Assembly: GCA_963696385.1 (NCBI GenBank)
Contig: CAVOKF010000006.1
Location: 32,001 to 96,000, forward strand
Length of the DNA: 64,000 nucleotides
From: an uncultured delta proteobacterium
GTDB taxonomy: Bacteria > Myxococcota_A > Polyangia > Polyangiales > Polyangiaceae
Direction of reading: 5' to 3'
Positions 1-64,000 of this stretch are shown piece by piece (position 1 is the stretch's first letter; the number at the start of each line of letters is the position of its first letter). The position numbers and the translations under genes were made by a program. The notes under the pieces are model-generated. The model searched no databases and was not told where the DNA came from. It was given only the letters and a program-made list of their open reading frames with translations.

Positions 1-51
1 CCGACCTCGAGAAGCTCGAGTGGGTGTGAAACGATCCACGCGGAGGCTCCG

Positions 52-756
52 ATGAGGACCATGTTGATCTACGGGGCCACGGGCAAGGCCGGACGCCTCG
101 CGATGGATGGCGCGCTTGAGCGGGGCTGGGCCGTCACGGCGTTCGTGCGCAATCCCGACAAGGTACCGGAGGCGCTGCGTGCGAAGGTGACGGTGATCAA
201 GGGAGATCTCTGCGACGCGGCAGCCGTGTCGGCGGCCGTTCGCTCGTCGCGGCCCGACGCGATCGTGGACGCATCGAGCGCGCTCCCGTTCGGTCACGCC
301 AAGGGCCAGCCGGCCAACAACGCGGACCGTTCGATCTTCACGAAGGCAACGGTGGAGGCGCTCGAGGCCGAGGGGCGGTTGGCCGATTGCGTGATGGTCA
401 TCGTCGGCGGCCAGCTCCTGCCCGAGCCTGGGGGCACGATCGAAAGGTGGTCGCTGGCGGCGCTGGCGTGGGTGATTCGGAACACCGCCGCGAGGAAGGC
501 CTGGGCCGAGGCCGAGGCTTGGGTCCGTTGGTGCTTCGAAGGAGCGCCGACCACGTTCCGATTCATCTACGCACGCCTCGGCCAGATGGTGGAGCAGCCG
601 TCCCGCGGCGCGCTACGTGCGGAGCCGACTCGGAACAATATCCAGCACGGAAGCGTGTCCTACTGCGACGTCGCGGACGTACTGGTGCGGCTGGCATCTG
701 ACCAGGAACGCATCTGGGAGCGTAAGGCGGTCTTCTTCAATTACGCCACGACGTGA
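52..756 (+). CDS. NAD(P)-binding Rossmann-fold protein (NmrA/flavin reductase-like)
   Basis: N-terminal LIYGATGKAG dinucleotide-binding motif, VTAFVRNPDK, GDL; GGAGG RBS upstream. Confidence 0.8.
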   Translation: MRTMLIYGATGKAGRLAMDGALERGWAVTAFVRNPDKVPEALRAKVTVIKGDLCDAAAVSAAVRSSRPDAIVDASSALPFGHAKGQPANNADRSIFTKATVEALEAEGRLADCVMVIVGGQLLPEPGGTIERWSLAALAWVIRNTAARKAWAEAEAWVRWCFEGAPTTFRFIYARLGQMVEQPSRGALRAEPTRNNIQHGSVSYCDVADVLVRLASDQERIWERKAVFFNYATT

Positions 757-1063
757 CGAAGTCATCGGTCGTCCGCTCGGCCACCGTTCCGAGCCGTGCC
801 ACCCGAGACGTTCGGGCTTCTTGGAACCTCTTCGCACTCGACCAGCCGTCGTCCAGCCTCGGTGCGCCAAGGTCGACCTGCTCCACGCCTACGGCGACCC
901 TCTCGTCGGCGAGGCCTCCTAGTTTAGGAGAGAATTTGTCCAGCCAGCAAACAGGTCGACCCATTTGAGACGCGAAGCGGGCCAGTTCACAACCCGATTT
1001 TGCGGTGACCTGCGGGCCTTCTTGGTCGCTGCGCCCCTAGCCGCCTGCGGACCCGTCGCAGCC

Positions 1064-3532
1064 TCAATTTGCCATGTACCGAGCGTACGGTCGCTCGGGC
1101 GTGGGCGGAGTCACGCCTGCCACCCAGGCGGGACTGCCCTGCGTTACGATGGTGACGCTCGCGCCCATGAGTCCGGGAGACGTCGCGTTGATGACCGTCG
1201 TGCCCGCGTAATAACTGCGAAACTCGATGGCCGCCTGCCCGTCGAGAATCTGAATGTCCGATTGCGGGCTGCTCGACGGCGGAGTGAACGTGATGCTGGG
1301 CCCCGTCGGAAACTCGCCCGGGCCCGATTCGACGGTTAGGGTGACGCTCACGTTGTTGCTGATGGGGGCTCCGGTGGAATCCAGAACCGTAACGACCAAC
1401 TGCGCGTCGTCCGTGCCGTCGGCGGCGGCGAGCGCGGACTTGTCGGCCGTGAGCTGCAACGCGGCCGGCGTACCGTTGACCGGCCACGTCGGCGGCGGAA
1501 TGTTCGCATAGGCGTTGCGATACCAGTACCAGGCGCGCTTCGGCAGTCGAAAGTAATCGATGATTCCGGTCTCCGAATTGACGGTGCCATAGGGCGTTCC
1601 GTAGTCGAACGCGGCCCACCGCGCCTGCCCGCTGCGCCACGCGAATTCTGTCGGAAAGCCGTTCGTCAACTGCGAACTTAGGTTACCCCAGCCGGGATCG
1701 TACGCTCCCGGTCGAGTCGCGACGACGCTGCCGTATTCCGTTACGAGGTTGGCGATGCCCGGGTTTTGAAACATGGCAATCACGGCGCCGTCGCCGTTGT
1801 ATCCGGCGATGTCTCCGAGCAAGTCGATACGCGTCGTGGCGCCCTCCGGCCGCTGGGCGCCTCCGATGCCGGCAGGTCGTGTCGGATCGAGCTGGTGTGC
1901 CAGCGCGACCTCTTTCGACAGCAACGCTCTCATGAGCGGGATGGTCGCCGAAGCCGTCGCAAAGACTTCGTTGCACATGCTCCACGCGACGATGCTCGGA
2001 TGGTTTCGATGAACGCGGATCATGTCGGTGAGGCTATTGAGCACGCTCGTTTCGAAGGGTGCCTGATCGGCGGTGTTGTTGGGGTAGGCACCGGCCGTCA
2101 TCCAGGTCCCCTCCCCCGTTCCAGCCCCCGCACCCCAGAAATTGTTCTCCGACCAGAACAAAACGCCGAGCTCGTCGCAGGCGTCTCCGAACGCAGGGTC
2201 TTTCGGGTAGTGCGAGCCTCGGATGAAGTTGAATCCCGCGCTTTTGACCATCGTCACGTCGCGGACCAGACCGGCATTCGTCACGCCGTCCACCCACCCG
2301 GCGTGGTCCTGATGCACGTCCGCGCCGTGAATGTAGTAGTGCGAACCGTTCAGCGTGAAGCCGGTGCTGGCGCTCCAGCTGAACCATCGAAAGCCGAAAT
2401 TCGTGGTGTAATTGTCTACGGGCGTCGCCCCGTCCGAGACGGTGCTGACGGCCTGGTAGAGCGTCGGGTGGTCGGGATGCCAGAGCGCCGGATTGGCGAT
2501 CGTCGGTGTGGTCTGACTGAACGTGACGGTCGTGTTGGCCGCAACCATTTGGGTCGAGGTCACGCTCGTCACCATCGTTCCGGTCGCGTCGACGACGTCG
2601 GTCTGGACGGTGCAGCTTTTGGCGACCGAGTTGGCGTTTTGGACTTCGGTCTGGATATTGACCGTGGCCGACGTCGCCGACACGGTCGGCGTTGTCACGA
2701 ACGTGCCGTACCAGGTCACGTGCAGCGGATCGGTCACGACGAGGTGGACGTCACGGTAGAGGCCCCCACTGAATTCGTGGTCCCCCGCCCGCGGCGCCAG
2801 TTCGGCATTCCAGTTGTTGTTCAACCTCACGGCGACCACGTTGTCGCCCACCATCGCGGCGCTAGTGATGTCGTAGGAAAACCCGGTGTACCCGCCGAGA
2901 TGTTCGCCAATGAGCTGGCCGTTGACGTAAATTTCCGCGTCTTGAAACGCTCCCTCGAACTCGAGAGATAGGCTCTTGCCCGACCACTCCACCGGCATGG
3001 TGAAGTGCTTCCGATACCACCCGTAGCCAACGTAGAACTGCGTCCACATGAAGTAGGGCAGACTGAACGAGTGCGGCAAGTTGACGGGGTTCCAGGCGGT
3101 ATCGTCATACGTGCTCGCCTGTGCGCCCGCGTAGTCGCCGAGCTGAAACGTCCAGCTCTGATTGAGGTTTATGGTCTGTCGAAGGGTCGACGCCGTGGAG
3201 GCCGCGTCCGAACCCCCCGCGGTGGCGTCCGCACCCGCCGCGCTGTCGGCCGCCGCTCCGTCGGTGGCGGCCGCACCCGCCGCGCCGTCGGCTGCCACGG
3301 CTGCGTCGGTGGCGTCCGCACTCGCATCGAGACCACCCGCGCCGCTGGAACCGCCATCATGGTTCTGGGCACCGCCTTCGCCTCCTCCGGGACCGACCCC
3401 GTCGCCGTTGCCGGAATCGGCCGGTCCGGACAAGGCACCCGACCTGGCCATGGAGCTTGAGCCGCAGGCGGACGAGAACGCCCCGTTCAAGAGGGCAAGC
3501 ACCGTAAGAGCAACAACTTTCGCCTTATTCAA
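1064..3532 (-). CDS. Glycoside hydrolase family 2 (beta-galactosidase-like), secreted/lipoprotein
   Basis: LEFEGAF..YVNG..GEH.GGYTGF, FSGGLYRDV, GFNFIRGSHYP, RNHPSIVAWSMCNE motifs; lipobox-like SSAC and Gly/Ala/Asp linker. Confidence 0.9.
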   Translation of the reverse strand: MNKAKVVALTVLALLNGAFSSACGSSSMARSGALSGPADSGNGDGVGPGGGEGGAQNHDGGSSGAGGLDASADATDAAVAADGAAGAAATDGAAADSAAGADATAGGSDAASTASTLRQTINLNQSWTFQLGDYAGAQASTYDDTAWNPVNLPHSFSLPYFMWTQFYVGYGWYRKHFTMPVEWSGKSLSLEFEGAFQDAEIYVNGQLIGEHLGGYTGFSYDITSAAMVGDNVVAVRLNNNWNAELAPRAGDHEFSGGLYRDVHLVVTDPLHVTWYGTFVTTPTVSATSATVNIQTEVQNANSVAKSCTVQTDVVDATGTMVTSVTSTQMVAANTTVTFSQTTPTIANPALWHPDHPTLYQAVSTVSDGATPVDNYTTNFGFRWFSWSASTGFTLNGSHYYIHGADVHQDHAGWVDGVTNAGLVRDVTMVKSAGFNFIRGSHYPKDPAFGDACDELGVLFWSENNFWGAGAGTGEGTWMTAGAYPNNTADQAPFETSVLNSLTDMIRVHRNHPSIVAWSMCNEVFATASATIPLMRALLSKEVALAHQLDPTRPAGIGGAQRPEGATTRIDLLGDIAGYNGDGAVIAMFQNPGIANLVTEYGSVVATRPGAYDPGWGNLSSQLTNGFPTEFAWRSGQARWAAFDYGTPYGTVNSETGIIDYFRLPKRAWYWYRNAYANIPPPTWPVNGTPAALQLTADKSALAAADGTDDAQLVVTVLDSTGAPISNNVSVTLTVESGPGEFPTGPSITFTPPSSSPQSDIQILDGQAAIEFRSYYAGTTVINATSPGLMGASVTIVTQGSPAWVAGVTPPTPERPYARYMAN

Positions 3533-3906
3533 TTCGCCTCTTCGGCTCCACGCGATCGCGCGGAGGGGTGCTCATCGTTGGCCATGACCCAAGTTTGTCG
3601 GCGCCTTCGGTTAGTGGCCGAGGGGCGACCGCCTCGTGAAACGAAGTGCGCGAGACCGAACGACGACTCAGGCGCCTCGAGCGCACGCCTGCGAGACGAC
3701 CTCCCAGGCGAAAGAGAGCAATTGCCGCCTGATTGGATAGTTATGCGGCGAGCGGATCTATGAGCGAGCAGTGAGGAGGTCGCGGAAACGGGTTCGCGCG
3801 ACGAGGCGGCGCCGGCGTTAGGCTTCTCGCGAGAGAGCGCCACGCCGGAATGTCCCGCGCTCCTCGCCGTCACCCCCGAGCCCGGTGTGCCCCGCTGAGA
3901 GCTTGT

Positions 3907-5439
3907 TCACGCCACGCCACGCCACCGCCTCCGCCACACGGCAAACGCTACGCCCATCACGAGTGCCCCGAACGCGCCGTTCGCGCCACCGCCTTCGCTC
4001 GTTCGGCACGCACAGCCCCTCGCATTCGAGCTCGCGCTGGGAGGTGTGACCCCCCCGTCGTCGCTCGAGAGGGCGCCTCCCGCGCCATCTGCGCCACCCT
4101 GCGGTCCGCCACCCTGTGAGCCTCCGCCCTGAGCGTCGGCCGTTGCAAGCGCGCCGACTTCGTCGGACAAAGCAGCGTCGACGATGGGGCCACCCGCGGC
4201 CGTGGCATCCACGCGCTCGGACGCGTCGGCAAGCCCGCTGGAGCCGGTCGAAGCGCCTGCGTCGGCGGCGCTCGATTCCGCTTGGGAGGCGTGCGAGCTC
4301 CCGCCGCCCGAGTCGGTGCCGTTGCCCGAGTAATAGCTTGCGTCGATGCTGCCGCCGTCGTCCGGCTCGAGAGGGCAACCTGCGCTTCCGGGGCCTGGGT
4401 CGTCGCGATCGAGGGACACTCCGTCGAACGGAACGACGATGACCTTGCTGCCATGGTTGTCGTTCGCGAGATCCAGCGTCTTGTCCACGTCGACGACCGC
4501 CAGACTGAAGGCGACGACGTGGCCCCCTTGCAAGAACACACCGGGTCTCTCCGCCTTGTACCAGTTGTTGACCGTTCCGTCCGTGTAGCGCACGAAATCG
4601 GTGGTCGGATCGTAGGCCAATCCCTTGTTGGTCCAGTTGTGAATGCCATCGGGCGACGTGAAATGATACGCCTTGCGGGCGTTGTACATGTTCGCGACCA
4701 GGTGGTACTGCCCGCCGCTGCACCAGACCACCGGGTCTTCGTAACCCTCGGATTGAAGATCCGGAATGGTCGTCTGGATCACATACGGGCCGAGGATGTT
4801 CTCGCTGCTCACCATCACCTGAAAGTTCCTTGAGATGATGAGGAAGCTGCCCTGAGCGCTCTGCCAGATCGTTTGGTTCTCCGTGGTCTGCGTCGCGATG
4901 GGGAACCCGTTGGCCGTGATGGAGATGACACCCTGCGACGTCCACGGACCATCGAGCGAGGTCGCCCTATAGATGTTGCCGGGGCTATCCATGAGGGCAA
5001 AGCTCCCATCGTTGAGAACGATGCCCGTCACGTTCTGTTCCTTGCCGGTGAAAGGACTACTGGTGCTTGGGATGTACGATCCGATGACCGTGTCGTTGCT
5101 GATGCCTTCGACGAGGACGGACTGAGGCCAGTCGGCAAAGCCTTTGTCCTGAGGCCAGCGCCCGGCATAAATGTGGAATTTCCCGTCCGTATTTTCCAAG
5201 ATCTTCCCGTCCCAGTACTGCCACGTCATGTTGGTCGAGTCTTCGAGGCCGTTGCAGACGTCCCGCGGAAGAACGGAAGCCGCGCCCCATGTGTTCGAGG
5301 TCAGCGGACAGATGATCGGCGTCGGCAAAAAGTAATCGATCAGCGTTTTCGTCCCGGCGTCCGGCGCTGCCTGCGCGCGGGCCGGCGACCCGGCTGCCGT
5401 GAGGAGTGCAACGAGGGCCGATTGGATCGAGCGAACCAC
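3907..5439 (-). CDS. Secreted beta-propeller glycoside hydrolase (GH43-like) with MYXO-CTERM-type C-terminal anchor; start uncertain
   Basis: YEDPVVW, SPDGIHNW, AERPGV motifs; C-terminal GCACR + hydrophobic helix + RRR. Confidence 0.7.
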   Translation of the reverse strand: MVRSIQSALVALLTAAGSPARAQAAPDAGTKTLIDYFLPTPIICPLTSNTWGAASVLPRDVCNGLEDSTNMTWQYWDGKILENTDGKFHIYAGRWPQDKGFADWPQSVLVEGISNDTVIGSYIPSTSSPFTGKEQNVTGIVLNDGSFALMDSPGNIYRATSLDGPWTSQGVISITANGFPIATQTTENQTIWQSAQGSFLIISRNFQVMVSSENILGPYVIQTTIPDLQSEGYEDPVVWCSGGQYHLVANMYNARKAYHFTSPDGIHNWTNKGLAYDPTTDFVRYTDGTVNNWYKAERPGVFLQGGHVVAFSLAVVDVDKTLDLANDNHGSKVIVVPFDGVSLDRDDPGPGSAGCPLEPDDGGSIDASYYSGNGTDSGGGSSHASQAESSAADAGASTGSSGLADASERVDATAAGGPIVDAALSDEVGALATADAQGGGSQGGGPQGGADGAGGALSSDDGGVTPPSASSNARGCACRTSEGGGANGAFGALVMGVAFAVWRRRWRGVA

Positions 5440-5861
5440 GGTTCGCGTTTTTACGCCCGGCGTCGCGCGATGGCGTCGGTCAGCGCGCCGCGTCGGGTGG
5501 CCGCCAGGCGGGAAAGGCTGAGCCGCGCGGTCGTTGGCAACGCCGCGCGCGCGGGGGAGAGCTTCGGAAGGATGCATCCTGCTCGCTAAGTGGCCGGCGA
5601 TCGAACGTTTCGTGATCAAAACGGCGGGCGCGTGCGTTCTCCCCGAGCCGCCGCAGGACGGGAAGTAGTCCCGTGCCAGCCGACACAGTGTTGTTGCCGC
5701 CGACACGGTGCCCCGAGGTGTGCCTCGCATCGCCAGCTCGCACGCTGCGGTAGTCTTTTCAGCCGAACGGCTTCCTGTCAGCTACTGATGGCGTGAATGT
5801 TCGCGGCTCGCGAACCATCCTTCTCGGAGCCATCTGTCTATGGATCTTTTGAAAACGCGGC

Positions 5862-6949
5862 CTAGTACCTCGAATCCATTGACGCGACCGGGTTTGCTTT
5901 CCATGGCGACGAGGGCGTGCTCCATGGTGGGCCATGAAAAAGCGCTACGTAGTGAATCTGACGGTGGACGAGCGGGCGGCGCTGACGCAGCTCGTGAAGC
6001 GTGAGCGCGTCTCGGGCCTGAAAAGGCTTCGCGCAAGCATTTTGCTGAAAGCCGACGAAGGGCTGACCGATCAGGAAATCGCGGACGACTTGGAGGCCGG
6101 GCTCGTCACGGTGGAGCGCGTGCGCAAGCGCTGCTGCGAGCGCGGCGTCGAAGCGTGCCTGGAGCGCAAGCCCCAAGACACCCCGTCGCGGCCGCGAAAG
6201 CTCGACGGGGCCTCGGAGGCGCGGCTGGTTCAGATCGCTTGCAGTGAGCCGCCCGCAGGGCGGGCACGGTGGACCATCTCGCTTCTCGCGGACCGACTCG
6301 TCGAGCTGAAGGTGTTCGACTCCGTCAGCCCGAGCACGGTCCATCGACCCTATGATCCGGACCGGCCGCAGGTCTGTCTCGACGAGACCAGCAAGCAGTT
6401 GCTCGAGCACACCCGCCAGCCCGTTCCTGCGAGCCCCGGCACACCGGCCCGCGTCGATGACGAATACAAGCGGTGCGGCACAGCCAACATCTTCGCTGCC
6501 GTGGAACCGTTGACCGGGCAATCCGTCGTCGAAGTGACCGAGCGACGCACGGCCGTCGACATGGCGCATTTCTTAGCCCGCCTGTCCGACGAGACCTACG
6601 CAACCGCGACCGTCATCGTCTTGGTCATGGACAACCTCAACATCCACGATCTTTCGTGCCTGTACGAAGCATTCGCGCCCAAAGAGGCTCGTCGTCTGGT
6701 CGAGAGGTTCGAGGTTCACCACACCCCCAAGCACGGCAGTTGGCTCAACGTCGCCGAAATCTTCCTCTCGACCCTATCGATACAGTGTCTCGACCAGCGC
6801 GTCGGCAGCATCGGCGCGCTCCACACGATCGTCTCCGCGTGGCAGGCTTCGCGACCCGACCGCAAGGTCAACTGGCGCTTCACCACGGCGGACGCACGCA
6901 TCAAGCTGCGCCGCCTCTACCCTTCCATTCCGTAGAACCGGGGTACTAG
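5862..6949 (+). mobile_element. IS630-family insertion sequence
   Basis: Imperfect terminal inverted repeats CTAGTACCTCGAATCC (5862) and GAACCGGGGTACTAG (6949) around the transposase. Confidence 0.85.
5934..6935 (+). CDS. IS630 transposase; probable in-frame internal deletion at the usual ORF1/ORF2 junction (STVH|RPYDP)
   Basis: HTH N-terminus, VCLDETSKQL, VMDNLNIH, HTPKHGSWLNVAE, WRFTTADARIKL. Confidence 0.9.
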   Translation: MKKRYVVNLTVDERAALTQLVKRERVSGLKRLRASILLKADEGLTDQEIADDLEAGLVTVERVRKRCCERGVEACLERKPQDTPSRPRKLDGASEARLVQIACSEPPAGRARWTISLLADRLVELKVFDSVSPSTVHRPYDPDRPQVCLDETSKQLLEHTRQPVPASPGTPARVDDEYKRCGTANIFAAVEPLTGQSVVEVTERRTAVDMAHFLARLSDETYATATVIVLVMDNLNIHDLSCLYEAFAPKEARRLVERFEVHHTPKHGSWLNVAEIFLSTLSIQCLDQRVGSIGALHTIVSAWQASRPDRKVNWRFTTADARIKLRRLYPSIP

Positions 6950-6950
6950 C

Positions 6951-7030
6951 TCATTTCGGGGCCCTATTCCGCAGCCCGCGCGCTCGCTGTCTCCGCTTCC
7001 CAGCCCGGGTCGCCCACGCAAGACGCGAGT
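6951..7030 (-). ncRNA. Fragment of a group II intron domain I (antisense to the downstream intron)
   Basis: Reverse complement reads GTCTTGCGTGGGCGACCCGGGCTGGGAAGCGGAGACAGCGAGCGCGCGGGC..GCCCCGAAAT, resembling the DI segment at ~7160-7240 of the + strand intron. Confidence 0.55.
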
Positions 7031-7040
7031 AGTAAGCCCA

Positions 7041-8460
7041 GTGCGACCAGGCAAGGCTGGTCTGAAAGGAATGAGATGCGATGAGCTCATAAAATTCAGA
7101 GAGTCGTCCAGCGGGTGCGAACCCCGCCCGGCGAAGGGCCGAGCCCGTCCAGCCGGAAGCGAGGCTTGCGCCGGCCGCCGCAAGGCGTTCGGCGATGCGT
7201 AGTCACGCAAGTGAGTGGGCCGTGGGGAATGCAGCCACGAAAACTACATCAGTCCGGATGCCGAGCGCTTTGGGCGGCGCGAAGGCGACGGCGGCTGCTG
7301 CGCAGCAGGGCGAGCAGGAGCCGCATCCGGCGGGGTCTACGACCACGGCACGCCACAAGAGGACGAACCAGACACCTGGGAGGCCCTCGCTTTTCCTCGG
7401 TGAAATCCCGGAGCCACGGAGAGCCGGTCACCCGTCTCCGACGCGCCGAGCGCACGCGGATGCGCGCACGGCCGGCCGAGCGCCTCCCCGTGAGGGGCTC
7501 CGCGCAGAACAAGCATTCGCGCCGAGGTAGGCCGCTGGCGAGGGGAGACCGGAGCCACGGCCGAAGGGAGCGGGGGAGTCGGAGGGCCGCATACGAGCGT
7601 GGACGTCGGGGAACGGATTGGCACCCGGACCCGGCCGAGCAAAGGCGGCCCGTGCTGAGTTGAACTTCAGGAGGGAACCATGCCCGACGCATCGACGTTG
7701 GAAGACATGTCACCGAAACTATTGAAGGTAGTGGAGCGAGCGAAAAGGGAGCCCGAAGGACGGTTCCACTCGCTGGCACATCTTATCGATGTGCCCGCCT
7801 TGATGCGAGCCGACAAGCGCATGCGCAACGATGCGGCGGTCGGCGTGGATGGGGTCACGAAGGAGCAGTACGGGCAGGCCCTGGAAGAAAATCTCCGAAG
7901 CCTGCACGAGCGGTTGGTGGCGAAGCAGTATCGCCATCAGCCAATCCGGCGTGTTCACATCCCAAAGGAAAGGGGCAAGACACGGCCGATTGGGATTTCT
8001 GCGTACGAGGACAAGTTGGTCCAGGACGCCCTACGCGAAGTGCTGGAGGCGATATACGAGCAGGACTTTTTGGAATGCTCGTACGGCTTCCGGCCCGGTC
8101 GCGGTGCCCATGACGCCATTCGAGCCCTCGACCGTATTGCGCATCAGGGTAAGGTGAGCTGGATTTTGGAGGCCGACGTCGTGTCCTTCTTCGACAGCTT
8201 GGATCGCACCCAGCTGAAGGAGATGCTCCAAATTCGGGTGGCCGATGGGTCGCTGATGCGGCTGATTGGCAAGTGCTTGCACGTTGGGGTGCTCGACGGC
8301 TCGGAATACGCCGAGCCGGACACGGGCGCAGCGCAAGGGTCCGTGCTCTCGCCGATACTCGGCAACGTCTATCTCCACTACGTATTGGACCTGTGGTTCG
8401 AGCGCGATGTCAAGCCGCGTCTGCGCGGGGAAGCTCACCTCGTGCGTTATGCGGACGACT
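7041..8460 (+). mobile_element. Group II intron, 3'-truncated (5' RNA domains plus partial RT; no DV/DVI)
   Basis: GTGCG 5' boundary at 7041, DI-like sequence (CCAGCCGGAAGCGAGGCTTGCG), RT ORF downstream. Confidence 0.8.
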
Positions 8461-8480
8461 GTGCGCCACGACGGCGCTGA
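7680..8480 (+). pseudogene. ltrA: Group II intron reverse transcriptase/maturase, truncated right after YADD
   Basis: GVDG, RRVHIPK, RPIGI..EDKLVQ, SYGFRPGR, ADVVSFFD, QGSVLSPILGNVYLH, RYADD followed by a stop within 7 codons. Confidence 0.9.
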
Positions 8481-8827
8481 AGCACGCGTGCTACGTTCTC
8501 TGCGATCGAGTCCGTTGCGACGAAACTCATCTCGGTCGCGAAACCACTCTTGCGCGCGAGCTCCGCCTGCTCGATCGCGGCCGTAGTTCGGAGCGTCGTC
8601 TCCACCGCGAACGACTCCCGCCGCTCGATGTGATCGAAGACGAAGCGCTCGCACTCCATCGCGACGGCGCGACGCACCTCGCGCGGGATCGCGCGGTAGC
8701 TCCCGAGGATCTGCGCGCAGCGGTCGTCGATGTTGAACGCGTCGACGCCGAACGCCGACACGGGGAAGTACCGGGTCTTGCCGCTGCCCGGAGGACCGGC
8801 CACCACGATCATGCGCGGACGCGCCAT
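8447..8827 (-). pseudogene. Zeta-toxin/AAA-like P-loop kinase, C-terminally truncated
   Basis: VVAGPPGSGKT Walker A, FAVETTL, ENVARVLQR, then runs into intron sequence. Confidence 0.7.
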
Positions 8828-8833
8828 CGCCGC

Positions 8834-9082
8834 TTAGCCGGTCTCGACCGTCGTGCCTGATTCGGGGAGCATGTCGGGCGGAAGCTCGCGCGAGACGAGA
8901 TCGCCGTTCGGGTCGATGATGCCAAGCTGCTCGAGGCGGACGCGCTCGGCGGCAATGCGCGCGGCGGCGAGCGCCATCACGCGCCGATCCCACTCCTCCT
9001 CGTCCTCGGCGCGATCGAGATCGAGGTCGTCGAAGGGGGCGCTCGGGATCGGGGCGACCGGCTCACTCGCGCGCGCGTGCAT
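8834..9082 (-). CDS. Small acidic protein upstream of the zeta-like gene (possible antitoxin)
   Basis: 82-aa ORF ending 6 nt before the P-loop gene. Confidence 0.45.
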   Translation of the reverse strand: MHARASEPVAPIPSAPFDDLDLDRAEDEEEWDRRVMALAAARIAAERVRLEQLGIIDPNGDLVSRELPPDMLPESGTTVETG

Positions 9083-10303
9083 GACGAAAGGATGCCCGAT
9101 CGGGGGCGGATCGGCCAGAAATGCCGTCGGGCGACGCGCGGGCCGCGCGCGTCAGCATGTCAAGTCGCACATGTACCCGCTTCGCAGCCTGCATCATCAC
9201 GATCGCAGAGCTGATGAAGACCTTGCATTTTCGCGCCGATTCGTGCGTCGCCATCACCGCCGTCACTATTGAGCGAATCGGAGTACCACTTGGCTTGACC
9301 GGAATCGGTGAGCACGACGGGGGTGGGCTGCGGGTCCACGGCCACATAGCCTGCCCGCAATACTCGATGCCGTCCGCGTCAACCCGTTCCTCGGACATCG
9401 CTGACCGATGGGATACCTCTGATGGCCAATCGCTCGACGAGAGCGGGATCCAATTCAACTCCCACCGTCTACGGGGGGCGGCCCGTTCTCGCACCCGGCA
9501 TCCGTCCACGGGCAGCGAGCAGCCTTGCACTCTCGGTAACGAAGCAAATGCAACCACCGTTGCACGGATTCAATGACTCCCGCGCTGCCGCGTCGCCTGC
9601 GTCGCCCTTCATTGCGGCGTCGCCTCGTGACGCGTCGGTCGCTCCGTTGGCGCCCGAGTCCGCGCCGGCGTCGACGAACGACAACGAGCTCGAGCCGGTG
9701 GACCTCGACGAGCTCGCGGAACCGCTCGCCGCTCCGTGACGATCTCGCGCAGCACCATGTACGCCGCGTCCTGGAGTGCCCGAATGAGGAAGTGCATGGC
9801 CTTGATCGACGCAACGAACGCCTGACCCGGCCGCCAAGCAGCGTTCGCGGCCCGGTCGTCTCCTCTGTCGTGCCTTGCTCGGCCAGCCGCGTCGAAGCGA
9901 GGTTTATCGCGCCCTGGGCCGAGTGACCGACGTGTTGGAAATGACGGACGCCGGGTGCGAATGCCGCCACGTCGATGATGCAGGTATCGAGGCGTCGTCG
10001 AAGACTTCCCAGGCGTCACCGCCCCGTCTGCGCGTCGGTGATCATCGACGGTGGCTCCCCTCGGAAGCCGGAAGAGGTGGCGCATGTGCTCCTCGTTCCA
10101 CAGCGCGGCGAGCGACGAGAACGCATGCGCCCACGCGGCTTCAAGGTCCTGCTCCAGGGGGCCAGGGCTGAACGTGTCCGGGATCACCCTTCGAGCGTAG
10201 CGCGCGGGAGCCGTGCGCCCTCGCCCTCGATCCCTCGGCGGACGGTGCATGACCTGACGCCCGCCCCCTGGTACCGTGCGGCACCGCGGAGGAGACGATC
10301 AAG

Positions 10304-11145
10304 ATGGCCGCGAAGCGCGTGGCGATGATCAGGGGCGTCGGCAAGTCGACGCTGACGGTGAACCTCGCCTTCGAGTTGGCCGGCGTTGTGGGTCGCGACA
10401 AACAACGTGCTCGTCGTTGACCTGGACCCGCAGTTCAACGCCAGCCAGTACATGCTCGGCTCGGCGCGCTACAAGAGCGACGTCGTCGCCACGAATCGGC
10501 CCACTGTCTGGGACATCTTCGAGCAGCGGACGCGAACGCCAGCTAAGACGATACCGGCGCCGCCGAAGCCGGCCGACGCGATCGTCAACGTGCAAAGCTG
10601 GTCGACGAACAAGCTCGATCTTCTTCCGTCCCGGCTCGAACCCGCGTGGTCCCTAAAGCAACCCGGCGGAAAAGAGCAGCTATTGAAGGACTTCTTGGAC
10701 CAGGTGGCCGACGACTACCACCTGATCCCAATCGACTGCGCCCCAACCGAATCGGTGCTGACGTCGGCCGCGTACTTCGCCGCAGATCAGGTCGTCGTCC
10801 CCGTGAAGCCCGAGTTCCTGTCGACCATCGGTCTTCCGCTGCTCGCGACCTCGATGAAGGATCACAACGCGCTCCCCGGGGCGCCGCAGGTTGCCGTGAC
10901 GGCGATCGTGTTCGACCACGCTTCCGATTACCACCCGGAAGAGGCTCTCGCGAAGCAGGAGGTGCACGGGGTCGCGAAGACGCACGGCTGGCCGGTCCTT
11001 CCGAGCGAGGTACCTTACTCGCGCTCCTTCCCCAAGGGTGCGCGAGAGGGGAAGCCGTTGCGGACGACCTCCTACGCGCGAAAGGCTCAGAAGGCGAAGT
11101 TGACGGCGGTGACTGAACGACTTTGCGAAGGCCGTCGGTGTATGA
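10304..11145 (+). pseudogene. ParA/Soj-family ATPase with frameshifts
   Basis: MAAKRVAMI..GVGKST (broken frame), VLVVDLDPQFNAS, IDCAPT, VPVKPEFLS. Confidence 0.75.
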
Positions 11146-11611
11146 ACGACCGGGGCCTCGACCTTCTGAACGACCTCGTGCGCCTGCTGAAGCGCTACGG
11201 TCCGGACGAGTTCAAGCGCCTCTCGACGATGCTCTCGGACCCGTCCCTGGTCGAATCGCTCCGAGCTGTGCTCGACAGGGTTCCAGCGGTCCCGCCGAAG
11301 CGCCCGGAGCGGGCCGAGAAGGAGAGCGCCGACAGCGTGCCTGATCCCAACCTCGACGTGTTGAGGTCACGTCTAAGCGACCCCGCGGCCTACCCGCACG
11401 TTCGAGACCTCATGGACGAGGCGCGCAGACTTGGCGTCCACATTCCGCCGGCCGGCTTCAAGAGTCGGAAGGACGCGGTGGGGGCCGTCGTGCGCCACTT
11501 TCAATCGGTGCTGCCGACGGAGCTGGCGGCGGCTGTCGAACGCCTCCACGTCGGGGACCGCCGGGGCTCGCTCCAGGAGTGGTCCTCTATCATCATGGAT
11601 CGGAAGCGCTG
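11142..11611 (+). CDS. Hypothetical protein downstream of parA (in frame with the ParA remnant)
   Basis: MNDRGLDLLNDL..EWSSIIMDRKR. Confidence 0.45.
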
Positions 11612-11689
11612 ACCCGCGCGGCGACTTCCCGGGGAGCACCTGTTCGCGGCACGCCTTGGGCTTGCCGGAGGCGACACCCGGGGCGACGA

Positions 11690-11801
11690 GCGAATAGTCG
11701 CTCCAAAGCGTATCGGCCAACGAAGAGACCGGGAAACCGCCGCAGTCACATGAATTCCTTTGGGGCGTTCGTTCTCACTGAAACAGCGGACCGATTTGGC
11801 A
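11690..11801. repeat. Dispersed ~110-bp repeat, copy 1
   Basis: GCGAATAGTCGCTCCAAAGCGTATCGGCCAACGAAGAGACCGGGAAACCGCCGCAGTCACAT also at 16184 and inverted at 26556; related copies at 14575 and 28045. Confidence 0.8.
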
Positions 11802-12125
11802 TACGCCGACGTCTTTGTGACCTCCGACGGTCGGCTGAGAGCGTTCGCGAAGAAAGTGTCACCACCGGTGCGCAGACGTCAAAACGGGTCGTGTTCGACG
11901 TCGGCCTCGCTGAGGATGAGGCGAACGTCGCGTCGGTAGCGTCGCAGGGCGAGTTGGAGTCGGGCGGCGTGGCGCAGGACGGCGCGCGCGCGCCGCCGGA
12001 CGCGGGGTCGCGCACGAGCGGGTGTTCGAGGATCAGGGCGCGTTCGAGGGCGCGCAGGGCGGCGTCGGCGACATCGAGGACGATGATTTCGGGAGCGAAT
12101 AGAAGCCTACGAAACTCCTCGACGG

Positions 12126-12506
12126 TCATCGTTTTCGTGCCGCAGCGGCGGGTTTGGGTTTGGGGGATTGGGCGAAGACCTCGAGGAAGAGTTTTTCGTC
12201 GAGTCGAGGTAGCTCGCGATCGGCGGCGATGGCGAGCAGCTCGTCGGCGAGATTCATGAGAACGCGGTAATTGCCGGCGGCGTGGTCGGCGAGGGTGACG
12301 CGCAGCTCACTGGTCATGAGGTTCTGGTTGCCCGCCGCGGTGAGGAGATGGTCGAGGCAGGCCAGGAGCTCGTCGCGGGAGGCGTAATCGAGGGCTCGCC
12401 GTCGGATTCGCGAGCCGAGCGGCAGGAGCTCGGGCGAGCGGAGTCGTTCGGGCAACCGGGCATCGCCGGCGAAGATGACGCGGAGCAGTTTTTGGCAGCA
12501 GCTCAC
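12126..12506 (-). pseudogene. C-terminal fragment of an ExeA-like AAA ATPase (transposon helper type)
   Basis: LLPLGSRIRRR, HAAGNYRVLMNLADELL; no Walker A. Confidence 0.6.
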
Positions 12507-12555
12507 GAGGATCGATCTGGCAGCTCGCCCCTCAATCTTCTTGATCCTCGAACCC

Positions 12556-12706
12556 TCAACCTACGTGACGCCGCTCAATGCGGTCCTGTTTGCGCAGGCA
12601 CTCGGTGATGCCGTTGAGCGAGTCGCCCACCACGCCGTAGATGCGACTGACGCCTGCCGTCGCGAGCCTATCCACCACGAGCTTCGCTACGTTCGAATGT
12701 GCCATG
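12556..12706 (-). pseudogene. N-terminal fragment of a ThDP-dependent pyruvate oxidase/dehydrogenase (PoxB-like)
   Basis: AGVSRIYGVVGDSLNGITE motif; only ~50 codons. Confidence 0.7.
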
Positions 12707-12785
12707 CGCGTCACCCTCTTCGCTATGATTCGAGGTTCCGGATCGACCTCGACCGACGAGCTATCGGACCCCAAAGCGGAGGCCA

Positions 12786-13304
12786 ATGGTGAATGCGACC
12801 GACGCAACCACTTCGAAGCTGGCGTGGTGGGCTGCCATCCTCCACGGGGTGAGCGCGGCCTTCGTCGCGGTATTCTGCTACTCGACGGCCCGCCTGGTTC
12901 CTTCGTTGCCGGAGCCGTACTGGGCCCCCATGGCGGCTGTGATCGTGCTCTACCCCGACCGTGAGGCGACCAGGAAGGCCGCCGGCCAGCGCTTCCTCGG
13001 GACCGCGATCGGCAGCCTCATCGGTTGGGGCGGCGCGGCCTGGTGGGACGGGAACATCCTGCGCTATGGGCTCGCCATCCTGGTCGCCGTGGGGTTGTGT
13101 TACTTGCTGCGGCTGGAGGCGGCTGCACGTCTCTGCGCGGTCGCAGTGACGGTCATCACGCTGATTCCCCGCTCCGAGTCGGCCCACCTGATCGCGTTTC
13201 ACCGCTTCGTCGAGGTCACCTACGGTGTGGCCTGTGCGCTGGTCTACACCGTGTCGATGGATCGGGCTCGACGGTGTCGGCGAGGCGGGCGTGGCTTGAC
13301 GTGA
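12786..13304 (+). CDS. FUSC/aromatic acid exporter family membrane protein
   Basis: YWAPMAAVIVL, QRFLGTAIG, HRFVEV, hydrophobic helices. Confidence 0.75.
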   Translation: MVNATDATTSKLAWWAAILHGVSAAFVAVFCYSTARLVPSLPEPYWAPMAAVIVLYPDREATRKAAGQRFLGTAIGSLIGWGGAAWWDGNILRYGLAILVAVGLCYLLRLEAAARLCAVAVTVITLIPRSESAHLIAFHRFVEVTYGVACALVYTVSMDRARRCRRGGRGLT

Positions 13305-13640
13305 GCCGTCGCAGCGCGTCCGTCACCGGCGCGGACGGCAAGCGACGTCATGCGTCCTCCTGTGCGACCAATCCAAAGCGAGCCAGCGGACTTGCGGGGC
13401 TCGAAACGCGTCTCGTCGTCGGCCGACGCGCTTTCGTTGCCCACTCGTTCGGGGCGGCATTGTCGATGAGATGGACCGTGGTACGAATGGAGCCCCCGGG
13501 CGCACCTCGCCGCGTGACTGCATGACATCCGGAGAGAAAGACCCGATTGACGAGGGCGCCGGCAATCCTCCTCGCAGAGAAGGTTCCATCCCGATGCGCC
13601 CCCCGCGTGCGGACTCGACCACGCCGTTCAGAGGCATGCT

Positions 13641-14501
13641 GTGCTGCACGCTGAGGGACCGTCGAGGTTGTGGGCGAGCCTTTTTTTTCTCGGAACGCTG
13701 CCTGGCTGCGCAACGGCCACGCTGCGCGGTGGCTACTGCGCACCCCCGTCGCGGGCTGCTCTTTCCCTGGCTCCCGACCCGCCACCGGCAGACAGCGCGC
13801 CGCGCGAGCAGCATGTGGCCGCCCTCGTGGGTCTAAGCGGCATGACCTCCGAAGTCACCCCGTCGGACCGCGCCCGAGTGCAGATTGTCGAGAGGGTCGA
13901 GCTCGCGAGCCTTGCGATTGGGGCCGCTTCAGCGGAGCTCGACTGCGAGAGTGAGAGGGCCGAGCAGGCCGCCGACTACCTGGCGCGCGCGCAAGCGAGC
14001 AGCGTGCAAGGCCTGACCATCGGTTCAATCGCTGCAGCGACCCTCACGGGCATCGCGGGAGTATTTCTTTCTACCCGCGGTGCGCCTGCTCTGGCGCAGG
14101 ACACGCTGGCCGCTTCCGGAGGCACCGTGACCGCCGGTCTCGGTCTCGCTTCGTTCTTCGTTCTGCGGAGAACGAGCTACGAGCACGAGCGCAACCTCCT
14201 CGCCGACGTTTGGGTGGGCCCTGCGAGGTCCGAGACGTATCCCCCGGTCATCTGGACGTACCTGACGCGCTCCGCGTTCTCGAACAGCCAGCGTGCACCC
14301 ATTCGCGATGGGATCGTCGGGCGCTGGAAGCAATTTCGACAGGTCGAAGATTCAGCGACCGCCGCGATGCTCTTCGGTCGTGGAGGTTCGTACGACGTCG
14401 ACTCGCTGCGCTTGCGCGCCGCGATGCTCGACGAGGTCAGGGCCGAGGTCGAGCTGGCCCGCCAGGATCTGGCTGCGCTCGCCGCGAAGCTTCTGCAGTG
14501 A
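13641..14501 (+). CDS. Hypothetical lipoprotein
   Basis: LPGC lipobox-like motif, long ORF. Confidence 0.55.
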   Translation: MLHAEGPSRLWASLFFLGTLPGCATATLRGGYCAPPSRAALSLAPDPPPADSAPREQHVAALVGLSGMTSEVTPSDRARVQIVERVELASLAIGAASAELDCESERAEQAADYLARAQASSVQGLTIGSIAAATLTGIAGVFLSTRGAPALAQDTLAASGGTVTAGLGLASFFVLRRTSYEHERNLLADVWVGPARSETYPPVIWTYLTRSAFSNSQRAPIRDGIVGRWKQFRQVEDSATAAMLFGRGGSYDVDSLRLRAAMLDEVRAEVELARQDLAALAAKLLQ

Positions 14502-14574
14502 CCGCCCTTCGGAAGGTCTCACCCGCGGCCGGCGGCGCCGTGGTTTCGGCTTCGGTCGGCGCAAACGCATCGAG

Positions 14575-14687
14575 GCGAGTAGCCAGTCGAAAGGGTATCG
14601 GTCAACGAAGAGCCGCGGAAGCGACCGCGGAAACATATCGCGTCTTAGGTGCGTCCGTTGTCGTTGAAACGGCGAACCGATTTGGCA
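14575..14687. repeat. Dispersed ~110-bp repeat, diverged copy
   Basis: TATCGGTCAACGAAGAG..GCGTCCGTTGTCGTTGAAACGGCGAACCGATTTGGCA aligns with 11690-11801. Confidence 0.65.
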
Positions 14688-14720
14688 CCCTCCGTCGCCG
14701 GCGGTAACACCTTCCTCCCG

Positions 14721-15401
14721 TTACTCGAACCGACAATCCCTCATGATTACGTTCATCATGAGGCCGTCGACTCGCCCGACGATCTTGACCCGATCTCCTT
14801 TCGAAAAGCTTGCGGCCCGGGTGACTTGATCATCCGCAAGCAAGCACTGGACAACCGGGATCTGAAATTCGCTGCCGTTACCAATGGTCACATAGGGACT
14901 GTCCGTGATGTCCTTTTTGACCTCGCCGACGATCCCCGAGGTCCGAATCCAATGTTGCTTATAGCGAACGTCCGCGCGCACTTCGTTGTCCGAATACTCG
15001 CCGAGCAGCGTGGAAAGCGGCACGGCGTACGTGTTGGCGGTGGGTGCTTGGTTTGGGTTCACCATAGCGTGAAGGATCGATTGTCCCCGCGAACCGTCGC
15101 TCGTCGACGAAGCGACGTGGTCAGACGATGCGCCGCGCACGACCGCCATTAACAGCAAACCGAACAGCACGGTGGCCAACACCTTCGTGGATGCCTTCGT
15201 CCTTCGATCGGTCCAGAGAAGAAGCAGACCGATTGGATAGACAAGCAACAGCGCCAGCCCGACGACAACAGTGCTATGGTACCAGCGCGGCCGCGACTGC
15301 GGATGAACGAAATGGCCGGCAATCGGAAGCCCGCAGCCGCCGCACGCGACGGCAGCATCGGATACCGATCGGCCGCAGTCCGGGCAGGAGATGAGTGCCA
15401 T
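14721..15401 (-). CDS. Zinc-ribbon + TM + OB-fold (tRNA_anti-like) protein
   Basis: MALISCPDCG..CGGCG, two TM segments, YSDNEVRADVRYK, KGDRVKIVG. Confidence 0.75.
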   Translation of the reverse strand: MALISCPDCGRSVSDAAVACGGCGLPIAGHFVHPQSRPRWYHSTVVVGLALLLVYPIGLLLLWTDRRTKASTKVLATVLFGLLLMAVVRGASSDHVASSTSDGSRGQSILHAMVNPNQAPTANTYAVPLSTLLGEYSDNEVRADVRYKQHWIRTSGIVGEVKKDITDSPYVTIGNGSEFQIPVVQCLLADDQVTRAASFSKGDRVKIVGRVDGLMMNVIMRDCRFE

Positions 15402-16183
15402 GCGGGCAGCTACCAGCGCCAATTGCGCGCCGCGGCTGTCGCGATCTGGACGGCGATTGCCAAGAGTCCCCTCACCGCATAATCCTATACTGGAACGAGT
15501 GCCTGAGTCACGCTGGATACGGACCGACATCGCGACCGCCGGCGGGGCGTGGTCGCACGGGCGGTCGCGCTCGGGTTCCGCCCGCAGCGCGAGCACCTTC
15601 AAGCCGATCTCGTCGACCGGGGCATCATTCTCAATCGCGAAGTGCAGCTTCGACCGAGCCTTGCTCCGAAGCGGGGGGGAGCGCACCGACGTTCACTTCG
15701 AGGAAGTCCTGCATGGTCGAACAAGTGGATCGGCGAAGCGACCCGAACGACCATTGATACTGGCGCCGGGCGCCTCTGGTTTGGTTCTCGTAGACCCGGT
15801 CGGTGCCCTCGCGGCAACGGGACCAGCTCGGCGCTGGCTTCACGAGCACAACGGCGGGCAGGACCTAATTTTGGGGATCGCGGCTCCGGGGTTGTTTCCA
15901 GTGGCTCTTTCGACGCCGCCACGTCAACTCGCCCACGTGCCTCGGCCGCCCCAGTTCTCGCCCGAGATGCAGGCTGTGGTTTTCGCCCTGCGCGATGCCA
16001 AGCTTCTCGCCGAGGTCGTTCCGCGTTCTTGCGTCCTCTCCCGCACGGCCGTACCTTGACGGTAGGCGCACGTGGAACTCGACCTGAATATCCAGCTCGC
16101 TTCCGGATGGCGAGCCACCTCGGCCCTGGTTCTGCCGCAGTCGTTCCTTGCGGTGGTGACGTTTGAGAGCGCCAAGGGCGTAG

Positions 16184-16440
16184 GCGAATAGTCGATGCAA
16201 AGCGCAGCGGCCGAGGAAGAGACCGGGAAACCGCCGCAGTCACATAAATAATAGGCGATTTTGCGACTGCGCCCGTGACGCGTGCGATGAGCGTCGAGGC
16301 GTATCGGCGCAGTTGCTCAATCGTCCACTTGGACGGAGCCGCAGCGACGGAGCCGAAAAAATTCGCTGTCGGTATTCCCGTCGGCGATCGCGAACGCGCG
16401 CCGACGCTCAAGGACCTTGCTTTGAGCGTCTCCAATGCCC
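16184..16440. repeat. ~260-bp segment repeated in inverted orientation at 26272-26617
   Basis: Near-identical sequence; this copy lacks ~87 bp between two ACGGAGCCG motifs. Confidence 0.85.
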
Positions 16441-16507
16441 ACCCCTCGCTGGCGTGAGGGGCAGGTCAGACGAGCGTCGGCGAGTGCGCATGGCCAGCAG
16501 CACGAGC

Positions 16508-16703
16508 CTAGTACCTCGATTCCGCGGAATGGAAGGGTCGTTTTCCGCGATATTCCCGACGGGATCGGGTGGTCTCACCCCTCCGTTTCATGGAATCGGG
16601 GTACTAGTACCTCGATTCCGCGGAATGGAAGGGTCGTTTTCCGCGATATTCCCGACGGGATCGGGTGGTCTCACCCCTCCGTTTCATGGAATCGGGGTAC
16701 TAG
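16508..16703 (+). mobile_element. Tandem dimer of an IS630-related MITE (96-bp period, CTAG junctions)
   Basis: Two identical units CTAGTACCTCGATTCC..GGAATCGGGGTACTAG; CTAG at 16508, 16604 and 16700. Confidence 0.9.
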
Positions 16704-16809
16704 CCCCAAGCGTGTCGGTTGAAAACAGAGCTCGCTGGTTGCGCCGATGCCGAGCTGCCGCGCAGCGGCTTCGTCCAAGATTCCTTTGGGGCGTTCGTTC
16801 TCACTGAAA

Positions 16810-17860
16810 CCCGCGAGCCACAATTCTCTGCACCGCGTCGAGTTCTTTGCGTGTCGCGTCGAGAAGGCTCTGGCGCTTGTGTGCGCGCAATCGGCAATCG
16901 TGCGAGATCGTGGTTCTTGCATGCGATCAACCGCTCACCGGCAAGTTTTGGGTCCCGCACGGAAAACAGATTGCGTTCGTCGAAGAGTCCGAGTTGCAGA
17001 ACGCCCGAGTGCACGAGGGATCGAATGCGACCGCTCTTGAGCGCGGTAACCCAGGTCATCCCACCGGTTTTGCGAAGCGACGAAATCTGTTTCTCCGTGA
17101 TCATCCCGCGGTCACCCACAATCACGAATCCGCCAATCCCGAAGTCGGATCGAACACGCTCCACCTGGTCGAGGAGCGTCGTCGAATCGGATGCGTTTCC
17201 CTCGTAAACCTGGACCGCAATGGGACAGCCCCGTTCATCGGTGAGAAGGCCATAGTTGACCTGCAGCTTGCCCTTCTTGTCATCGCGGTTGTATCCGAGC
17301 TTGGCAAGCGGACATTGGCGTCCTTCAAAATAGCTCGATGACAGATCGTAGAGCACCAACCCTTGCTGGCGCAGGTGACGCGTCGCCAACTTCTTCTCGA
17401 TCGCGTCCTGCCGGTCGAAGAGCCAATCCATGGCGTCATACAGGTCATCTTCGGTCGCATCCGCGATCCCGAGGTCTTCGGGCAGGGTCGTGGTCTTCCA
17501 GGCCCTCGTCGTCGCGAGCTTGCTCTGGGCATCGGTGATGCGCGCCACCAACAGGGCCATCACCAGATCGCGCTGGCGGCTTGGTTGTCGGTCGATGAGG
17601 ACCTCGAGCCCCAACTTGCGAATGACTTGCCGAACGGCGTCGACCGCACCGTGGCTTTGGTCGCGGACCTTTCGGATCGGCCCGTCCGGGCCAAACAAGG
17701 GCTCCCCGCGGAGCGCTCGCCGCATCCCCTCCACCTGCTTTTCCGTCAACGACGACAGGTTCGCCAGCGTGCGCGACTTGACCCGTCCGCCCTCTCGATA
17801 CGACTCGCGCAGCAGGATCGCCGGTGGAGAGCCGCGGTTCGGAACGGTTGCGATGTACAT
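16810..17860 (-). pseudogene. IS1634-family transposase, 3'-truncated and frameshifted
   Basis: LLRESYREGGRVKSRTLANLS, LYDLSSSYFEG, GYNRD, VGDRGMI, LFDERNL. Confidence 0.85.
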
Positions 17861-18068
17861 GCCTCCGCATCATGCACATCGAATCGATAATGGAAAGCTA
17901 TTTCTATCTGTTTACATGCCTACATTTCGGGTCAATTTTGCCGATTCCACAGCAAGATCGCGAACTTCGGCGATTTTGGTTCAGGAACTTCAGATTAGCA
18001 CGCCGCACTCGGGGCTCGTTGTTCACGCGAGCTGGAGCTCGAGTTGGTCCGACGGCTCGGCCGTGGTG

Positions 18069-18442
18069 GCTACTTTGGCGATCGGCTGGTTCCCAGGGCT
18101 CGGCTATCTCTAGCGGAGCATGTTTGCCGTCATGACCATGCTCGCCGCCGCCGTCGTCGACTTGCTTCGGTCGCGACGGTCTTTGTTCGCTGAGGTCGCC
18201 TTGCTGCGCCACCAAGTCGCCATTCTGCAGCGGTCGGTCGCCAGGCCGAGGGTGACCCGACTCGACCGGATCGTGTTGGTCGCGCTCGCTGCCTTGACGC
18301 CGACGTGGAGGAATGCGCTGCGCATCGTCCAGCCCGAGACGCTTCTTCGCTGGCATCGCGCCGGCTTCAGGGCCCTGTAGCGCTGGCGGAGCCGACCGCG
18401 CTCCGCAAAGCGCCTCCCCGCCGAGACCGGCGCGTTGATTCG
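18069..18442 (+). pseudogene. 5' fragment of the rve-integrase element, near-identical to the copy at ~60025; internal TAG
   Basis: Same DNA as ~60025-60400; TGG>TAG at 18378-18380. Confidence 0.85.
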
Positions 18443-18590
18443 TGTCCTTGCGGGGAGCGTGCGTAGGAGGGCGATTCCTGAAGCGGGATCCCTGTCTCTG
18501 GGGGGCGGAGAGGGCGACGGGGTAAGGCTGCCGGGGGGGACGAAAGTTTAGGGTTGCGTTCTATCGCGTTGCGCGGTACGTGTCGCGCTC

Positions 18591-19466
18591 GTGGAAGCGG
18601 TACTTCGGCATAGGGGACGCGCAGTCGACACGGACGATGTCGCGTTTGTGCGAGAGCTGATCGCGCAAAACCCGGGAGCGAGTCGTCGGGCGCTGTCGTT
18701 CAAGATTTGCCAGGCATGGGGGTGGGCTCAGCCCAATGGGACGTGGTGCGACGCGATTTGCCGTGGGCTGATGCTGCGACTGCACCGGGAAGGCCATGTG
18801 GAGCTGCCTGCGGCGCGATGGCGAAGCAAGCAGCCCCGTCGCCACGCGGTGGTGCAGCACATTGAGGTCCGCGTCGCCCCGCTGGTGGCGCGTCTTGCGG
18901 ATCTCGGGCCACTGGACATCCGCCAGGTTCGCCGCACGCCGGAGGAGACGCTGGTCAAGTCTCTCGTCGAGCAGCATCACTACCTGGGCTACGCGCATCC
19001 GGTCGGCGAGCACCTTAAGTACCTCGTGTCCGCCGGAGGGCAACCGATCGCGTGTTTCTGTTGGTCGTCGGCGGCGCGCCATCTGGGGCCACGCGATCGA
19101 TACATCGGTTGGTCCAAGGAGCAGCGAAAGGCCCGGATTCGCTTGGTCGCCTACCAGAGCCGATTTCTCATCCTGCCGTGGGTCGAGGTGCCGCACCTGG
19201 CGTCGCATCTGCTCGGCGCGATCTCGCGCAGGCTGTCGGACGATTGGCAGCAGGTCTACGGGCATCCGATTTACTTTACGGAGACATTTGTCGATCCGAC
19301 CCGTTTTCGCGGCACGTGTTACCGCGCCGCCAACTGGACGGTTCTCGGGATGACCGCCGGCCTCGGCAAGGACGCTCGCGGCTCGATTCCCAATCGTTCC
19401 CTCAAACAGCTGTTCGGATATCCGCTGGTCGGCGACTTCCGAAAACGCCTGCTCGGTGGGTACTGA
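18591..19466 (+). CDS. DUF4338 domain protein (IS66-associated, DruA-related)
   Basis: HHYLGY..GEHLKYLV, RDRYIGW, RFLILPWV..HLASHLL, ETFVDP.RFRGTCYRAANW. Confidence 0.85.
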   Translation: MEAVLRHRGRAVDTDDVAFVRELIAQNPGASRRALSFKICQAWGWAQPNGTWCDAICRGLMLRLHREGHVELPAARWRSKQPRRHAVVQHIEVRVAPLVARLADLGPLDIRQVRRTPEETLVKSLVEQHHYLGYAHPVGEHLKYLVSAGGQPIACFCWSSAARHLGPRDRYIGWSKEQRKARIRLVAYQSRFLILPWVEVPHLASHLLGAISRRLSDDWQQVYGHPIYFTETFVDPTRFRGTCYRAANWTVLGMTAGLGKDARGSIPNRSLKQLFGYPLVGDFRKRLLGGY

Positions 19467-19467
19467 C

Positions 19468-20100
19468 GTGGATCGCATGCCCGTCCGTGACGTCGACCTG
19501 AACGACCTGCCGCCGATGCTGGAGCGCATCCGGGCGGTCGTCTGTGACGACGACTACCACCTCATCGAAGCGCTTGCGACGACCGTGATCGAGACGACCC
19601 GCGAGCTGCGCAAGACCCAGGCCACGCTGACGCGGGTGCGGCGCCTCTTCGGACTCACGGGCAATGAGAAGACCGCTCACATCAAGGCCGACGTGGCCAA
19701 CCCTGCGTCGCAGACGGCCCATCCGGCGGTCGAGCCGCAAGACGCGCCCGCGAGCGATCCCAGCGCCGCCCCCGCGGCCGCGGAGAGTGCGCCGGAGCCA
19801 TCGGCGCCCCCCACGAAAGAAAAGCGCAAGGGTCACGGACGCGTGCCCGCCTCCGCCTATCGCGCGGCGCAGCACGTCACCGTGGATCACGAGTCGCTGC
19901 GGCGGGGAGACTCGTGCCCGCTCTGCACACAAGGCCGTGTCTACGAGCTGGCCGCCCCCGCGACCCTCGTTCGGATCGTCGGGCGGGCTCCGCTGGGGGC
20001 CGCCTGCTTTCACTGCAAGCAGCTTCGCTGCGGCGCCTGCGGCCACGTGTTCACCGCTCGTCCGCCGCCCGAGGCCCAGGGAGAAAAGTGCGACGAGTCC
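19468..20100 (+). pseudogene. IS66-like transposase (TnpC) N-terminal fragment
   Basis: RRLFG..EK, KRKGHGR, CPLC..LRCGACG zinc finger; no DDE domain. Confidence 0.7.
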
Positions 20101-20104
20101 GCCA

Positions 20105-20560
20105 GCAGCACCGCAACCAGAATCCGCATCTGCGGCGTGAGCTGGATCATCGCTCGCGTCTCCAGAAGGCGTGCGCCAATCCGACCACGTCCAACCCGCT
20201 CGCGCCCGTCACCTCCACGCGCAGCCGCTCTCCGCCTCGACCCTCGAGCTCGATCACCGTCCGGCTCGCCCCGTCCGCCGTCCTCGCCGCCGGCATCGCC
20301 ACTTCGATGAACGACGGCGACGTCGTCTCGATCGCCGAGCCCGTCGACGCTTGGCTCATCCGGTCCTTCAGCCCTTGGTAATTCAAACGCGTCGCCCGCG
20401 ACGTCGCCCACACCCCTTCGCGGCGAGCCACCTCGATCGCCGCGTTCCATAGCTCCTGCGGCACCCTCGACCGCTTGCCTCCGCATCCGGCTCGCCACCG
20501 CTCCATCCGCCCGCGCAGACTTTCTAGAGCGCCCGTTGCCCCGATACTCGTTCGATTCAT
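20105..20560 (-). pseudogene. IS66 TnpA-like ORF plus the first codons of TnpB, inverted relative to tnpC
   Basis: RVPQELWNAA..FIEV ORF overlapping MIQLTPQMRILVAV (start 20150). Confidence 0.65.
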
Positions 20561-21631
20561 CAGGTCTTCCTCCTGACCGCGACGCTGCCCGAGTCACGCG
20601 TCGACTTCACGCACTGTTGCCGAATGCCACCGCCGCCCGCCGCGACCCGCCCCTCTCGCACGCCCCCCGCCAGACCCCCCCCTCCTACTCCCCGCCCCGC
20701 AGCCGTGCCGCAAGGACACGTTCCTTTGACCCGCGGCGGTACAAAACGCGATCAGCTACGCATCGCCATGGGCCGAGCGAGCTATCTTTCCAGAGTTGCG
20801 CTCTCGTTCAAACTGGCCGAATCGCGGTGGGGTAAACACCAGGGCGAAGACGGACTCTACGATCGCTCCTGCATTCCCTGCGCCCCAGCAGGGCCGGGAG
20901 GCGAGGGCTCCTCATCAACGATTCCGAGCAGTCTGGCGGCCCTCTTCTTTGCGTCCTCGAGACGGACGAGCAGCGAAGCGCTTTCGTTCGGTGGCAGATA
21001 GTGCCGCACGATGGCCTCGCCCAGATCCAGAAACTCTCCGTCCGCCTCGTCATTGCGGCGCGCCTGCTTCAGCCTGTGCATCCGGGCCAGCAAGGGATGT
21101 TGTCGCGACCAACTCGACGCGAGGAAGAGCATTAAGACGACCCATGTCACGGCGACTCCCGCGAACGACAGCACGACCGCAAAATACCAGCGAACCGACC
21201 GGGCCGTGAGGGCGGTGACAATCGCTCCGGTCGCCATGGCGAGCACGAGGGGCAGGCACCCCAACGGTTCGTGACGCTTGCAGACTTGGCCCACGGCTAA
21301 GTCGAGCTGATTGCAGGCGGCCTCGATGTCGGCCAGGGCGCGGGCGACCTCCCTTAGGCCGGCAAGGTCCGTCCTGCCCCGCGTCCCGGCCATCGGAAGG
21401 CGCGAAGCGGGTCTGAACCTGCGGATTTGAGCCCCGGCCCAGTGTTCCGCCCGAACCTCGACGGCAGGGATGAACCGACCGCAGCTGCGGCACACGAAGT
21501 CGTCGGTTCGCTTGCGGTACCGAAGCGACCTCCGTCCACACGAGAGGCAGGCGGGCGATCTGGCCACGACGCCCCCCGACGTAGCACGGCTATGCGGAGA
21601 CGCGAGAGTCACCCCGTTTCTGCTCTGTCCG

Positions 21632-21800
21632 CTACGCGATCCGCGCCCAAAGCCGCTCATGCACGAAGTAGCCGATGGTCGTGTAGACGTTGCTGACGAT
21701 CATGAAGCCGAGCGCAACATCGACCTTGTGCGTGAAGATATAGATGGCGAGAAAGTCGAGGCAGACGGTGACGACGCGGTACGCGAAATGAAGTGTCCTC
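21632..21800 (-). pseudogene. DUF2061-like small membrane protein, probably degraded
   Basis: AYRVVT..GYFVHERLWARI. Confidence 0.5.
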
Positions 21801-21950
21801 GCCCTCTCATGACGCTTCGGATATGGCCCGACGGATCCCTTGGCACGGTTGAGGCGGACCCTGATCAAGCGTCCCGATCGGCGCTGACGAAGTCGAAGGA
21901 GAGTCCGCGTCGTTGCTGACGCCGGTTTGTGTCATTGTGCTTGCTCTGAA

Positions 21951-22658
21951 GTGCAACGGATAACGTCCACGCACACCAGCCGGGACTTCGAGACCGAGCT
22001 TCGCGAGCTGCGATCCCACCTGCTGGCGATGGGCGCTCGGTGTGAACGAATCGTCGGGCTGGCGTTCGAGGCTTTCCGGCGAGGAGATCCCGAGCCTTCA
22101 GGGACCTTGGAGTGTCTCGACGCCCAGATCGATCGCGATGAGGTTGAGATTCATGCGCTCATCTTGCGGATCCTCGCGCTGAGGCAGCCCGTCGCCGGCG
22201 ATCTGCGCTTCCTGGCGACCGCGCTGCGGCTCATCACGGATCTCGAGCGCATCGGCGACGAGGCGGTCAACATCGGCGAGCGCACCGTGAAGCGGGACGG
22301 CGGTGCGCACCAGCTCGTCGACGGCGAACTCACCTCGATGGCGACCGCCGCGCTGAACATGCTGCATGACGCGCTCGACGCGTTCGTACAGTGGGACGAC
22401 GAGGTCGCCGACCCCGTCCTCGGCTGCGACGATGGAGTCGACCAGGGTTGTGCGACCATCATGTCTGCGATGATCGCGCATATGTCCGAGCACCCGGGCG
22501 AGGTGCTGGCCGGACTGCGCGTGATACGGGTGGCCAAGTACCTGGAGCGCATTGCCGACGATGCGACCAACGTCGCGGAGGAGGTCATTTTCATGGTTCG
22601 AGCGGACGATGTGCGTCACGGGCAGTGGCAATCCTTGGCGGGACCGAGACATCGATGA
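21951..22658 (+). CDS. phoU: Phosphate signalling/transport regulator PhoU
   Basis: ALRQPVAGDLR, TDLERIGDEAVNI, KYLERIAD.ATNVAEEVIFMV. Confidence 0.9.
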   Translation: MQRITSTHTSRDFETELRELRSHLLAMGARCERIVGLAFEAFRRGDPEPSGTLECLDAQIDRDEVEIHALILRILALRQPVAGDLRFLATALRLITDLERIGDEAVNIGERTVKRDGGAHQLVDGELTSMATAALNMLHDALDAFVQWDDEVADPVLGCDDGVDQGCATIMSAMIAHMSEHPGEVLAGLRVIRVAKYLERIADDATNVAEEVIFMVRADDVRHGQWQSLAGPRHR

Positions 22659-23344
22659 TCGGAAACGTCGAGCTGATCGAACGCATCGCCTTGGGCGCCG
22701 CGCTCGGCGGAGTCATCGGCTACGAGCGTGACCGGCATCGTCGGCCCGTGGGCCTGCGCACGCATCTCATTGTCGCGATGGCCGCGGCTACATTTACGGT
22801 CCTGTCGGCACAGTTCGTGTACTGGCAGCACTACGGCAAGGACGACCTCGTCGAAGTCGACACGGAGCGCATTGCGGCGTCCGTGGTTTCGGCGGTCGGA
22901 TTCCTCGCGGGTGGCGCCATCCTGCGCACGGGGATCACGGTGCAAGGCCTCACCACGGCGGCAGGTCTCTGGCTGGTCACCGCCATCGGCATGTGCGCGG
23001 GCGCGGGCATGTTTGTCGTGAGTATCGCCGTCACTGCGATGGGCATTGTGGCGCTTACGGTCCTTCGGCGGTTCGAAGACAAGGACGATCACTTGATGCG
23101 AAGGCGTGTGTCGGTGGTCCTGGGAGAGGACCAGCCGGGCATCGGTCGCGTCGTATCCGTGCTCACGGAGTTGGGTGCGACGGTCTCTGAAGTCGAATAC
23201 GAGCGTCGGCTCGACGACGGAAAAAAGCGCATCGTCGCGACGTTCGACGTGCAGTTTGCCGATACGCTGGGGGTGGCCAGAATCATCGAGGGGGTCGAAT
23301 CGGTCTCCGGCGTTCGGCGCGTGCGCGTCGCGCACCCTCTGTAA
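22655..23344 (+). CDS. MgtC/SapB family membrane protein with C-terminal ACT-like domain
   Basis: IGYER..GLRTH, GFLAGGAIL, GLTTAAGLW; ATGA overlap with phoU. Confidence 0.9.
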   Translation: MIGNVELIERIALGAALGGVIGYERDRHRRPVGLRTHLIVAMAAATFTVLSAQFVYWQHYGKDDLVEVDTERIAASVVSAVGFLAGGAILRTGITVQGLTTAAGLWLVTAIGMCAGAGMFVVSIAVTAMGIVALTVLRRFEDKDDHLMRRRVSVVLGEDQPGIGRVVSVLTELGATVSEVEYERRLDDGKKRIVATFDVQFADTLGVARIIEGVESVSGVRRVRVAHPL

Positions 23345-24179
23345 GGTGCACCTCTTGTTCGGTTCGCAGATCGGGAATCTTCGTGGCGCCGGAGCTCGCA
23401 TCGTAAACCCACGCCCGCCCTGACATCGAGTGCACCTATCTCCGCTCACAGCTCGACCGCTTGGCCAAACCCGATCTCAGCCAAGGGCTATCGATTGACG
23501 CTCGCCGTGGGGGCTGGCAGCGTTTCGCGATGAGCAAACGGCTGACCAAGGGCGCTCATCTGCTCGATGCGCCGACCATTAGGCGAGTCGTGAAGTCAGG
23601 TTAGATGGGGATCTACCACCTGGGGTATTTTCAGCCTGGCGATGGCTTGGACATAAGGGTTCTCCGTGTTGGACGCTCAGACGGAGACCTTCAAGCGCGC
23701 CTGCTCCAGCACGCGCAGAGCCAGCTCGGCGCGTGGGACGCGCGTGGATGCAGCTACTTCTTCTTCGACTACGTCGATAGCGTCCAGAAAGCGTTCATCG
23801 GAGAGTGCGAGCTCTACCACAGCAACGGGAACCCACCGCGCAACAACGACCCCAAGCAGCACCCGCTCCAACCGCAGGGCGTAGCAAGGAAAGTGCTGTG
23901 CCCAGAACGAAATCGTCCGCACTCGAAGCCATAGAAGCATGATAAAAGGGTCGCGGGGGCCCGCCGTGCCAACTATTTTTCGGGATCCGCGTTCTCGCTC
24001 AAACTGATCAAAGGTGAACCGAGCACCGGCGCACGGACCTTGTGAGGGTGAACCGGGCGTCCGATTCGATTCGTCGCCGGGCCGCGGGCAGGCGAGGTAC
24101 GGTGGCCATGCCCGCTGGGTCTGTGGCTGCCCCCCCGGCCCGGTCTGGCGGGCATTATTCGCATTCTGGTGGCCGGCCG

Positions 24180-24401
24180 CTGAAGCGTCAGCTCGCTCTC
24201 CTCGATCTGCTCGCGCGGACCTCGCGAGCGGGAGCCCAATCCGTCATCGCCACGCACTCGCCCATCCTGCTCGCGTGCCCTGGGGCACGGATTTTCAGCT
24301 TCGATCAGATCCCGATCTCCCGGGTCGGTTACGGGGACCTCGAGCACGTCGTCATTACCCGGGACTTCCTCAACGACCCCGGACGGTTCATCAGGAGATA
24401 G
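24180..24401 (+). pseudogene. C-terminal fragment of an ABC/AAA-type predicted ATPase
   Basis: RQLALL..IATHSPILLACPGARIFSF..TRDFLNDP. Confidence 0.6.
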
Positions 24402-24745
24402 CCAGGACTTCGCCGTCAGGTGCGCGGGCGCCGCCGCCCCTGCGAACGCCCTTTCGGTGACGGACTGGATCGTGAGCGCTGACGTGTCCGGGGTCGAAGA
24501 CGTAGCCAATCGGCCAATTCGTGGCGAGGAATTTTCAGCCCTCGGGCTCGCGCGAGACCTTGCAGCTCTATTCCCATGAACATGAAGGCGAGCAGCAGCG
24601 CCTGAACCCCGAGCGGCTTCCCTCGTCCGTCCGTAATTCACAAGCGCAACGATAGCCGCCAGCCTCGAGTTGCTCAGGAAAGCGAAACCGAGCCTCGACG
24701 CGGACGCTGGAGCCGTCGAGGGTCGCTGAGAAGCGCCTCGTCAGA

Positions 24746-24845
24746 CTAGTACCCCGATTCCATGAAACGGAGGGGTGAGACCACCCGATCCCGTCGGGAA
24801 TATCGCGGAAAACGACCCTTCCATTCCGCGGAATCGAGGTACTAG
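24746..24845 (-). mobile_element. IS630-related MITE
   Basis: Reverse-complement copy of the 16508 unit, CTAG at both ends. Confidence 0.9.
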
Positions 24846-24869
24846 TAGTCGACATAGCAATCGGCCCTA

Positions 24870-25150
24870 AGTTTCGTATACTATACCGACGCCGCTAGGG
24901 GGACCGTGTCAAGCGTCCCCACGAATGGCTCGGCGGCCCCCACCATGATTGCATCCGCATCGGCTCCGCTTGGGCTCGTGGCCGACGGGAACTACGTCTA
25001 TTGGATCAATGGCTCGGGCACGAGCATCATGAAGGTGCCACTCGCTGGCGGTGCCGTGACGACACTCGCAACCGGCCAGAGCGCCACCGCAATCGCTCAG
25101 GATGGGTCGTCGCTGTATTGGACCAACGCCTCCGCGATCATGCGGATTCC
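24870..25150 (+). pseudogene. Fragment of a YWTD-like beta-propeller protein
   Basis: VYWINGS..IMKVPLAGG..LYWTN repeats, bounded by a MITE and an rve element. Confidence 0.5.
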
Positions 25151-26270
25151 GAGGACCGGAACCTGCTGGCCGATGCCCTGGTGAGGCCGAGCCGGGTTGA
25201 AGTAGCTCAGGGCATACTCGGCGAGGACATACCGCAGGTGCCGCTCCGACAGGATGATCACGTGGTCGAGGCACTCGCGGCGGACGCTACCCAAGAAGCG
25301 TTCGCACACCGCATTCATCAGGGGCGCCCGGACCGCGGTGTGCAGGACGCGCGTCCCGACGCCCGCGGCGACGCGGTCGAAGACGGCTCCGAACTTGTCG
25401 TCGCGATCGCGGATGATGAACTGCGGCGCGTGCCCGAAGGGCGTCGCGTTGCGAATCTGCTGCGCAGTCCACGCTTGCGTGGGAGCGCGCGTCACCGACA
25501 CCTGCACGACGCGCTTGGCGTTCACGTCCACGATGAAGAAGGCGTAGATGGGACGGAACCAGATGTCGTAGGTCTGCAGGAAGTCGCACGCCCAAACGGT
25601 GTGGTTTCGCAGGAAGGTCCGCCAGCGTTGTCCGGGGCGAGGCGCGACGGGCCCCGCGCCGCCTCGCATATACCGTTGAACTGTGCGCTTCGCGATGCGG
25701 ACGCCGAGCTTCAAGGGCTCGCCTCGAATCCGCTCGGCTCCCCAGGGCCGGTTGTCGGTCGCCATGCGGTGGATGAGGGCGACAACCTCCGGCGCGACGC
25801 GCCGTTCGCGTGGACCGTGCTGGCGGGATGCCCGCCGCCAGAACACTCGGAATCCTTCCCGGTGCCATCGCAGGACCGTCTCGGGCTTGACCAGGAGCAT
25901 GGCCTGGCGCCACCCGCGATAGAGGCTCGCGAGCAGCACGAGCAGGCCTCGCTCGTGGACGCGAAAGGCCGGGCGTTTGACGGCGCGCGAGGCGACGATG
26001 AGCTGCTGCCGAAGGAGCGCGTTCTCGGCGATGAGCTCGGCGCGGGAGCGGGTCAGGTCGGCGATGAATCCGCTCGCGACGCCCGAAGGACGGCACGCGT
26101 GGCGGAGCGCCCTCATCGCCCGGGCTGCCAGATCGGCGAGCGTGGCCGCAAGCCGGGAGACGGGGACGCGGAGCACGGCGCGATCCGAGCCGATCCGAGG
26201 GCGATCATCAAGGCTTGTTCGCCACCGACTCCTGAGCGATCGTGCGGCGGAGGAGGGAAGTAGCCAACAC
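25150..26270 (-). mobile_element. rve (integrase core domain) transposase element, IS481/IS3-like, 3'-truncated
   Basis: ENALLRQQL, VKPETVLRWHR, WGAERI, WACDF, IRDRDDKF, NAVCERFLGSVRRECLD; end TGTTGGCTACTT. Confidence 0.8.
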
Positions 26271-26271
26271 G

Positions 26272-26617
26272 GGGCGTTGGACACGCTCAAAGCAAGGTCC
26301 TTGAGCGTCGGCGCGCGTTCGCGATCGCCGACGGGAATACCGACAGCGATTTTTTCGGCTCCGTGAAACCGGCATGCCATCGGTGTATTCCGAGCACGGG
26401 CGCGTGAGCCAAGTTCCCCGCTTTTAAAGAGCAGATCGCGTGCCGAAGCGTTGTCGCTGCGGCTCCGTCCAAGTGGACGATTGAGCAACTGCGCCGATAC
26501 GCCTCGACGCTCATCGCACGCGTCACGGGCGCAGTCGCACAATCGCCTATTATTTATGTGACTGCGGCGGTTTCCCGGTCTCTTCGTTGGCCGATACGCT
26601 TTGGAGCGACTATTCGC
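26272..26617. repeat. Inverted copy of the 16184-16440 segment; includes the 60-bp core also at 11690
   Basis: Direct sequence identity. Confidence 0.85.
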
Positions 26618-26903
26618 TTTCGATCGAACGGATGCGGTTTCACACCCATTACTTTTATCACGATTGCGTCCATGGCAACCCATGTGTCGGTCGGTCGGGG
26701 GGCTCGCGCTACATCGTTCAAGCGTCATGAGGGGACGATCGCGCAAGCCGAGGAGTTTTCGAACTGCGTCAGGAAGGGGGAGTCAGGCGCCCGACGTGTG
26801 CCAACCGCGACATTTCAATCGTGGGATTTGCACGTAAGGTCAGTTCCCGTCTTGCGAGAGCCACAATGGGCGCGCCTGGTCCGCGGCTTGCTGGTCGTCG
26901 GTT

Positions 26904-27674
26904 GTGCTTTCACGCCAAGCGCTCATCGCCTCCGTGCTGCTTGTCGCGCTCACCGCGTCCTGCGGCAGCTCCCCGGCCGGGCCTGACATGATGGACGCGG
27001 GCCCTGGTGACGCGACCAGCAGCGCAGCCGACGACGCCCACGGCGGAACCACAGAGGGCGGTGATACGAGCGTGGGCTCGACAGAATCCGACGGCGAATC
27101 GGGGACCGACGGTGCGCCGTACGACGCCTCACCGGCCGACGCGGAAAAGGGAGACGCTCGGGCACCGGCCGACGGCGGAGAAGACGCACCGCCGAACGCC
27201 GTCGTGGACGGCGGAGTGGCGTGCGGTCCCAAGCGGTGCGATCCCGGCCTCGACTGCTGCGATCCAAGCTGCGGCCTCTGCGCATTGAGCACCGTCTGCG
27301 CGGAGATGGGGGTCTGCGCTCCCCCGGCGGACGCGCAGCCGCCGAACACGTGCGGATCGCAGACCTGCTCGCAGCGGCAGGTATGTGTCTATTCGGTTCT
27401 CGGCGGTACCCCGGCCCAGTGCACGCCACTCAACGACGCGGACTCGTGTGCGTCTGGAACCTCGTATACGCCGACGTGTCCGAACCTGAACGACCGTCCG
27501 GGCTGTATCGGGCCTTCGCCATCGCCGCAGCCTCTGGGGTGCATCGACATTCCGGCGTCCTGCGGCACGGTCCTTCAATGCGCGTGTTTTCCACCCGGCG
27601 TGTGCGCCGACGCGGGTGGCACCGCGACATGCGCCATCGTCAACTCCCTATCACTCACGTGCGCCACCGAGTGA
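26904..27674 (+). CDS. Cys-rich lipoprotein
   Basis: LTASC lipobox, acidic DAG linker, many Cys. Confidence 0.7.
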   Translation: MLSRQALIASVLLVALTASCGSSPAGPDMMDAGPGDATSSAADDAHGGTTEGGDTSVGSTESDGESGTDGAPYDASPADAEKGDARAPADGGEDAPPNAVVDGGVACGPKRCDPGLDCCDPSCGLCALSTVCAEMGVCAPPADAQPPNTCGSQTCSQRQVCVYSVLGGTPAQCTPLNDADSCASGTSYTPTCPNLNDRPGCIGPSPSPQPLGCIDIPASCGTVLQCACFPPGVCADAGGTATCAIVNSLSLTCATE

Positions 27675-27868
27675 ACGGAAGGAACCGCGGGGTCGAGCTC
27701 GTGGAGCTGGCGCGGCACCGCTCGCGCGCTGGTTCGGTGGCGCGCATGCCGGTCGTTGGTGGCTGGTCCTCCAAGTCTTGCCGATTCGCAAGGCAAGCTG
27801 ACTGCAAACTTTGGCATCAACTGGGGCCCCGCGCGCCACCGTGCGCTCACGTGCGGCGTGCGCTAGCG

Positions 27869-27968
27869 CTAGTACCCCGATTCCATGAAACGGAGGGGTG
27901 AGACCACCCGATCCCGTCGGGAATATCGCGGAAAACGACCCTTCCATTCCGCGGAATCGAGGTACTAG
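27869..27968 (-). mobile_element. IS630-related MITE
   Basis: Same sequence as 24746-24845. Confidence 0.9.
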
Positions 27969-28301
27969 CCCCGATCTGACATTCGTAGCGAAAAGGTTGT
28001 GAGACAGGAAATCGCCTGTTTGTTCGTGTTTGTCTCGCGTTGTAAGCACGTCGGTCGACGAAGAGCCCGCGGAGGCGGGCGCGGAAACATATCGCGTCTT
28101 ATATCGCGTCTTAGGAGCGTCCGTTGCCACTGAAAGTACCGTCCAATTGGAGCTGCCGCGCTCGGCGCTATTTGCATCAAGCGACACGGTGGCCGATCCG
28201 CTGGCGCTCGGGAAGTGGCTGAAGATCAAGGCCTAGGTTGATCCCGGGCCAGCCAGGGCTCGGGTGGGCCGCGCCGCGCGCAGGACTGGAGGTCCGCAGG
28301 G

Positions 28302-30179
28302 TCACCCGTTGCGCCGCCGCTCAAGTGCCGAAATGTCGCGCACGGCACCGCACGAGGCGCTCGTCGTCATTAGCGCGTACGCCTTGAGCGCGGTCGATAC
28401 GTGGCGATCGCGGTTGGGTCGCCACGCGTCCAGACCGCGGGCGTCCATGCGTCCACGTCGAGCCTCAAGGTCGGATGGGCCAAGGAGAAGTTCGATGCGT
28501 CGAGACGGGATGTCGATTCGAATGCGATCGCCATCTTCGATCAAGGCGATCGCCCCGCCTTCCGCGGCTTCGGGCGACACGTGTCCGATGCTGAGACCCG
28601 AGGTCCCGCCGCTGAAGCGGCCGTCCGTGATGAGGGCGCAGACTTGCCCGAGGCCTTTGCCCTTGAGAAATGAGGTGGGATAGAGCATTTCCTGCATGCC
28701 CGGTCCGCCGCGCGGGCCCTCGTAGGCGATGACGACGACGTCGCCGGGGGCGATTCGATCGGCCAGGATGGCTTCGCACGCAGCCTCTTGCGAATGGAAG
28801 ACCCGCGCGCGGCCGTCGAAGCAGAGGCAAGACGGGTCGACGCCCGCGGTCTTTACGATGCATCCATCTTCGGCGATGTTGCCCTGCAGGACGGCAAGGC
28901 CGCCGTCGCGCGCGTAGGCGTGTTCGGAGTCGCGGATGCAGCCCTTTGCGGGGTCGTCGTCGGTCGATTCGAAGTAGGTGTCTTGGGAGAACGCGTCGCG
29001 TGTACGGACCCCGGCGGGCGCCGCGAGCGCCCGTTGGCGCGCGCGAGTCGCGGCCGTGGGCCGCCGAATGTCGTTTGCGTCGATTGCCTCGCCGATCGTG
29101 GTGGCGTGGACGGTGAGCGCGCTGCGGTGGATGAGACTCATGCGATCGAGTTCACCGAGGATGGTGAAGATACCGCCCGCGCGATGCACGTCCTCCACAT
29201 GGTAGTTGGAGGACGGGGCGACCTTGCACAGGTTCGGGACCTTTCGCGAGAGTCGATCGATGTCGGCCATGCCGAAGGCAACGCCCGCCTCATGAGCCAT
29301 GGCGAGCACGTGCAGTACCGTGTTCGTGGATCCGCCCATGGCAATGTCCAGAGCCATCGCGTTCTCGAACGCCTCGAACGTCGCGATGCTGCGAGGAAGC
29401 ACGGAGCGGTCGCCGCCGACGTAGTATCGCTGGGTCATTTCGACGAGCTGGCGCGACGCGTTGTCGAACAGCTCGCGACGCATGATGTGGGTGGCCAGGA
29501 GCGTACCGTTTCCGGGCAGCGCGAGTCCGATGGCCTCGTTCAAGCAGTTCATGCTGTTGGCGGTGAACATGCCCGAGCAGGATCCGCAGGTCGGGCAAGC
29601 CGCGGCTTCGATACGGGCGAGCTCCTCGTTGGCCACGCGCGCGTCACTCGAGGCGATCATCGAGTCGATGAGGTCGAGCTTGCGCGCGATGGGCTGTCCG
29701 TCGCGGCCTCGCGTTCCGACCAGGCGGCCGGCTTCCATGGGCCCCCCGGAAACGAAGATGGTGGGAATGTTCAGGCGCAGGGCCGCCAGGAGCATCCCCG
29801 GCGTAATCTTGTCGCAGTTCGAGATGCAGAAGAGCGCGTCGGCGCAGTGCGCGTTGACCATCGTCTCGACCGAGTCGGCGATGAGCTCGCGGCTCGGCAG
29901 CGAGTAGAGCATCCCGCCGTGCCCCATGGCGATGCCGTCGTCCACGGCAATCGTGTTGAACTCGACGCCCCAGCCTCCCGCCGCATCGATGCTCTTTTTC
30001 ACCTGCTGGCCGACGTTGTGCAAATGGACGTGCCCCGGAACGAATTGCGTGAAGCTGTTGGCGATGGCGACGATCGGCTTTTCGAAGTCGCCGTCGGTCA
30101 TACCCGTGGCGCGCCAGAGGGCGCGCGCGCCGGCCATGTTGCGGCCCGAGGTGGCTGTACGACTGCGGTAAAGAGGCAT
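28302..30179 (-). CDS. ilvD: Dihydroxy-acid dehydratase
   Basis: [64 protein letters not shown]. Confidence 0.97.
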
Positions 30180-30247
30180 GGCGGCAGGCACCGTAGTGGA
30201 GGATTTGGTGACGTTCTAGGCGAGCGGTCCGAAGCTGAGTCGTATCG

Positions 30248-31174
30248 TCAAAAGGAGTCTGGATGGGCGCCCGCACGCTCGATCTCGGCGAGGCATGCGA
30301 GCGTCTCGAGCGCGTCGAGGGTGTCCTTCAGTGTCGGGATCGCTCCTAGCGCGCGGGAAAAGCCGCCGTCGTCGGTCTGGCAACCGGAAATGTAGCGGCG
30401 AATGCGGTCGCAATCGGTCGGCCGACGGCCGAATCGCTGAAACAGACGCGTGCCCGCACGCTGCACCTCGATGCTGGTCGACGTGGCCTCGGGCGTCACG
30501 TTGAAGCCCCACGGTTCGCCCTCGCACCGCGATGCGTAGACGCAAACCTCGCTAGCGATGCCGACGCCGAGCGCGTCGGCCAGTTCGACCGCGATGGCCG
30601 TGTCGACGAGGTTGGGCCCCGGAGAGCCGAATCCGCCGCCGGTGCACGGCAGTGCGCACAGCCATCTCGCGAGCGCATCGCGGATCGCGAGGTCAAGAGC
30701 GCCGCCCCACGTCTGCAGCACTTCGACCGACCGCCAGATGTCGAGCAATGTCGCGGCAGTGGGGGACGCGGTCGAGAGAGCTGGCGCGCGCGAATCTGGC
30801 TCGCTGGCCGGCGGGCCGAGGTCTCTGGCGATGCGGTCGAGAAAACGGTCGGGGCCCCGGCGCGGCGGGGCACCCACAAGGCGGAGGGCGGAGAGCGTAG
30901 CCCAGCCAATGACGAGGGTTGAGTAGTCGCCGGAGCCGTGTTGCTGCGCCTGAAGCCAGGTCGCGCATCGCTCGCGATCAGGAACGTCGGCGCCGAGCCA
31001 TCGAAGAGCGGCGATCGCAAAATAGGTGTCCGGAGCGTTCGGTTCTTCCACGCCCCATGCCCTGTAGAAACAAAACCCTCCGTCGGGCGTCTGTCGACCC
31101 AGCGTGTATCGACAGGCGCGGTCTGCCATTGCCGTGTCCCAGGGGCGAACGACCGCGACCCCCTTTGTGTTCAT
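30248..31174 (-). CDS. Prenyltransferase/squalene-cyclase repeat (alpha/alpha barrel) protein
   Basis: RQTPDGGF, AQQHGSGDY, GGGFG, CQTDDGGF repeats; 4-nt overlap with the upstream HEAT gene. Confidence 0.75.
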   Translation of the reverse strand: MNTKGVAVVRPWDTAMADRACRYTLGRQTPDGGFCFYRAWGVEEPNAPDTYFAIAALRWLGADVPDRERCATWLQAQQHGSGDYSTLVIGWATLSALRLVGAPPRRGPDRFLDRIARDLGPPASEPDSRAPALSTASPTAATLLDIWRSVEVLQTWGGALDLAIRDALARWLCALPCTGGGFGSPGPNLVDTAIAVELADALGVGIASEVCVYASRCEGEPWGFNVTPEATSTSIEVQRAGTRLFQRFGRRPTDCDRIRRYISGCQTDDGGFSRALGAIPTLKDTLDALETLACLAEIERAGAHPDSF

Positions 31175-32460
31175 GGGGCCTCCCTTCGGGCTCGTGCGAG
31201 ACGCCAGGCGAGCGCTCGAGCGCGCCAGGTTCCCGCTGCACGAAGTGCCGGGACGGCTCGAAGGCCGAGTGCGGTGATGGAGTCTTTCACCACCTGCCGC
31301 ACGCGGCGATCGCGGTCGGCAAACATTGCCGAGAGCTGTGCGGCGCCCGCCTCGCCGTACGCGGCCAGGGCTGTCGCGACCCGCTGTCGAACTTGCGGAT
31401 GCGGATCGTCCCGGAACGCTGTGATCGCGGCTACCGCCGTCGCGTCGTGAAGTCGCTCGAGAGTGGAGGCCGCAAGGAGCCGTGCGGGCGCGTCGTTGTC
31501 CTTGGCGATCGCAGCGAGAGCGTCGATGACAACGGCTCCGCCGATGCGTCCGAGCGCGTCAATCGATCGCCGCCGCCGACGGCGATCGTTCGGGTCGGCC
31601 TTGGGGTCGATGGCGAGGGCGTGCTGGAGGGCTGGGATCGCCGGGCCGCCGACCTTGGCGAGAGCCTCCTCCGCATTGTCGGCCTGCCACCACGCTCTTG
31701 ACCCGAGCGCGTTGACGAGGACGGCGATGGCTCGTTCATCCAGGCGCCCGCGGCCACAGAGCGCGAGGGCGGCGGCTTGCTGCACGTCCGAAGAGCGGTC
31801 GTCGAGCGCCCGGTGCAGCACGTGCTTGTCGTTTTCAAGCTCTGCGAGCAGTGTAACGGCGGCCGCCCGACCCCACGCGCGATCGGCCCGCTCGTTCTCG
31901 GTCCCTCCCGACACGGCAGCGCGATCGAGGTGGGGACATACGAGATCGCTGGCAAAGCGGCGAAGAGCGTCGGACGCCGTTCGGCCGGTCACGTCCGAGT
32001 GCAGCCGGTCGACCAGGACCGGGATCGCCCGAAGGTCACGCAGGCGACCCAGTGCGGTCGCGCACGCCGGGTACGCCTGGATTCGCAGCGCGGACATCAG
32101 GGGCTCAACGGCCCTTCGATCGCCGATTTCGCCGAGGTTCTCGGCGATGCGATTGACGACCACGGACTCTGCCTGCGCCAGGACGGAGTCGAGTGGCCGC
32201 TCGATCCCGTCTGCCAGCCCACGCAGCAGGGCGTCCACCGCAGACGGCGATCCGATGAGGCCGAGCGCGTCGGCGGCGAGGCTTCGTGGCTGGTCGGTGG
32301 ACTCGGAGGGGCCGCGCAGGAGCCGCTCGAGCGGTGGGATTGCACGCGCCCCGAATGCGACCACTTGGGCCAGCTGCTTGGGACCGTCGTGCAGTGTGCG
32401 AAGGGCCTCGACGGCTCGCGCGGGCGTGATGAGCTGGCCTGCTGATGACTCCTGAGACAA
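31171..32460 (-). CDS. HEAT/PBS-lyase repeat protein
   Basis: Repeated AADALGLIG, LGEIGDRRAVEPL, ALGRLRD.RAIPVL, DDPHPQVRQ; GGAGG RBS and TTG start. Confidence 0.85.
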   Translation of the reverse strand: MSQESSAGQLITPARAVEALRTLHDGPKQLAQVVAFGARAIPPLERLLRGPSESTDQPRSLAADALGLIGSPSAVDALLRGLADGIERPLDSVLAQAESVVVNRIAENLGEIGDRRAVEPLMSALRIQAYPACATALGRLRDLRAIPVLVDRLHSDVTGRTASDALRRFASDLVCPHLDRAAVSGGTENERADRAWGRAAAVTLLAELENDKHVLHRALDDRSSDVQQAAALALCGRGRLDERAIAVLVNALGSRAWWQADNAEEALAKVGGPAIPALQHALAIDPKADPNDRRRRRRSIDALGRIGGAVVIDALAAIAKDNDAPARLLAASTLERLHDATAVAAITAFRDDPHPQVRQRVATALAAYGEAGAAQLSAMFADRDRRVRQVVKDSITALGLRAVPALRAAGTWRARALAWRLARARREAP

Positions 32461-32489
32461 GGCTCACCTCCGTGGTGATGACCAGGTCC

Positions 32490-32542
32490 GTAGGAGTCAT
32501 CAGCTCGCCTTGCGGTGAGCGATTTCGGTGAACTCCATCACC
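32490..32542 (-). promoter_or_regulatory. Fluoride (crcB-motif) riboswitch 1
   Basis: GGTGATGGAGTTCACC-GAAATCGC..GCGA-GCTGATGACTCCTAC: P1 GGTGA/TCACC, pseudoknot GGAGT/ACTCC. Confidence 0.92.
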
Positions 32543-32723
32543 GTGTGGGCGCGGCTTGAACCCACAACCAAAGCATAGCGGATCGGCGGGCCGGTTGCAC
32601 TGCTTCGAGGCTGCGCCGCGACGCGACGAGGTCGCCCGCAAGGCCTGCTTCTGACCGCCAAGAGTCGGCGCTCGGTGACCTCTTGCCAGCCAAGTCGCTT
32701 CGCGTTAGGCCGAGAACGTCGAC

Positions 32724-32784
32724 GGTGGTGGAGTCCACCGAAACCGTCGCCTCGCACCGGGCGGGGTGAACCAATGACTCCTGC
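32724..32784 (+). promoter_or_regulatory. Fluoride riboswitch 2
   Basis: GGTGGTGGAGTCCACC-GAAACCG..CCAATGACTCCTGC. Confidence 0.85.
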
Positions 32785-32902
32785 GGCCTTGGTCTAGGTG
32801 CTGCAGAGAGCGGCGCCTTGTCGCTGGAAGCGAGGCGCCCGTGATCCGTACAAAGCCGCGCGCGAAAAGAGGGAACGACGGGTCAGGACCCGTTATCGCG
32901 GG

Positions 32903-33765
32903 GTGGAGGTGAGCTCGCCGTGGCTGCTGGCGGCTGTCTGGCTGGGGCTCGCGCTGCTGGCGACGCTCCTGGCCATTTGGCCGCGACGGTCGCACAGCTC
33001 ATCATTGGCGCCGCCGTGGGCCCTGAGGCGCTCGGTGCAAAACTCCGTGGATCGCGTTCCTTTCTGGGACCGGTGCGATCGTGCTCACATTCCTTGCGGG
33101 CGCCGAGCTCGACCCGGCGGTATTTCGCGCGAAGCTCAAGCCGGCGGCTGGCGCTCGGCCTCGCAGGCTTCTTTGCGCCGTTTTTCGGATGCGCGGCCTT
33201 CGCCCACTACGCGCTTCATTGGCCGACTTCGAGCGCGTGGCTCGTGGGCCGTCATGCTCGAGCTCGGCCTGAACGTGACCGAGTACGGCAAAATGCTGCT
33301 GGCGGCGTGCTTCGTGAACGACATCGGGACGGTGATCGCGCTGGAGCTCATTTTTGCGCCCTCGCTGGTCTCCCGTGGGTGACGCCGCGATTCTTCAAGC
33401 GTTACGGCGGACGGCCGTCGGAGCTCGAGGCCAAGTACCTGCTGCTCCTGCTTTTCGGCTTCGGCGCTCCGGCTTCCTGGGCAGACAGCGCCCCGGTGCT
33501 TCCCGCCTATGTCATCGGGATGATCCTGGCGGGCACCGTGGGCAAGGACCATGTGCTCATCCGGCGGCTCCGCACGCTGACGTTCGGCCTACTCACCCCT
33601 TTCTACTCCATCCGCGCCGGGTCGTTCGTCTCGATCCCCTCTGTGATCGCGGCGCCGCTCGTGTGCATCGCGCTCTTGGCGGTCAAGGTCGCGACCAAAT
33701 CGTGCGCGCTCGCACCGACGTCACACGCACTTGGCTTCCCGCACAGGGAGACGGCCTACACCATC
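32903..33765 (+). pseudogene. Cation:H+ antiporter (CPA2-like) with multiple deletions and frameshifts
   Basis: Pieces in different frames: LTFLAGAELDP, LAACFVNDIGTVIAL, SELEAKYLL, LPAYVIGM, FGLLTPFY.IRAG. Confidence 0.8.
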
Positions 33766-33769
33766 TCGA

Positions 33770-34017
33770 CACGATGAAGGAGCAATACGAGAAGGAGTTC
33801 GCCGCGCTTCGCGGGCGCGTCGCGGAGCCGAGTGGCCTGCGCACACGGGTCGAGGTCGGCCACCCGGCCGAGCACATCGTGGCCCTCGCGGAGAAGGAAA
33901 AGGCGGACCTCATCGTCATGGGCCGGCGGGGCATACGGCGTCGCCCGGTGGATGCTGGGCTCTGTGTCCGAGCGTGTGCTGCGCTACGCGCATTGCCCGG
34001 TCACCGTCATCAAGTGA
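33770..34017 (+). pseudogene. Universal stress protein, 5'-deleted and frameshifted
   Basis: VGHPAEHIV..ADLIVMG.RG / LGSVSERVLRYAHCPVTVIK. Confidence 0.8.
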
Positions 34018-34072
34018 CGCCCGGACCCGAGGTTGCAGCGGTCAGTGGTTTGGGGTACGTAGAGTCACAAGC

Positions 34073-34128
34073 GGTGGTGGAGTCCACCCAAACCGCCGCC
34101 TCCGGCTGAGGCGGCCAATGACTCCTGC
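34073..34128 (+). promoter_or_regulatory. Fluoride riboswitch 3
   Basis: GGTGGTGGAGTCCACC-CAAACCGCCGCCTC..GAGGCGG-CCAATGACTCCTGC, directly upstream of crcB. Confidence 0.92.
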
Positions 34129-34191
34129 GGATGCGCCGTGGCACCGTAGGAAGTACGCCATCGGCGCCCCGAATCGTTGGAGGCGAGTGCG

Positions 34192-34575
34192 ATGGCGAGA
34201 GTGCTTCTTATCGGATTGGCGGGCGCGCTCGGAACGCTGGCGCGCTACGGCATCGGCCTTTGGTCGGGCAAGGCGCTCGGCACGGCCCTGCCGTATGGAA
34301 CGTTCATTGTGAACGTTACCGGGTGTTTTCTCATCGCGCTGGTCTCGCAGATCGCCATCTCGACCACGCTCATCTCGCCGACGCTGCGGCTCACGCTCAC
34401 GACGGGGTTCATGGGGGGCCTGACGACGTACTCGAGCTTCAACTACGAAACCACCAACCTGTTGCGTGAGCGCGGGCTTGGCGAGGGGCTCACGAATCTC
34501 GTGTTGACCCTGGTTGCCTGCTTCGTCGCAGGGATGCTGGGGTTGATGACGGCCCGGCGGCTGGTCGCCGAGTGA
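34192..34575 (+). CDS. crcB: Fluoride efflux channel Fluc/CrcB
   Basis: GALGTLARY, PYGTFIVNVTGCF, TGFMGGLTTYSSF.YE. Confidence 0.95.
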   Translation: MARVLLIGLAGALGTLARYGIGLWSGKALGTALPYGTFIVNVTGCFLIALVSQIAISTTLISPTLRLTLTTGFMGGLTTYSSFNYETTNLLRERGLGEGLTNLVLTLVACFVAGMLGLMTARRLVAE

Positions 34576-34591
34576 GGGACTGGAGGGCACC

Positions 34592-34993
34592 ATGCGAGTG
34601 TTGGACGGAGAGCAACTGCTTGTGCGGATCTTCATTGGCGAGGATGCGAAGTGGCATCACACGCCTCTGGAACGGGCGCTGCTCGAGCGACTGCGCCGTG
34701 AGGGTTTCGCCGGAACGAGCGTGTTTCGGGGTATCGCGGGCTTCGGCGCCTCGAGCATCATTCACACGGCGCATCTCGTCGACCTGTCCTCCGACCTGCC
34801 CATCCTGATCGAAGTCGTGGACGACCAGGAGCACATCGACAAGCTGATCCCGATCCTCGACGAGATGGTGACGGGCGGCGCGCTCATCACGATGGAGCGG
34901 GTACGGGTCATCCGGTACGCGCCCGCCAAGCATGGATCGGACATCCCTCCTCCGCCGCCGAGCTCGGTGCCTGGCGCATTGCCCAAAGGCTAG
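34592..34993 (+). CDS. DUF190 (PII-like) protein
   Basis: RIFIGE, GTSVFRGIAGFG, LSSDLPILIEVVD. Confidence 0.9.
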   Translation: MRVLDGEQLLVRIFIGEDAKWHHTPLERALLERLRREGFAGTSVFRGIAGFGASSIIHTAHLVDLSSDLPILIEVVDDQEHIDKLIPILDEMVTGGALITMERVRVIRYAPAKHGSDIPPPPPSSVPGALPKG

Positions 34994-34996
34994 CGA

Positions 34997-35542
34997 ATGC
35001 ATCCTTGGCACGACGTCTCGCTGGGGGAAAGCGCCGGCCATGGCTTCACGGCGGTCGTGGAAACTCCGCGCGACTCGCGCGTGCAGTACGGCCTCGACCT
35101 GCGGAGAGGTCTCTTGCGCGTCAAGCGCGTGCTCTTCAGCGCCGTGCAGTACCCCGCCAACTACGGGTTCGCGCCCCGAACGCTGGCCGAACACGAGGAT
35201 CCCGTCGACGTCCTTGGGATGGGTCAGGAGCCGAGCCATCCGCTGAGCGTCGAGCGAGCGCGCGCCGTCGGTCTCTTGCGCATGGTTCAAAGCGGCGGTC
35301 GCGACGACAAGATCCTTACCGTTCACATCGACGATCCCGCGGTCGAATCGTACCGCGAATGTAAGCAGCTGCCGCCCTCCCAGCTCGCCGAGATCGAGAA
35401 GTTCTTCCGCGACTATCGGGCGCTGGAGCGGGTGGAGATCCGCACCCTCGGATTGGGCGATGCACGCGAGGCGATGCAGCACCTTGCCGAGGGTGCCTCG
35501 GCCTACGCGGCGCGCATGGAGCATGGGCGAGCGAGCGCCTGA
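34997..35542 (+). CDS. Family I inorganic pyrophosphatase homolog with substituted active-site residues
   Basis: HPWHD, YPANYGF.PRTL..DPVDVL, DDKI, FF.DY. Confidence 0.85.
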   Translation: MHPWHDVSLGESAGHGFTAVVETPRDSRVQYGLDLRRGLLRVKRVLFSAVQYPANYGFAPRTLAEHEDPVDVLGMGQEPSHPLSVERARAVGLLRMVQSGGRDDKILTVHIDDPAVESYRECKQLPPSQLAEIEKFFRDYRALERVEIRTLGLGDAREAMQHLAEGASAYAARMEHGRASA

Positions 35543-37226
35543 TCCGTTCGACGTGCTGGCCGAGGCCGCACGGGAGCTGGGCGACGACGCGACATTCGCC
35601 GACCTCGTGGCGCTCCGGCGTCGCCTGGACGAGGGCCGGTTCTTCGTGGCGTGCGTCGGTCAGTTCAAGCGGGGCAAGTCCACGCTGGTCAACGCGCTCG
35701 TGGAGGCGGCCGTCTTGCCCGTGGGCGTCGTCCCTGTGACGGCAGTCATCACGGTCGTTCGTCACGGCCCGGAGTTTCGTGCACGGGTGCGCACGGAGGA
35801 TGCTGCAGACTGGGTCAATGTTCGCGTGGGTTCCCTTGACGAGTACGTGACCGAGGCCAAAAACCCCCAGAACGAGAGGCGTGTTCGTGCCGTCGAGGTG
35901 GATGTGCCGGCCGCGCTGCTCGCGTCCGGGATGTGCCTGGTGGACACGCCCGGGCTCGGCTCCGTGTTCGCGGGCAACACGGCGGCCACGCGCGAATTCG
36001 TGCCGCACATCGACGCGGCTCTCGTCGTCCTCGGGGCCGACCCGCCCATCTCGGGACAGGAGCTCGACCTCGTCGCCGAAGTCGCACGGCAGGTCGAGCC
36101 CCTCGTGTTCGTCATCAACAAGGCCGACCGCCTGTCGGCGGCCGACATCGAGCAAGCTCAATCCTTCACCCGCGAGGTGGTCGCCAAGCGCCTTGGGCGT
36201 GCAGCGCCCGAAGTGCTCGTCGTGAGCGCCACCGAACGTCTCGCGGGCCACCGGTCGCGCGACTGGGACGCGCTCGAGGGCGTGCTCGGGGCGCTCGCGC
36301 GCGATGCAGGGGCCGATCTGGTGGAAGCCGCCAGGCGCCGCGGCCTTTTGCGGGCGACGACGCACCTTTCGGGTGGGATCGAGGAACACAGGGCGGCCCT
36401 GCTCCGGCCAATCGAAGAGTCGGAGCGACGTGTCGAAGCCCTATCGCGCGCGATCGCAGACGCCGAGCGCGCGCTAGGGGAACTGGAGCCGCTTTTTCGG
36501 GTCGAGGAAGAGGCATTGCGGCGCGGACTCGAAGCCCGGCGAGCGGCGTTTCTGCAGGGCGCGGCCGACAACGCCGTCCGAACGCTTCGCGCGCGCCTCG
36601 AGGCGACGGCAGAGCCAGCGGCCGCGCTGCACTCGAGAGTGTACGAGCTCGCGCAGGACCTCGCGCGAGAGCACGTCGAAGCGTGGGCGCATAGCGTGCG
36701 GCCCGATGCGGAGGTCGCCTACCGCAAGGTCACGGATCGCTTCGTAGCGCTGGGCAACGACTTCTTGCGCCGCCTGAAGTTGGCCGATCCCGACGCGTTC
36801 GCGGCTCTGCCCTCGGAGCTCGAGCCGGAAACGGGCCTCCGCGCTCGATCGGAATTCTTCTTCACCGAAATGCTCACGATCGCGGCGCCGCCCCCTGGCC
36901 TCGGGCTCCTTGACGCGCTGCGTTCCCGCGAACGGGCGCTCCGGGCCGCCCATAGGCGCGCTTCGCCGTATCTTCTGCGCCTGCTCGAGACGAACAGCGC
37001 GCGCGTCATCAACGATCTGGGCAGCCGCGTGCGCGAGAGCGGCCGAAGCCTTCGGAGCGACATCGCCTCGCGGCTTCGCGCGGTGGCGACCACCGCGAAG
37101 AAGAGTGCGGATTGGGCGCGAGCCTCGCAAGCACGTGGCGACGAGTCAGTCCGCGCCGAGCTCGCGCGACTCGACGCGCTTGCCCAGCATATCGCCACCG
37201 TCGAGCGACTCGGACGCGCAGTCTAG
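35523..37226 (+). CDS. Bacterial dynamin-like GTPase
   Basis: GQFKRGKSTLVNAL, LPVGVVPVT, LVDTPG, VINKAD, helical C-terminus. Confidence 0.9.
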   Translation: MGERAPDPFDVLAEAARELGDDATFADLVALRRRLDEGRFFVACVGQFKRGKSTLVNALVEAAVLPVGVVPVTAVITVVRHGPEFRARVRTEDAADWVNVRVGSLDEYVTEAKNPQNERRVRAVEVDVPAALLASGMCLVDTPGLGSVFAGNTAATREFVPHIDAALVVLGADPPISGQELDLVAEVARQVEPLVFVINKADRLSAADIEQAQSFTREVVAKRLGRAAPEVLVVSATERLAGHRSRDWDALEGVLGALARDAGADLVEAARRRGLLRATTHLSGGIEEHRAALLRPIEESERRVEALSRAIADAERALGELEPLFRVEEEALRRGLEARRAAFLQGAADNAVRTLRARLEATAEPAAALHSRVYELAQDLAREHVEAWAHSVRPDAEVAYRKVTDRFVALGNDFLRRLKLADPDAFAALPSELEPETGLRARSEFFFTEMLTIAAPPPGLGLLDALRSRERALRAAHRRASPYLLRLLETNSARVINDLGSRVRESGRSLRSDIASRLRAVATTAKKSADWARASQARGDESVRAELARLDALAQHIATVERLGRAV

Positions 37227-37253
37227 AGGTGGCCCCCGCGCATGCCGGAGGGA

Positions 37254-38498
37254 TCAGCATGGCGGCGTGGCGTCCGGAAGTGGCCCCGCTCGCCCCGAGG
37301 GTCCGCCGGACAGGATGACGACTGCACCAAGCAGCGACGTGGCCAGCACGAGCGACATCGCGGCGACCGGCTGGATCGCCCAAAGTGCGCCGACGAGGAC
37401 ACTGGAGACGAGATCGCCGATGCCGTTGACGGTGGCGAGGAGACCGAAACCGGTGCCGCGGATTGGCTCCGGCACAAGGCCGGCGGCGGTCGTGCTCTCT
37501 ACCGTTTCCCAGAACCCCATATAGAGGCCCGAGACGCCAAAGACGACGCCAAACTTGGAGAACGAATCGCCCGGCGCAAGCAAGGCAAGCGCCGGGACGG
37601 CCGCAATCAAATACCCCGCGGCGAGGACGCGGCGGGGGGGAAAGCGATCGGCCAGGGCCCCTGCGACGGAGCAGGCTGCCGTGTAGACGACGTTGTACCC
37701 GACGTAGTACGCCATCGCGAGAGTCGCCGCGTGGCCATGGCCTAGGCGAGGCGCCCACGCTTGCGTCGCGAACAGGATGAGCAAGGTCTTGGAGAAGTCC
37801 CCGAGACCGGCGATTCCAACGCCGAGGAGGAACCGACGGAAGACCGGTGGCAGCTCCTGCCAATCGCCGAGACGACGCGCGGAGGGGGCAGGCGCGTGGG
37901 GCTTTTCTTGGACCGCGAAGGTGATGAGAAATGCGGCGAGCAGGCCGGGGACAAGAGTGAGCGCGAATGTCATGCGCGTCCCGAGCGCGGTCGACACACC
38001 GAGCGCCAGAAGCGGGCCGACGACAGCCCCTGCGCTGTCCATCGAGCGTTCAAGGCCGAAGGCGCGCCCGCGCGTCTCGTTGGTCGTGGCTTCGGTGAGA
38101 AGGACGTTGCGGACCGGTGTCCGCATGCCTCGACCCAGCCAGCCGAAGACGCGACCGACCAGGACGTGCCAGGTGCTCGTCGCGAAGGCGAAACTGGCCA
38201 TGCCCGAAGCGGTCATGAAGTAGCCCACCACCGCGAGCGGCTTGCGGTGCTTGAGCCGGTCCGAGGTGACGCCGGACGCAAGCTTGGCAAAGCTCGAGAG
38301 ACCGTCGGCGAGGCCCTCGATGAGGCCCAGGGCGCCCGCGCCCGCGCCGAAACCGGCCAGCAGCGCGGGCATCACGGTCGTGGCCATCTCGTGGCCGACA
38401 TCGGACAGCAAGCTCGCGAGGCCGATGGCGAGAACGGTTCGGTTCAGCCAACCGGTGCGGGCGCGCGTGGGTGGGAGCCCGGCTTGCGTCGGAGCCAT
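37254..38498 (-). CDS. MFS transporter
   Basis: SLLSDVGHEM, SDRLKHRK, RGRAFGLERSMD, ~12 TM segments. Confidence 0.9.
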   Translation of the reverse strand: MAPTQAGLPPTRARTGWLNRTVLAIGLASLLSDVGHEMATTVMPALLAGFGAGAGALGLIEGLADGLSSFAKLASGVTSDRLKHRKPLAVVGYFMTASGMASFAFATSTWHVLVGRVFGWLGRGMRTPVRNVLLTEATTNETRGRAFGLERSMDSAGAVVGPLLALGVSTALGTRMTFALTLVPGLLAAFLITFAVQEKPHAPAPSARRLGDWQELPPVFRRFLLGVGIAGLGDFSKTLLILFATQAWAPRLGHGHAATLAMAYYVGYNVVYTAACSVAGALADRFPPRRVLAAGYLIAAVPALALLAPGDSFSKFGVVFGVSGLYMGFWETVESTTAAGLVPEPIRGTGFGLLATVNGIGDLVSSVLVGALWAIQPVAAMSLVLATSLLGAVVILSGGPSGRAGPLPDATPPC

Positions 38499-38546
38499 GT
38501 CACCGATGGAAGGAGTCCTGCAGCCCTGCGGAAAGAGATTCCTACG

Positions 38547-39955
<1,409 letters not shown>

Positions 39956-40160
39956 AAGGCCCTCGCTACTGCAAACGGGAACGCACCGCAAGAGCCGCGG
40001 AGACGAAGCGACCTCATGGTTCGCGCGCATTGACGCGGCTCCACTCGTGATTGGCGCGGCACGACGCGCGCGTGCCCCGCGATGCTCGGGGCGCTCAGGG
40101 CTGGAGTCGAGCAGGGCAAGGGCCTGCCTGAGGACTTCAAGAGCGTCGGGTCGGGCGCGG

Positions 40161-40865
40161 TCATCGATAGCGCTCGGCGGCACGGATGACCGAGCCGGTA
40201 CGGAGCCAGTCGACTCGCGGTTGTCCGCCGCGCCACGAGCTCGGGTCCAAGAGTGCATCGGCGAAGTCGACCGCGCGCCCAGGAAGTCCCTCGGTCGCCG
40301 CGACGAGCGCTCGGAATTCTTCGCGGCCGAGAGCAAAGGGTAGCGAACGCGCCGTGAGGAGCGACCCGAGGAGCGCGCGAATCGAGCTTCCGTGCAGGGG
40401 TGTGAGCTCCATCTCGCGGTGGGATAGCGCGAGGCCGCGAACCCGATCGCGGTCCCGCGGCTGATCGACGTCGGCGGCCAATGCGATGCCGAGGCCCATT
40501 CCACGCACAGCTTTGAGAGCCCCTTTGAACGCGGTTCCCGTGCGGCCGAGATCGTCCAAGAGCAGCATTCCTGGGGCGCGCTCGGCGGCGATGCGCAACC
40601 GACCGCGCCACTGACGCTGCGTCGCTGCGGGAGCCACGGAGGGGTAGGCTCGGCCGAGGGCCTGGGTGAAATCGGCCAGCGAAGCGGTGCGGATGGCGAG
40701 CCCGCAGGGTCGCTCGCGCTGGCGCGCGCGGCGCTCGAGGGCGCGCAAGAGGGCGGACTTGCCCACGCCCACCGGACCATAAAGGACGACGACCTCGCCG
40801 TCGTCGAGCCACGCGCCGAGGGTCGCGAGCGATTGCTCGCGGCCAAGGAGAGTTTGGGCGGTCAT
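40161..40865 (-). CDS. Small AAA/P-loop ATPase
   Basis: LLGRE, LYGPVGVGKS, LLLDDL, TEGLPG. Confidence 0.7.
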   Translation of the reverse strand: MTAQTLLGREQSLATLGAWLDDGEVVVLYGPVGVGKSALLRALERRARQRERPCGLAIRTASLADFTQALGRAYPSVAPAATQRQWRGRLRIAAERAPGMLLLDDLGRTGTAFKGALKAVRGMGLGIALAADVDQPRDRDRVRGLALSHREMELTPLHGSSIRALLGSLLTARSLPFALGREEFRALVAATEGLPGRAVDFADALLDPSSWRGGQPRVDWLRTGSVIRAAERYR

Positions 40866-42601
40866 CGGTCCGCGAGGATCCGCGCGTCGGCTTCGAGCGG
40901 ATCGTCGGAGACAAGGTGGACCCCGTGCTCGCCGAGTCGGCGCGCGGCCGCGGCCGCGCGGGGGTCGCTCGCATCGGTCCGTGCGGCGTGATCGACCAGG
41001 AGCGCGAGTTCGAGGGAACGGCCGAGCATCAGCGAGAATCGTCTCGCACCGGCCTCGAGCACCGCGGGACCCGCGGTATGGCCGCGTTCGAACCACGCGC
41101 GGGCGTGTGCGACGGCGCTCTGGGCCGCTCGCGCCGCTCGTGTGCAGCCGCTCGGGGCCCCATGCGACAGGCACCGGGTGATCTCGCGCTCGACCAGAGA
41201 AAGGCCCCCGAGTTTGGACAGCACGTGAACGACGTCGAGCGAGAGAACGTTGGTCGTGCCCTCCCAAATGGGGAGCACTTGCGCGTCGCGGAGGAGGTGC
41301 GGCACGCCCGTGTCTTCCACATACCCCGCACCGCCGAAGGCCTCGAGGACCTCGCTGGCCACCGCGACGGCTTGCTTCGCCGTGGTCAGCTTGGCGAGCG
41401 CCGTGAGGAGACGCAGGAGACTGCGCTCTTCCTCCTCGAGAAGGTTGGCCTCCTCGCGCCCGAGAAGCTCGACGACCCGGAATGCAAGGAGGAGCGCGCC
41501 GAACGCCTCGGCTTCCAGTCCTGGCAGCGTGTCGAGGTGAAGCGGCTTGTGCAAAAGGGGAGCGCCGAATGCGACGCGCCGATGTGCGTAGCCGCGAGCG
41601 AGATCGAGTCCGCGTCGCATCTCGGCGCAAGCCAAGACGGCATTCCACGTCCGAGTCACGTTGAGCATCGGCGCGATGTGGTTGATGCCACTCGAAAGCC
41701 CGACGACGGGGATGGCCGGCACGCCGTCAAGCGTGAGCTCCGCGGTAGGCAGCATGCGAGTGCCCAGCTTGTCTTTGAGCCGGTTGACGAAGATGTGGCA
41801 AAGGCGGCCCTCGTCGTCGCGGGGCTCGAGGTAAAAGAGCGCAAGACCCTCGCCGCCAGAGGGATTGCCTTGCGGCCTCGCGAGCGTCAGCGCGACCTCG
41901 GAGGTCGCGGCGCTGGTGAACCCTTTGGTCCCAAAGAGGCGCCAGTGCTCGCCGTCTTTGCGGGCGACGGTCTCGGAATTCGACACGTCGGAGCCGCCGA
42001 CGCGTTCGGTCATCCACTGCCCGCTCGTCCACGCGCGTGCGGGGTCGCGGCTCGTAAGTTGCGGGACGGCGCGATCGATGAGCGCGCGGTTGCGATGGAC
42101 GATGAGGGTTCTGGCGGCGCCGTCCGTCATCGCGAGCGGGCAGGCGTACATTTCCGTTGATCCGTGAAAAAGATAGGCGAGCGCGAACTGATGGATGCGC
42201 GCGTGGGCGCCGTGTCTTCGTTCGTAGGCGGTCGCCACGACGCCTCGCTCCGCCGCGATGCGCGCGGCTTCGTGCCAGACCGGCGTCACGTCGATGCGGT
42301 CGATTCGGCGACCCCAGGCGTCCCACGCCGTCAGCTTCGGTTCCGAACCGCGATGCTTCTGTTGCAGCTCGAAGAGAGGGCCGGCCGACAGCGCGCCCAT
42401 CTCGAGGAGCTCCGGTTCGACGGCGCGGTAGACGTCGTGCGGAAGGGCATGGCGCAGGTACGAGACGAGCGCGCAATCGGCCGTGTAGGCCTTGGCCAGC
42501 GCGGGAGGGCTTTGGAAGAACGGCTGCATGGCTCGGTCGCGCTGGGGTACGCCGGCACGGGGCGCCGGGTCCCGGGGTCCTTTCATGGGAGGTTCATCCA
42601 C
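40862..42601 (-). CDS. Acyl-CoA dehydrogenase (AidB/ACDH-11-like)
   Basis: CPLAMTDGA, GQWMTER.GGSD, RLKDKLGT, EAFGGAGYVED, IWEGTTNV. Confidence 0.9.
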   Translation of the reverse strand: MDEPPMKGPRDPAPRAGVPQRDRAMQPFFQSPPALAKAYTADCALVSYLRHALPHDVYRAVEPELLEMGALSAGPLFELQQKHRGSEPKLTAWDAWGRRIDRIDVTPVWHEAARIAAERGVVATAYERRHGAHARIHQFALAYLFHGSTEMYACPLAMTDGAARTLIVHRNRALIDRAVPQLTSRDPARAWTSGQWMTERVGGSDVSNSETVARKDGEHWRLFGTKGFTSAATSEVALTLARPQGNPSGGEGLALFYLEPRDDEGRLCHIFVNRLKDKLGTRMLPTAELTLDGVPAIPVVGLSSGINHIAPMLNVTRTWNAVLACAEMRRGLDLARGYAHRRVAFGAPLLHKPLHLDTLPGLEAEAFGALLLAFRVVELLGREEANLLEEEERSLLRLLTALAKLTTAKQAVAVASEVLEAFGGAGYVEDTGVPHLLRDAQVLPIWEGTTNVLSLDVVHVLSKLGGLSLVEREITRCLSHGAPSGCTRAARAAQSAVAHARAWFERGHTAGPAVLEAGARRFSLMLGRSLELALLVDHAARTDASDPRAAAAARRLGEHGVHLVSDDPLEADARILADR

Positions 42602-42945
42602 AAGAGGCGGGGAGGATCGCAGAGAAGAGCTGTGGTCGAGGCATGCGCGACCGCGATGCGATGGATTGCGGCCACCGGCGCACCGAGCACCCTGCAGACG
42701 GCAACTCGGATGATGGCATCATGTGTGACCGCGAGCACGGTGGCGCCGGGATGCGCTCGGCTGGTGCGTGCGACGAAAGCCATGATGCGGTTGAGCGCCG
42801 TAAGGACGCTCTCGCCGCCAGGAAAATGCATGCCTCCTGGATCGCGCTGCCAGGTGGTGAACAGGGGTCGGCCACGCGGCAGCGGCCTGCTGCTCGGTCT
42901 TGCCTGCCCATTCGCCGTAGTCGAGGTCGTCGAGATCCGGCTCGA
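42594..42945 (-). pseudogene. Histidine phosphatase (phosphoglycerate mutase family) fragment
   Basis: DLDDLDYGEWAG / FPGGES..VLAVTHDAIIR in shifted frames. Confidence 0.6.
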
Positions 42946-43025
42946 CCTGGGCTTTGGGGCATGGGCACGGTCTACGAGGCCAAAGACGAGCTGCTGCAAA
43001 AGGTCGTCGCGCTTCGCGCCATGGC
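42944..43025 (+). pseudogene. Very short Ser/Thr kinase subdomain I-II remnant
   Basis: G.G.MGTVYEAKDELLQKVVAL. Confidence 0.45.
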
Positions 43026-43029
43026 CTGG

Positions 43030-43216
43030 TCGAGTCGGTCGAGACGCCGCAAGATAAGCGCCCGTCGCTCGTGCCGTCGAGGTACTGGCGCAACGCGTCC
43101 TCGAGTACCGCGCGCTCCGAAAGCCCACTGGCGGCGGAGTATTTGCTGAGTCGGTCGCGAAGCGCAACGGTGAGACGCGTGCTGACCCGGACGCGCCGGA
43201 CTTTGGAGGGGACCAT
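43030..43216 (-). pseudogene. Ribbon-helix-helix (CopG/MobC-like) protein fragment
   Basis: RVRVSTRL..SERAVLEDALRQYLD downstream of the relaxase. Confidence 0.55.
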
Positions 43217-43253
43217 GGCGAAAACTCCGATGGGATTGCCCTGCGGTGGGCCG

Positions 43254-44241
43254 CTACAAGCCGCGGTCTCGGTCCGGCGAGCGCACGAGAACGTGACCTT
43301 TCGCGTCGCGTGACTGACCACCGTCTTGCCGACGTGGACGCGCAGCTCGGGCGACGCCGGCACCAGCACGAAGCGGGCGCCGTCGCTCACGACCGCGTAA
43401 GCGTCATGCTCCTGCAACGGCCGAAGGCGCCCTCGAAACGTCGAAGGAGCCTGAGCCAGAAACGCTTGCCCCAATCGCGCGGCGACTCCCTCTCCCACCG
43501 CCCTGCGTTGCAGCTCGCGCAGCTGGGTGACCCGGTCCGGGTCGCTCGGGGCGATCCCGAGCTGGTGCAACACGAGCCGCCGCTCTCCTAGGGCTTGCCG
43601 CACTGCGGCGCCGAACCCGTACGGAGCGAGTGGAGCCACCTCCGGCTGGTCGAGCCAAACAGGACCCGGATGACGCACCTGCTCGCGGAGCGACTGCGCC
43701 TCCCGACGCATAGCAACTCGTGACGCACCGGAGTCTGCACGGTGTCTCTCTTCGAGCGCACCCAGCAAGTCGGGCCGAACTCTCCATTGGCCGGGCGACT
43801 CGGCCGTGGGCGAGGCCCAGGCGCCCGAGCTCGCGCAGTCGGTGATGAGCCCATGGCGACTCGCCGTCGGCCGGGGCGGCGCCCGGGTCGAACGCGTAGA
43901 CACCGCCGTAGGCGCGCGCGACTGCGGCAATGTGGCGATCGATCGGACGCACGGCCGGCGAGATCCCCCGTTCAAAGCTCCTCGACCGAACGCATATCCA
44001 GCGGCACATGGTATTCGGCGCCCGTCGGCGTCTCGAGCACCGCGTAGAAGTCCCCCTCGAGTTCGTCCGAGAGTCCCTTGCTTGCGACGGCGCCGGCGGC
44101 GGCACGCCCCCGAGCCACACGGCCCCGCGCCACGCGCGCGAGGAGCGCGCCGCGAAACGAGCCTGAGCCGTCGCGCGAAGGCGCACGCCGACCCCGGCCC
44201 AGACGAGGCCTGAAAATAGGCAATTCTTCGGGGTCGGTCAC
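43254..44241 (-). pseudogene. VirD2-like relaxase (DUF3363 type), internally deleted and frameshifted
   Basis: ELPIFRPRLGR, KGLSDEL..YAVLETPTG..HVPL, GPVWLD, YGFGA.VR, YAVVSDG..FVLVP, terminal DRDRGL*. Confidence 0.65.
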
Positions 44242-44410
44242 AGTGGGCTCTACGTTTTCAGGTATCAAAACCGATACTTACCAATCGCGTGGATCCACGG
44301 CGAGTCGCCATGATGTCGAAAAGTAATCATGATTCCGGTCACATGCAACATTAAGGCGCCAGCCATTTATCTTGCCCTTCGCTTCGCTCCGGGTTTGCCC
44401 CCTCTCGACA

Positions 44411-45105
44411 GACACCACGGCAGACACTTTTCCGACTGTTGTTCCGTCACTCGAACGACACCACGGCAGACACTTTTCCGACTGTTGTTCCGTCACTCGA
44501 ACGACACCACGGCAGACACTTTTCCGACTGTTGTTCCGTCACTCGAACGACACCACGGCAGACACTTTTCCGACTGTTGTTCCGTCACTCGAACGACACC
44601 ACGGCAGACACTTTTCCGACTGTTGTTCCGTCACTCGAACGACACCACGGCAGACACTTTTCCGACTGTTGTTCCGTCACTCGAACGACACCACGGCGGA
44701 CACTTTGCCGACTGTTGTTCCGTCACTCGACGGACACGATGGTGGACACTTTGCCGACTGTTGTTCCGTCACTCGACGGACACGAGGGTGGACACTTCGC
44801 GTACTGTTGTCGCGTCACTCGGCGGACACGAGGGTCGACACTTTGCGGACCGTTGTTGCGTCACTCGACGGACACGAGGGCGGACACTTCGCGGACCGTT
44901 GTTGCGTCACTCGACGGACACGACGGCGGACACTTCGCGGACTGTTGTCGCGTCACACGGCGGACACGAGGGTGGACACTTCGCGGACCATTGTCGCATC
45001 ACTCGACGGACACGACGGCGGACACGTTGCGGACTGTGTTGCGTCACTCGACGGATACGACGGCGGACGCGTTGCGGGCGCCGCGCGGACGGTTGTTGCG
45101 TCCGC
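44411..45105. repeat. Tandem array of ~14-15 x 46-bp units with polar divergence
   Basis: GACACCACGGCAGACACTTTTCCGACTGTTGTTCCGTCACTCGAAC at 44411, 44457, 44503, 44549, 44595 and 44641, then progressively mutated copies. Confidence 0.97.
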
Positions 45106-45530
45106 AACAGGCGGTTGCGCGGGCGGTCGCTAGCAAACCGACTGACAACGTTACGCCCGAGCTTGCTCGGTGGTCCATGAGGGCCGTATGCAACGCGGCG
45201 TATGCGCAAGAGTGTCGGCGTACCGGGCTGGGGTCCCCACCCCACCGTCTCGGCTGCGCACTCGGCAGTCAAACGCACTGACGTGCGCACGGGCAGGTGC
45301 AGCGCAGCCCTTACCGCCACCGCGTTCCCGGGCGGCGTGCCGCGACTTCCCTGCCCGGTGTCCCACCAGACCGGACGCGGTCTTTCGTCATGGCGCCGTA
45401 TCGCTGGCCGTCCTCGCGAACGTCTTGTCCGTGGCCCCGGGCAAGCAGTAGACCCCGTTCCTCCGATGACAGCGTGACGCGGCATGCTCAAGATAGTTCG
45501 TTGCGGAGCCTTGGATCCGGGACCGCCCCG

Positions 45531-45815
45531 ATGTCGATCGGTTCCTCCAAGCCCCGTTTCACGGACAAGCAGGGCCAGTATCCCGCGTTCATTCATACGT
45601 ACGTCCTGCTGCGCCGTCGACCTCCCGCCGAGGCCGACATGCAGCGCTACTTCGGCGTCACCCCCCCTTCCGTTCATCGCATGGTCGTGGAACTGGAACG
45701 ACGCGGACTGATTCGCCGTCTTCACAGACAGCCCAGAAGCATCGCCCTTCTCATTCACGTTGGGGAGATCCCTTCCCTACGGCCGCACACGATCGAAACG
45801 GGTGGGCGCGGATGA
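45531..45815 (+). CDS. LexA/MarR-like winged-helix DNA-binding protein
   Basis: FTDKQGQY.AFI, PPAEADMQRYFGVTPPSVH.MV..LERRGLI. Confidence 0.75.
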   Translation: MSIGSSKPRFTDKQGQYPAFIHTYVLLRRRPPAEADMQRYFGVTPPSVHRMVVELERRGLIRRLHRQPRSIALLIHVGEIPSLRPHTIETGGRG

Positions 45816-47506
45816 AGCATCAGCAGGTACCCTCGCTGCACGTCGCGGTGCGCGCCGGCGCGTCGGTGCATGAGGCGCTGAAGACGGCGCAGCTGTGGGA
45901 GCTGCGCGAGGCGCTCGAGATCGCGGTCGAGCGTGACGATCACGAGACCGCTCGGATCCTGCTCGCGCACGGCGCGTGGGTGGATCATGCCGGCCGGCGA
46001 TGGGGCCGGCGCGGCGGCGCGATGCACGCGGCACTGTTGCTCGGGCGCAGCGTGCCCATGCTCGAGGTACTGCTCGACGGCGGCGCGTCGATCGCCACGC
46101 GCGACATCGAGGGGCACACGCCGCTCGCGATCGCGGTGCGCGTCGCCCGCGACGATGCCGCGGCGCTGTTCCGCAGCCGCGGCGCACATGACACCGAGGC
46201 AAGCGACGCGGATCGCCGGATCGGCGCGTGCGTGCGGGGTGAGCGCCCGACCGGCACGGCGCGCTGGCGCCGCGGCGACCACCAGCACCTATGCTGGGCG
46301 GTGCGGACCCACCACATCGCCGCGATCCCGGCGCTGCTCGCGATCGGGCTCAACCCCGATGTGCCCGACGACGACGGAGAGACCGCGCTGCACCTCGCCG
46401 TGTCGGCCGGATCGATCGAGGCGGTCGACGCCCTGCTCGACGGCAACCCGCGTGTCGACGCGGTCGACTTCCGTAGCGAGACGCCGCTGACACGCGCGCT
46501 ACGCGACGGTCACGACGCGATCGCCGACCGGTTGCGGCGCGCCGGCGCGGTACCGCAGCAGCCGGTCAATCTGGCGGAGGCGTTCGAGGAGGCGGCCGAT
46601 GCCGTGGTCGACGGCGATGTGCCGCGACTGACCGCGCTGCTCGATGGCGAGCCGCGGCTCGTCCACGCACGGTCGCTGCGCGAGCATCGGTGCACGCTCC
46701 TTCATTATGTGGGTGCGAACGGCGTCGAGCCGGAGCGCCAGCGCTCTTCGCCCAACGCGCCGGCCGTGGCGGCGCTTCTCCTGGCGCGGGGCGCCGACCC
46801 CGACGCGCCGGCGCTCCTGTACGGCGGCGGGGACACGACACTTGGCCTCGCGATCACCAGCGCGTTTCCCGACCAGGCCGGCGTGATGGCCGACCTCGTG
46901 CGCGTTCTGGTTCGCGGCGGCGCGAGCGTCAACGGCCCCGACGGCGACGCCACGCCAATCCGCTACGCGCTGCCGTCCGCGTGGGCGGCGCTCATCGAGT
47001 GCGGCGCGATCGTCGATCTGTGTGCGGCCGCGTCGCTCGGCCTGTTGGATCGCGTCCGGCAATTCGTGGCGCCCGACGGTGGTGTGCAGGCGGGCGCGCG
47101 ACTCGGCCCGCCGCGGCCGGCTCAGGAGGTCAAGGACGAGGCGTTCTTGGCTGCGTGCAAGGCGGGCCAACCGGCGATCGCGGCGTACCTTGTCGACGCC
47201 GGGGCGCGCATCGACGTCCAAGGCAACCAGGGCATGACCGGCTTGCACGAGGCGGTGTGGCGCTGCGATCACCCGACGGTCCGGATGCTGCTCGAACGCG
47301 GCGCGCCGCTGGAGGTCCGCAACGACTACGGCGGCACCGTCCTCGATTTCACGGTGTGGGTCACTCGCCATCAGCCGGGCAAGGGCCGCAACTGGCGCAG
47401 CCTCGTCGACATGCTGATCGCAGCGGGGGCTGACGTCGAAGCCGCGGGCGGACCTGCCGCGATCGAAGCGGCGCTCCACCAGGTCGAGCTTTCTTCCCGA
47501 CACTGA
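45812..47506 (+). CDS. Ankyrin repeat protein
   Basis: GHTPLAIA, GETALHLA, ETPLTRA, GMTGLHEA repeats. Confidence 0.9.
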   Translation: MKHQQVPSLHVAVRAGASVHEALKTAQLWELREALEIAVERDDHETARILLAHGAWVDHAGRRWGRRGGAMHAALLLGRSVPMLEVLLDGGASIATRDIEGHTPLAIAVRVARDDAAALFRSRGAHDTEASDADRRIGACVRGERPTGTARWRRGDHQHLCWAVRTHHIAAIPALLAIGLNPDVPDDDGETALHLAVSAGSIEAVDALLDGNPRVDAVDFRSETPLTRALRDGHDAIADRLRRAGAVPQQPVNLAEAFEEAADAVVDGDVPRLTALLDGEPRLVHARSLREHRCTLLHYVGANGVEPERQRSSPNAPAVAALLLARGADPDAPALLYGGGDTTLGLAITSAFPDQAGVMADLVRVLVRGGASVNGPDGDATPIRYALPSAWAALIECGAIVDLCAAASLGLLDRVRQFVAPDGGVQAGARLGPPRPAQEVKDEAFLAACKAGQPAIAAYLVDAGARIDVQGNQGMTGLHEAVWRCDHPTVRMLLERGAPLEVRNDYGGTVLDFTVWVTRHQPGKGRNWRSLVDMLIAAGADVEAAGGPAAIEAALHQVELSSRH

Positions 47507-48074
47507 ATCGCGCTGCTCCCTGGGAATGGAGAGTCAGCGGTTACGCTCATTCGGCGCGGATCCGGCTCGAAACGCAGGCGTATGTCTTCTCTACCGAGCG
47601 AATGGGCGATCCGCCGTCGTGGACGCGAGCGTCGAGAACGACGCCGGATCATGGACCCCTTTACCGAGTGATCGTCGATTCGAAATGGCAACGATCTATT
47701 CGATGATGGAGAGCCGTTCGAGGGATGACGGTCTGTCGTAGGGGCCGTCAGCCATTTCGACCGCCCTCCCGATCGTTGACCCGTGGCCGCCGGCACGCCA
47801 CAACCATTATACAAATGATTGTAAGCACTTAGGTCGGATCATTCCTTTAGCGATTGCGCTGGCCCAATAATTGCGGTACGCGTTTGTTCGTGGACCTTCC
47901 TCTGCGCGTGTAGCGCCCTTTGGTCGAAGCCGCTTACGGAGCGCTGAGCCTATACGGCTAACGCGCTTTCGGTTGAGCCTTCGAGAGTACGCGCCGCACT
48001 CGGCACATCGGTGTCGTACGCCCGAAGACTCGCTTTCTTCATGGGTCTCACAATCCGCGATCGGGGTGGGCGTG

Positions 48075-48326
48075 ATGGACAGCCACAGTGATATTCTAGC
48101 GATGCTCGCCGAAGCGGCGGGGGTTGCGCTCGAGGGCGACGTGCTGACAGTGGAGGAGCTTGCCGCGCAGCTGCGGGTTAAGCCCAAGACCGTCTACGCG
48201 GCCATTCGACGCAAGCAAATCCCCGGCATCCTGCGCGTGGGAAGACTCATCCGCATCTCGCGATCGAGCGTGCTAGCTTGGCTTGCCGGCCAAGATCGCG
48301 AAGCTCGCTCACGGAGCCAACGATGA
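48075..48326 (+). CDS. Excisionase-like HTH_17 protein
   Basis: VLTVEELA..LRV.PKTVY..I...IPG..RVGR.IRI; ATGA overlap with the integrase. Confidence 0.85.
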   Translation: MDSHSDILAMLAEAAGVALEGDVLTVEELAAQLRVKPKTVYAAIRRKQIPGILRVGRLIRISRSSVLAWLAGQDREARSRSQR

Positions 48327-49456
48327 GCGTGCGCAGCGAACGGCGCCGAGACAAGGTCTCGGGCAAAGTACGGGAATATTGGATGGTCCATGTCGTAATC
48401 CAACTGCCGGATGGACAGCTTGTGCAAGCGCGCAAGGCACTTTCGAAAACGAAGGTGAACAAGCGCGAGGCCGAGGCGTACGAACGGCGACTGCGGGCGG
48501 AGATGCTCAATCCGTCCGCGGTGAAGCCAAAGGAGGTCCCCACACTCAAACAGTTCTGGCCGACGTTCCTCGCATGGGCGAAGGGCGAGCGGCACAAGGC
48601 GAGCGGCATCCACTCGAAGGAGTCGATCTACCGGGTGCACCTGGCGCCCGCGTTCGACTCCAAGCGGCTCGATCAGATCGATGACGCAGCCATCACGCGC
48701 ATCAAGTGCAAGCTCGCTACCGCGGGCCGCAGCCGCAAGACCGCGAACAACATTCTGGGCGTGCTGTCGAAAGCCCTGCGGCTCGCGGTCAAGTGGAAGG
48801 TGCTCTCGCAGATGCCCTGCGAATTCAACCTGAAACCAGTCAAGAACATCCGCATCGACTTCTACGAGTTCGCCGACTACGACCGGCTCGTCGACGCCGC
48901 CGGCAAGGTCGGAAGCCGCTACGCGGCGCTCGTGCTTCTCGGCGGCGACGCAGGGCTACGACGCAGCGAGATCATCGGGCTTCGATGGTGCGACGTGGAC
49001 TTTGCAAGAGGTCAGCTGCGCATCGTGCAAGCGCAGTGGAAGGACACGGTCGACACCCCCAAGAGCGACAAGCCGCGCATCGTTCCGATGACCGACGCGC
49101 TGACCGATGCGCTCAAGAGGCACCGGCATCTTCGCAGCGAGCGGGTTCTATGCTTGGACGACGGCAAGCCGGCGCCCGGGCATGTGCTTCGCGACTGGCT
49201 GGAAGCGGTGCAGCGCCGGGGCGGGCTCGAGGTACGGGGGAGCCTTCATAAGCTCCGCCATACGTTCTGCTCGCACCTGGCGATGCGAGGCGCGCCCGCC
49301 AAGGCCATTCAGGAGCTGGCCGGGCACGCCGATCTGGCGACCACGATGCGGTACATGCACTTGTCGCCGGCGGCGCGCGACAGCGCCATCGCCCTGCTCA
49401 ACGTGCGCAACCACAGCAACATAGCAGCAACGATCGGTAGCGAAGTTCGTAACTAG
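48323..49456 (+). CDS. Tyrosine recombinase/integrase
   Basis: GLRRSEI.GL.W, TPKS, HKLRHTF, LAGH..TTMRY. Confidence 0.95.
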   Translation: MSVRSERRRDKVSGKVREYWMVHVVIQLPDGQLVQARKALSKTKVNKREAEAYERRLRAEMLNPSAVKPKEVPTLKQFWPTFLAWAKGERHKASGIHSKESIYRVHLAPAFDSKRLDQIDDAAITRIKCKLATAGRSRKTANNILGVLSKALRLAVKWKVLSQMPCEFNLKPVKNIRIDFYEFADYDRLVDAAGKVGSRYAALVLLGGDAGLRRSEIIGLRWCDVDFARGQLRIVQAQWKDTVDTPKSDKPRIVPMTDALTDALKRHRHLRSERVLCLDDGKPAPGHVLRDWLEAVQRRGGLEVRGSLHKLRHTFCSHLAMRGAPAKAIQELAGHADLATTMRYMHLSPAARDSAIALLNVRNHSNIAATIGSEVRN

Positions 49457-49478
49457 CTGAATTGCTTATGGAAAGAGA

Positions 49479-49499
49479 GTGGAGCTGACGGGAATCGAA
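49479..49499 (-). other. Putative att site: 3' fragment of tRNA-Ala or tmRNA
   Basis: Reverse complement TTCGATTCCCGTCAGCTCCAC is a T-loop plus 3' acceptor strand, 22 nt after the integrase stop. Confidence 0.65.
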
Positions 49500-49803
49500 A
49501 AGGTGGGCCAAAGCGCGACGAACCCCAACAAACATACGATAGTCGCAATTGGCTCCGATCGGTCAAGGTCCGAAAATGCGCCAGTTCGTGACCGTTCGAG
49601 CGCGTTGGCGTCAATTGGTGAATCCGAATCCGAAATAGTGAGCGATGCGGCCCTCGAGCGAGCGATCGTTGACGCCGTCACGATGGGGCTTGGGGACGTG
49701 GCGCGCACGCTCGCGACCCGACTCGAGGAGCGGCGGCGAGCACTCGTGCCGACGAACGCGGCGGACCTGGCGACGGCGCTTGTGGAACAAACGCCCAAAT
49801 GAC

Positions 49804-50142
49804 TCATACGGCTCGCCGCTTCTTGGGCCTCGGCGGCGCATCCAACGCCCGCACGGATCCTCCGCGCGCTGTTGCACGGCGTGGAGACGGGCGGTGGCTC
49901 TCCATCGCCAACCGCAGGATACGGTTGATGCGCGTCTGGTAACCCTTGCCCAGCGACTTGAGCCAAGCGAGAACGTCCGCGTCAAGACGAATGGTGAGTT
50001 GGCGTTTCGTCGGCGGCCAGGGCACGCGCATCGCATTGGCTAGAAACGCCTCGTCGAGCGGCGGAATGTCCGTATAGTCGAGGGTCTCGTCGGTGAGACG
50101 GTCAACTCTCTCCAAGTCGCTCTTGATAGACTTCTTGCTCAC
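49804..50142 (-). CDS. brnA: BrnA antitoxin
   Basis: DIPPL, KRQLTIRLDADVLAWLK..GKGYQTRIN. Confidence 0.9.
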   Translation of the reverse strand: MSKKSIKSDLERVDRLTDETLDYTDIPPLDEAFLANAMRVPWPPTKRQLTIRLDADVLAWLKSLGKGYQTRINRILRLAMESHRPSPRRATARGGSVRALDAPPRPKKRRAV

Positions 50143-50383
50143 GGCGGTTCGCCTTTCTCATCGAGATGATGCGCGTCGCGTCGTCGCCGCGCGCGGTATG
50201 GGCGACGACGACCACGCGACCGGCGAGCACGCCCAGTGTGATGAACCGCTGCTCGCCATAGTCGAAGCGGTTATCTTCGAGGGTAACGGTCGGGCCGTCG
50301 AACACGAGCGGCGCGTCCTCAAAGCTGAGGCCGTGTTTTGCGAGGTTGTGGCGAGCTTTCGCTTCATCCCATTCGTAACGCAC
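50102..50383 (-). CDS. brnT: BrnT toxin
   Basis: YEWDEAK..N..KHGLSF, DYGEQRF, RIISMRKA. Confidence 0.92.
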   Translation of the reverse strand: MRYEWDEAKARHNLAKHGLSFEDAPLVFDGPTVTLEDNRFDYGEQRFITLGVLAGRVVVVAHTARGDDATRIISMRKANRREQEVYQERLGES

Positions 50384-50591
50384 GTGTAGCTCTTTTTGTA
50401 GTTACATTCAAGCGAGGGAAAGCGGATTGAACCGGGCTACGGTCACGTACGGTTTCGGCCAACGCTCGGCCCGGCACTGCGTACGGCATCGTCGGAATGA
50501 AGTCGTCCAACTCGTCGTGAAAACGACGCAGTCGTTCGAGTACCCGTCGATCCACGCGCGACCTGGCCCGTCGGAGAGCACGCGCAATTAG

Positions 50592-50789
50592 TTATACCGC
50601 AAGGAGTTCTTCGCGAACGAAGTGCAAGCGGACCATTTGGGTGCCTGATCCTCTTCGAAGTGACAGCGCACGGCATCGCGAATTTCGTCGTGAAGCTGAG
50701 CCACGGTATCCGCCTCCGTGAAGATCCCCAGGGCGCGCGGTATAGCCGCCCTCGGCGGCTTCTTCGACGACGAAAATGATCTCGCCCAT
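50592..50789 (-). pseudogene. HicB-like small protein, frameshifted
   Basis: EIIFVVEEAAEGGYTAR..VRLHFVREELLA. Confidence 0.6.
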
Positions 50790-51250
50790 GCTTAGCCTCA
50801 GTCAAGGTAGCTGACTTGCAGGCGAGCGACACGGCGCCTGCCGTCGCTCTGCCAGACGTTCTCTTGAATTCAGGGGTGCCGTCCAGTGTGCAACCCTTAT
50901 CGCGCTCTGACCCGTCGAGGGGACTGGCGCACGATATCGGCGAATCTAGTCGTGCGAGATCGCACTGTGATGCCCTCCGAGCAGATCTCGATCTGATCGC
51001 TCGCCGCCGCCGTCAGCGGCATCGCCACGAACGCCGGCGCAGTCGCTCAGCGCAGTCGGAGGTTGCCGTAGTGATGACCCGCGGCACATCGACCGCGCGA
51101 TCGACAGCTGCTCGGCGTGGGCGCGCTACAGCGACCGACCGGGCGGCGCTTCCGCGAGTCGGCGGACTGCACCACCGCGTATTCGAGGGCCGCGTTCACA
51201 AGCGACAATGGCCCTAGTGCGCGCGCGGAGCTACACTCGGTTGGATCCCC

Positions 51251-51520
51251 TTGAGCGCGCATACCGTGACCGTTAGCGTTGAACTCCCCGTAACCGGCGG
51301 CGCCACCGCGCCCGACTCCCGGCTCATCGGTGACGAGCTCCGCGTCCTCTGGATCATCGAACAGGTTCGGACGAAGCGCGTCGGCGTCGGCAAGGGCGCG
51401 GAGCTTGCCGGCATGCCGCGCGCGGCGTTCATGCAGGCGCTGGGCACGCACGGCGTGCCCGTGATCGACTACCCGCCCGCTGACCTGCAGGGCGAGCTTG
51501 ATATGCGGGAAATGGGTTGA
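51251..51520 (+). CDS. UPF0175 family antitoxin
   Basis: GKGAELAGMPR..F...L..HGVPVIDY. Confidence 0.8.
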   Translation: MSAHTVTVSVELPVTGGATAPDSRLIGDELRVLWIIEQVRTKRVGVGKGAELAGMPRAAFMQALGTHGVPVIDYPPADLQGELDMREMG

Positions 51521-51993
51521 TCGTCGTCCCCGACGCGGGGCCGCTCATCTACCTGGGCGGAGCCGGACACCTCGATCTCCTCCGCCGCCTCTACACCGAA
51601 GTCGTTGTGCCTCGCATCGTTCTCGATGAGGTTGTCGTTGCGGGCGCGGGCATGACAGGAGCCGACGCCGTGGCGGCCGCGCACTGGCTGAGAATCGAGG
51701 ACGTCGCTCCCGACCCCGATCTGCTGGACGTGCTCGACCGCGGAGAGGCAGCCGCGCTTCCGCTTGCCGCGCGCCTTATGGCCACGCTTCTCGTCGACGA
51801 TAGCGCCGCGCGAGCCATCGCCGGCGCGAGAGGCATTCGGGTCGTCGGGACGATCGGCCTGTTGCTGCAAGCGAAGCGGAGGGAGTACCTCACCGCGGTG
51901 GGCCCCGTAATCGCGCAAATGGAGCAGCTTGGAATGTACCTGTCCGCGCTACTTCGCGAGGAAGTCGTCCGGCTCGCTGGCGAGGACGGCTAG
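51517..51993 (+). CDS. PIN-domain (DUF3368) toxin
   Basis: VPDAGPLI, VP..V..E, LDRGEAAA, LVDD..AR, GTIGLL..AK. Confidence 0.88.
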   Translation: MIVVPDAGPLIYLGGAGHLDLLRRLYTEVVVPRIVLDEVVVAGAGMTGADAVAAAHWLRIEDVAPDPDLLDVLDRGEAAALPLAARLMATLLVDDSAARAIAGARGIRVVGTIGLLLQAKRREYLTAVGPVIAQMEQLGMYLSALLREEVVRLAGEDG

Positions 51994-52084
51994 ACAAGTT
52001 CCGGGCTGAGTGATTCGGCGTCAACCGGTATAGGACCACGTGACGTAGCCAGGTACGTCGCGACCTCGATGAGGGGCACGACGC

Positions 52085-52180
52085 TCAGACTTCTTGCTCA
52101 CGGCGGTTCGCCTTTCTCATCGAGATGATGCGCATCGCGTCGTCCCCGCGCGCGGCATGGGCGACGACGACAACGCAGCG
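52085..52180 (-). pseudogene. Second, partial brnT copy (3' end)
   Basis: DNA nearly identical to 50130-50215. Confidence 0.8.
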
Positions 52181-52350
52181 GGTGAGGTGAAGCGCCGATT
52201 TTTCGGCTGGCCCCAGACGTGACCAGAAGGGCCAGCAGTGCCGTCTCAAAGGTCCGCCGGAGCGGACGCGCGCTTGGCTTAGCAATTCCGTCGAGCCGCG
52301 GCGATGCCAGGCGAGCGACCGTTCCAGCTTGCGCCCGGCGCGGTGTCCCT

Positions 52351-53253
52351 CTACCTCCGATTGCGACGATCCGCGACGCCCGAAGGATTGCCCGGCTCGA
52401 CGGCGAACAGTTCCTCGGTGCTTACGGCCGTGACGGCCTTGTCGAGCCAGTCTTCGAGGGTAGCGAGGTCGGGACAGCCAAGGATGCGCTCGTGTTGTGC
52501 GGCCGAAACGGCGAGTCCACGGCGCTCGAGAACGCGGAGGATCGATCGGGCTTCGCCCTCAGCCTTGCCCTGCGCGAACAATCGGCGTTGCGTCTCGCTA
52601 AAGAACTGCTGGCCTTGAGGAAGCATCTCGAAGCTCTTTCTGGCGGCTTCGCCGAGTGAGGACTCGATCAACGCGAAGCATAGCATCTTCAGCGACTCCG
52701 GCAGACCCGCGGCCCCCACCGCCGCGGCCGTCGCGACCCGAACCGCGGTGGGCACGTCGTCGTCCCGACCGTGCGCCATGACCGATAGCACGGCCAGGTG
52801 CGGCTCGCGCACGGCGACATCGACGTCTGTGATAACCGGGATGCCCTCCGGCCCGATGACGAACGCTCTCCACGCCAAGCCCCCGCCGAGGTCGACGGTC
52901 TTGGCCGCCCAGCGGGCCGTATCTGCGTCGGGGGTGACCACGAGCACCACGAAGGGGCACCGGTGTCGCGCTCGGGCGCTGACGGCGTACATCGGCCACG
53001 TGAAGGGCTTGTCCCGATCGACGTGGAGTTGCGCTTCGAGGATGATGCCGAAGACCGTTTGGCCCTCCACGAGCAAGACCACCGCATCGGCGTGGTACTC
53101 GGTGGGAACGAGAGCATTGAGCGAGGCCTCGGCAAGACGAGCCTCCGTGAACACCGGCAGCGAGACGTGCAGCAGTTCACGCAACAGGTCCGCCGCGAGC
53201 TCGGGCCTCTCGCGCACCAGCGCGATGATCCCTTCGTGGAGCAGCGACGGCAT
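52351..53253 (-). CDS. Rpn/PD-(D/E)XK-like protein with EGEA..WL C-terminal tail
   Basis: HE..L, EYHADAVV..IILEAQL, W..Y, GKAEGEA..CPDLATLEDWL. Confidence 0.7.
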   Translation of the reverse strand: MPSLLHEGIIALVRERPELAADLLRELLHVSLPVFTEARLAEASLNALVPTEYHADAVVLLVEGQTVFGIILEAQLHVDRDKPFTWPMYAVSARARHRCPFVVLVVTPDADTARWAAKTVDLGGGLAWRAFVIGPEGIPVITDVDVAVREPHLAVLSVMAHGRDDDVPTAVRVATAAAVGAAGLPESLKMLCFALIESSLGEAARKSFEMLPQGQQFFSETQRRLFAQGKAEGEARSILRVLERRGLAVSAAQHERILGCPDLATLEDWLDKAVTAVSTEELFAVEPGNPSGVADRRNRR

Positions 53254-53353
53254 CGCCGCGACACTACCCGAGGGGACGAGCGAGCGCACCCCCGCGCCGC
53301 AGCGGCAGCACGTCCGGCTCAGCCCCGGCCTGGCCCGTCGCGATCGCCTCCGA

Positions 53354-53504
53354 TTACTCGTCTCCATTCTGGGCTGCGAATCCGTTCTCCCTACCGGGGG
53401 ATTACTCGTCCTCGTTACTCGTCTCGCTTAAGAAGCTCGGACGAGTAGACGAGTATTCGAGCGGCAGCCGTCCCGGACGAGTGAGGACGAGTGAGGACGA
53501 GTGA
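53354..53504. repeat. Cluster of eight ACTCGTC/GACGAGT heptamers (iteron-like)
   Basis: TTACTCGTC at 53354, 53402 and 53415; GACGAGT at 53440, 53448, 53476, 53486 and 53496. Confidence 0.8.
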
Positions 53505-53512
53505 CGCGGTAC

Positions 53513-54655
53513 TCACGATTCTTCCGGGGGAGCCATGTGGGATAAGAAAAGGCGCACGCCCCGACCGCGGCCCCTCGCTTTGCGCGACACGACCGTGCCG
53601 GCATCGAGCAGGTCATGGATGGCCACTCGGACGACGGAAACGCGCCGGCCCATTTTGGCAGCGATGTTGTCGGCCCCCGGAGCGCCCGGGTGGGCCTCGA
53701 TGTGGCGGCGCACGTTTTCGGCCAGCTCCGCGAACTCGACCGAGGCTCGTGCGTCGGACTTCGCGCCCCACTCGGCCCGGTCCACGTGGACGACGCGCAG
53801 CCCCCAGCGTGGGTCGCGCTCGTCGGCCATGTCGTCGAACCGAAGGGCGAACGGAGCGACCGTGTGTCCGTGGACGCGTTCCTTCTTGTGTTCCACATGC
53901 GTCATCGACTTGCCTTCCTCGCCCGCGAAGACGAAGTGCGATTGCGCGGTCTCCGTTTTGGCCGTCGTGCCGTGCACGTCGTGCATCGACGAACGCATCG
54001 AGCTGCCGTCGCGCGGTGGCTTGACGTTGTGATCGATCGTCACGATGACGCATCCAGTCCGCGTACTGACCTGCTCGAGCCGGTCCGCGACGAGCTGCAC
54101 GGGCCCTCGCTTCCACTCGTCGGTGTTCGGGGTCGCCCCCCGCCATGAATCGATGACGCAAAGCGAGATCCCGTCGAGCAGCCGCAGCAAACGCTCGCAA
54201 GCGTCCGCATCATCCAAGTAGAAGCCTGGTCGGCGCAAATACCCGATGGACTTGTCGAGATCCCGGAGTTCCACGCCGCGCACGCGCGACAGCCGCTGCA
54301 ATCGCTCTTGACTGATGCGTTGCCCCTGGCCGTCGAAGTCCAGAGTCAGGACCCGCCCGCGCTTGCACTTGAATGTTGCCCAGGCGTCGCCCCCCGCGGC
54401 CACGGCAAGCGCCACGTCCGCCCAGGCGAGCGACTTGCCGGAATACGCATTGCCCGCGACCAGCGTACGGGCGCCGGCGGTGAGCAGCAGTCCCGGGCAA
54501 AGCCAGTCGACGGCCGGCAGCGGCTCGGCCAGCTCGGCACCCCAAAGCGGTTCGGACACCGGCGCGTCGCGAACGCCCTCGAGCTCGGGCCCGCTTCGCC
54601 CCTCGTCATTGCCGGGCGCCAGCAATTGCTCGAAGTCCCATCCCAGCTCGGTCAT
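53513..54655 (-). CDS. AAA_25/RepA-like helicase
   Basis: WL.PGLL, AGNAYSGKS, LCVIDS, IDH..K, C-terminal wHTH-like region. Confidence 0.8.
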   Translation of the reverse strand: MTELGWDFEQLLAPGNDEGRSGPELEGVRDAPVSEPLWGAELAEPLPAVDWLCPGLLLTAGARTLVAGNAYSGKSLAWADVALAVAAGGDAWATFKCKRGRVLTLDFDGQGQRISQERLQRLSRVRGVELRDLDKSIGYLRRPGFYLDDADACERLLRLLDGISLCVIDSWRGATPNTDEWKRGPVQLVADRLEQVSTRTGCVIVTIDHNVKPPRDGSSMRSSMHDVHGTTAKTETAQSHFVFAGEEGKSMTHVEHKKERVHGHTVAPFALRFDDMADERDPRWGLRVVHVDRAEWGAKSDARASVEFAELAENVRRHIEAHPGAPGADNIAAKMGRRVSVVRVAIHDLLDAGTVVSRKARGRGRGVRLFLSHMAPPEES

Positions 54656-55590
54656 GCTCGCCCCCGTCGCGCGCTCAGAGCGCGGGTGATGGTCTTGCGC
54701 GCTTGCCGCTCCGGCAGTCCCGCGCGCACCGCCGCACGCAAGAGCGCTCCTGCAAGGTCGGCACTGCTGATCGGCAGTCTCGCAAGCGAGTCACAGGCTC
54801 GGTAGAGAGCGACATGCCGCGTCTCCTTGGACGCACAGGCGACGCGGTCGCAGTGGCGTTCGAGAGCCACGTTCATGTCCCGGTCGCCGGACGGTGGGGC
54901 CCCGCGGGGAGCCGGTGGGTTCATTCGTCTCGCACCGGCTATCGCCAGAATTCGATCGACATCGAGCGGCGAGCCCTCTCCAACCAGCACAACGTGCGTT
55001 GCGCCGGGCGGAAGGGTCGGCACCGACCAAAGGCGGCAGGGATCCTTGGTGGCGGCGTCGACCTTCGTGTCGTGTGCGACCACACGCGCGCACCGGTTCC
55101 AAACCAGTCCGTGCTCCTCGGGCGTCATCGCCCGCGAGACGACCAGGACCGCTCGCCAGCAAGGCGCGTCCGGGCGGCTCGACGCCGTCGAATAGACGAT
55201 GTGGCGATACCGTCGCAATCGCTCGTGCGCGCTCTCGGGGGTCATCGTGCCCGCGTCATGTTCCAGAGCGAGTGCCGAGACGCTCTCCACGTGATCGCTG
55301 GATCGAATCCCGTCTCGCAACGACGCCAAGACGAATGCGCCGGCGCTTGCCGGATCGGCGGTGACGATCGGATGCTCCACCCACCGCACGAGCTCGCGAA
55401 ACGTCACCTCGAGTCGGATGCCGCGCGGGGGACGGAGCGCGAGCCGTTCAGGGCCGAGCAACGTCATTGCGATCGCGGGCTCGCTCGCGCACGTGCACCC
55501 CTGCAGCGAGTGCTCGGGCAACGTCTCGCTGCCTTCGAGAGCCGCGCGCTCGGCGGCGTCGAACGCGCGGCAAGCCGGGCAGCGGCTCAT
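54652..55590 (-). CDS. Putative AEP-type primase with PriCT-like tail
   Basis: ALALEHD.G, YSTAS, WRAVL..SR, DAATKDP.RL, AVRAGLPERQARKTI. Confidence 0.7.
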   Translation of the reverse strand: MSRCPACRAFDAAERAALEGSETLPEHSLQGCTCASEPAIAMTLLGPERLALRPPRGIRLEVTFRELVRWVEHPIVTADPASAGAFVLASLRDGIRSSDHVESVSALALEHDAGTMTPESAHERLRRYRHIVYSTASSRPDAPCWRAVLVVSRAMTPEEHGLVWNRCARVVAHDTKVDAATKDPCRLWSVPTLPPGATHVVLVGEGSPLDVDRILAIAGARRMNPPAPRGAPPSGDRDMNVALERHCDRVACASKETRHVALYRACDSLARLPISSADLAGALLRAAVRAGLPERQARKTITRALSARRGRA

Positions 55591-56054
55591 CGACCCCCTC
55601 CCTTCGGTTGGTCCACGGCGCGCGACGTGCCCTCACCCGGCACGCGCAGCCCCAGGTCGCGCGCGACGTGGGCCGGAGACCACTCCGCCTCCTGGCGCGT
55701 CAGGCGCGCGCCGCTCGCGGGAGGTGCCTGCAAGTTCGAGCCTTGAGCGGCGAGCCACCTGTCGTAAGCCTCTCGCGGAACCGTCACCCAACGTCCGAGC
55801 CGCACCGCACCCGGAATCTGGGGCGCGAGCTGCCGCCACGCTCTCGGCCGCCGCGCATACTCGCGCGGCCGGGGACCGTCGCGGTGGGTCGAAAAGGCCG
55901 CCGGCTCGGCCGCCAATCCCGCCGAAAGGCGCGCGAGCACGATCTCCGCCGCGCGCTCGGCGACTTGCTCGAGATCGAGGGACGCCCGGCGCGACTCCGC
56001 GATCGCCGCCGAGTGAGCGCGCGCCGGCCGACGCCGCATCTGCTGCCGCGTCAT
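55587..56054 (-). CDS. Hypothetical protein (possible DNA binder) in the replication operon
   Basis: ATGA overlap with the primase; GAVRLGRWVTVPREAYDRWL. Confidence 0.5.
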   Translation of the reverse strand: MTRQQMRRRPARAHSAAIAESRRASLDLEQVAERAAEIVLARLSAGLAAEPAAFSTHRDGPRPREYARRPRAWRQLAPQIPGAVRLGRWVTVPREAYDRWLAAQGSNLQAPPASGARLTRQEAEWSPAHVARDLGLRVPGEGTSRAVDQPKGGGR

Positions 56055-57358
56055 GGCCCGCGCCCCGTGGACGGTACCTGGGGAGCGTCGGCTTCATCGG
56101 AGATCCGTCGACGGTTTGGACGCCCAGTTCCCCTTGTACCCGCCATCGGAAAGTCTCCAACTCCGAGCGGCCGTCGCACCCGCAACAGGGCTGGCGCAGA
56201 CGTCCGCTTCGCGATCGCGTGGGCGCCGCAGCTCAAAGGCCTCGCGCTGCGTGTCGCGGGCGTCTCCTCCAATGTCGCGAGGACTCGCGACTCGAAGGCA
56301 GGACCTGCGGAGGGACCAGTGCAATGATTCCGAGCGCTTTTCACGGGTGGACTCCGAATACTGAGATGGCGCGGTCGCACGCGGATGCTTGGCGGTAACA
56401 GCGGAATGCCCAACGGCGCTGGGCGCCGATGCGGGGCTGCGAACAAGGCGTTTCGTGCTACGGTCTAGGCAACCGGCGGGCCAGACCCTCAACCGCGGCT
56501 AAGTATTTGAAATGTGGCCTTTCGGAATCGAGTTTCGGCCCCAAATTCGGTCAATGATTGACCACTACCGGGAAGCCATTGACCAGTTTTCTTCGGCGCG
56601 TTGCTCGCATTCTCTGCCGGAGGCTGGAAGAAACGGTGTCTATCCAAGCGGACCCCCGACAAGGGCGCTGCGACGTCTTATCGCGCTAGCGATTCGAATT
56701 TTTGCAGCCGGTCTGTTCAGACCGTCGGTGAAGAGCCCGACGCGTGTGCGCTCGGCAATGCCCCAATCCGATTGGTTCACGCGAATGGGTACGTGGGTCA
56801 TGCGCCCCCTAACGCAACTCGCAGACCTGACGAGTCCGGAGGCCGTCATAGGTGTAAGTGCTGGGAATGACGGGCACTGTGGAATCGTTCAACGTGGGGG
56901 TGGTCAATCATGATTGACCCCGGGGGGTCGATATCCATTGACCCCCCAAAGGCGTTGAGGGGCACGGCTGGATTGGGGGTCAAGGGTCGGCAGCGTTGGG
57001 TCATGGACCCCGCTATCGCAACGGGCGCGCCAGCCTCCGATGGGAGGCGCGCGCTTGCGAACCGCTTGAAATGATGATGTTTTTAGCTCGTGTCTTCCGA
57101 GTGAACCCTGGGGAATGATTCACCAGGTGGTCAGCAATTCCTCACCACCCCCACTCACGACGCGTCCCTCCCGGATGGCCCGGACACCGGCGTCGCAATT
57201 GGTAGGTCGTGGCATCACCGGCACTGTCGAAAACGAGTCAAGCCAGGTACACGAGAGAACGCACGATGACCGCGAGCACGGAACGGGAACCCATGCATCC
57301 GCCGGGCGAGGGCCTCGACGTCGGCTTGTGGATCGCCCCGGGCCTCCTGGCGTTAACG

Positions 57359-58971
57359 GGGTGTGGACGCCATCCTGAGCGCGGAGAACGTCATGCCGCG
57401 ACGCGAATGACGACGCGGGGAGACTTGAGCGCGCGATCCATGGCAGCGTCCCAGCGATCACTGAGGGCCAGTGCTCGCAGATGGACGATGTGTTCTCCGG
57501 TTCGGCTTTTCCAGCGCGACCCCGACCGCTTCATACGGACGTTGAACAAGGTCTTGCCTGTCGCCTCGACGTTGCCACTGCCAATGGGCAGCTTCTGTCG
57601 GCGCGCGTCCGCATAGTCCATTCGCTCGGCGTTGTTCGTGAAGTAGGTGATGGCTTCGTGGACCGGCTTGTCGTGGCCGACAAGCACGTCTTCTTTCCCG
57701 GATTCGTGGAGCTGTTCGAGGATGGCCAGGCGCGCGCTACTGGTGTTGCAAAGCCGCATCTTCCAGCTGGCGAGCAGCGGCTTCACTTCCGTTTCTGCAG
57801 CGATGACTCTCGCTGCCGCTCCGAGCTTTTCGATGACGTGCCAAAAGTCGATGAGCAGCGCCACGACCTTGCCCGCGGCGCCAAACGGCTCCTTGGTAAA
57901 TTCCGCATCGAGCAGGTTCCACATTTCAGGGGCGCCGTCGCACAGAAGCATCACCTTGAGATCGGGGCGCTTGGCCAAGAGTTCCACCACGTCACCGGCC
58001 ATGCCCTCGCACAATCCCGCGGGGTCACCGGCCGCCATCGTCCCGTAGCGGATCGTGTAGAGGGACTCCCCATGCTCGTCGTGGAGCGTGACCGTCCCGC
58101 AATACGCCATCCGGTAGACCCGCTCAATCGGGCGTTTGGGGGCCCCTTGGGCAGGTCGGCCAGGCGGACGACTCCGTGGCTCCTCCATGGGTACCGAGAC
58201 ACGGTCAAGCGACACGCTCACACTTTTGGCTCCCTCCGGAACTTCGAAAACCTCGATCAACGCCTGCTCGATCTGTCGGTGCTGACCGACGTATCTCTCC
58301 CCAACGCTGTGAGCGACGTGCTCAAAGCTCGCGTGGCTGTACGGCAGGCGGCCGAGGCGCTTGCCGCTCGCTTCCGCCTCCCGCGAGGTTCGCTGCTGCA
58401 CTTCAAACGCCATTTCCCGCGCCGTGGCAGGCAGCCAGACGCCATCGACCGCACCCGCCCGCAGCGCCACCGGGTCGACGACTGGGCCATTGCGTTGCCC
58501 CGAAGGCCGATACAGCGACCGCTTCACGGCCACCGCGCCCGCCAGCGACATAAAACGGGTCTCCGTCTCGGCGAGAACGCGGTGGTGCAGCACCTTGTTG
58601 ATCATCACCCGGGGGGCGCTCACCGCCAAAGCCGACAAGGCGATCTGGTGCCCCACCTTCTCCACCTCGCCGCTCTTCTCCGCTATCCGACGTTCAAACG
58701 CGGCATAGTCCACCGCTCCACCGGTCCGAGCACGGTCGACCTCTGTTTTGACCACGTCAACCAACGCCTGCACTGCAGAAACCAGCCCGCTCAACTCTTC
58801 GGGAATCTCCAACACGATGTTCGCCATGGGTCGCCCACCTGAATCGGGCCGCGAAAGCGCGACCGGATGATCAGTAGATCCATCGGCTCGGCACATGCAC
58901 CCGTGTTCAGACATGCTCCGTGTCGATTGCCGTAAGGAAATACGATTCCGCTCAGGATCAAATCCACACCC
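57359..58971 (-). mobile_element. ISKra4-family IS with TIRs and 8-bp target duplication
   Basis: TIRs GGGTGTGGA....ATCCTGAGCG at both ends; CGTTAACG at 57351-57358 and 58972-58979. Confidence 0.92.
57391..58827 (-). CDS. ISKra4-family transposase
   Basis: VSLDRV, CDGA..W, IDFWH..EKL, LPIGSGNVEA, RMKRSGSRW. Confidence 0.9.
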   Translation of the reverse strand: MANIVLEIPEELSGLVSAVQALVDVVKTEVDRARTGGAVDYAAFERRIAEKSGEVEKVGHQIALSALAVSAPRVMINKVLHHRVLAETETRFMSLAGAVAVKRSLYRPSGQRNGPVVDPVALRAGAVDGVWLPATAREMAFEVQQRTSREAEASGKRLGRLPYSHASFEHVAHSVGERYVGQHRQIEQALIEVFEVPEGAKSVSVSLDRVSVPMEEPRSRPPGRPAQGAPKRPIERVYRMAYCGTVTLHDEHGESLYTIRYGTMAAGDPAGLCEGMAGDVVELLAKRPDLKVMLLCDGAPEMWNLLDAEFTKEPFGAAGKVVALLIDFWHVIEKLGAAARVIAAETEVKPLLASWKMRLCNTSSARLAILEQLHESGKEDVLVGHDKPVHEAITYFTNNAERMDYADARRQKLPIGSGNVEATGKTLFNVRMKRSGSRWKSRTGEHIVHLRALALSDRWDAAMDRALKSPRVVIRVAA

Positions 58972-58979
58972 CGTTAACG

Positions 58980-59303
58980 TTCGTCAGCGGCGGGCTCCGG
59001 AAGGTGGCCACGCCGGTCCCCGAGCTCGCCTCGAAGATGCCGGGCCCGTCGAGCAACAAGGACTGGCCGATCGGCGCTATCCGCAGATTTCTCTCGGTGC
59101 CCCTCCGTGTTCACAAGTTGGGTGCCACCGTCGGGAGCCAGCCCGGGCAGCCCGTTTTCACGGTTCGTGTACGCGCCTCAGCAAAGGCCTCGATCCGTAA
59201 GCGCTTGAGCGAGCTATTCGGCTACTCGCATTCGGTCCTGTTTCCAGACTACCCTGGATTCGCCACGTTCGGCGCGGGCCACGCACTGAGGAGCGTCAAG
59301 TGA
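58980..59303 (+). pseudogene. 3' part of the gene interrupted by the ISKra4 element (FRG-domain-like tail)
   Basis: K..IRKRL..FGYSHSVLFPDYPG; GTGA overlap with the next gene. Confidence 0.4.
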
Positions 59304-60020
59304 CAGAGCGTGGCGCAACGGGCGTGCCCGTCTACCAGGAGTACATGAACCCGATTCTGGACGTGCTGCGTCGAGAGGGACGACCTCTCACGATCGAGCA
59401 GCTCGATAGCCACGTCATTGCGGAAATGAAGTTGGCTCCCGACGTCGCGGCAATTCCTCATGACGCCGAGAAGCCCGATCGAAGCGAAGTAAGTTATCGA
59501 ATCGCGTGGTCCCGGACGTACCTGAAGAAGGCCGGTCTCCTCGACAATCCGACGCGCGGCCAATGGGGCGCTTCGGAGAAGGGCCGTAGCGCCGGAGCGA
59601 TCGACGCGTACGAGTTGGCCTCGGAGATCGCGCAGGCGTCGAAGGCGGCATCTGTCGCAAGGGCAGCCGCCGGTGAGTCGTCGGAGAGCGACGGCGAAGG
59701 GGAAGAGGACGAGGAGCTCCTCGCGGCGCGGGTAGGCGACGAGCTCGCGCGCCAGATCCGGTCCGCCCACGAGCAGCTCGCCGCGGACGGTCAGCTCCTC
59801 TCGGCCGACCAGGCGACACGCTGTTACGGACGCTTCCGCGATCTCTTTGGCCCCGACGTGCTCGGCGGCCTCGACGGCGAGGCGCTGCTCACGAAGATGC
59901 ATGGGCGCGGCACAAAGGACAGCCTGGTCTATTGGTTAGAGTTCAAAGACGACGACGAGTTCCCTGCACGTTTCGGGAGCATCGGCGGCGGCAGCGCGCT
60001 CAAGTTCGGGATCTATCACG
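59300..60020 (+). pseudogene. Mrr_N domain protein, probably the N-terminus of an McrB-like restriction GTPase, truncated by an rve element
   Basis: VP.Y..YM.PIL, YRIAWSRTYLKKAGLL...RGQW; SLVYWLEFK.DDEF..FGSI.GGSALKFG. Confidence 0.7.
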
Positions 60021-60024
60021 CGTG

Positions 60025-61156
60025 GCTACTTCGGCGATCGGCTGGGATTCCCAGGGCTCGGCTATCTCTAGCGGAGCATGTTTGCCGTCATGACCATGCT
60101 CGCCGCCGCCGTCGTCGACTTGCTTCGGTCGCGACGGTCTTTGCTCGCTGAGGTCGCCTTGCTGCGCCACCAAGTCGCCATTCTGCAGCGGTCGGTCGCC
60201 AGGCCGAGGGTGACCCGACTCGACCGGATCGTGTTGGTCGCGCTCGCGGCCTTGACGCCGACGTGGAGGAATGCGCTGCGCATCGTCCAGCCCGAGACGC
60301 TTCTTCGCTGGCATCGCGCCGGCTTCAGGGCCCTGTGGCGCTGGCGGAGCCGACCGCGCTCCGCAAAGCGCCTCCCCGCCGAGACCGGCGCGTTGATTCG
60401 CTCGATGGCGTCCAACAACTCGACGTGGGGGGCGGAAAGAATTTGCGGAGAATTGCTCAAGCTCGGGATCAAAGTCAGCAAACGCACGATCCAGAGGTAC
60501 ATACGCGCAGCCCGGCCGGGCAGACCGCATGGGCAGCGCTGGTCCACGTTCTTGCGAAACCATGCCCGCGAAGTCTGGGCGTGCGACTTTCCGCAAGCCT
60601 ACGACGTGTTCTTCCGCGCGATCTTTGTGTTCGTGTTCATCGAACTGGCCTCGCGCAGAATCGTGTTCGCGGCGACGACCCGTGCGCCGTCCCAGGCGTG
60701 GGTCACGCAGCAGCTCCGCAATGCAACGCCGTTTGGCGAGGCCCCGAAGTTTTTGATTCGCGATCGAGACGACAAGTTCGGGCCCAACTTCGACGCCGTC
60801 GCTCGCGCGAGCGGCATCCGCGTCCTGCGCACGGCCATGCGCGCGCCGAACATGAACGCCATCTGCGAGCGTTTTCTCGGGTCGCTGCGTCGCGAGTGTC
60901 TCGACCACGTTATTGTGCTGGACGACGTCCACCTGCACGCGTCGTCACGGAGTACGTCCGCTACTACAACGCCGCTCGGCCGCACCAAGGGCTCCGCCAG
61001 CGGATCCCGGTGCCCCCGAACGGCTCCGCGGCCGCCGCTCGCACTACAGTGGAAGGAAAAGTCGTCGAACTCCCGGTGCTCGACGGCCTGCACCACGACT
61101 ATCGCCGGGCCGCCTGATCTCCGCGATCGTCCGTTGGATCCGTCAAGTAGCCAGCA
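60025..61156 (+). mobile_element. rve-integrase (IS481/IS3-like) element; transposase 60078-61117 with a frameshift near 60935
   Basis: Ends TGGCTACTT..AAGTAGCCA; WACDF, IRDRDDKF, CERF..RRECLD, then YYN.ARPHQG..GLHHDYRRAA in another frame. Confidence 0.85.
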
Positions 61157-61975
61157 CGACCGCTTACGATCCGGTGGGACAGGCCAAGGCGAGCGCAAAG
61201 GGCACTCGCAGAGAGGCTCGTTCGAAAAACGCGAATGCGGAGGCGCTCGAACGCTCCGCCAAGAAACTCCAACGGCGGGCTCCTCGCCGCAACAAGATTT
61301 CGGAGGACGTCGCCGTGACATCAATCGTCACGGCCGTCTCCGATGCGCCTTGAGCGCGTAGCCTAAGAGCACCCCATCTGGAGGAACGTTGAACGCGACA
61401 AATTGGTAGAAGCTCTTGCGATCTCCGCTCCGGTGGAGACGTGACTGTACTTCGTGCGAAGAATTGCGTCTCGTTCCACCGCTTCGAATCCAAATCTACG
61501 TCTCGGGCCTTGGACGCGAACTTCGCTGCCCGATGAACGTGAAGAGTCAATCGAGAGGTAGCTCGCCAAGCCGCGCGTTCGGAGCGCTCCCCTTACTGTC
61601 ACCGTGCTCCGGCGCCCTCAAGCGCCGAGAAGGGAAACGTCCATTGCATTCTAAGAACCCAGCTCACTCCGAAACGAAAAATAGAAAACTCTCTGCGCGA
61701 AAACCCTTGCCCACGCCACCGGTTCAGAGTCCGATTTGGACTGCATCGGAGCTCGGTCGCGCGGGTGTCTCGCTCGCCGATCTGGTCGTGACCCTGAAGG
61801 AGCTCGACGAGCTCGGCGTCGCTGCCGCGCATTCGTGACCATGCGCCGATTACGGTACTGCCGAACGAAGCGAAGACGAATCACGGCCTGACTGTGACGC
61901 CCGGACGCCCGGGGGGCGCCATCCTGCATTGAGCACGTGACGACTGTGGCGGAATTGCCAGAAGGACGCCCTTTT

Positions 61976-61998
61976 GATTCCGCGGAATCGAGGTACTA
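61976..61998 (-). repeat. Solo end of the IS630-type MITE
   Basis: ATTCCGCGGAATCGAGGTACTA. Confidence 0.7.
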
Positions 61999-62137
61999 CG
62001 CTTCGTTCGGCGCTTTTGCCGCGGCGGCGACACGGAGACGACCGAATGGACTCGCTTTCCACGGATGATGGGGCATCGACGCAGCGCGCCCACGAGGAGG
62101 CGCTTATTTCCGCTCATGGCTGCTCGGGTCCGACCCC

Positions 62138-63079
62138 GTGTTGATCGCGTCTCTCACCGCGGCTCAACCGGCTGCTCGACCGCTCGACGTCGGGTGGATC
62201 GGGCCCGAAGATTGCGAACGACGGGATGCCTTTGTGAGCGAGATCGGTCAAGTCCTGGGCGGCTCCCAGCCGCACGAGCCCTTGACCGCTCGCGTCGAAG
62301 TCACTCGTGAAGCGACGGGACGATGGCACGTCGTCTTGGTGGTCGACCGAGACAACATCCAGAGCCAGCGCGCATTCGAGACCGCCAGTTGCGACGCCGC
62401 CGTGTCGGCCGCTGCGCTCATCACGGCGATTGCATCCGACGAAGGCGTGCTGCCGCAGTCGCCCCCTGTTCTCGTCATTCCCCGACGGCTTGCGAACGAA
62501 GCACCGTCGCCGGCTTGGCCGCGCGTCTTGAACGGGCTCCAGGTCGACATCGCCGTGGCGGGCGCCGGCGAGTACGGATTGTCGCCCGCCTTTGCACCCG
62601 GCGCGGAAGTCTCGATAGGAGGATCGCTGCCGCGGTTGGGCGGTGTTGTCCACTTGCGCGCGCTGGTGACGGGCGCTTACTTCGCCCCGCAGACCGACGC
62701 TTTGCCCGGGCACGTCGAAAGCGCCGAGTTCCAGCTCGTCGCCATCTCCGGACGGGCGTGCACCTCTTTCGGGACCGGGCGGTTCGACGTCGGGCCATGC
62801 GTCGGCGGTGAACTCGACCGAATGTCGGGAACGGGAGTAGGAAGCCCGACCGTCTTTACGCCCGGTAAGGGCGGCGCGACCTGGGGCACCCTCGTGGGCT
62901 CCCTGCTCGCGTCCGTGCGCCTGACGGGGGATGTCGGCCTCTTCGCTCGTTTCGACGCAAACGTCTCGACGGCGCCTCCCCGCTTTGATGTACAGACCCC
63001 GAGCGGGCGACAACTCGCGGAGCGGCCCTCGCCGGTTGCGGCCCGTGCTGCTGCCGGTGTCGAGTTGCTTTTTTTTTGA
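62138..63079 (+). CDS. Hypothetical exported protein of a myxobacterial ECF operon
   Basis: W.GPEDC, R....SC..A..AAALI, beta-rich C-terminus ending in F. Confidence 0.65.
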   Translation: MLIASLTAAQPAARPLDVGWIGPEDCERRDAFVSEIGQVLGGSQPHEPLTARVEVTREATGRWHVVLVVDRDNIQSQRAFETASCDAAVSAAALITAIASDEGVLPQSPPVLVIPRRLANEAPSPAWPRVLNGLQVDIAVAGAGEYGLSPAFAPGAEVSIGGSLPRLGGVVHLRALVTGAYFAPQTDALPGHVESAEFQLVAISGRACTSFGTGRFDVGPCVGGELDRMSGTGVGSPTVFTPGKGGATWGTLVGSLLASVRLTGDVGLFARFDANVSTAPPRFDVQTPSGRQLAERPSPVAARAAAGVELLFF

Positions 63080-63116
63080 CGGAAGCGCCACCCAACGCGC
63101 ACCAGCATGACCGAGG

Positions 63117-63719
63117 ATGACCGCACTCCGTCCAGCGCTCGATGCCGCAGCCGCTTCGCTCGGAGCGCGCCAAGATGTCGCCGACCCTCTCGCGTTCGCA
63201 AACGTCTACGAGGAGCAGTTCGCGTTCGTATGGCGAAGCGCCTGCCGGCTCGGCGTCGACCCATCTCATCGGGATGACGTCGTTCAGGAGACGTTCGTCG
63301 TCTTTCACCGCCGCCTGTCGGAGTTCGAGGGCCGGTCGTCCGTCAAGACGTGGCTTTTCGGGATTCTCGTCAACGTCGTTCGAGCCCACCGGCGAACCTT
63401 CCGCAAGGGACACGAACGTCGGCCCCCGGCTGCAGCCGGTCCCGATCTCGAGACTGTCGTGGACACGTCCGCCAGCCCGCATGAATGCGCCGCTCGTGCC
63501 GAAGCTGCGCGTCTGGTCATGCAGCTTCTCGCCGCTCTCGACGACGACAAGCGAGCGGTGTTCGTGCTCGCCGAGCTCGAGCAGATGAGTGCGCCCGACA
63601 TCGCGCTCGCCCTCGGAGTGCCATTCAATACGGTGTATTCGCGCCTGCGTTTGGCCCGACGGGAATTTGCCGCGGCCGCTGCGCGCCACCGTGCGCGCGA
63701 CGAATGGAGAACCGGATGA
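63117..63719 (+). CDS. ECF RNA polymerase sigma factor
   Basis: DDVVQETF, FEGRSS.KTWLFGI, RAVFVL.ELE, TVYSRLRLAR. Confidence 0.93.
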   Translation: MTALRPALDAAAASLGARQDVADPLAFANVYEEQFAFVWRSACRLGVDPSHRDDVVQETFVVFHRRLSEFEGRSSVKTWLFGILVNVVRAHRRTFRKGHERRPPAAAGPDLETVVDTSASPHECAARAEAARLVMQLLAALDDDKRAVFVLAELEQMSAPDIALALGVPFNTVYSRLRLARREFAAAAARHRARDEWRTG

Positions 63720-64000
63720 CCGATCTGCATCCCGAGGACATCGCACTGTTGGACCTGGCGCGCGCCGGGCATGAGCCCAGCGAAGCCGATCGGGCACGGG
63801 TGCGCAAGGCGCTCGCCGCCAGCCTCGGCGCGGGCGCGGGATTGAGCGTTATGGCCGCGGCCGGCGCCGCGGGCGGGGGCGCTCCCGCGACGGCGGCATC
63901 GAGCCTTCTCGGTATGGGGAAGGTCTTGGCCGCCGCGGCGATCCTCGTGGGCACCTTGGGCGGGGGAGTCTTGATATACCACGAGGTGCGCAGGCCTCAG
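63716..64000 (+). CDS. Putative membrane anti-sigma factor (partial, runs off the window)
   Basis: ATGA overlap with the sigma gene; EP..DRARVR..L followed by Ala/Gly-rich and TM segments. Confidence 0.6.
   Translation, partial: MTDLHPEDIALLDLARAGHEPSEADRARVRKALAASLGAGAGLSVMAAAGAAGGGAPATAASSLLGMGKVLAAAAILVGTLGGGVLIYHEVRRPQ

Follow-up and report, generated by a model that had tools for sequence, protein, structure and literature searches.

What does a fluoride riboswitch control when the genes behind it encode a HEAT-repeat protein, a protein of prenyltransferase-like alpha/alpha toroid fold (hereafter, the toroid) and the dihydroxy-acid dehydratase IlvD? The damage that fluoride causes in cells is best traced through fluoride riboswitch regulons, and a literature search found nothing tying any of these three proteins to fluoride, in line with an earlier note on the 64,000-nt stretch of DNA analyzed here (the window), which knew of no such role. 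That note had proposed that IlvD may be an unrecognised fluoride target, and that the HEAT and toroid proteins constitute a new fluoride-response module. From the results presented below we consider it probable, while far from certain, that the three genes form a fluoride-inducible operon on an acquired island with four riboswitches, governed by a translational switch, with the toroid as its core and the HEAT and ilvD genes as additions of this lineage.

The Riboswitch and Its Expression Platform

The features of the operon and of its surroundings are collected in Table 1. The operon lies where it had been placed before (28302..32542), although the end at 32542 omits the first 9 nt of the aptamer. 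The latter, described in the earlier note as canonical and some 30 nt from the HEAT gene, aligns over the full length of the Rfam model (positions 1–64; gathering score, 34), with both stems paired and with GAUGGAGUUC and CUGAUGACUCCUAC in agreement with the consensus; the actual distance to the TTG start at 32460 is 23 nt. A covariance model built in this analysis (R1) scores the aptamer at 58 bits. Four riboswitch matches are found in the whole genome (6.9 Mb), all of them clustered in a 7.5-kb segment of the window, so that the operon aptamer is not a chance match. Judged from its sequence, the riboswitch is confirmed as genuine and as leading a HEAT-toroid-ilvD operon.

The 3′ strand of the aptamer, GCUGAUGACUCCU, and AGGAGUCAUCAGC, which corresponds to codons 3–7 of the HEAT gene, are perfectly complementary along 13 nt. 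The alternative 13-bp hairpin would enclose both the Shine-Dalgarno sequence of the HEAT gene (GGAGGTGA, 32471..32464 on the minus strand) and its TTG start. The fold of this platform has an MFE of −60 kcal/mol (z −4.83), a value equalled by none of 200 shuffles. By its appearance, the riboswitch looks like one exerting translational control. When fluoride is missing, the 3′ strand of the aptamer would pair with the stretch inside the HEAT gene and hide the ribosome-binding site and the TTG; binding of fluoride and Mg would retain this strand in the aptamer and, as the fold suggests, leave the ribosome-binding site exposed. The HEAT gene would thus be switched directly, and the toroid gene by translational coupling at the 4-nt overlap (ATGA) of the two genes, which had been correctly noticed before.

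Table 1. Features of the operon and of the neighboring fluoride island (positions in the window).
Feature	Position	Strand	Evidence
IS transposase (rve) adjoining the island	25097..26746	-	Pfam; sister species G003 has a copy, 99% identical along ~1 kb
Gene 3, dihydroxy-acid dehydratase IlvD, long E. coli type, 625 aa	30179..28302	-	NF009103 1052.5 bits vs 710
Toroid-ilvD spacer, 68 nt	30247..30180	-	Unstructured; MFE −10.9 kcal/mol, z +1.58
Gene 2, prenyltransferase-beta-like alpha/alpha toroid, 308 aa	31174..30248	-	PF00432 38 bits; motif WGVEEPNAPDT
Gene 1, HEAT-repeat protein (PBS-lyase-type), 429 aa	32460..31171	-	PF13646 (HEAT_2) 8.8e-26; PF03130 (HEAT_PBS) 9.2e-16
Expression platform	32441..32504	-	Aptamer 3′ strand GCUGAUGACUCCU (32504..32492) complementary to AGGAGUCAUCAGC (32453..32441)
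Fluoride riboswitch aptamer (crcB motif), operon head	32551..32484	-	RF01734 52.7 bits, E 9.5e-12
Divergent fourth fluoride riboswitch	32715..32790	+	Rfam 28.9 bits, below threshold; R1 59.5 bits
Decayed Na+/H+ antiporter and Usp, three overlapping frames	32798..34109	+	Na_H_Exchanger 3e-5 (part of profile), Usp fragments
Fluoride riboswitch of crcB operon	34064..34134	+	RF01734 42.1 bits
crcB, DUF190, inorganic pyrophosphatase (ppa), dynamin-like GTPase	34177..37226	+	PF02537, PF02641, PF00719, PF00350
Second-copy enolase (39836..38547) and MFS transporter (38498..37254)	37254..39836	-	Pfam
Fluoride riboswitch of eno-MFS operon	39895..39964	-	RF01734 40.1 bits

The Toroid and Its Family

The match of the toroid to PF00432 is weak (38 bits against 26.5) and covers 68 of the 304 profile positions. 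An AF2 model (pLDDT 91.2) was compared with solved structures by means of Foldseek; the TM-scores of 0.65–0.70 to the beta subunits of RabGGTase and GGTase3 point to an alpha/alpha toroid fold. Beta subunits of protein prenyltransferases carry a conserved Asp/Cys/His zinc site, and class II terpene cyclases carry a catalytic DxDD motif and are of two-domain length. The family is marked by the motif WGVEEPNAPDT, and two alignments, A1 and A4, were inspected. Their invariant columns include neither His nor Cys, one Cys being 90% conserved in A1. As the zinc-site residues are thus not conserved, a true prenyltransferase was rejected, and the toroid is probably not a prenyltransferase. Its upstream neighbor in the window matches HEAT_2 and HEAT_PBS only, with no PPTA repeats. 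A class II terpene cyclase of the squalene-hopene cyclase type was also rejected: no DxDD occurs in the 308 aa, and TIGR01787 and TIGR03463 yield 15–17 bits, versus 323 and 851. Searching the ESM Atlas with the toroid returned generic prenyltransferase-like clusters only.

Members of the family were surveyed at 93 other loci, dereplicated to 52 groups. They occur in Actinomycetota and Pseudomonadota, besides the lineage of the window. Directly 3′ of the toroid, 27 of the 52 groups encode PEP synthase; 17 groups have an enolase gene directly 5′ of it, and 33 have at least one of the two. A fluoride-type gene lies nearby in 29/52 groups, and a fluoride riboswitch in 10/52 when model R1 is used (7/52 at the Rfam threshold); 10/52 groups, some of them with short flanks, show none of the linked genes. 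Examples of the gene strings found are riboswitch-crcB-HIT-DUF190-eno-toroid (locus L111) and riboswitch-dynamin-eno-toroid (L018), and in three genomes (G061, G064, and G065) the toroid is located inside the main riboswitch cluster. All five genomes checked possess another enolase besides the toroid-linked one, and the toroid-linked enolases form a separate clade (support 100/100). Linkage to the riboswitch is dispersed across the toroid tree, with seven changes for eight rows. At L018, L111, and L078, the ORFs that directly follow the toroid have nothing in common and look spurious. Judged by its gene neighborhoods, the toroid is a rare, unnamed family, recurrent beside spare enolases and fluoride-defence genes in acid-soil bacteria; on the same grounds, it is the real novelty and the conserved functional element of the operon.

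Most of the eno-toroid-ppsA loci lack a riboswitch within 6 kb and, as 10 of the 52 groups lack any linked gene as well, the primary tie of the toroid may be with PEP metabolism and not with fluoride. The family would then be a general accessory of a second enolase or of PEP synthase, linked to fluoride indirectly through enolase. The frequency of both neighbors at loci that are mostly riboswitch-free agrees with this, but the clade to which the toroid of the window belongs (10 rows) has no ppsA neighbor, being adjoined by crcB, DUF190, dynamin-like and MutS-like genes and by riboswitches, and the toroid of the window itself appears to be fluoride-switched with neither enolase nor ppsA adjoining. 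We consider a role restricted to general PEP metabolism rather unlikely. Our preferred reading is that the toroid, whose family accompanies second-copy enolases, PEP synthase, crcB, DUF190, dynamin-like and MutS-like genes and riboswitches in several phyla, most likely serves the enolase/PEP step poisoned by fluoride. A complex prediction with the toroid-linked enolase (A3) and the toroid (A4) of locus L018 scored 0.00; run without controls, it is evidence neither way.

The HEAT Gene

Orthologues of the HEAT protein fall into about 10 specific clusters (P0034 to P0043 in descending order of identity, beginning at 75%), beyond which only generic HEAT proteins are found. When 400 genomes of the phylum were searched, with four candidates scored per genome, no orthologue was detected at E ≤ 1e-35, and neither the HEAT nor the toroid gene was found among 60 relatives. 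A phycobilin lyase or NblB identity was rejected (NblB, 55 versus a cut-off of 300; CpcE, 43 versus 330), the repeat type alone being common. The earlier note had suggested looking for homologous HEAT-toroid pairs with upstream crcB motifs. Among the 93 toroid loci surveyed outside the window no second pair was encountered, a HEAT gene being absent from each of them (tblastn, and phmmer over 5893 ORFs). Of the proposed fluoride-response module, the toroid part is supported, as its family recurs among fluoride genes, but the pair as such is not conserved. Within the genomes compared, the HEAT gene is an addition specific to the lineage of the window.

The Role of ilvD

NF009103, the NCBIfam equivalog with which gene 3 was assigned, is specific for the long type of IlvD (cut-off, 710); TIGR00110 is also exceeded (783 against a cut-off of 618). 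The models for edd and for sugar-acid dehydratases score under their cut-offs. The ATG at 30179 (MPLYRS...) is a likelier start than the GTG at 30191 of the ORF list. Counted from this ATG, ilvD follows the toroid gene after 68 nt on the same strand, in good agreement with the roughly 70 nt reported before. No terminator-like site was found by the scan on the minus strand of the spacer, and the sole such site on that strand (30461..30448) falls within the toroid gene. The promoter scan gave no sites in the entire 6.4 kb searched and is thus uninformative about a separate ilvD promoter. It is probable that ilvD is carried on the same mRNA as the HEAT and toroid genes; a look-up of RNA runs yielded none that contains the stretch. 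A translational switch directly governs gene 1 only, ilvD having its own start 68 nt further on. Production of IlvD could also be independent of fluoride, or be driven by its own promoter.

IlvD is, like enolase, a Mg2+-dependent dehydratase. Its CDKITPG and CPTCGSCSG stretches, which we take to correspond to the Fe-S cluster cysteines and the Mg2+ site, align with those of a second, housekeeping ilvD present in the genome (G000:C7); this is of the short type, is 36% identical to the operon copy and is followed by an ORF that resembles, by eye, acetolactate synthase. The kinship with enolase, the common strand, the spacer free of terminator-like sites, the presence of ilvD as a second copy and the maintenance of the arrangement in a peat population (94–95% identical) would all suit the proposal that IlvD is an unrecognised fluoride target, with which the HEAT and toroid proteins work as a dedicated new response module. 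Nevertheless, we regard this proposal as improbable. Long-type ilvD genes of 73–81% identity are present in 18 of 30 genomes of the same genus, and no fluoride riboswitch was found when 20 long-ilvD loci in 14 relatives were scanned; ilvD was found by tblastn at none of the 93 toroid loci, where the HEAT gene is equally missing, and literature pairing "dihydroxyacid dehydratase" and "fluoride" showed no inhibition topic in its titles and abstract openings. As ilvD is an ordinary gene of the genus that stands without a riboswitch in these relatives, the notion of IlvD as a general fluoride target, put forward in the earlier note, is not supported. The association of the riboswitch with ilvD is, among the genomes compared, private to the lineage of the window.

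Alternatively, ilvD may be a bystander, mobile elements having put the riboswitch-HEAT-toroid cassette ahead of an ordinary, independently expressed gene. We hold this to be a real possibility, albeit not the one that we favor. Consistent with it, the long type is widespread in the genus, and 12 genomes show no ilvD match other than this type. Furthermore, the ilvD flanks vary between genomes of relatives: only the coding sequence matches in blastn (tblastx yielded mostly low-scoring noise), and homology is lost no more than about 10 nt away from the start codon. Short multi-copy repeats and an IS are located just past the 3′ end, and the switch would affect translation of gene 1 only. Yet a housekeeping ilvD is kept in an ilv locus, so that the operon copy is dispensable and has nonetheless remained intact, and the peat population has retained the toroid-ilvD junction. 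In addition, the operon ilvD and the long ilvD of the sister species G003 are not orthologous by vertical descent (78% DNA identity, versus 94% at a housekeeping locus); arrival of the operon copy together with the island, or its retention with it, would agree with this. According to our preferred reading, this second, E. coli-type ilvD came to follow the cassette in the lineage of the window only. In this lineage it may serve as a spare during fluoride exposure, in analogy to the enolase of the island.

The Fluoride Island and Its Origin

Model R1 recognizes the divergent riboswitch, a sequence outside its training set. The enolase of the island is additional to a housekeeping enolase located at G000:C3. 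Transposases, an integrase and a group II intron are found around the island. Sister species G003, the DNA of which is 94% identical along a 3948-nt housekeeping locus, yielded no riboswitch, no toroid and no HEAT gene. Because of this difference, of the lower identity of its long ilvD and of the surrounding mobile elements, horizontal acquisition of the four-riboswitch island is part of the explanation that, taken as a whole, we judge probable. Peat-metagenome contigs, 94–95% identical, span the ilvD-toroid, toroid-HEAT, and HEAT-riboswitch junctions; the gene arrangement is hence not an assembly artefact.

Discussion

If our reading holds true, the rare toroid family is a new, testable regulon member with a known inducer. 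It also points to PEP supply as the pressure point for cells that live in peat and acid soils, environments that facilitate the entry of HF. The case of ilvD is weaker, and poses the biochemical question of the fluoride sensitivity of Fe-S/Mg2+ dehydratases. The toroid finding is also relevant to attempts to make organisms more tolerant of fluoride, so that they can degrade or synthesize organofluorines (reviewed in PMC11139923).

A more speculative account, to which we give very little credence, is that the island comprises parts of a bypass around fluoride-blocked enolase (phosphoglycerate to glycerate to pyruvate to PEP). Accumulated phosphoglycerate would be dephosphorylated by histidine-phosphatase or HAD enzymes, which are common in fluoride operons, and the switched IlvD would dehydrate glycerate to pyruvate, a promiscuous activity documented for the Sulfolobus DHAD (PMC6982167). 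PEP synthase, the commonest neighbor of the toroid, would return pyruvate to PEP, and the toroid, accompanied here by the HEAT protein, would act on the PEP-supply node as a novel scaffold or protector.

The operon may be compared with three known systems. The best solved look-alikes of the toroid (TM 0.65–0.70) include beta subunits of the prenyltransferase heterodimers (RabGGTase, GGTase3, FTase). In these, the alpha subunit is a helical-repeat protein and the beta subunit an alpha/alpha barrel, and the coupling of the toroid to a helical-repeat protein could be analogous. The toroid differs in its sequence (13–17% identity) and in having no invariant His or Cys for the zinc site, the HEAT protein is not a PPTA protein (no PPTA Pfam match), and such a partner is missing at the 93 other toroid loci.

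With respect to the canonical fluoride riboswitch regulon, Baker 2012 is reportedly among the sources of the gene list. The regulon comprises crcB/Fluc, CLC-F, Na+/H+ antiporters, ppa, eno, HAD, formate hydrogen lyase, chorismate mutase, and mutS-like genes (PMC2864571, PMC11139923). As in the canonical case, the aptamer passes the Rfam threshold and lies in a 5′ leader, and the neighboring operons carry classical cargo. HEAT, prenyltransferase-like toroid and IlvD proteins are not among the genes named in the text of these two sources; fuller lists may include them. The platform appears to be a translational helix, whereas an overlapping terminator is described for many representatives in Weinberg 2010 (PMC2864571).

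In GI3 of Enterobacter cloacae FRM, an operon ppaC-uspA-eno-gpmA-crcB-orf5249 is under a fluoride riboswitch, and this island sets an example of fluoride-sensitive enzymes being encoded in extra copies (PMC5533749). The island of the window, known from sequence alone, differs in that its four riboswitches belong to separate operons, and HEAT, toroid and ilvD genes are missing from GI3 as outlined in that source. As a spare-copy candidate, ilvD has its short-type housekeeping counterpart; its riboswitch association is not recurrent in independent genomes, the only repeat being the peat population. Like GI3, the island is flanked by transposases, contains a Usp and includes a riboswitch-led exporter gene together with an extra enolase and a pyrophosphatase (PMC5533749).

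The riboswitch-led operon and its leader

The operon proposed in the earlier note is real: a match to RF01734 is followed on the minus strand by three genes, encoding a HEAT-repeat protein, a prenyltransferase-beta-like alpha/alpha-fold protein (hereafter the toroid) and a long-type, that is E. coli-type, dihydroxy-acid dehydratase (IlvD). As the note had also stated, the HEAT and toroid genes overlap (ATGA) and ilvD follows on the same strand within about 70 nt, the spacer being of 68 nt if translation starts at ATG 30179. Three fluoride riboswitches in the window exceeded the threshold in an Rfam scan, and a whole-genome Rfam search found none in the rest of the 6.9-Mb genome. A fourth, sub-threshold for Rfam, reached 59.5 bits with R1, our own covariance model made from high-GC relatives, whose training set excluded it; Rfam under-calls the fluoride riboswitch variants of this lineage. 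Operon included, four riboswitch units lie within 7.5 kb.

Features of the operon and of its surroundings in the window
Feature	Position	Strand	Remarks
Fluoride riboswitch heading the operon	32551..32484	-	52.7 bits; gathering score 34; E 9.5e-12
HEAT-repeat gene, 429 aa	TTG 32460 to 31171	-	PF13646, 8.8e-26
Toroid gene, 308 aa	31174 to 30248	-	weak PF00432 match
ilvD, long-type	likely start ATG 30179	-	MPLYRS...; NF009103, 1052.5 bits vs 710
Fourth fluoride riboswitch, sub-threshold	32715-32790	+	Rfam 28.9 bits
Na+/H+ antiporter-Usp, fused or adjacent, decayed in appearance	32798-34109	+	three overlapping frames; divergent, behind the fourth riboswitch
Pyrophosphatase gene (ppa), riboswitch-controlled	34997-35542	+	only PF00719 match of the genome
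Group II intron with reverse-transcriptase ORF	7119-8480	+	RF02005, 107 bits; adjoins a DDE transposase
DruA-like gene	18591-19466		
Mrr-like gene	59300-60151		
IS copy	25153-26135		
Short repeats	~26460-26620; 28044-28101		

Over 13 nt, the aptamer 3' strand (32504..32492) shows perfect complementarity to HEAT codons 3-7 (32453..32441). In the minimum-energy fold (-60 kcal/mol) the 13-bp helix encloses both the Shine-Dalgarno sequence and the TTG start (z -4.83; 0 of 200 shuffles as good), and a terminator scan found no terminator-like hairpin 3' of the aptamer. Such a predicted layout would correspond to a translational ON switch. The spacer preceding ilvD lacks structure (z +1.58) and no terminator-like site was listed in it, the sole such minus-strand site listed (30461..30448) falling within the toroid gene. 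Because the spacer is unstructured and lacks a terminator-like site, ilvD probably shares its mRNA with the HEAT and toroid genes. A translational switch would reach ilvD only indirectly, via polarity or mRNA stability.

The link between the riboswitch and ilvD

A second study provides peat-metagenome contigs, 94-95% identical to the operon, that span the ilvD-toroid (30127-30459), toroid-HEAT (30838-31937) and HEAT-riboswitch (31915-32640) junctions; soil runs contain identical short pieces of this stretch. Because the peat contigs bridge all three junctions, an assembly artefact is ruled out as the source of the arrangement.

Long-type ilvD, at 73-81% protein identity, is present in 18 of 30 same-genus genomes, being the sole ilvD match in 12 of them; when the unpublished G027 and G010 are left out the count is 16/28 and the conclusions are unchanged. 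The genome under study carries a second, short-type ilvD, 36% identical to the copy in the window and followed by an ORF that by eye reads like acetolactate synthase. No riboswitch was found at 20 long-type ilvD loci from 14 of the same-genus genomes carrying that type or at the housekeeping locus of the genome under study, the best score being 13.8-bit noise, and the ilvD flanks of relatives show no synteny with the window, homology stopping within about 10 nt of the start codon. The lack of riboswitches at these loci and the non-syntenic flanks argue that the riboswitch-ilvD link is private to this lineage. The suggestion of the earlier note that IlvD may be a fluoride target could be taken as a lineage-specific possibility.

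The toroid family and its gene neighbourhoods

Searches returned 31 other toroid clusters among 5.8 billion (best identity 46-47%) and 180 representatives at E<=1e-30 among 1.84 billion. The family alignment contains the near-invariant motif WGVEEPNAPDT. AlphaFold models the toroid confidently (pLDDT 91.2); among solved folds the model comes closest to short squalene-hopene-cyclase-like proteins and to the RabGGTase, GGTase3 and FTase beta subunits (TM 0.65-0.70, 13-17% identity). No His or Cys that might build a zinc site is invariant in the family alignments, the toroid itself contains no DxDD motif, and the protein was not assigned as a prenyltransferase or cyclase. In one metagenome contig (L067, 3-2624, +) the toroid and a C-terminal M20 peptidase domain occupy a single 873-aa frame with an open 5' end, which would reflect gene fusion or else read-through across two genes.

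Toroid loci from genomes (32) and metagenomes (61) were dereplicated to 52 groups at 95% identity. Enolase lies immediately upstream on the same strand in 17 groups and PEP synthase immediately downstream in 27, one or the other being present in 33. Fluoride-type genes (homologues of eno, crcB, DUF190, dynamin-like, MutS-like or CLC) occur in 29 groups and a riboswitch in 10 by R1 or 7 at the Rfam threshold, the R1-only loci L083 and L122 having no Rfam match at E<=0.01; ten groups show none of these features. Gene order is riboswitch (47.1 bits)-crcB-HIT-DUF190-eno-toroid in locus L111 and riboswitch-dynamin-like-eno-toroid, with 4-nt gaps, in L018. Among toroid-bearing genomes, 3/3 riboswitch matches in G061 and 6/8 in G065 are no more than 8 kb from the toroid, and 4/8 in G064 are on its 16-kb contig; the two in G062 are distant and sub-threshold, and none was found in G063.

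In all five genomes checked the enolase linked to the toroid is an additional copy, and the toroid-linked enolases of Actinomycetota form their own clade, separate from housekeeping enolases (100/100). On the toroid tree riboswitch linkage occupies 8 rows and needs 7 changes. The toroid of the window belongs to a 10-row clade with crcB, DUF190, dynamin-like, MutS-like, enolase and riboswitch neighbours, in which no ppsA neighbour was found. Recorded hosts are mostly of acidophile or bog/peat lineages (Acidimicrobiales, Acidithiobacillus, Acidihalobacter, Thiomonas, Mycobacterium). The family is likely an accessory of the fluoride-poisoned enolase/PEP step. In a gammaproteobacterial MAG (L007, 2674-6882) the toroid gene stands behind formate-hydrogen-lyase/Mrp-like subunits and DUF190, both classical fluoride cargo, with no riboswitch within the 6 kb fetched.

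The HEAT protein has about 10 specific orthologue clusters (E 4e-176 to 9e-42, 75-36% identity), beyond which only generic HEAT proteins appear. No fetched locus, whether of the toroid or of riboswitches in relatives, contains a HEAT-like ORF (phmmer over 5893 ORFs; tblastn). The best toroid relative in the protein database is 47% identical and the best HEAT orthologue 75%, so that the latter is without a comparably close toroid there. HEAT and toroid thus do not form a conserved module, and the idea that the pair constitutes a new fluoride-response module was not borne out.

Origin and surroundings of the island

Genome G003 is 94% identical in DNA to the genome under study over a 3948-nt housekeeping locus, vs 76-80% for other genus members, and is a sister species of it. 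No fluoride riboswitch, toroid or HEAT gene was found in it; its long-type ilvD has only 78% DNA identity to that of the window and adjoins a block 94% identical to contig C5 of the genome under study, which lacks ilvD there. These absences, the ilvD divergence and its different place argue that the island (the riboswitch-bearing fluoride-tolerance gene cluster around the operon), ilvD included, was not inherited in place. Toroid and HEAT genes were not found in 60 relatives. Of the 24 same-genus genomes searched, 8 contain fluoride riboswitches, which head CLC-type channels, crcB-DUF190(-ppa-dynamin), enolase, PP2C, dynamin-like, AAA/KaiC-set and HPr-like genes, and never HEAT, toroid or ilvD.

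The other riboswitch units nearby are crcB-DUF190-ppa-dynamin-like and eno-MFS; the antiporter-Usp looks like a decaying gene. A second enolase elsewhere in the genome scores better than that of the island, and the island ppa may encode the sole family-I PPase of the cell rather than a spare. Across the wider window there are four DDE/rve transposases, a phage-type integrase, the group II intron and other mobile or defence genes; DruA-like and Mrr-like genes were also seen. The IS copy has a counterpart of 99% identity in the sister species, and two short repeats, multi-copy there (83-100% identical), flank the region just beyond the ilvD 3' end.

Comparison with described fluoride riboswitch cargo

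Among same-genus loci, a 53-bit riboswitch similar to that of the operon (L057, 3620-4103, -, on G022:C503) leads a 132-aa protein resembling HPr, the PEP-dependent phosphocarrier (PF00381, 74 bits). HPr was not found among the cargo listed in the 2024 review PMC11139923 and in Weinberg 2010 (PMC2864571). Riboswitch cargo at loci L058 and L059 of relatives (G022:C279, G019:C24) includes a PP2C phosphatase; a dynamin-like protein of 703 aa that has DUF1415 as a neighbour; and an AAA ATPase with histidine kinase, KaiC-like and response-regulator genes behind it.

In the library searched, no paper was found in which the fluoride riboswitch appears together with ilvD, dihydroxy-acid dehydratase or HEAT repeat, a listing in Baker 2012 being possible; the earlier note likewise knew of no role of the operon proteins in fluoride resistance. 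For prenyltransferase the only match, by title, was a review on cell-free gene expression, and a paper mentioning both dihydroxyacid dehydratase and fluoride turned out to concern an unrelated matter. Cargo named in PMC11139923 and PMC2864571 includes exporters, antiporters, ppa, HAD and eno, as well as formate hydrogen lyase, chorismate mutase and mutS-like genes. What is durably new in the operon is the toroid family, a likely enolase/PEP-step accessory.
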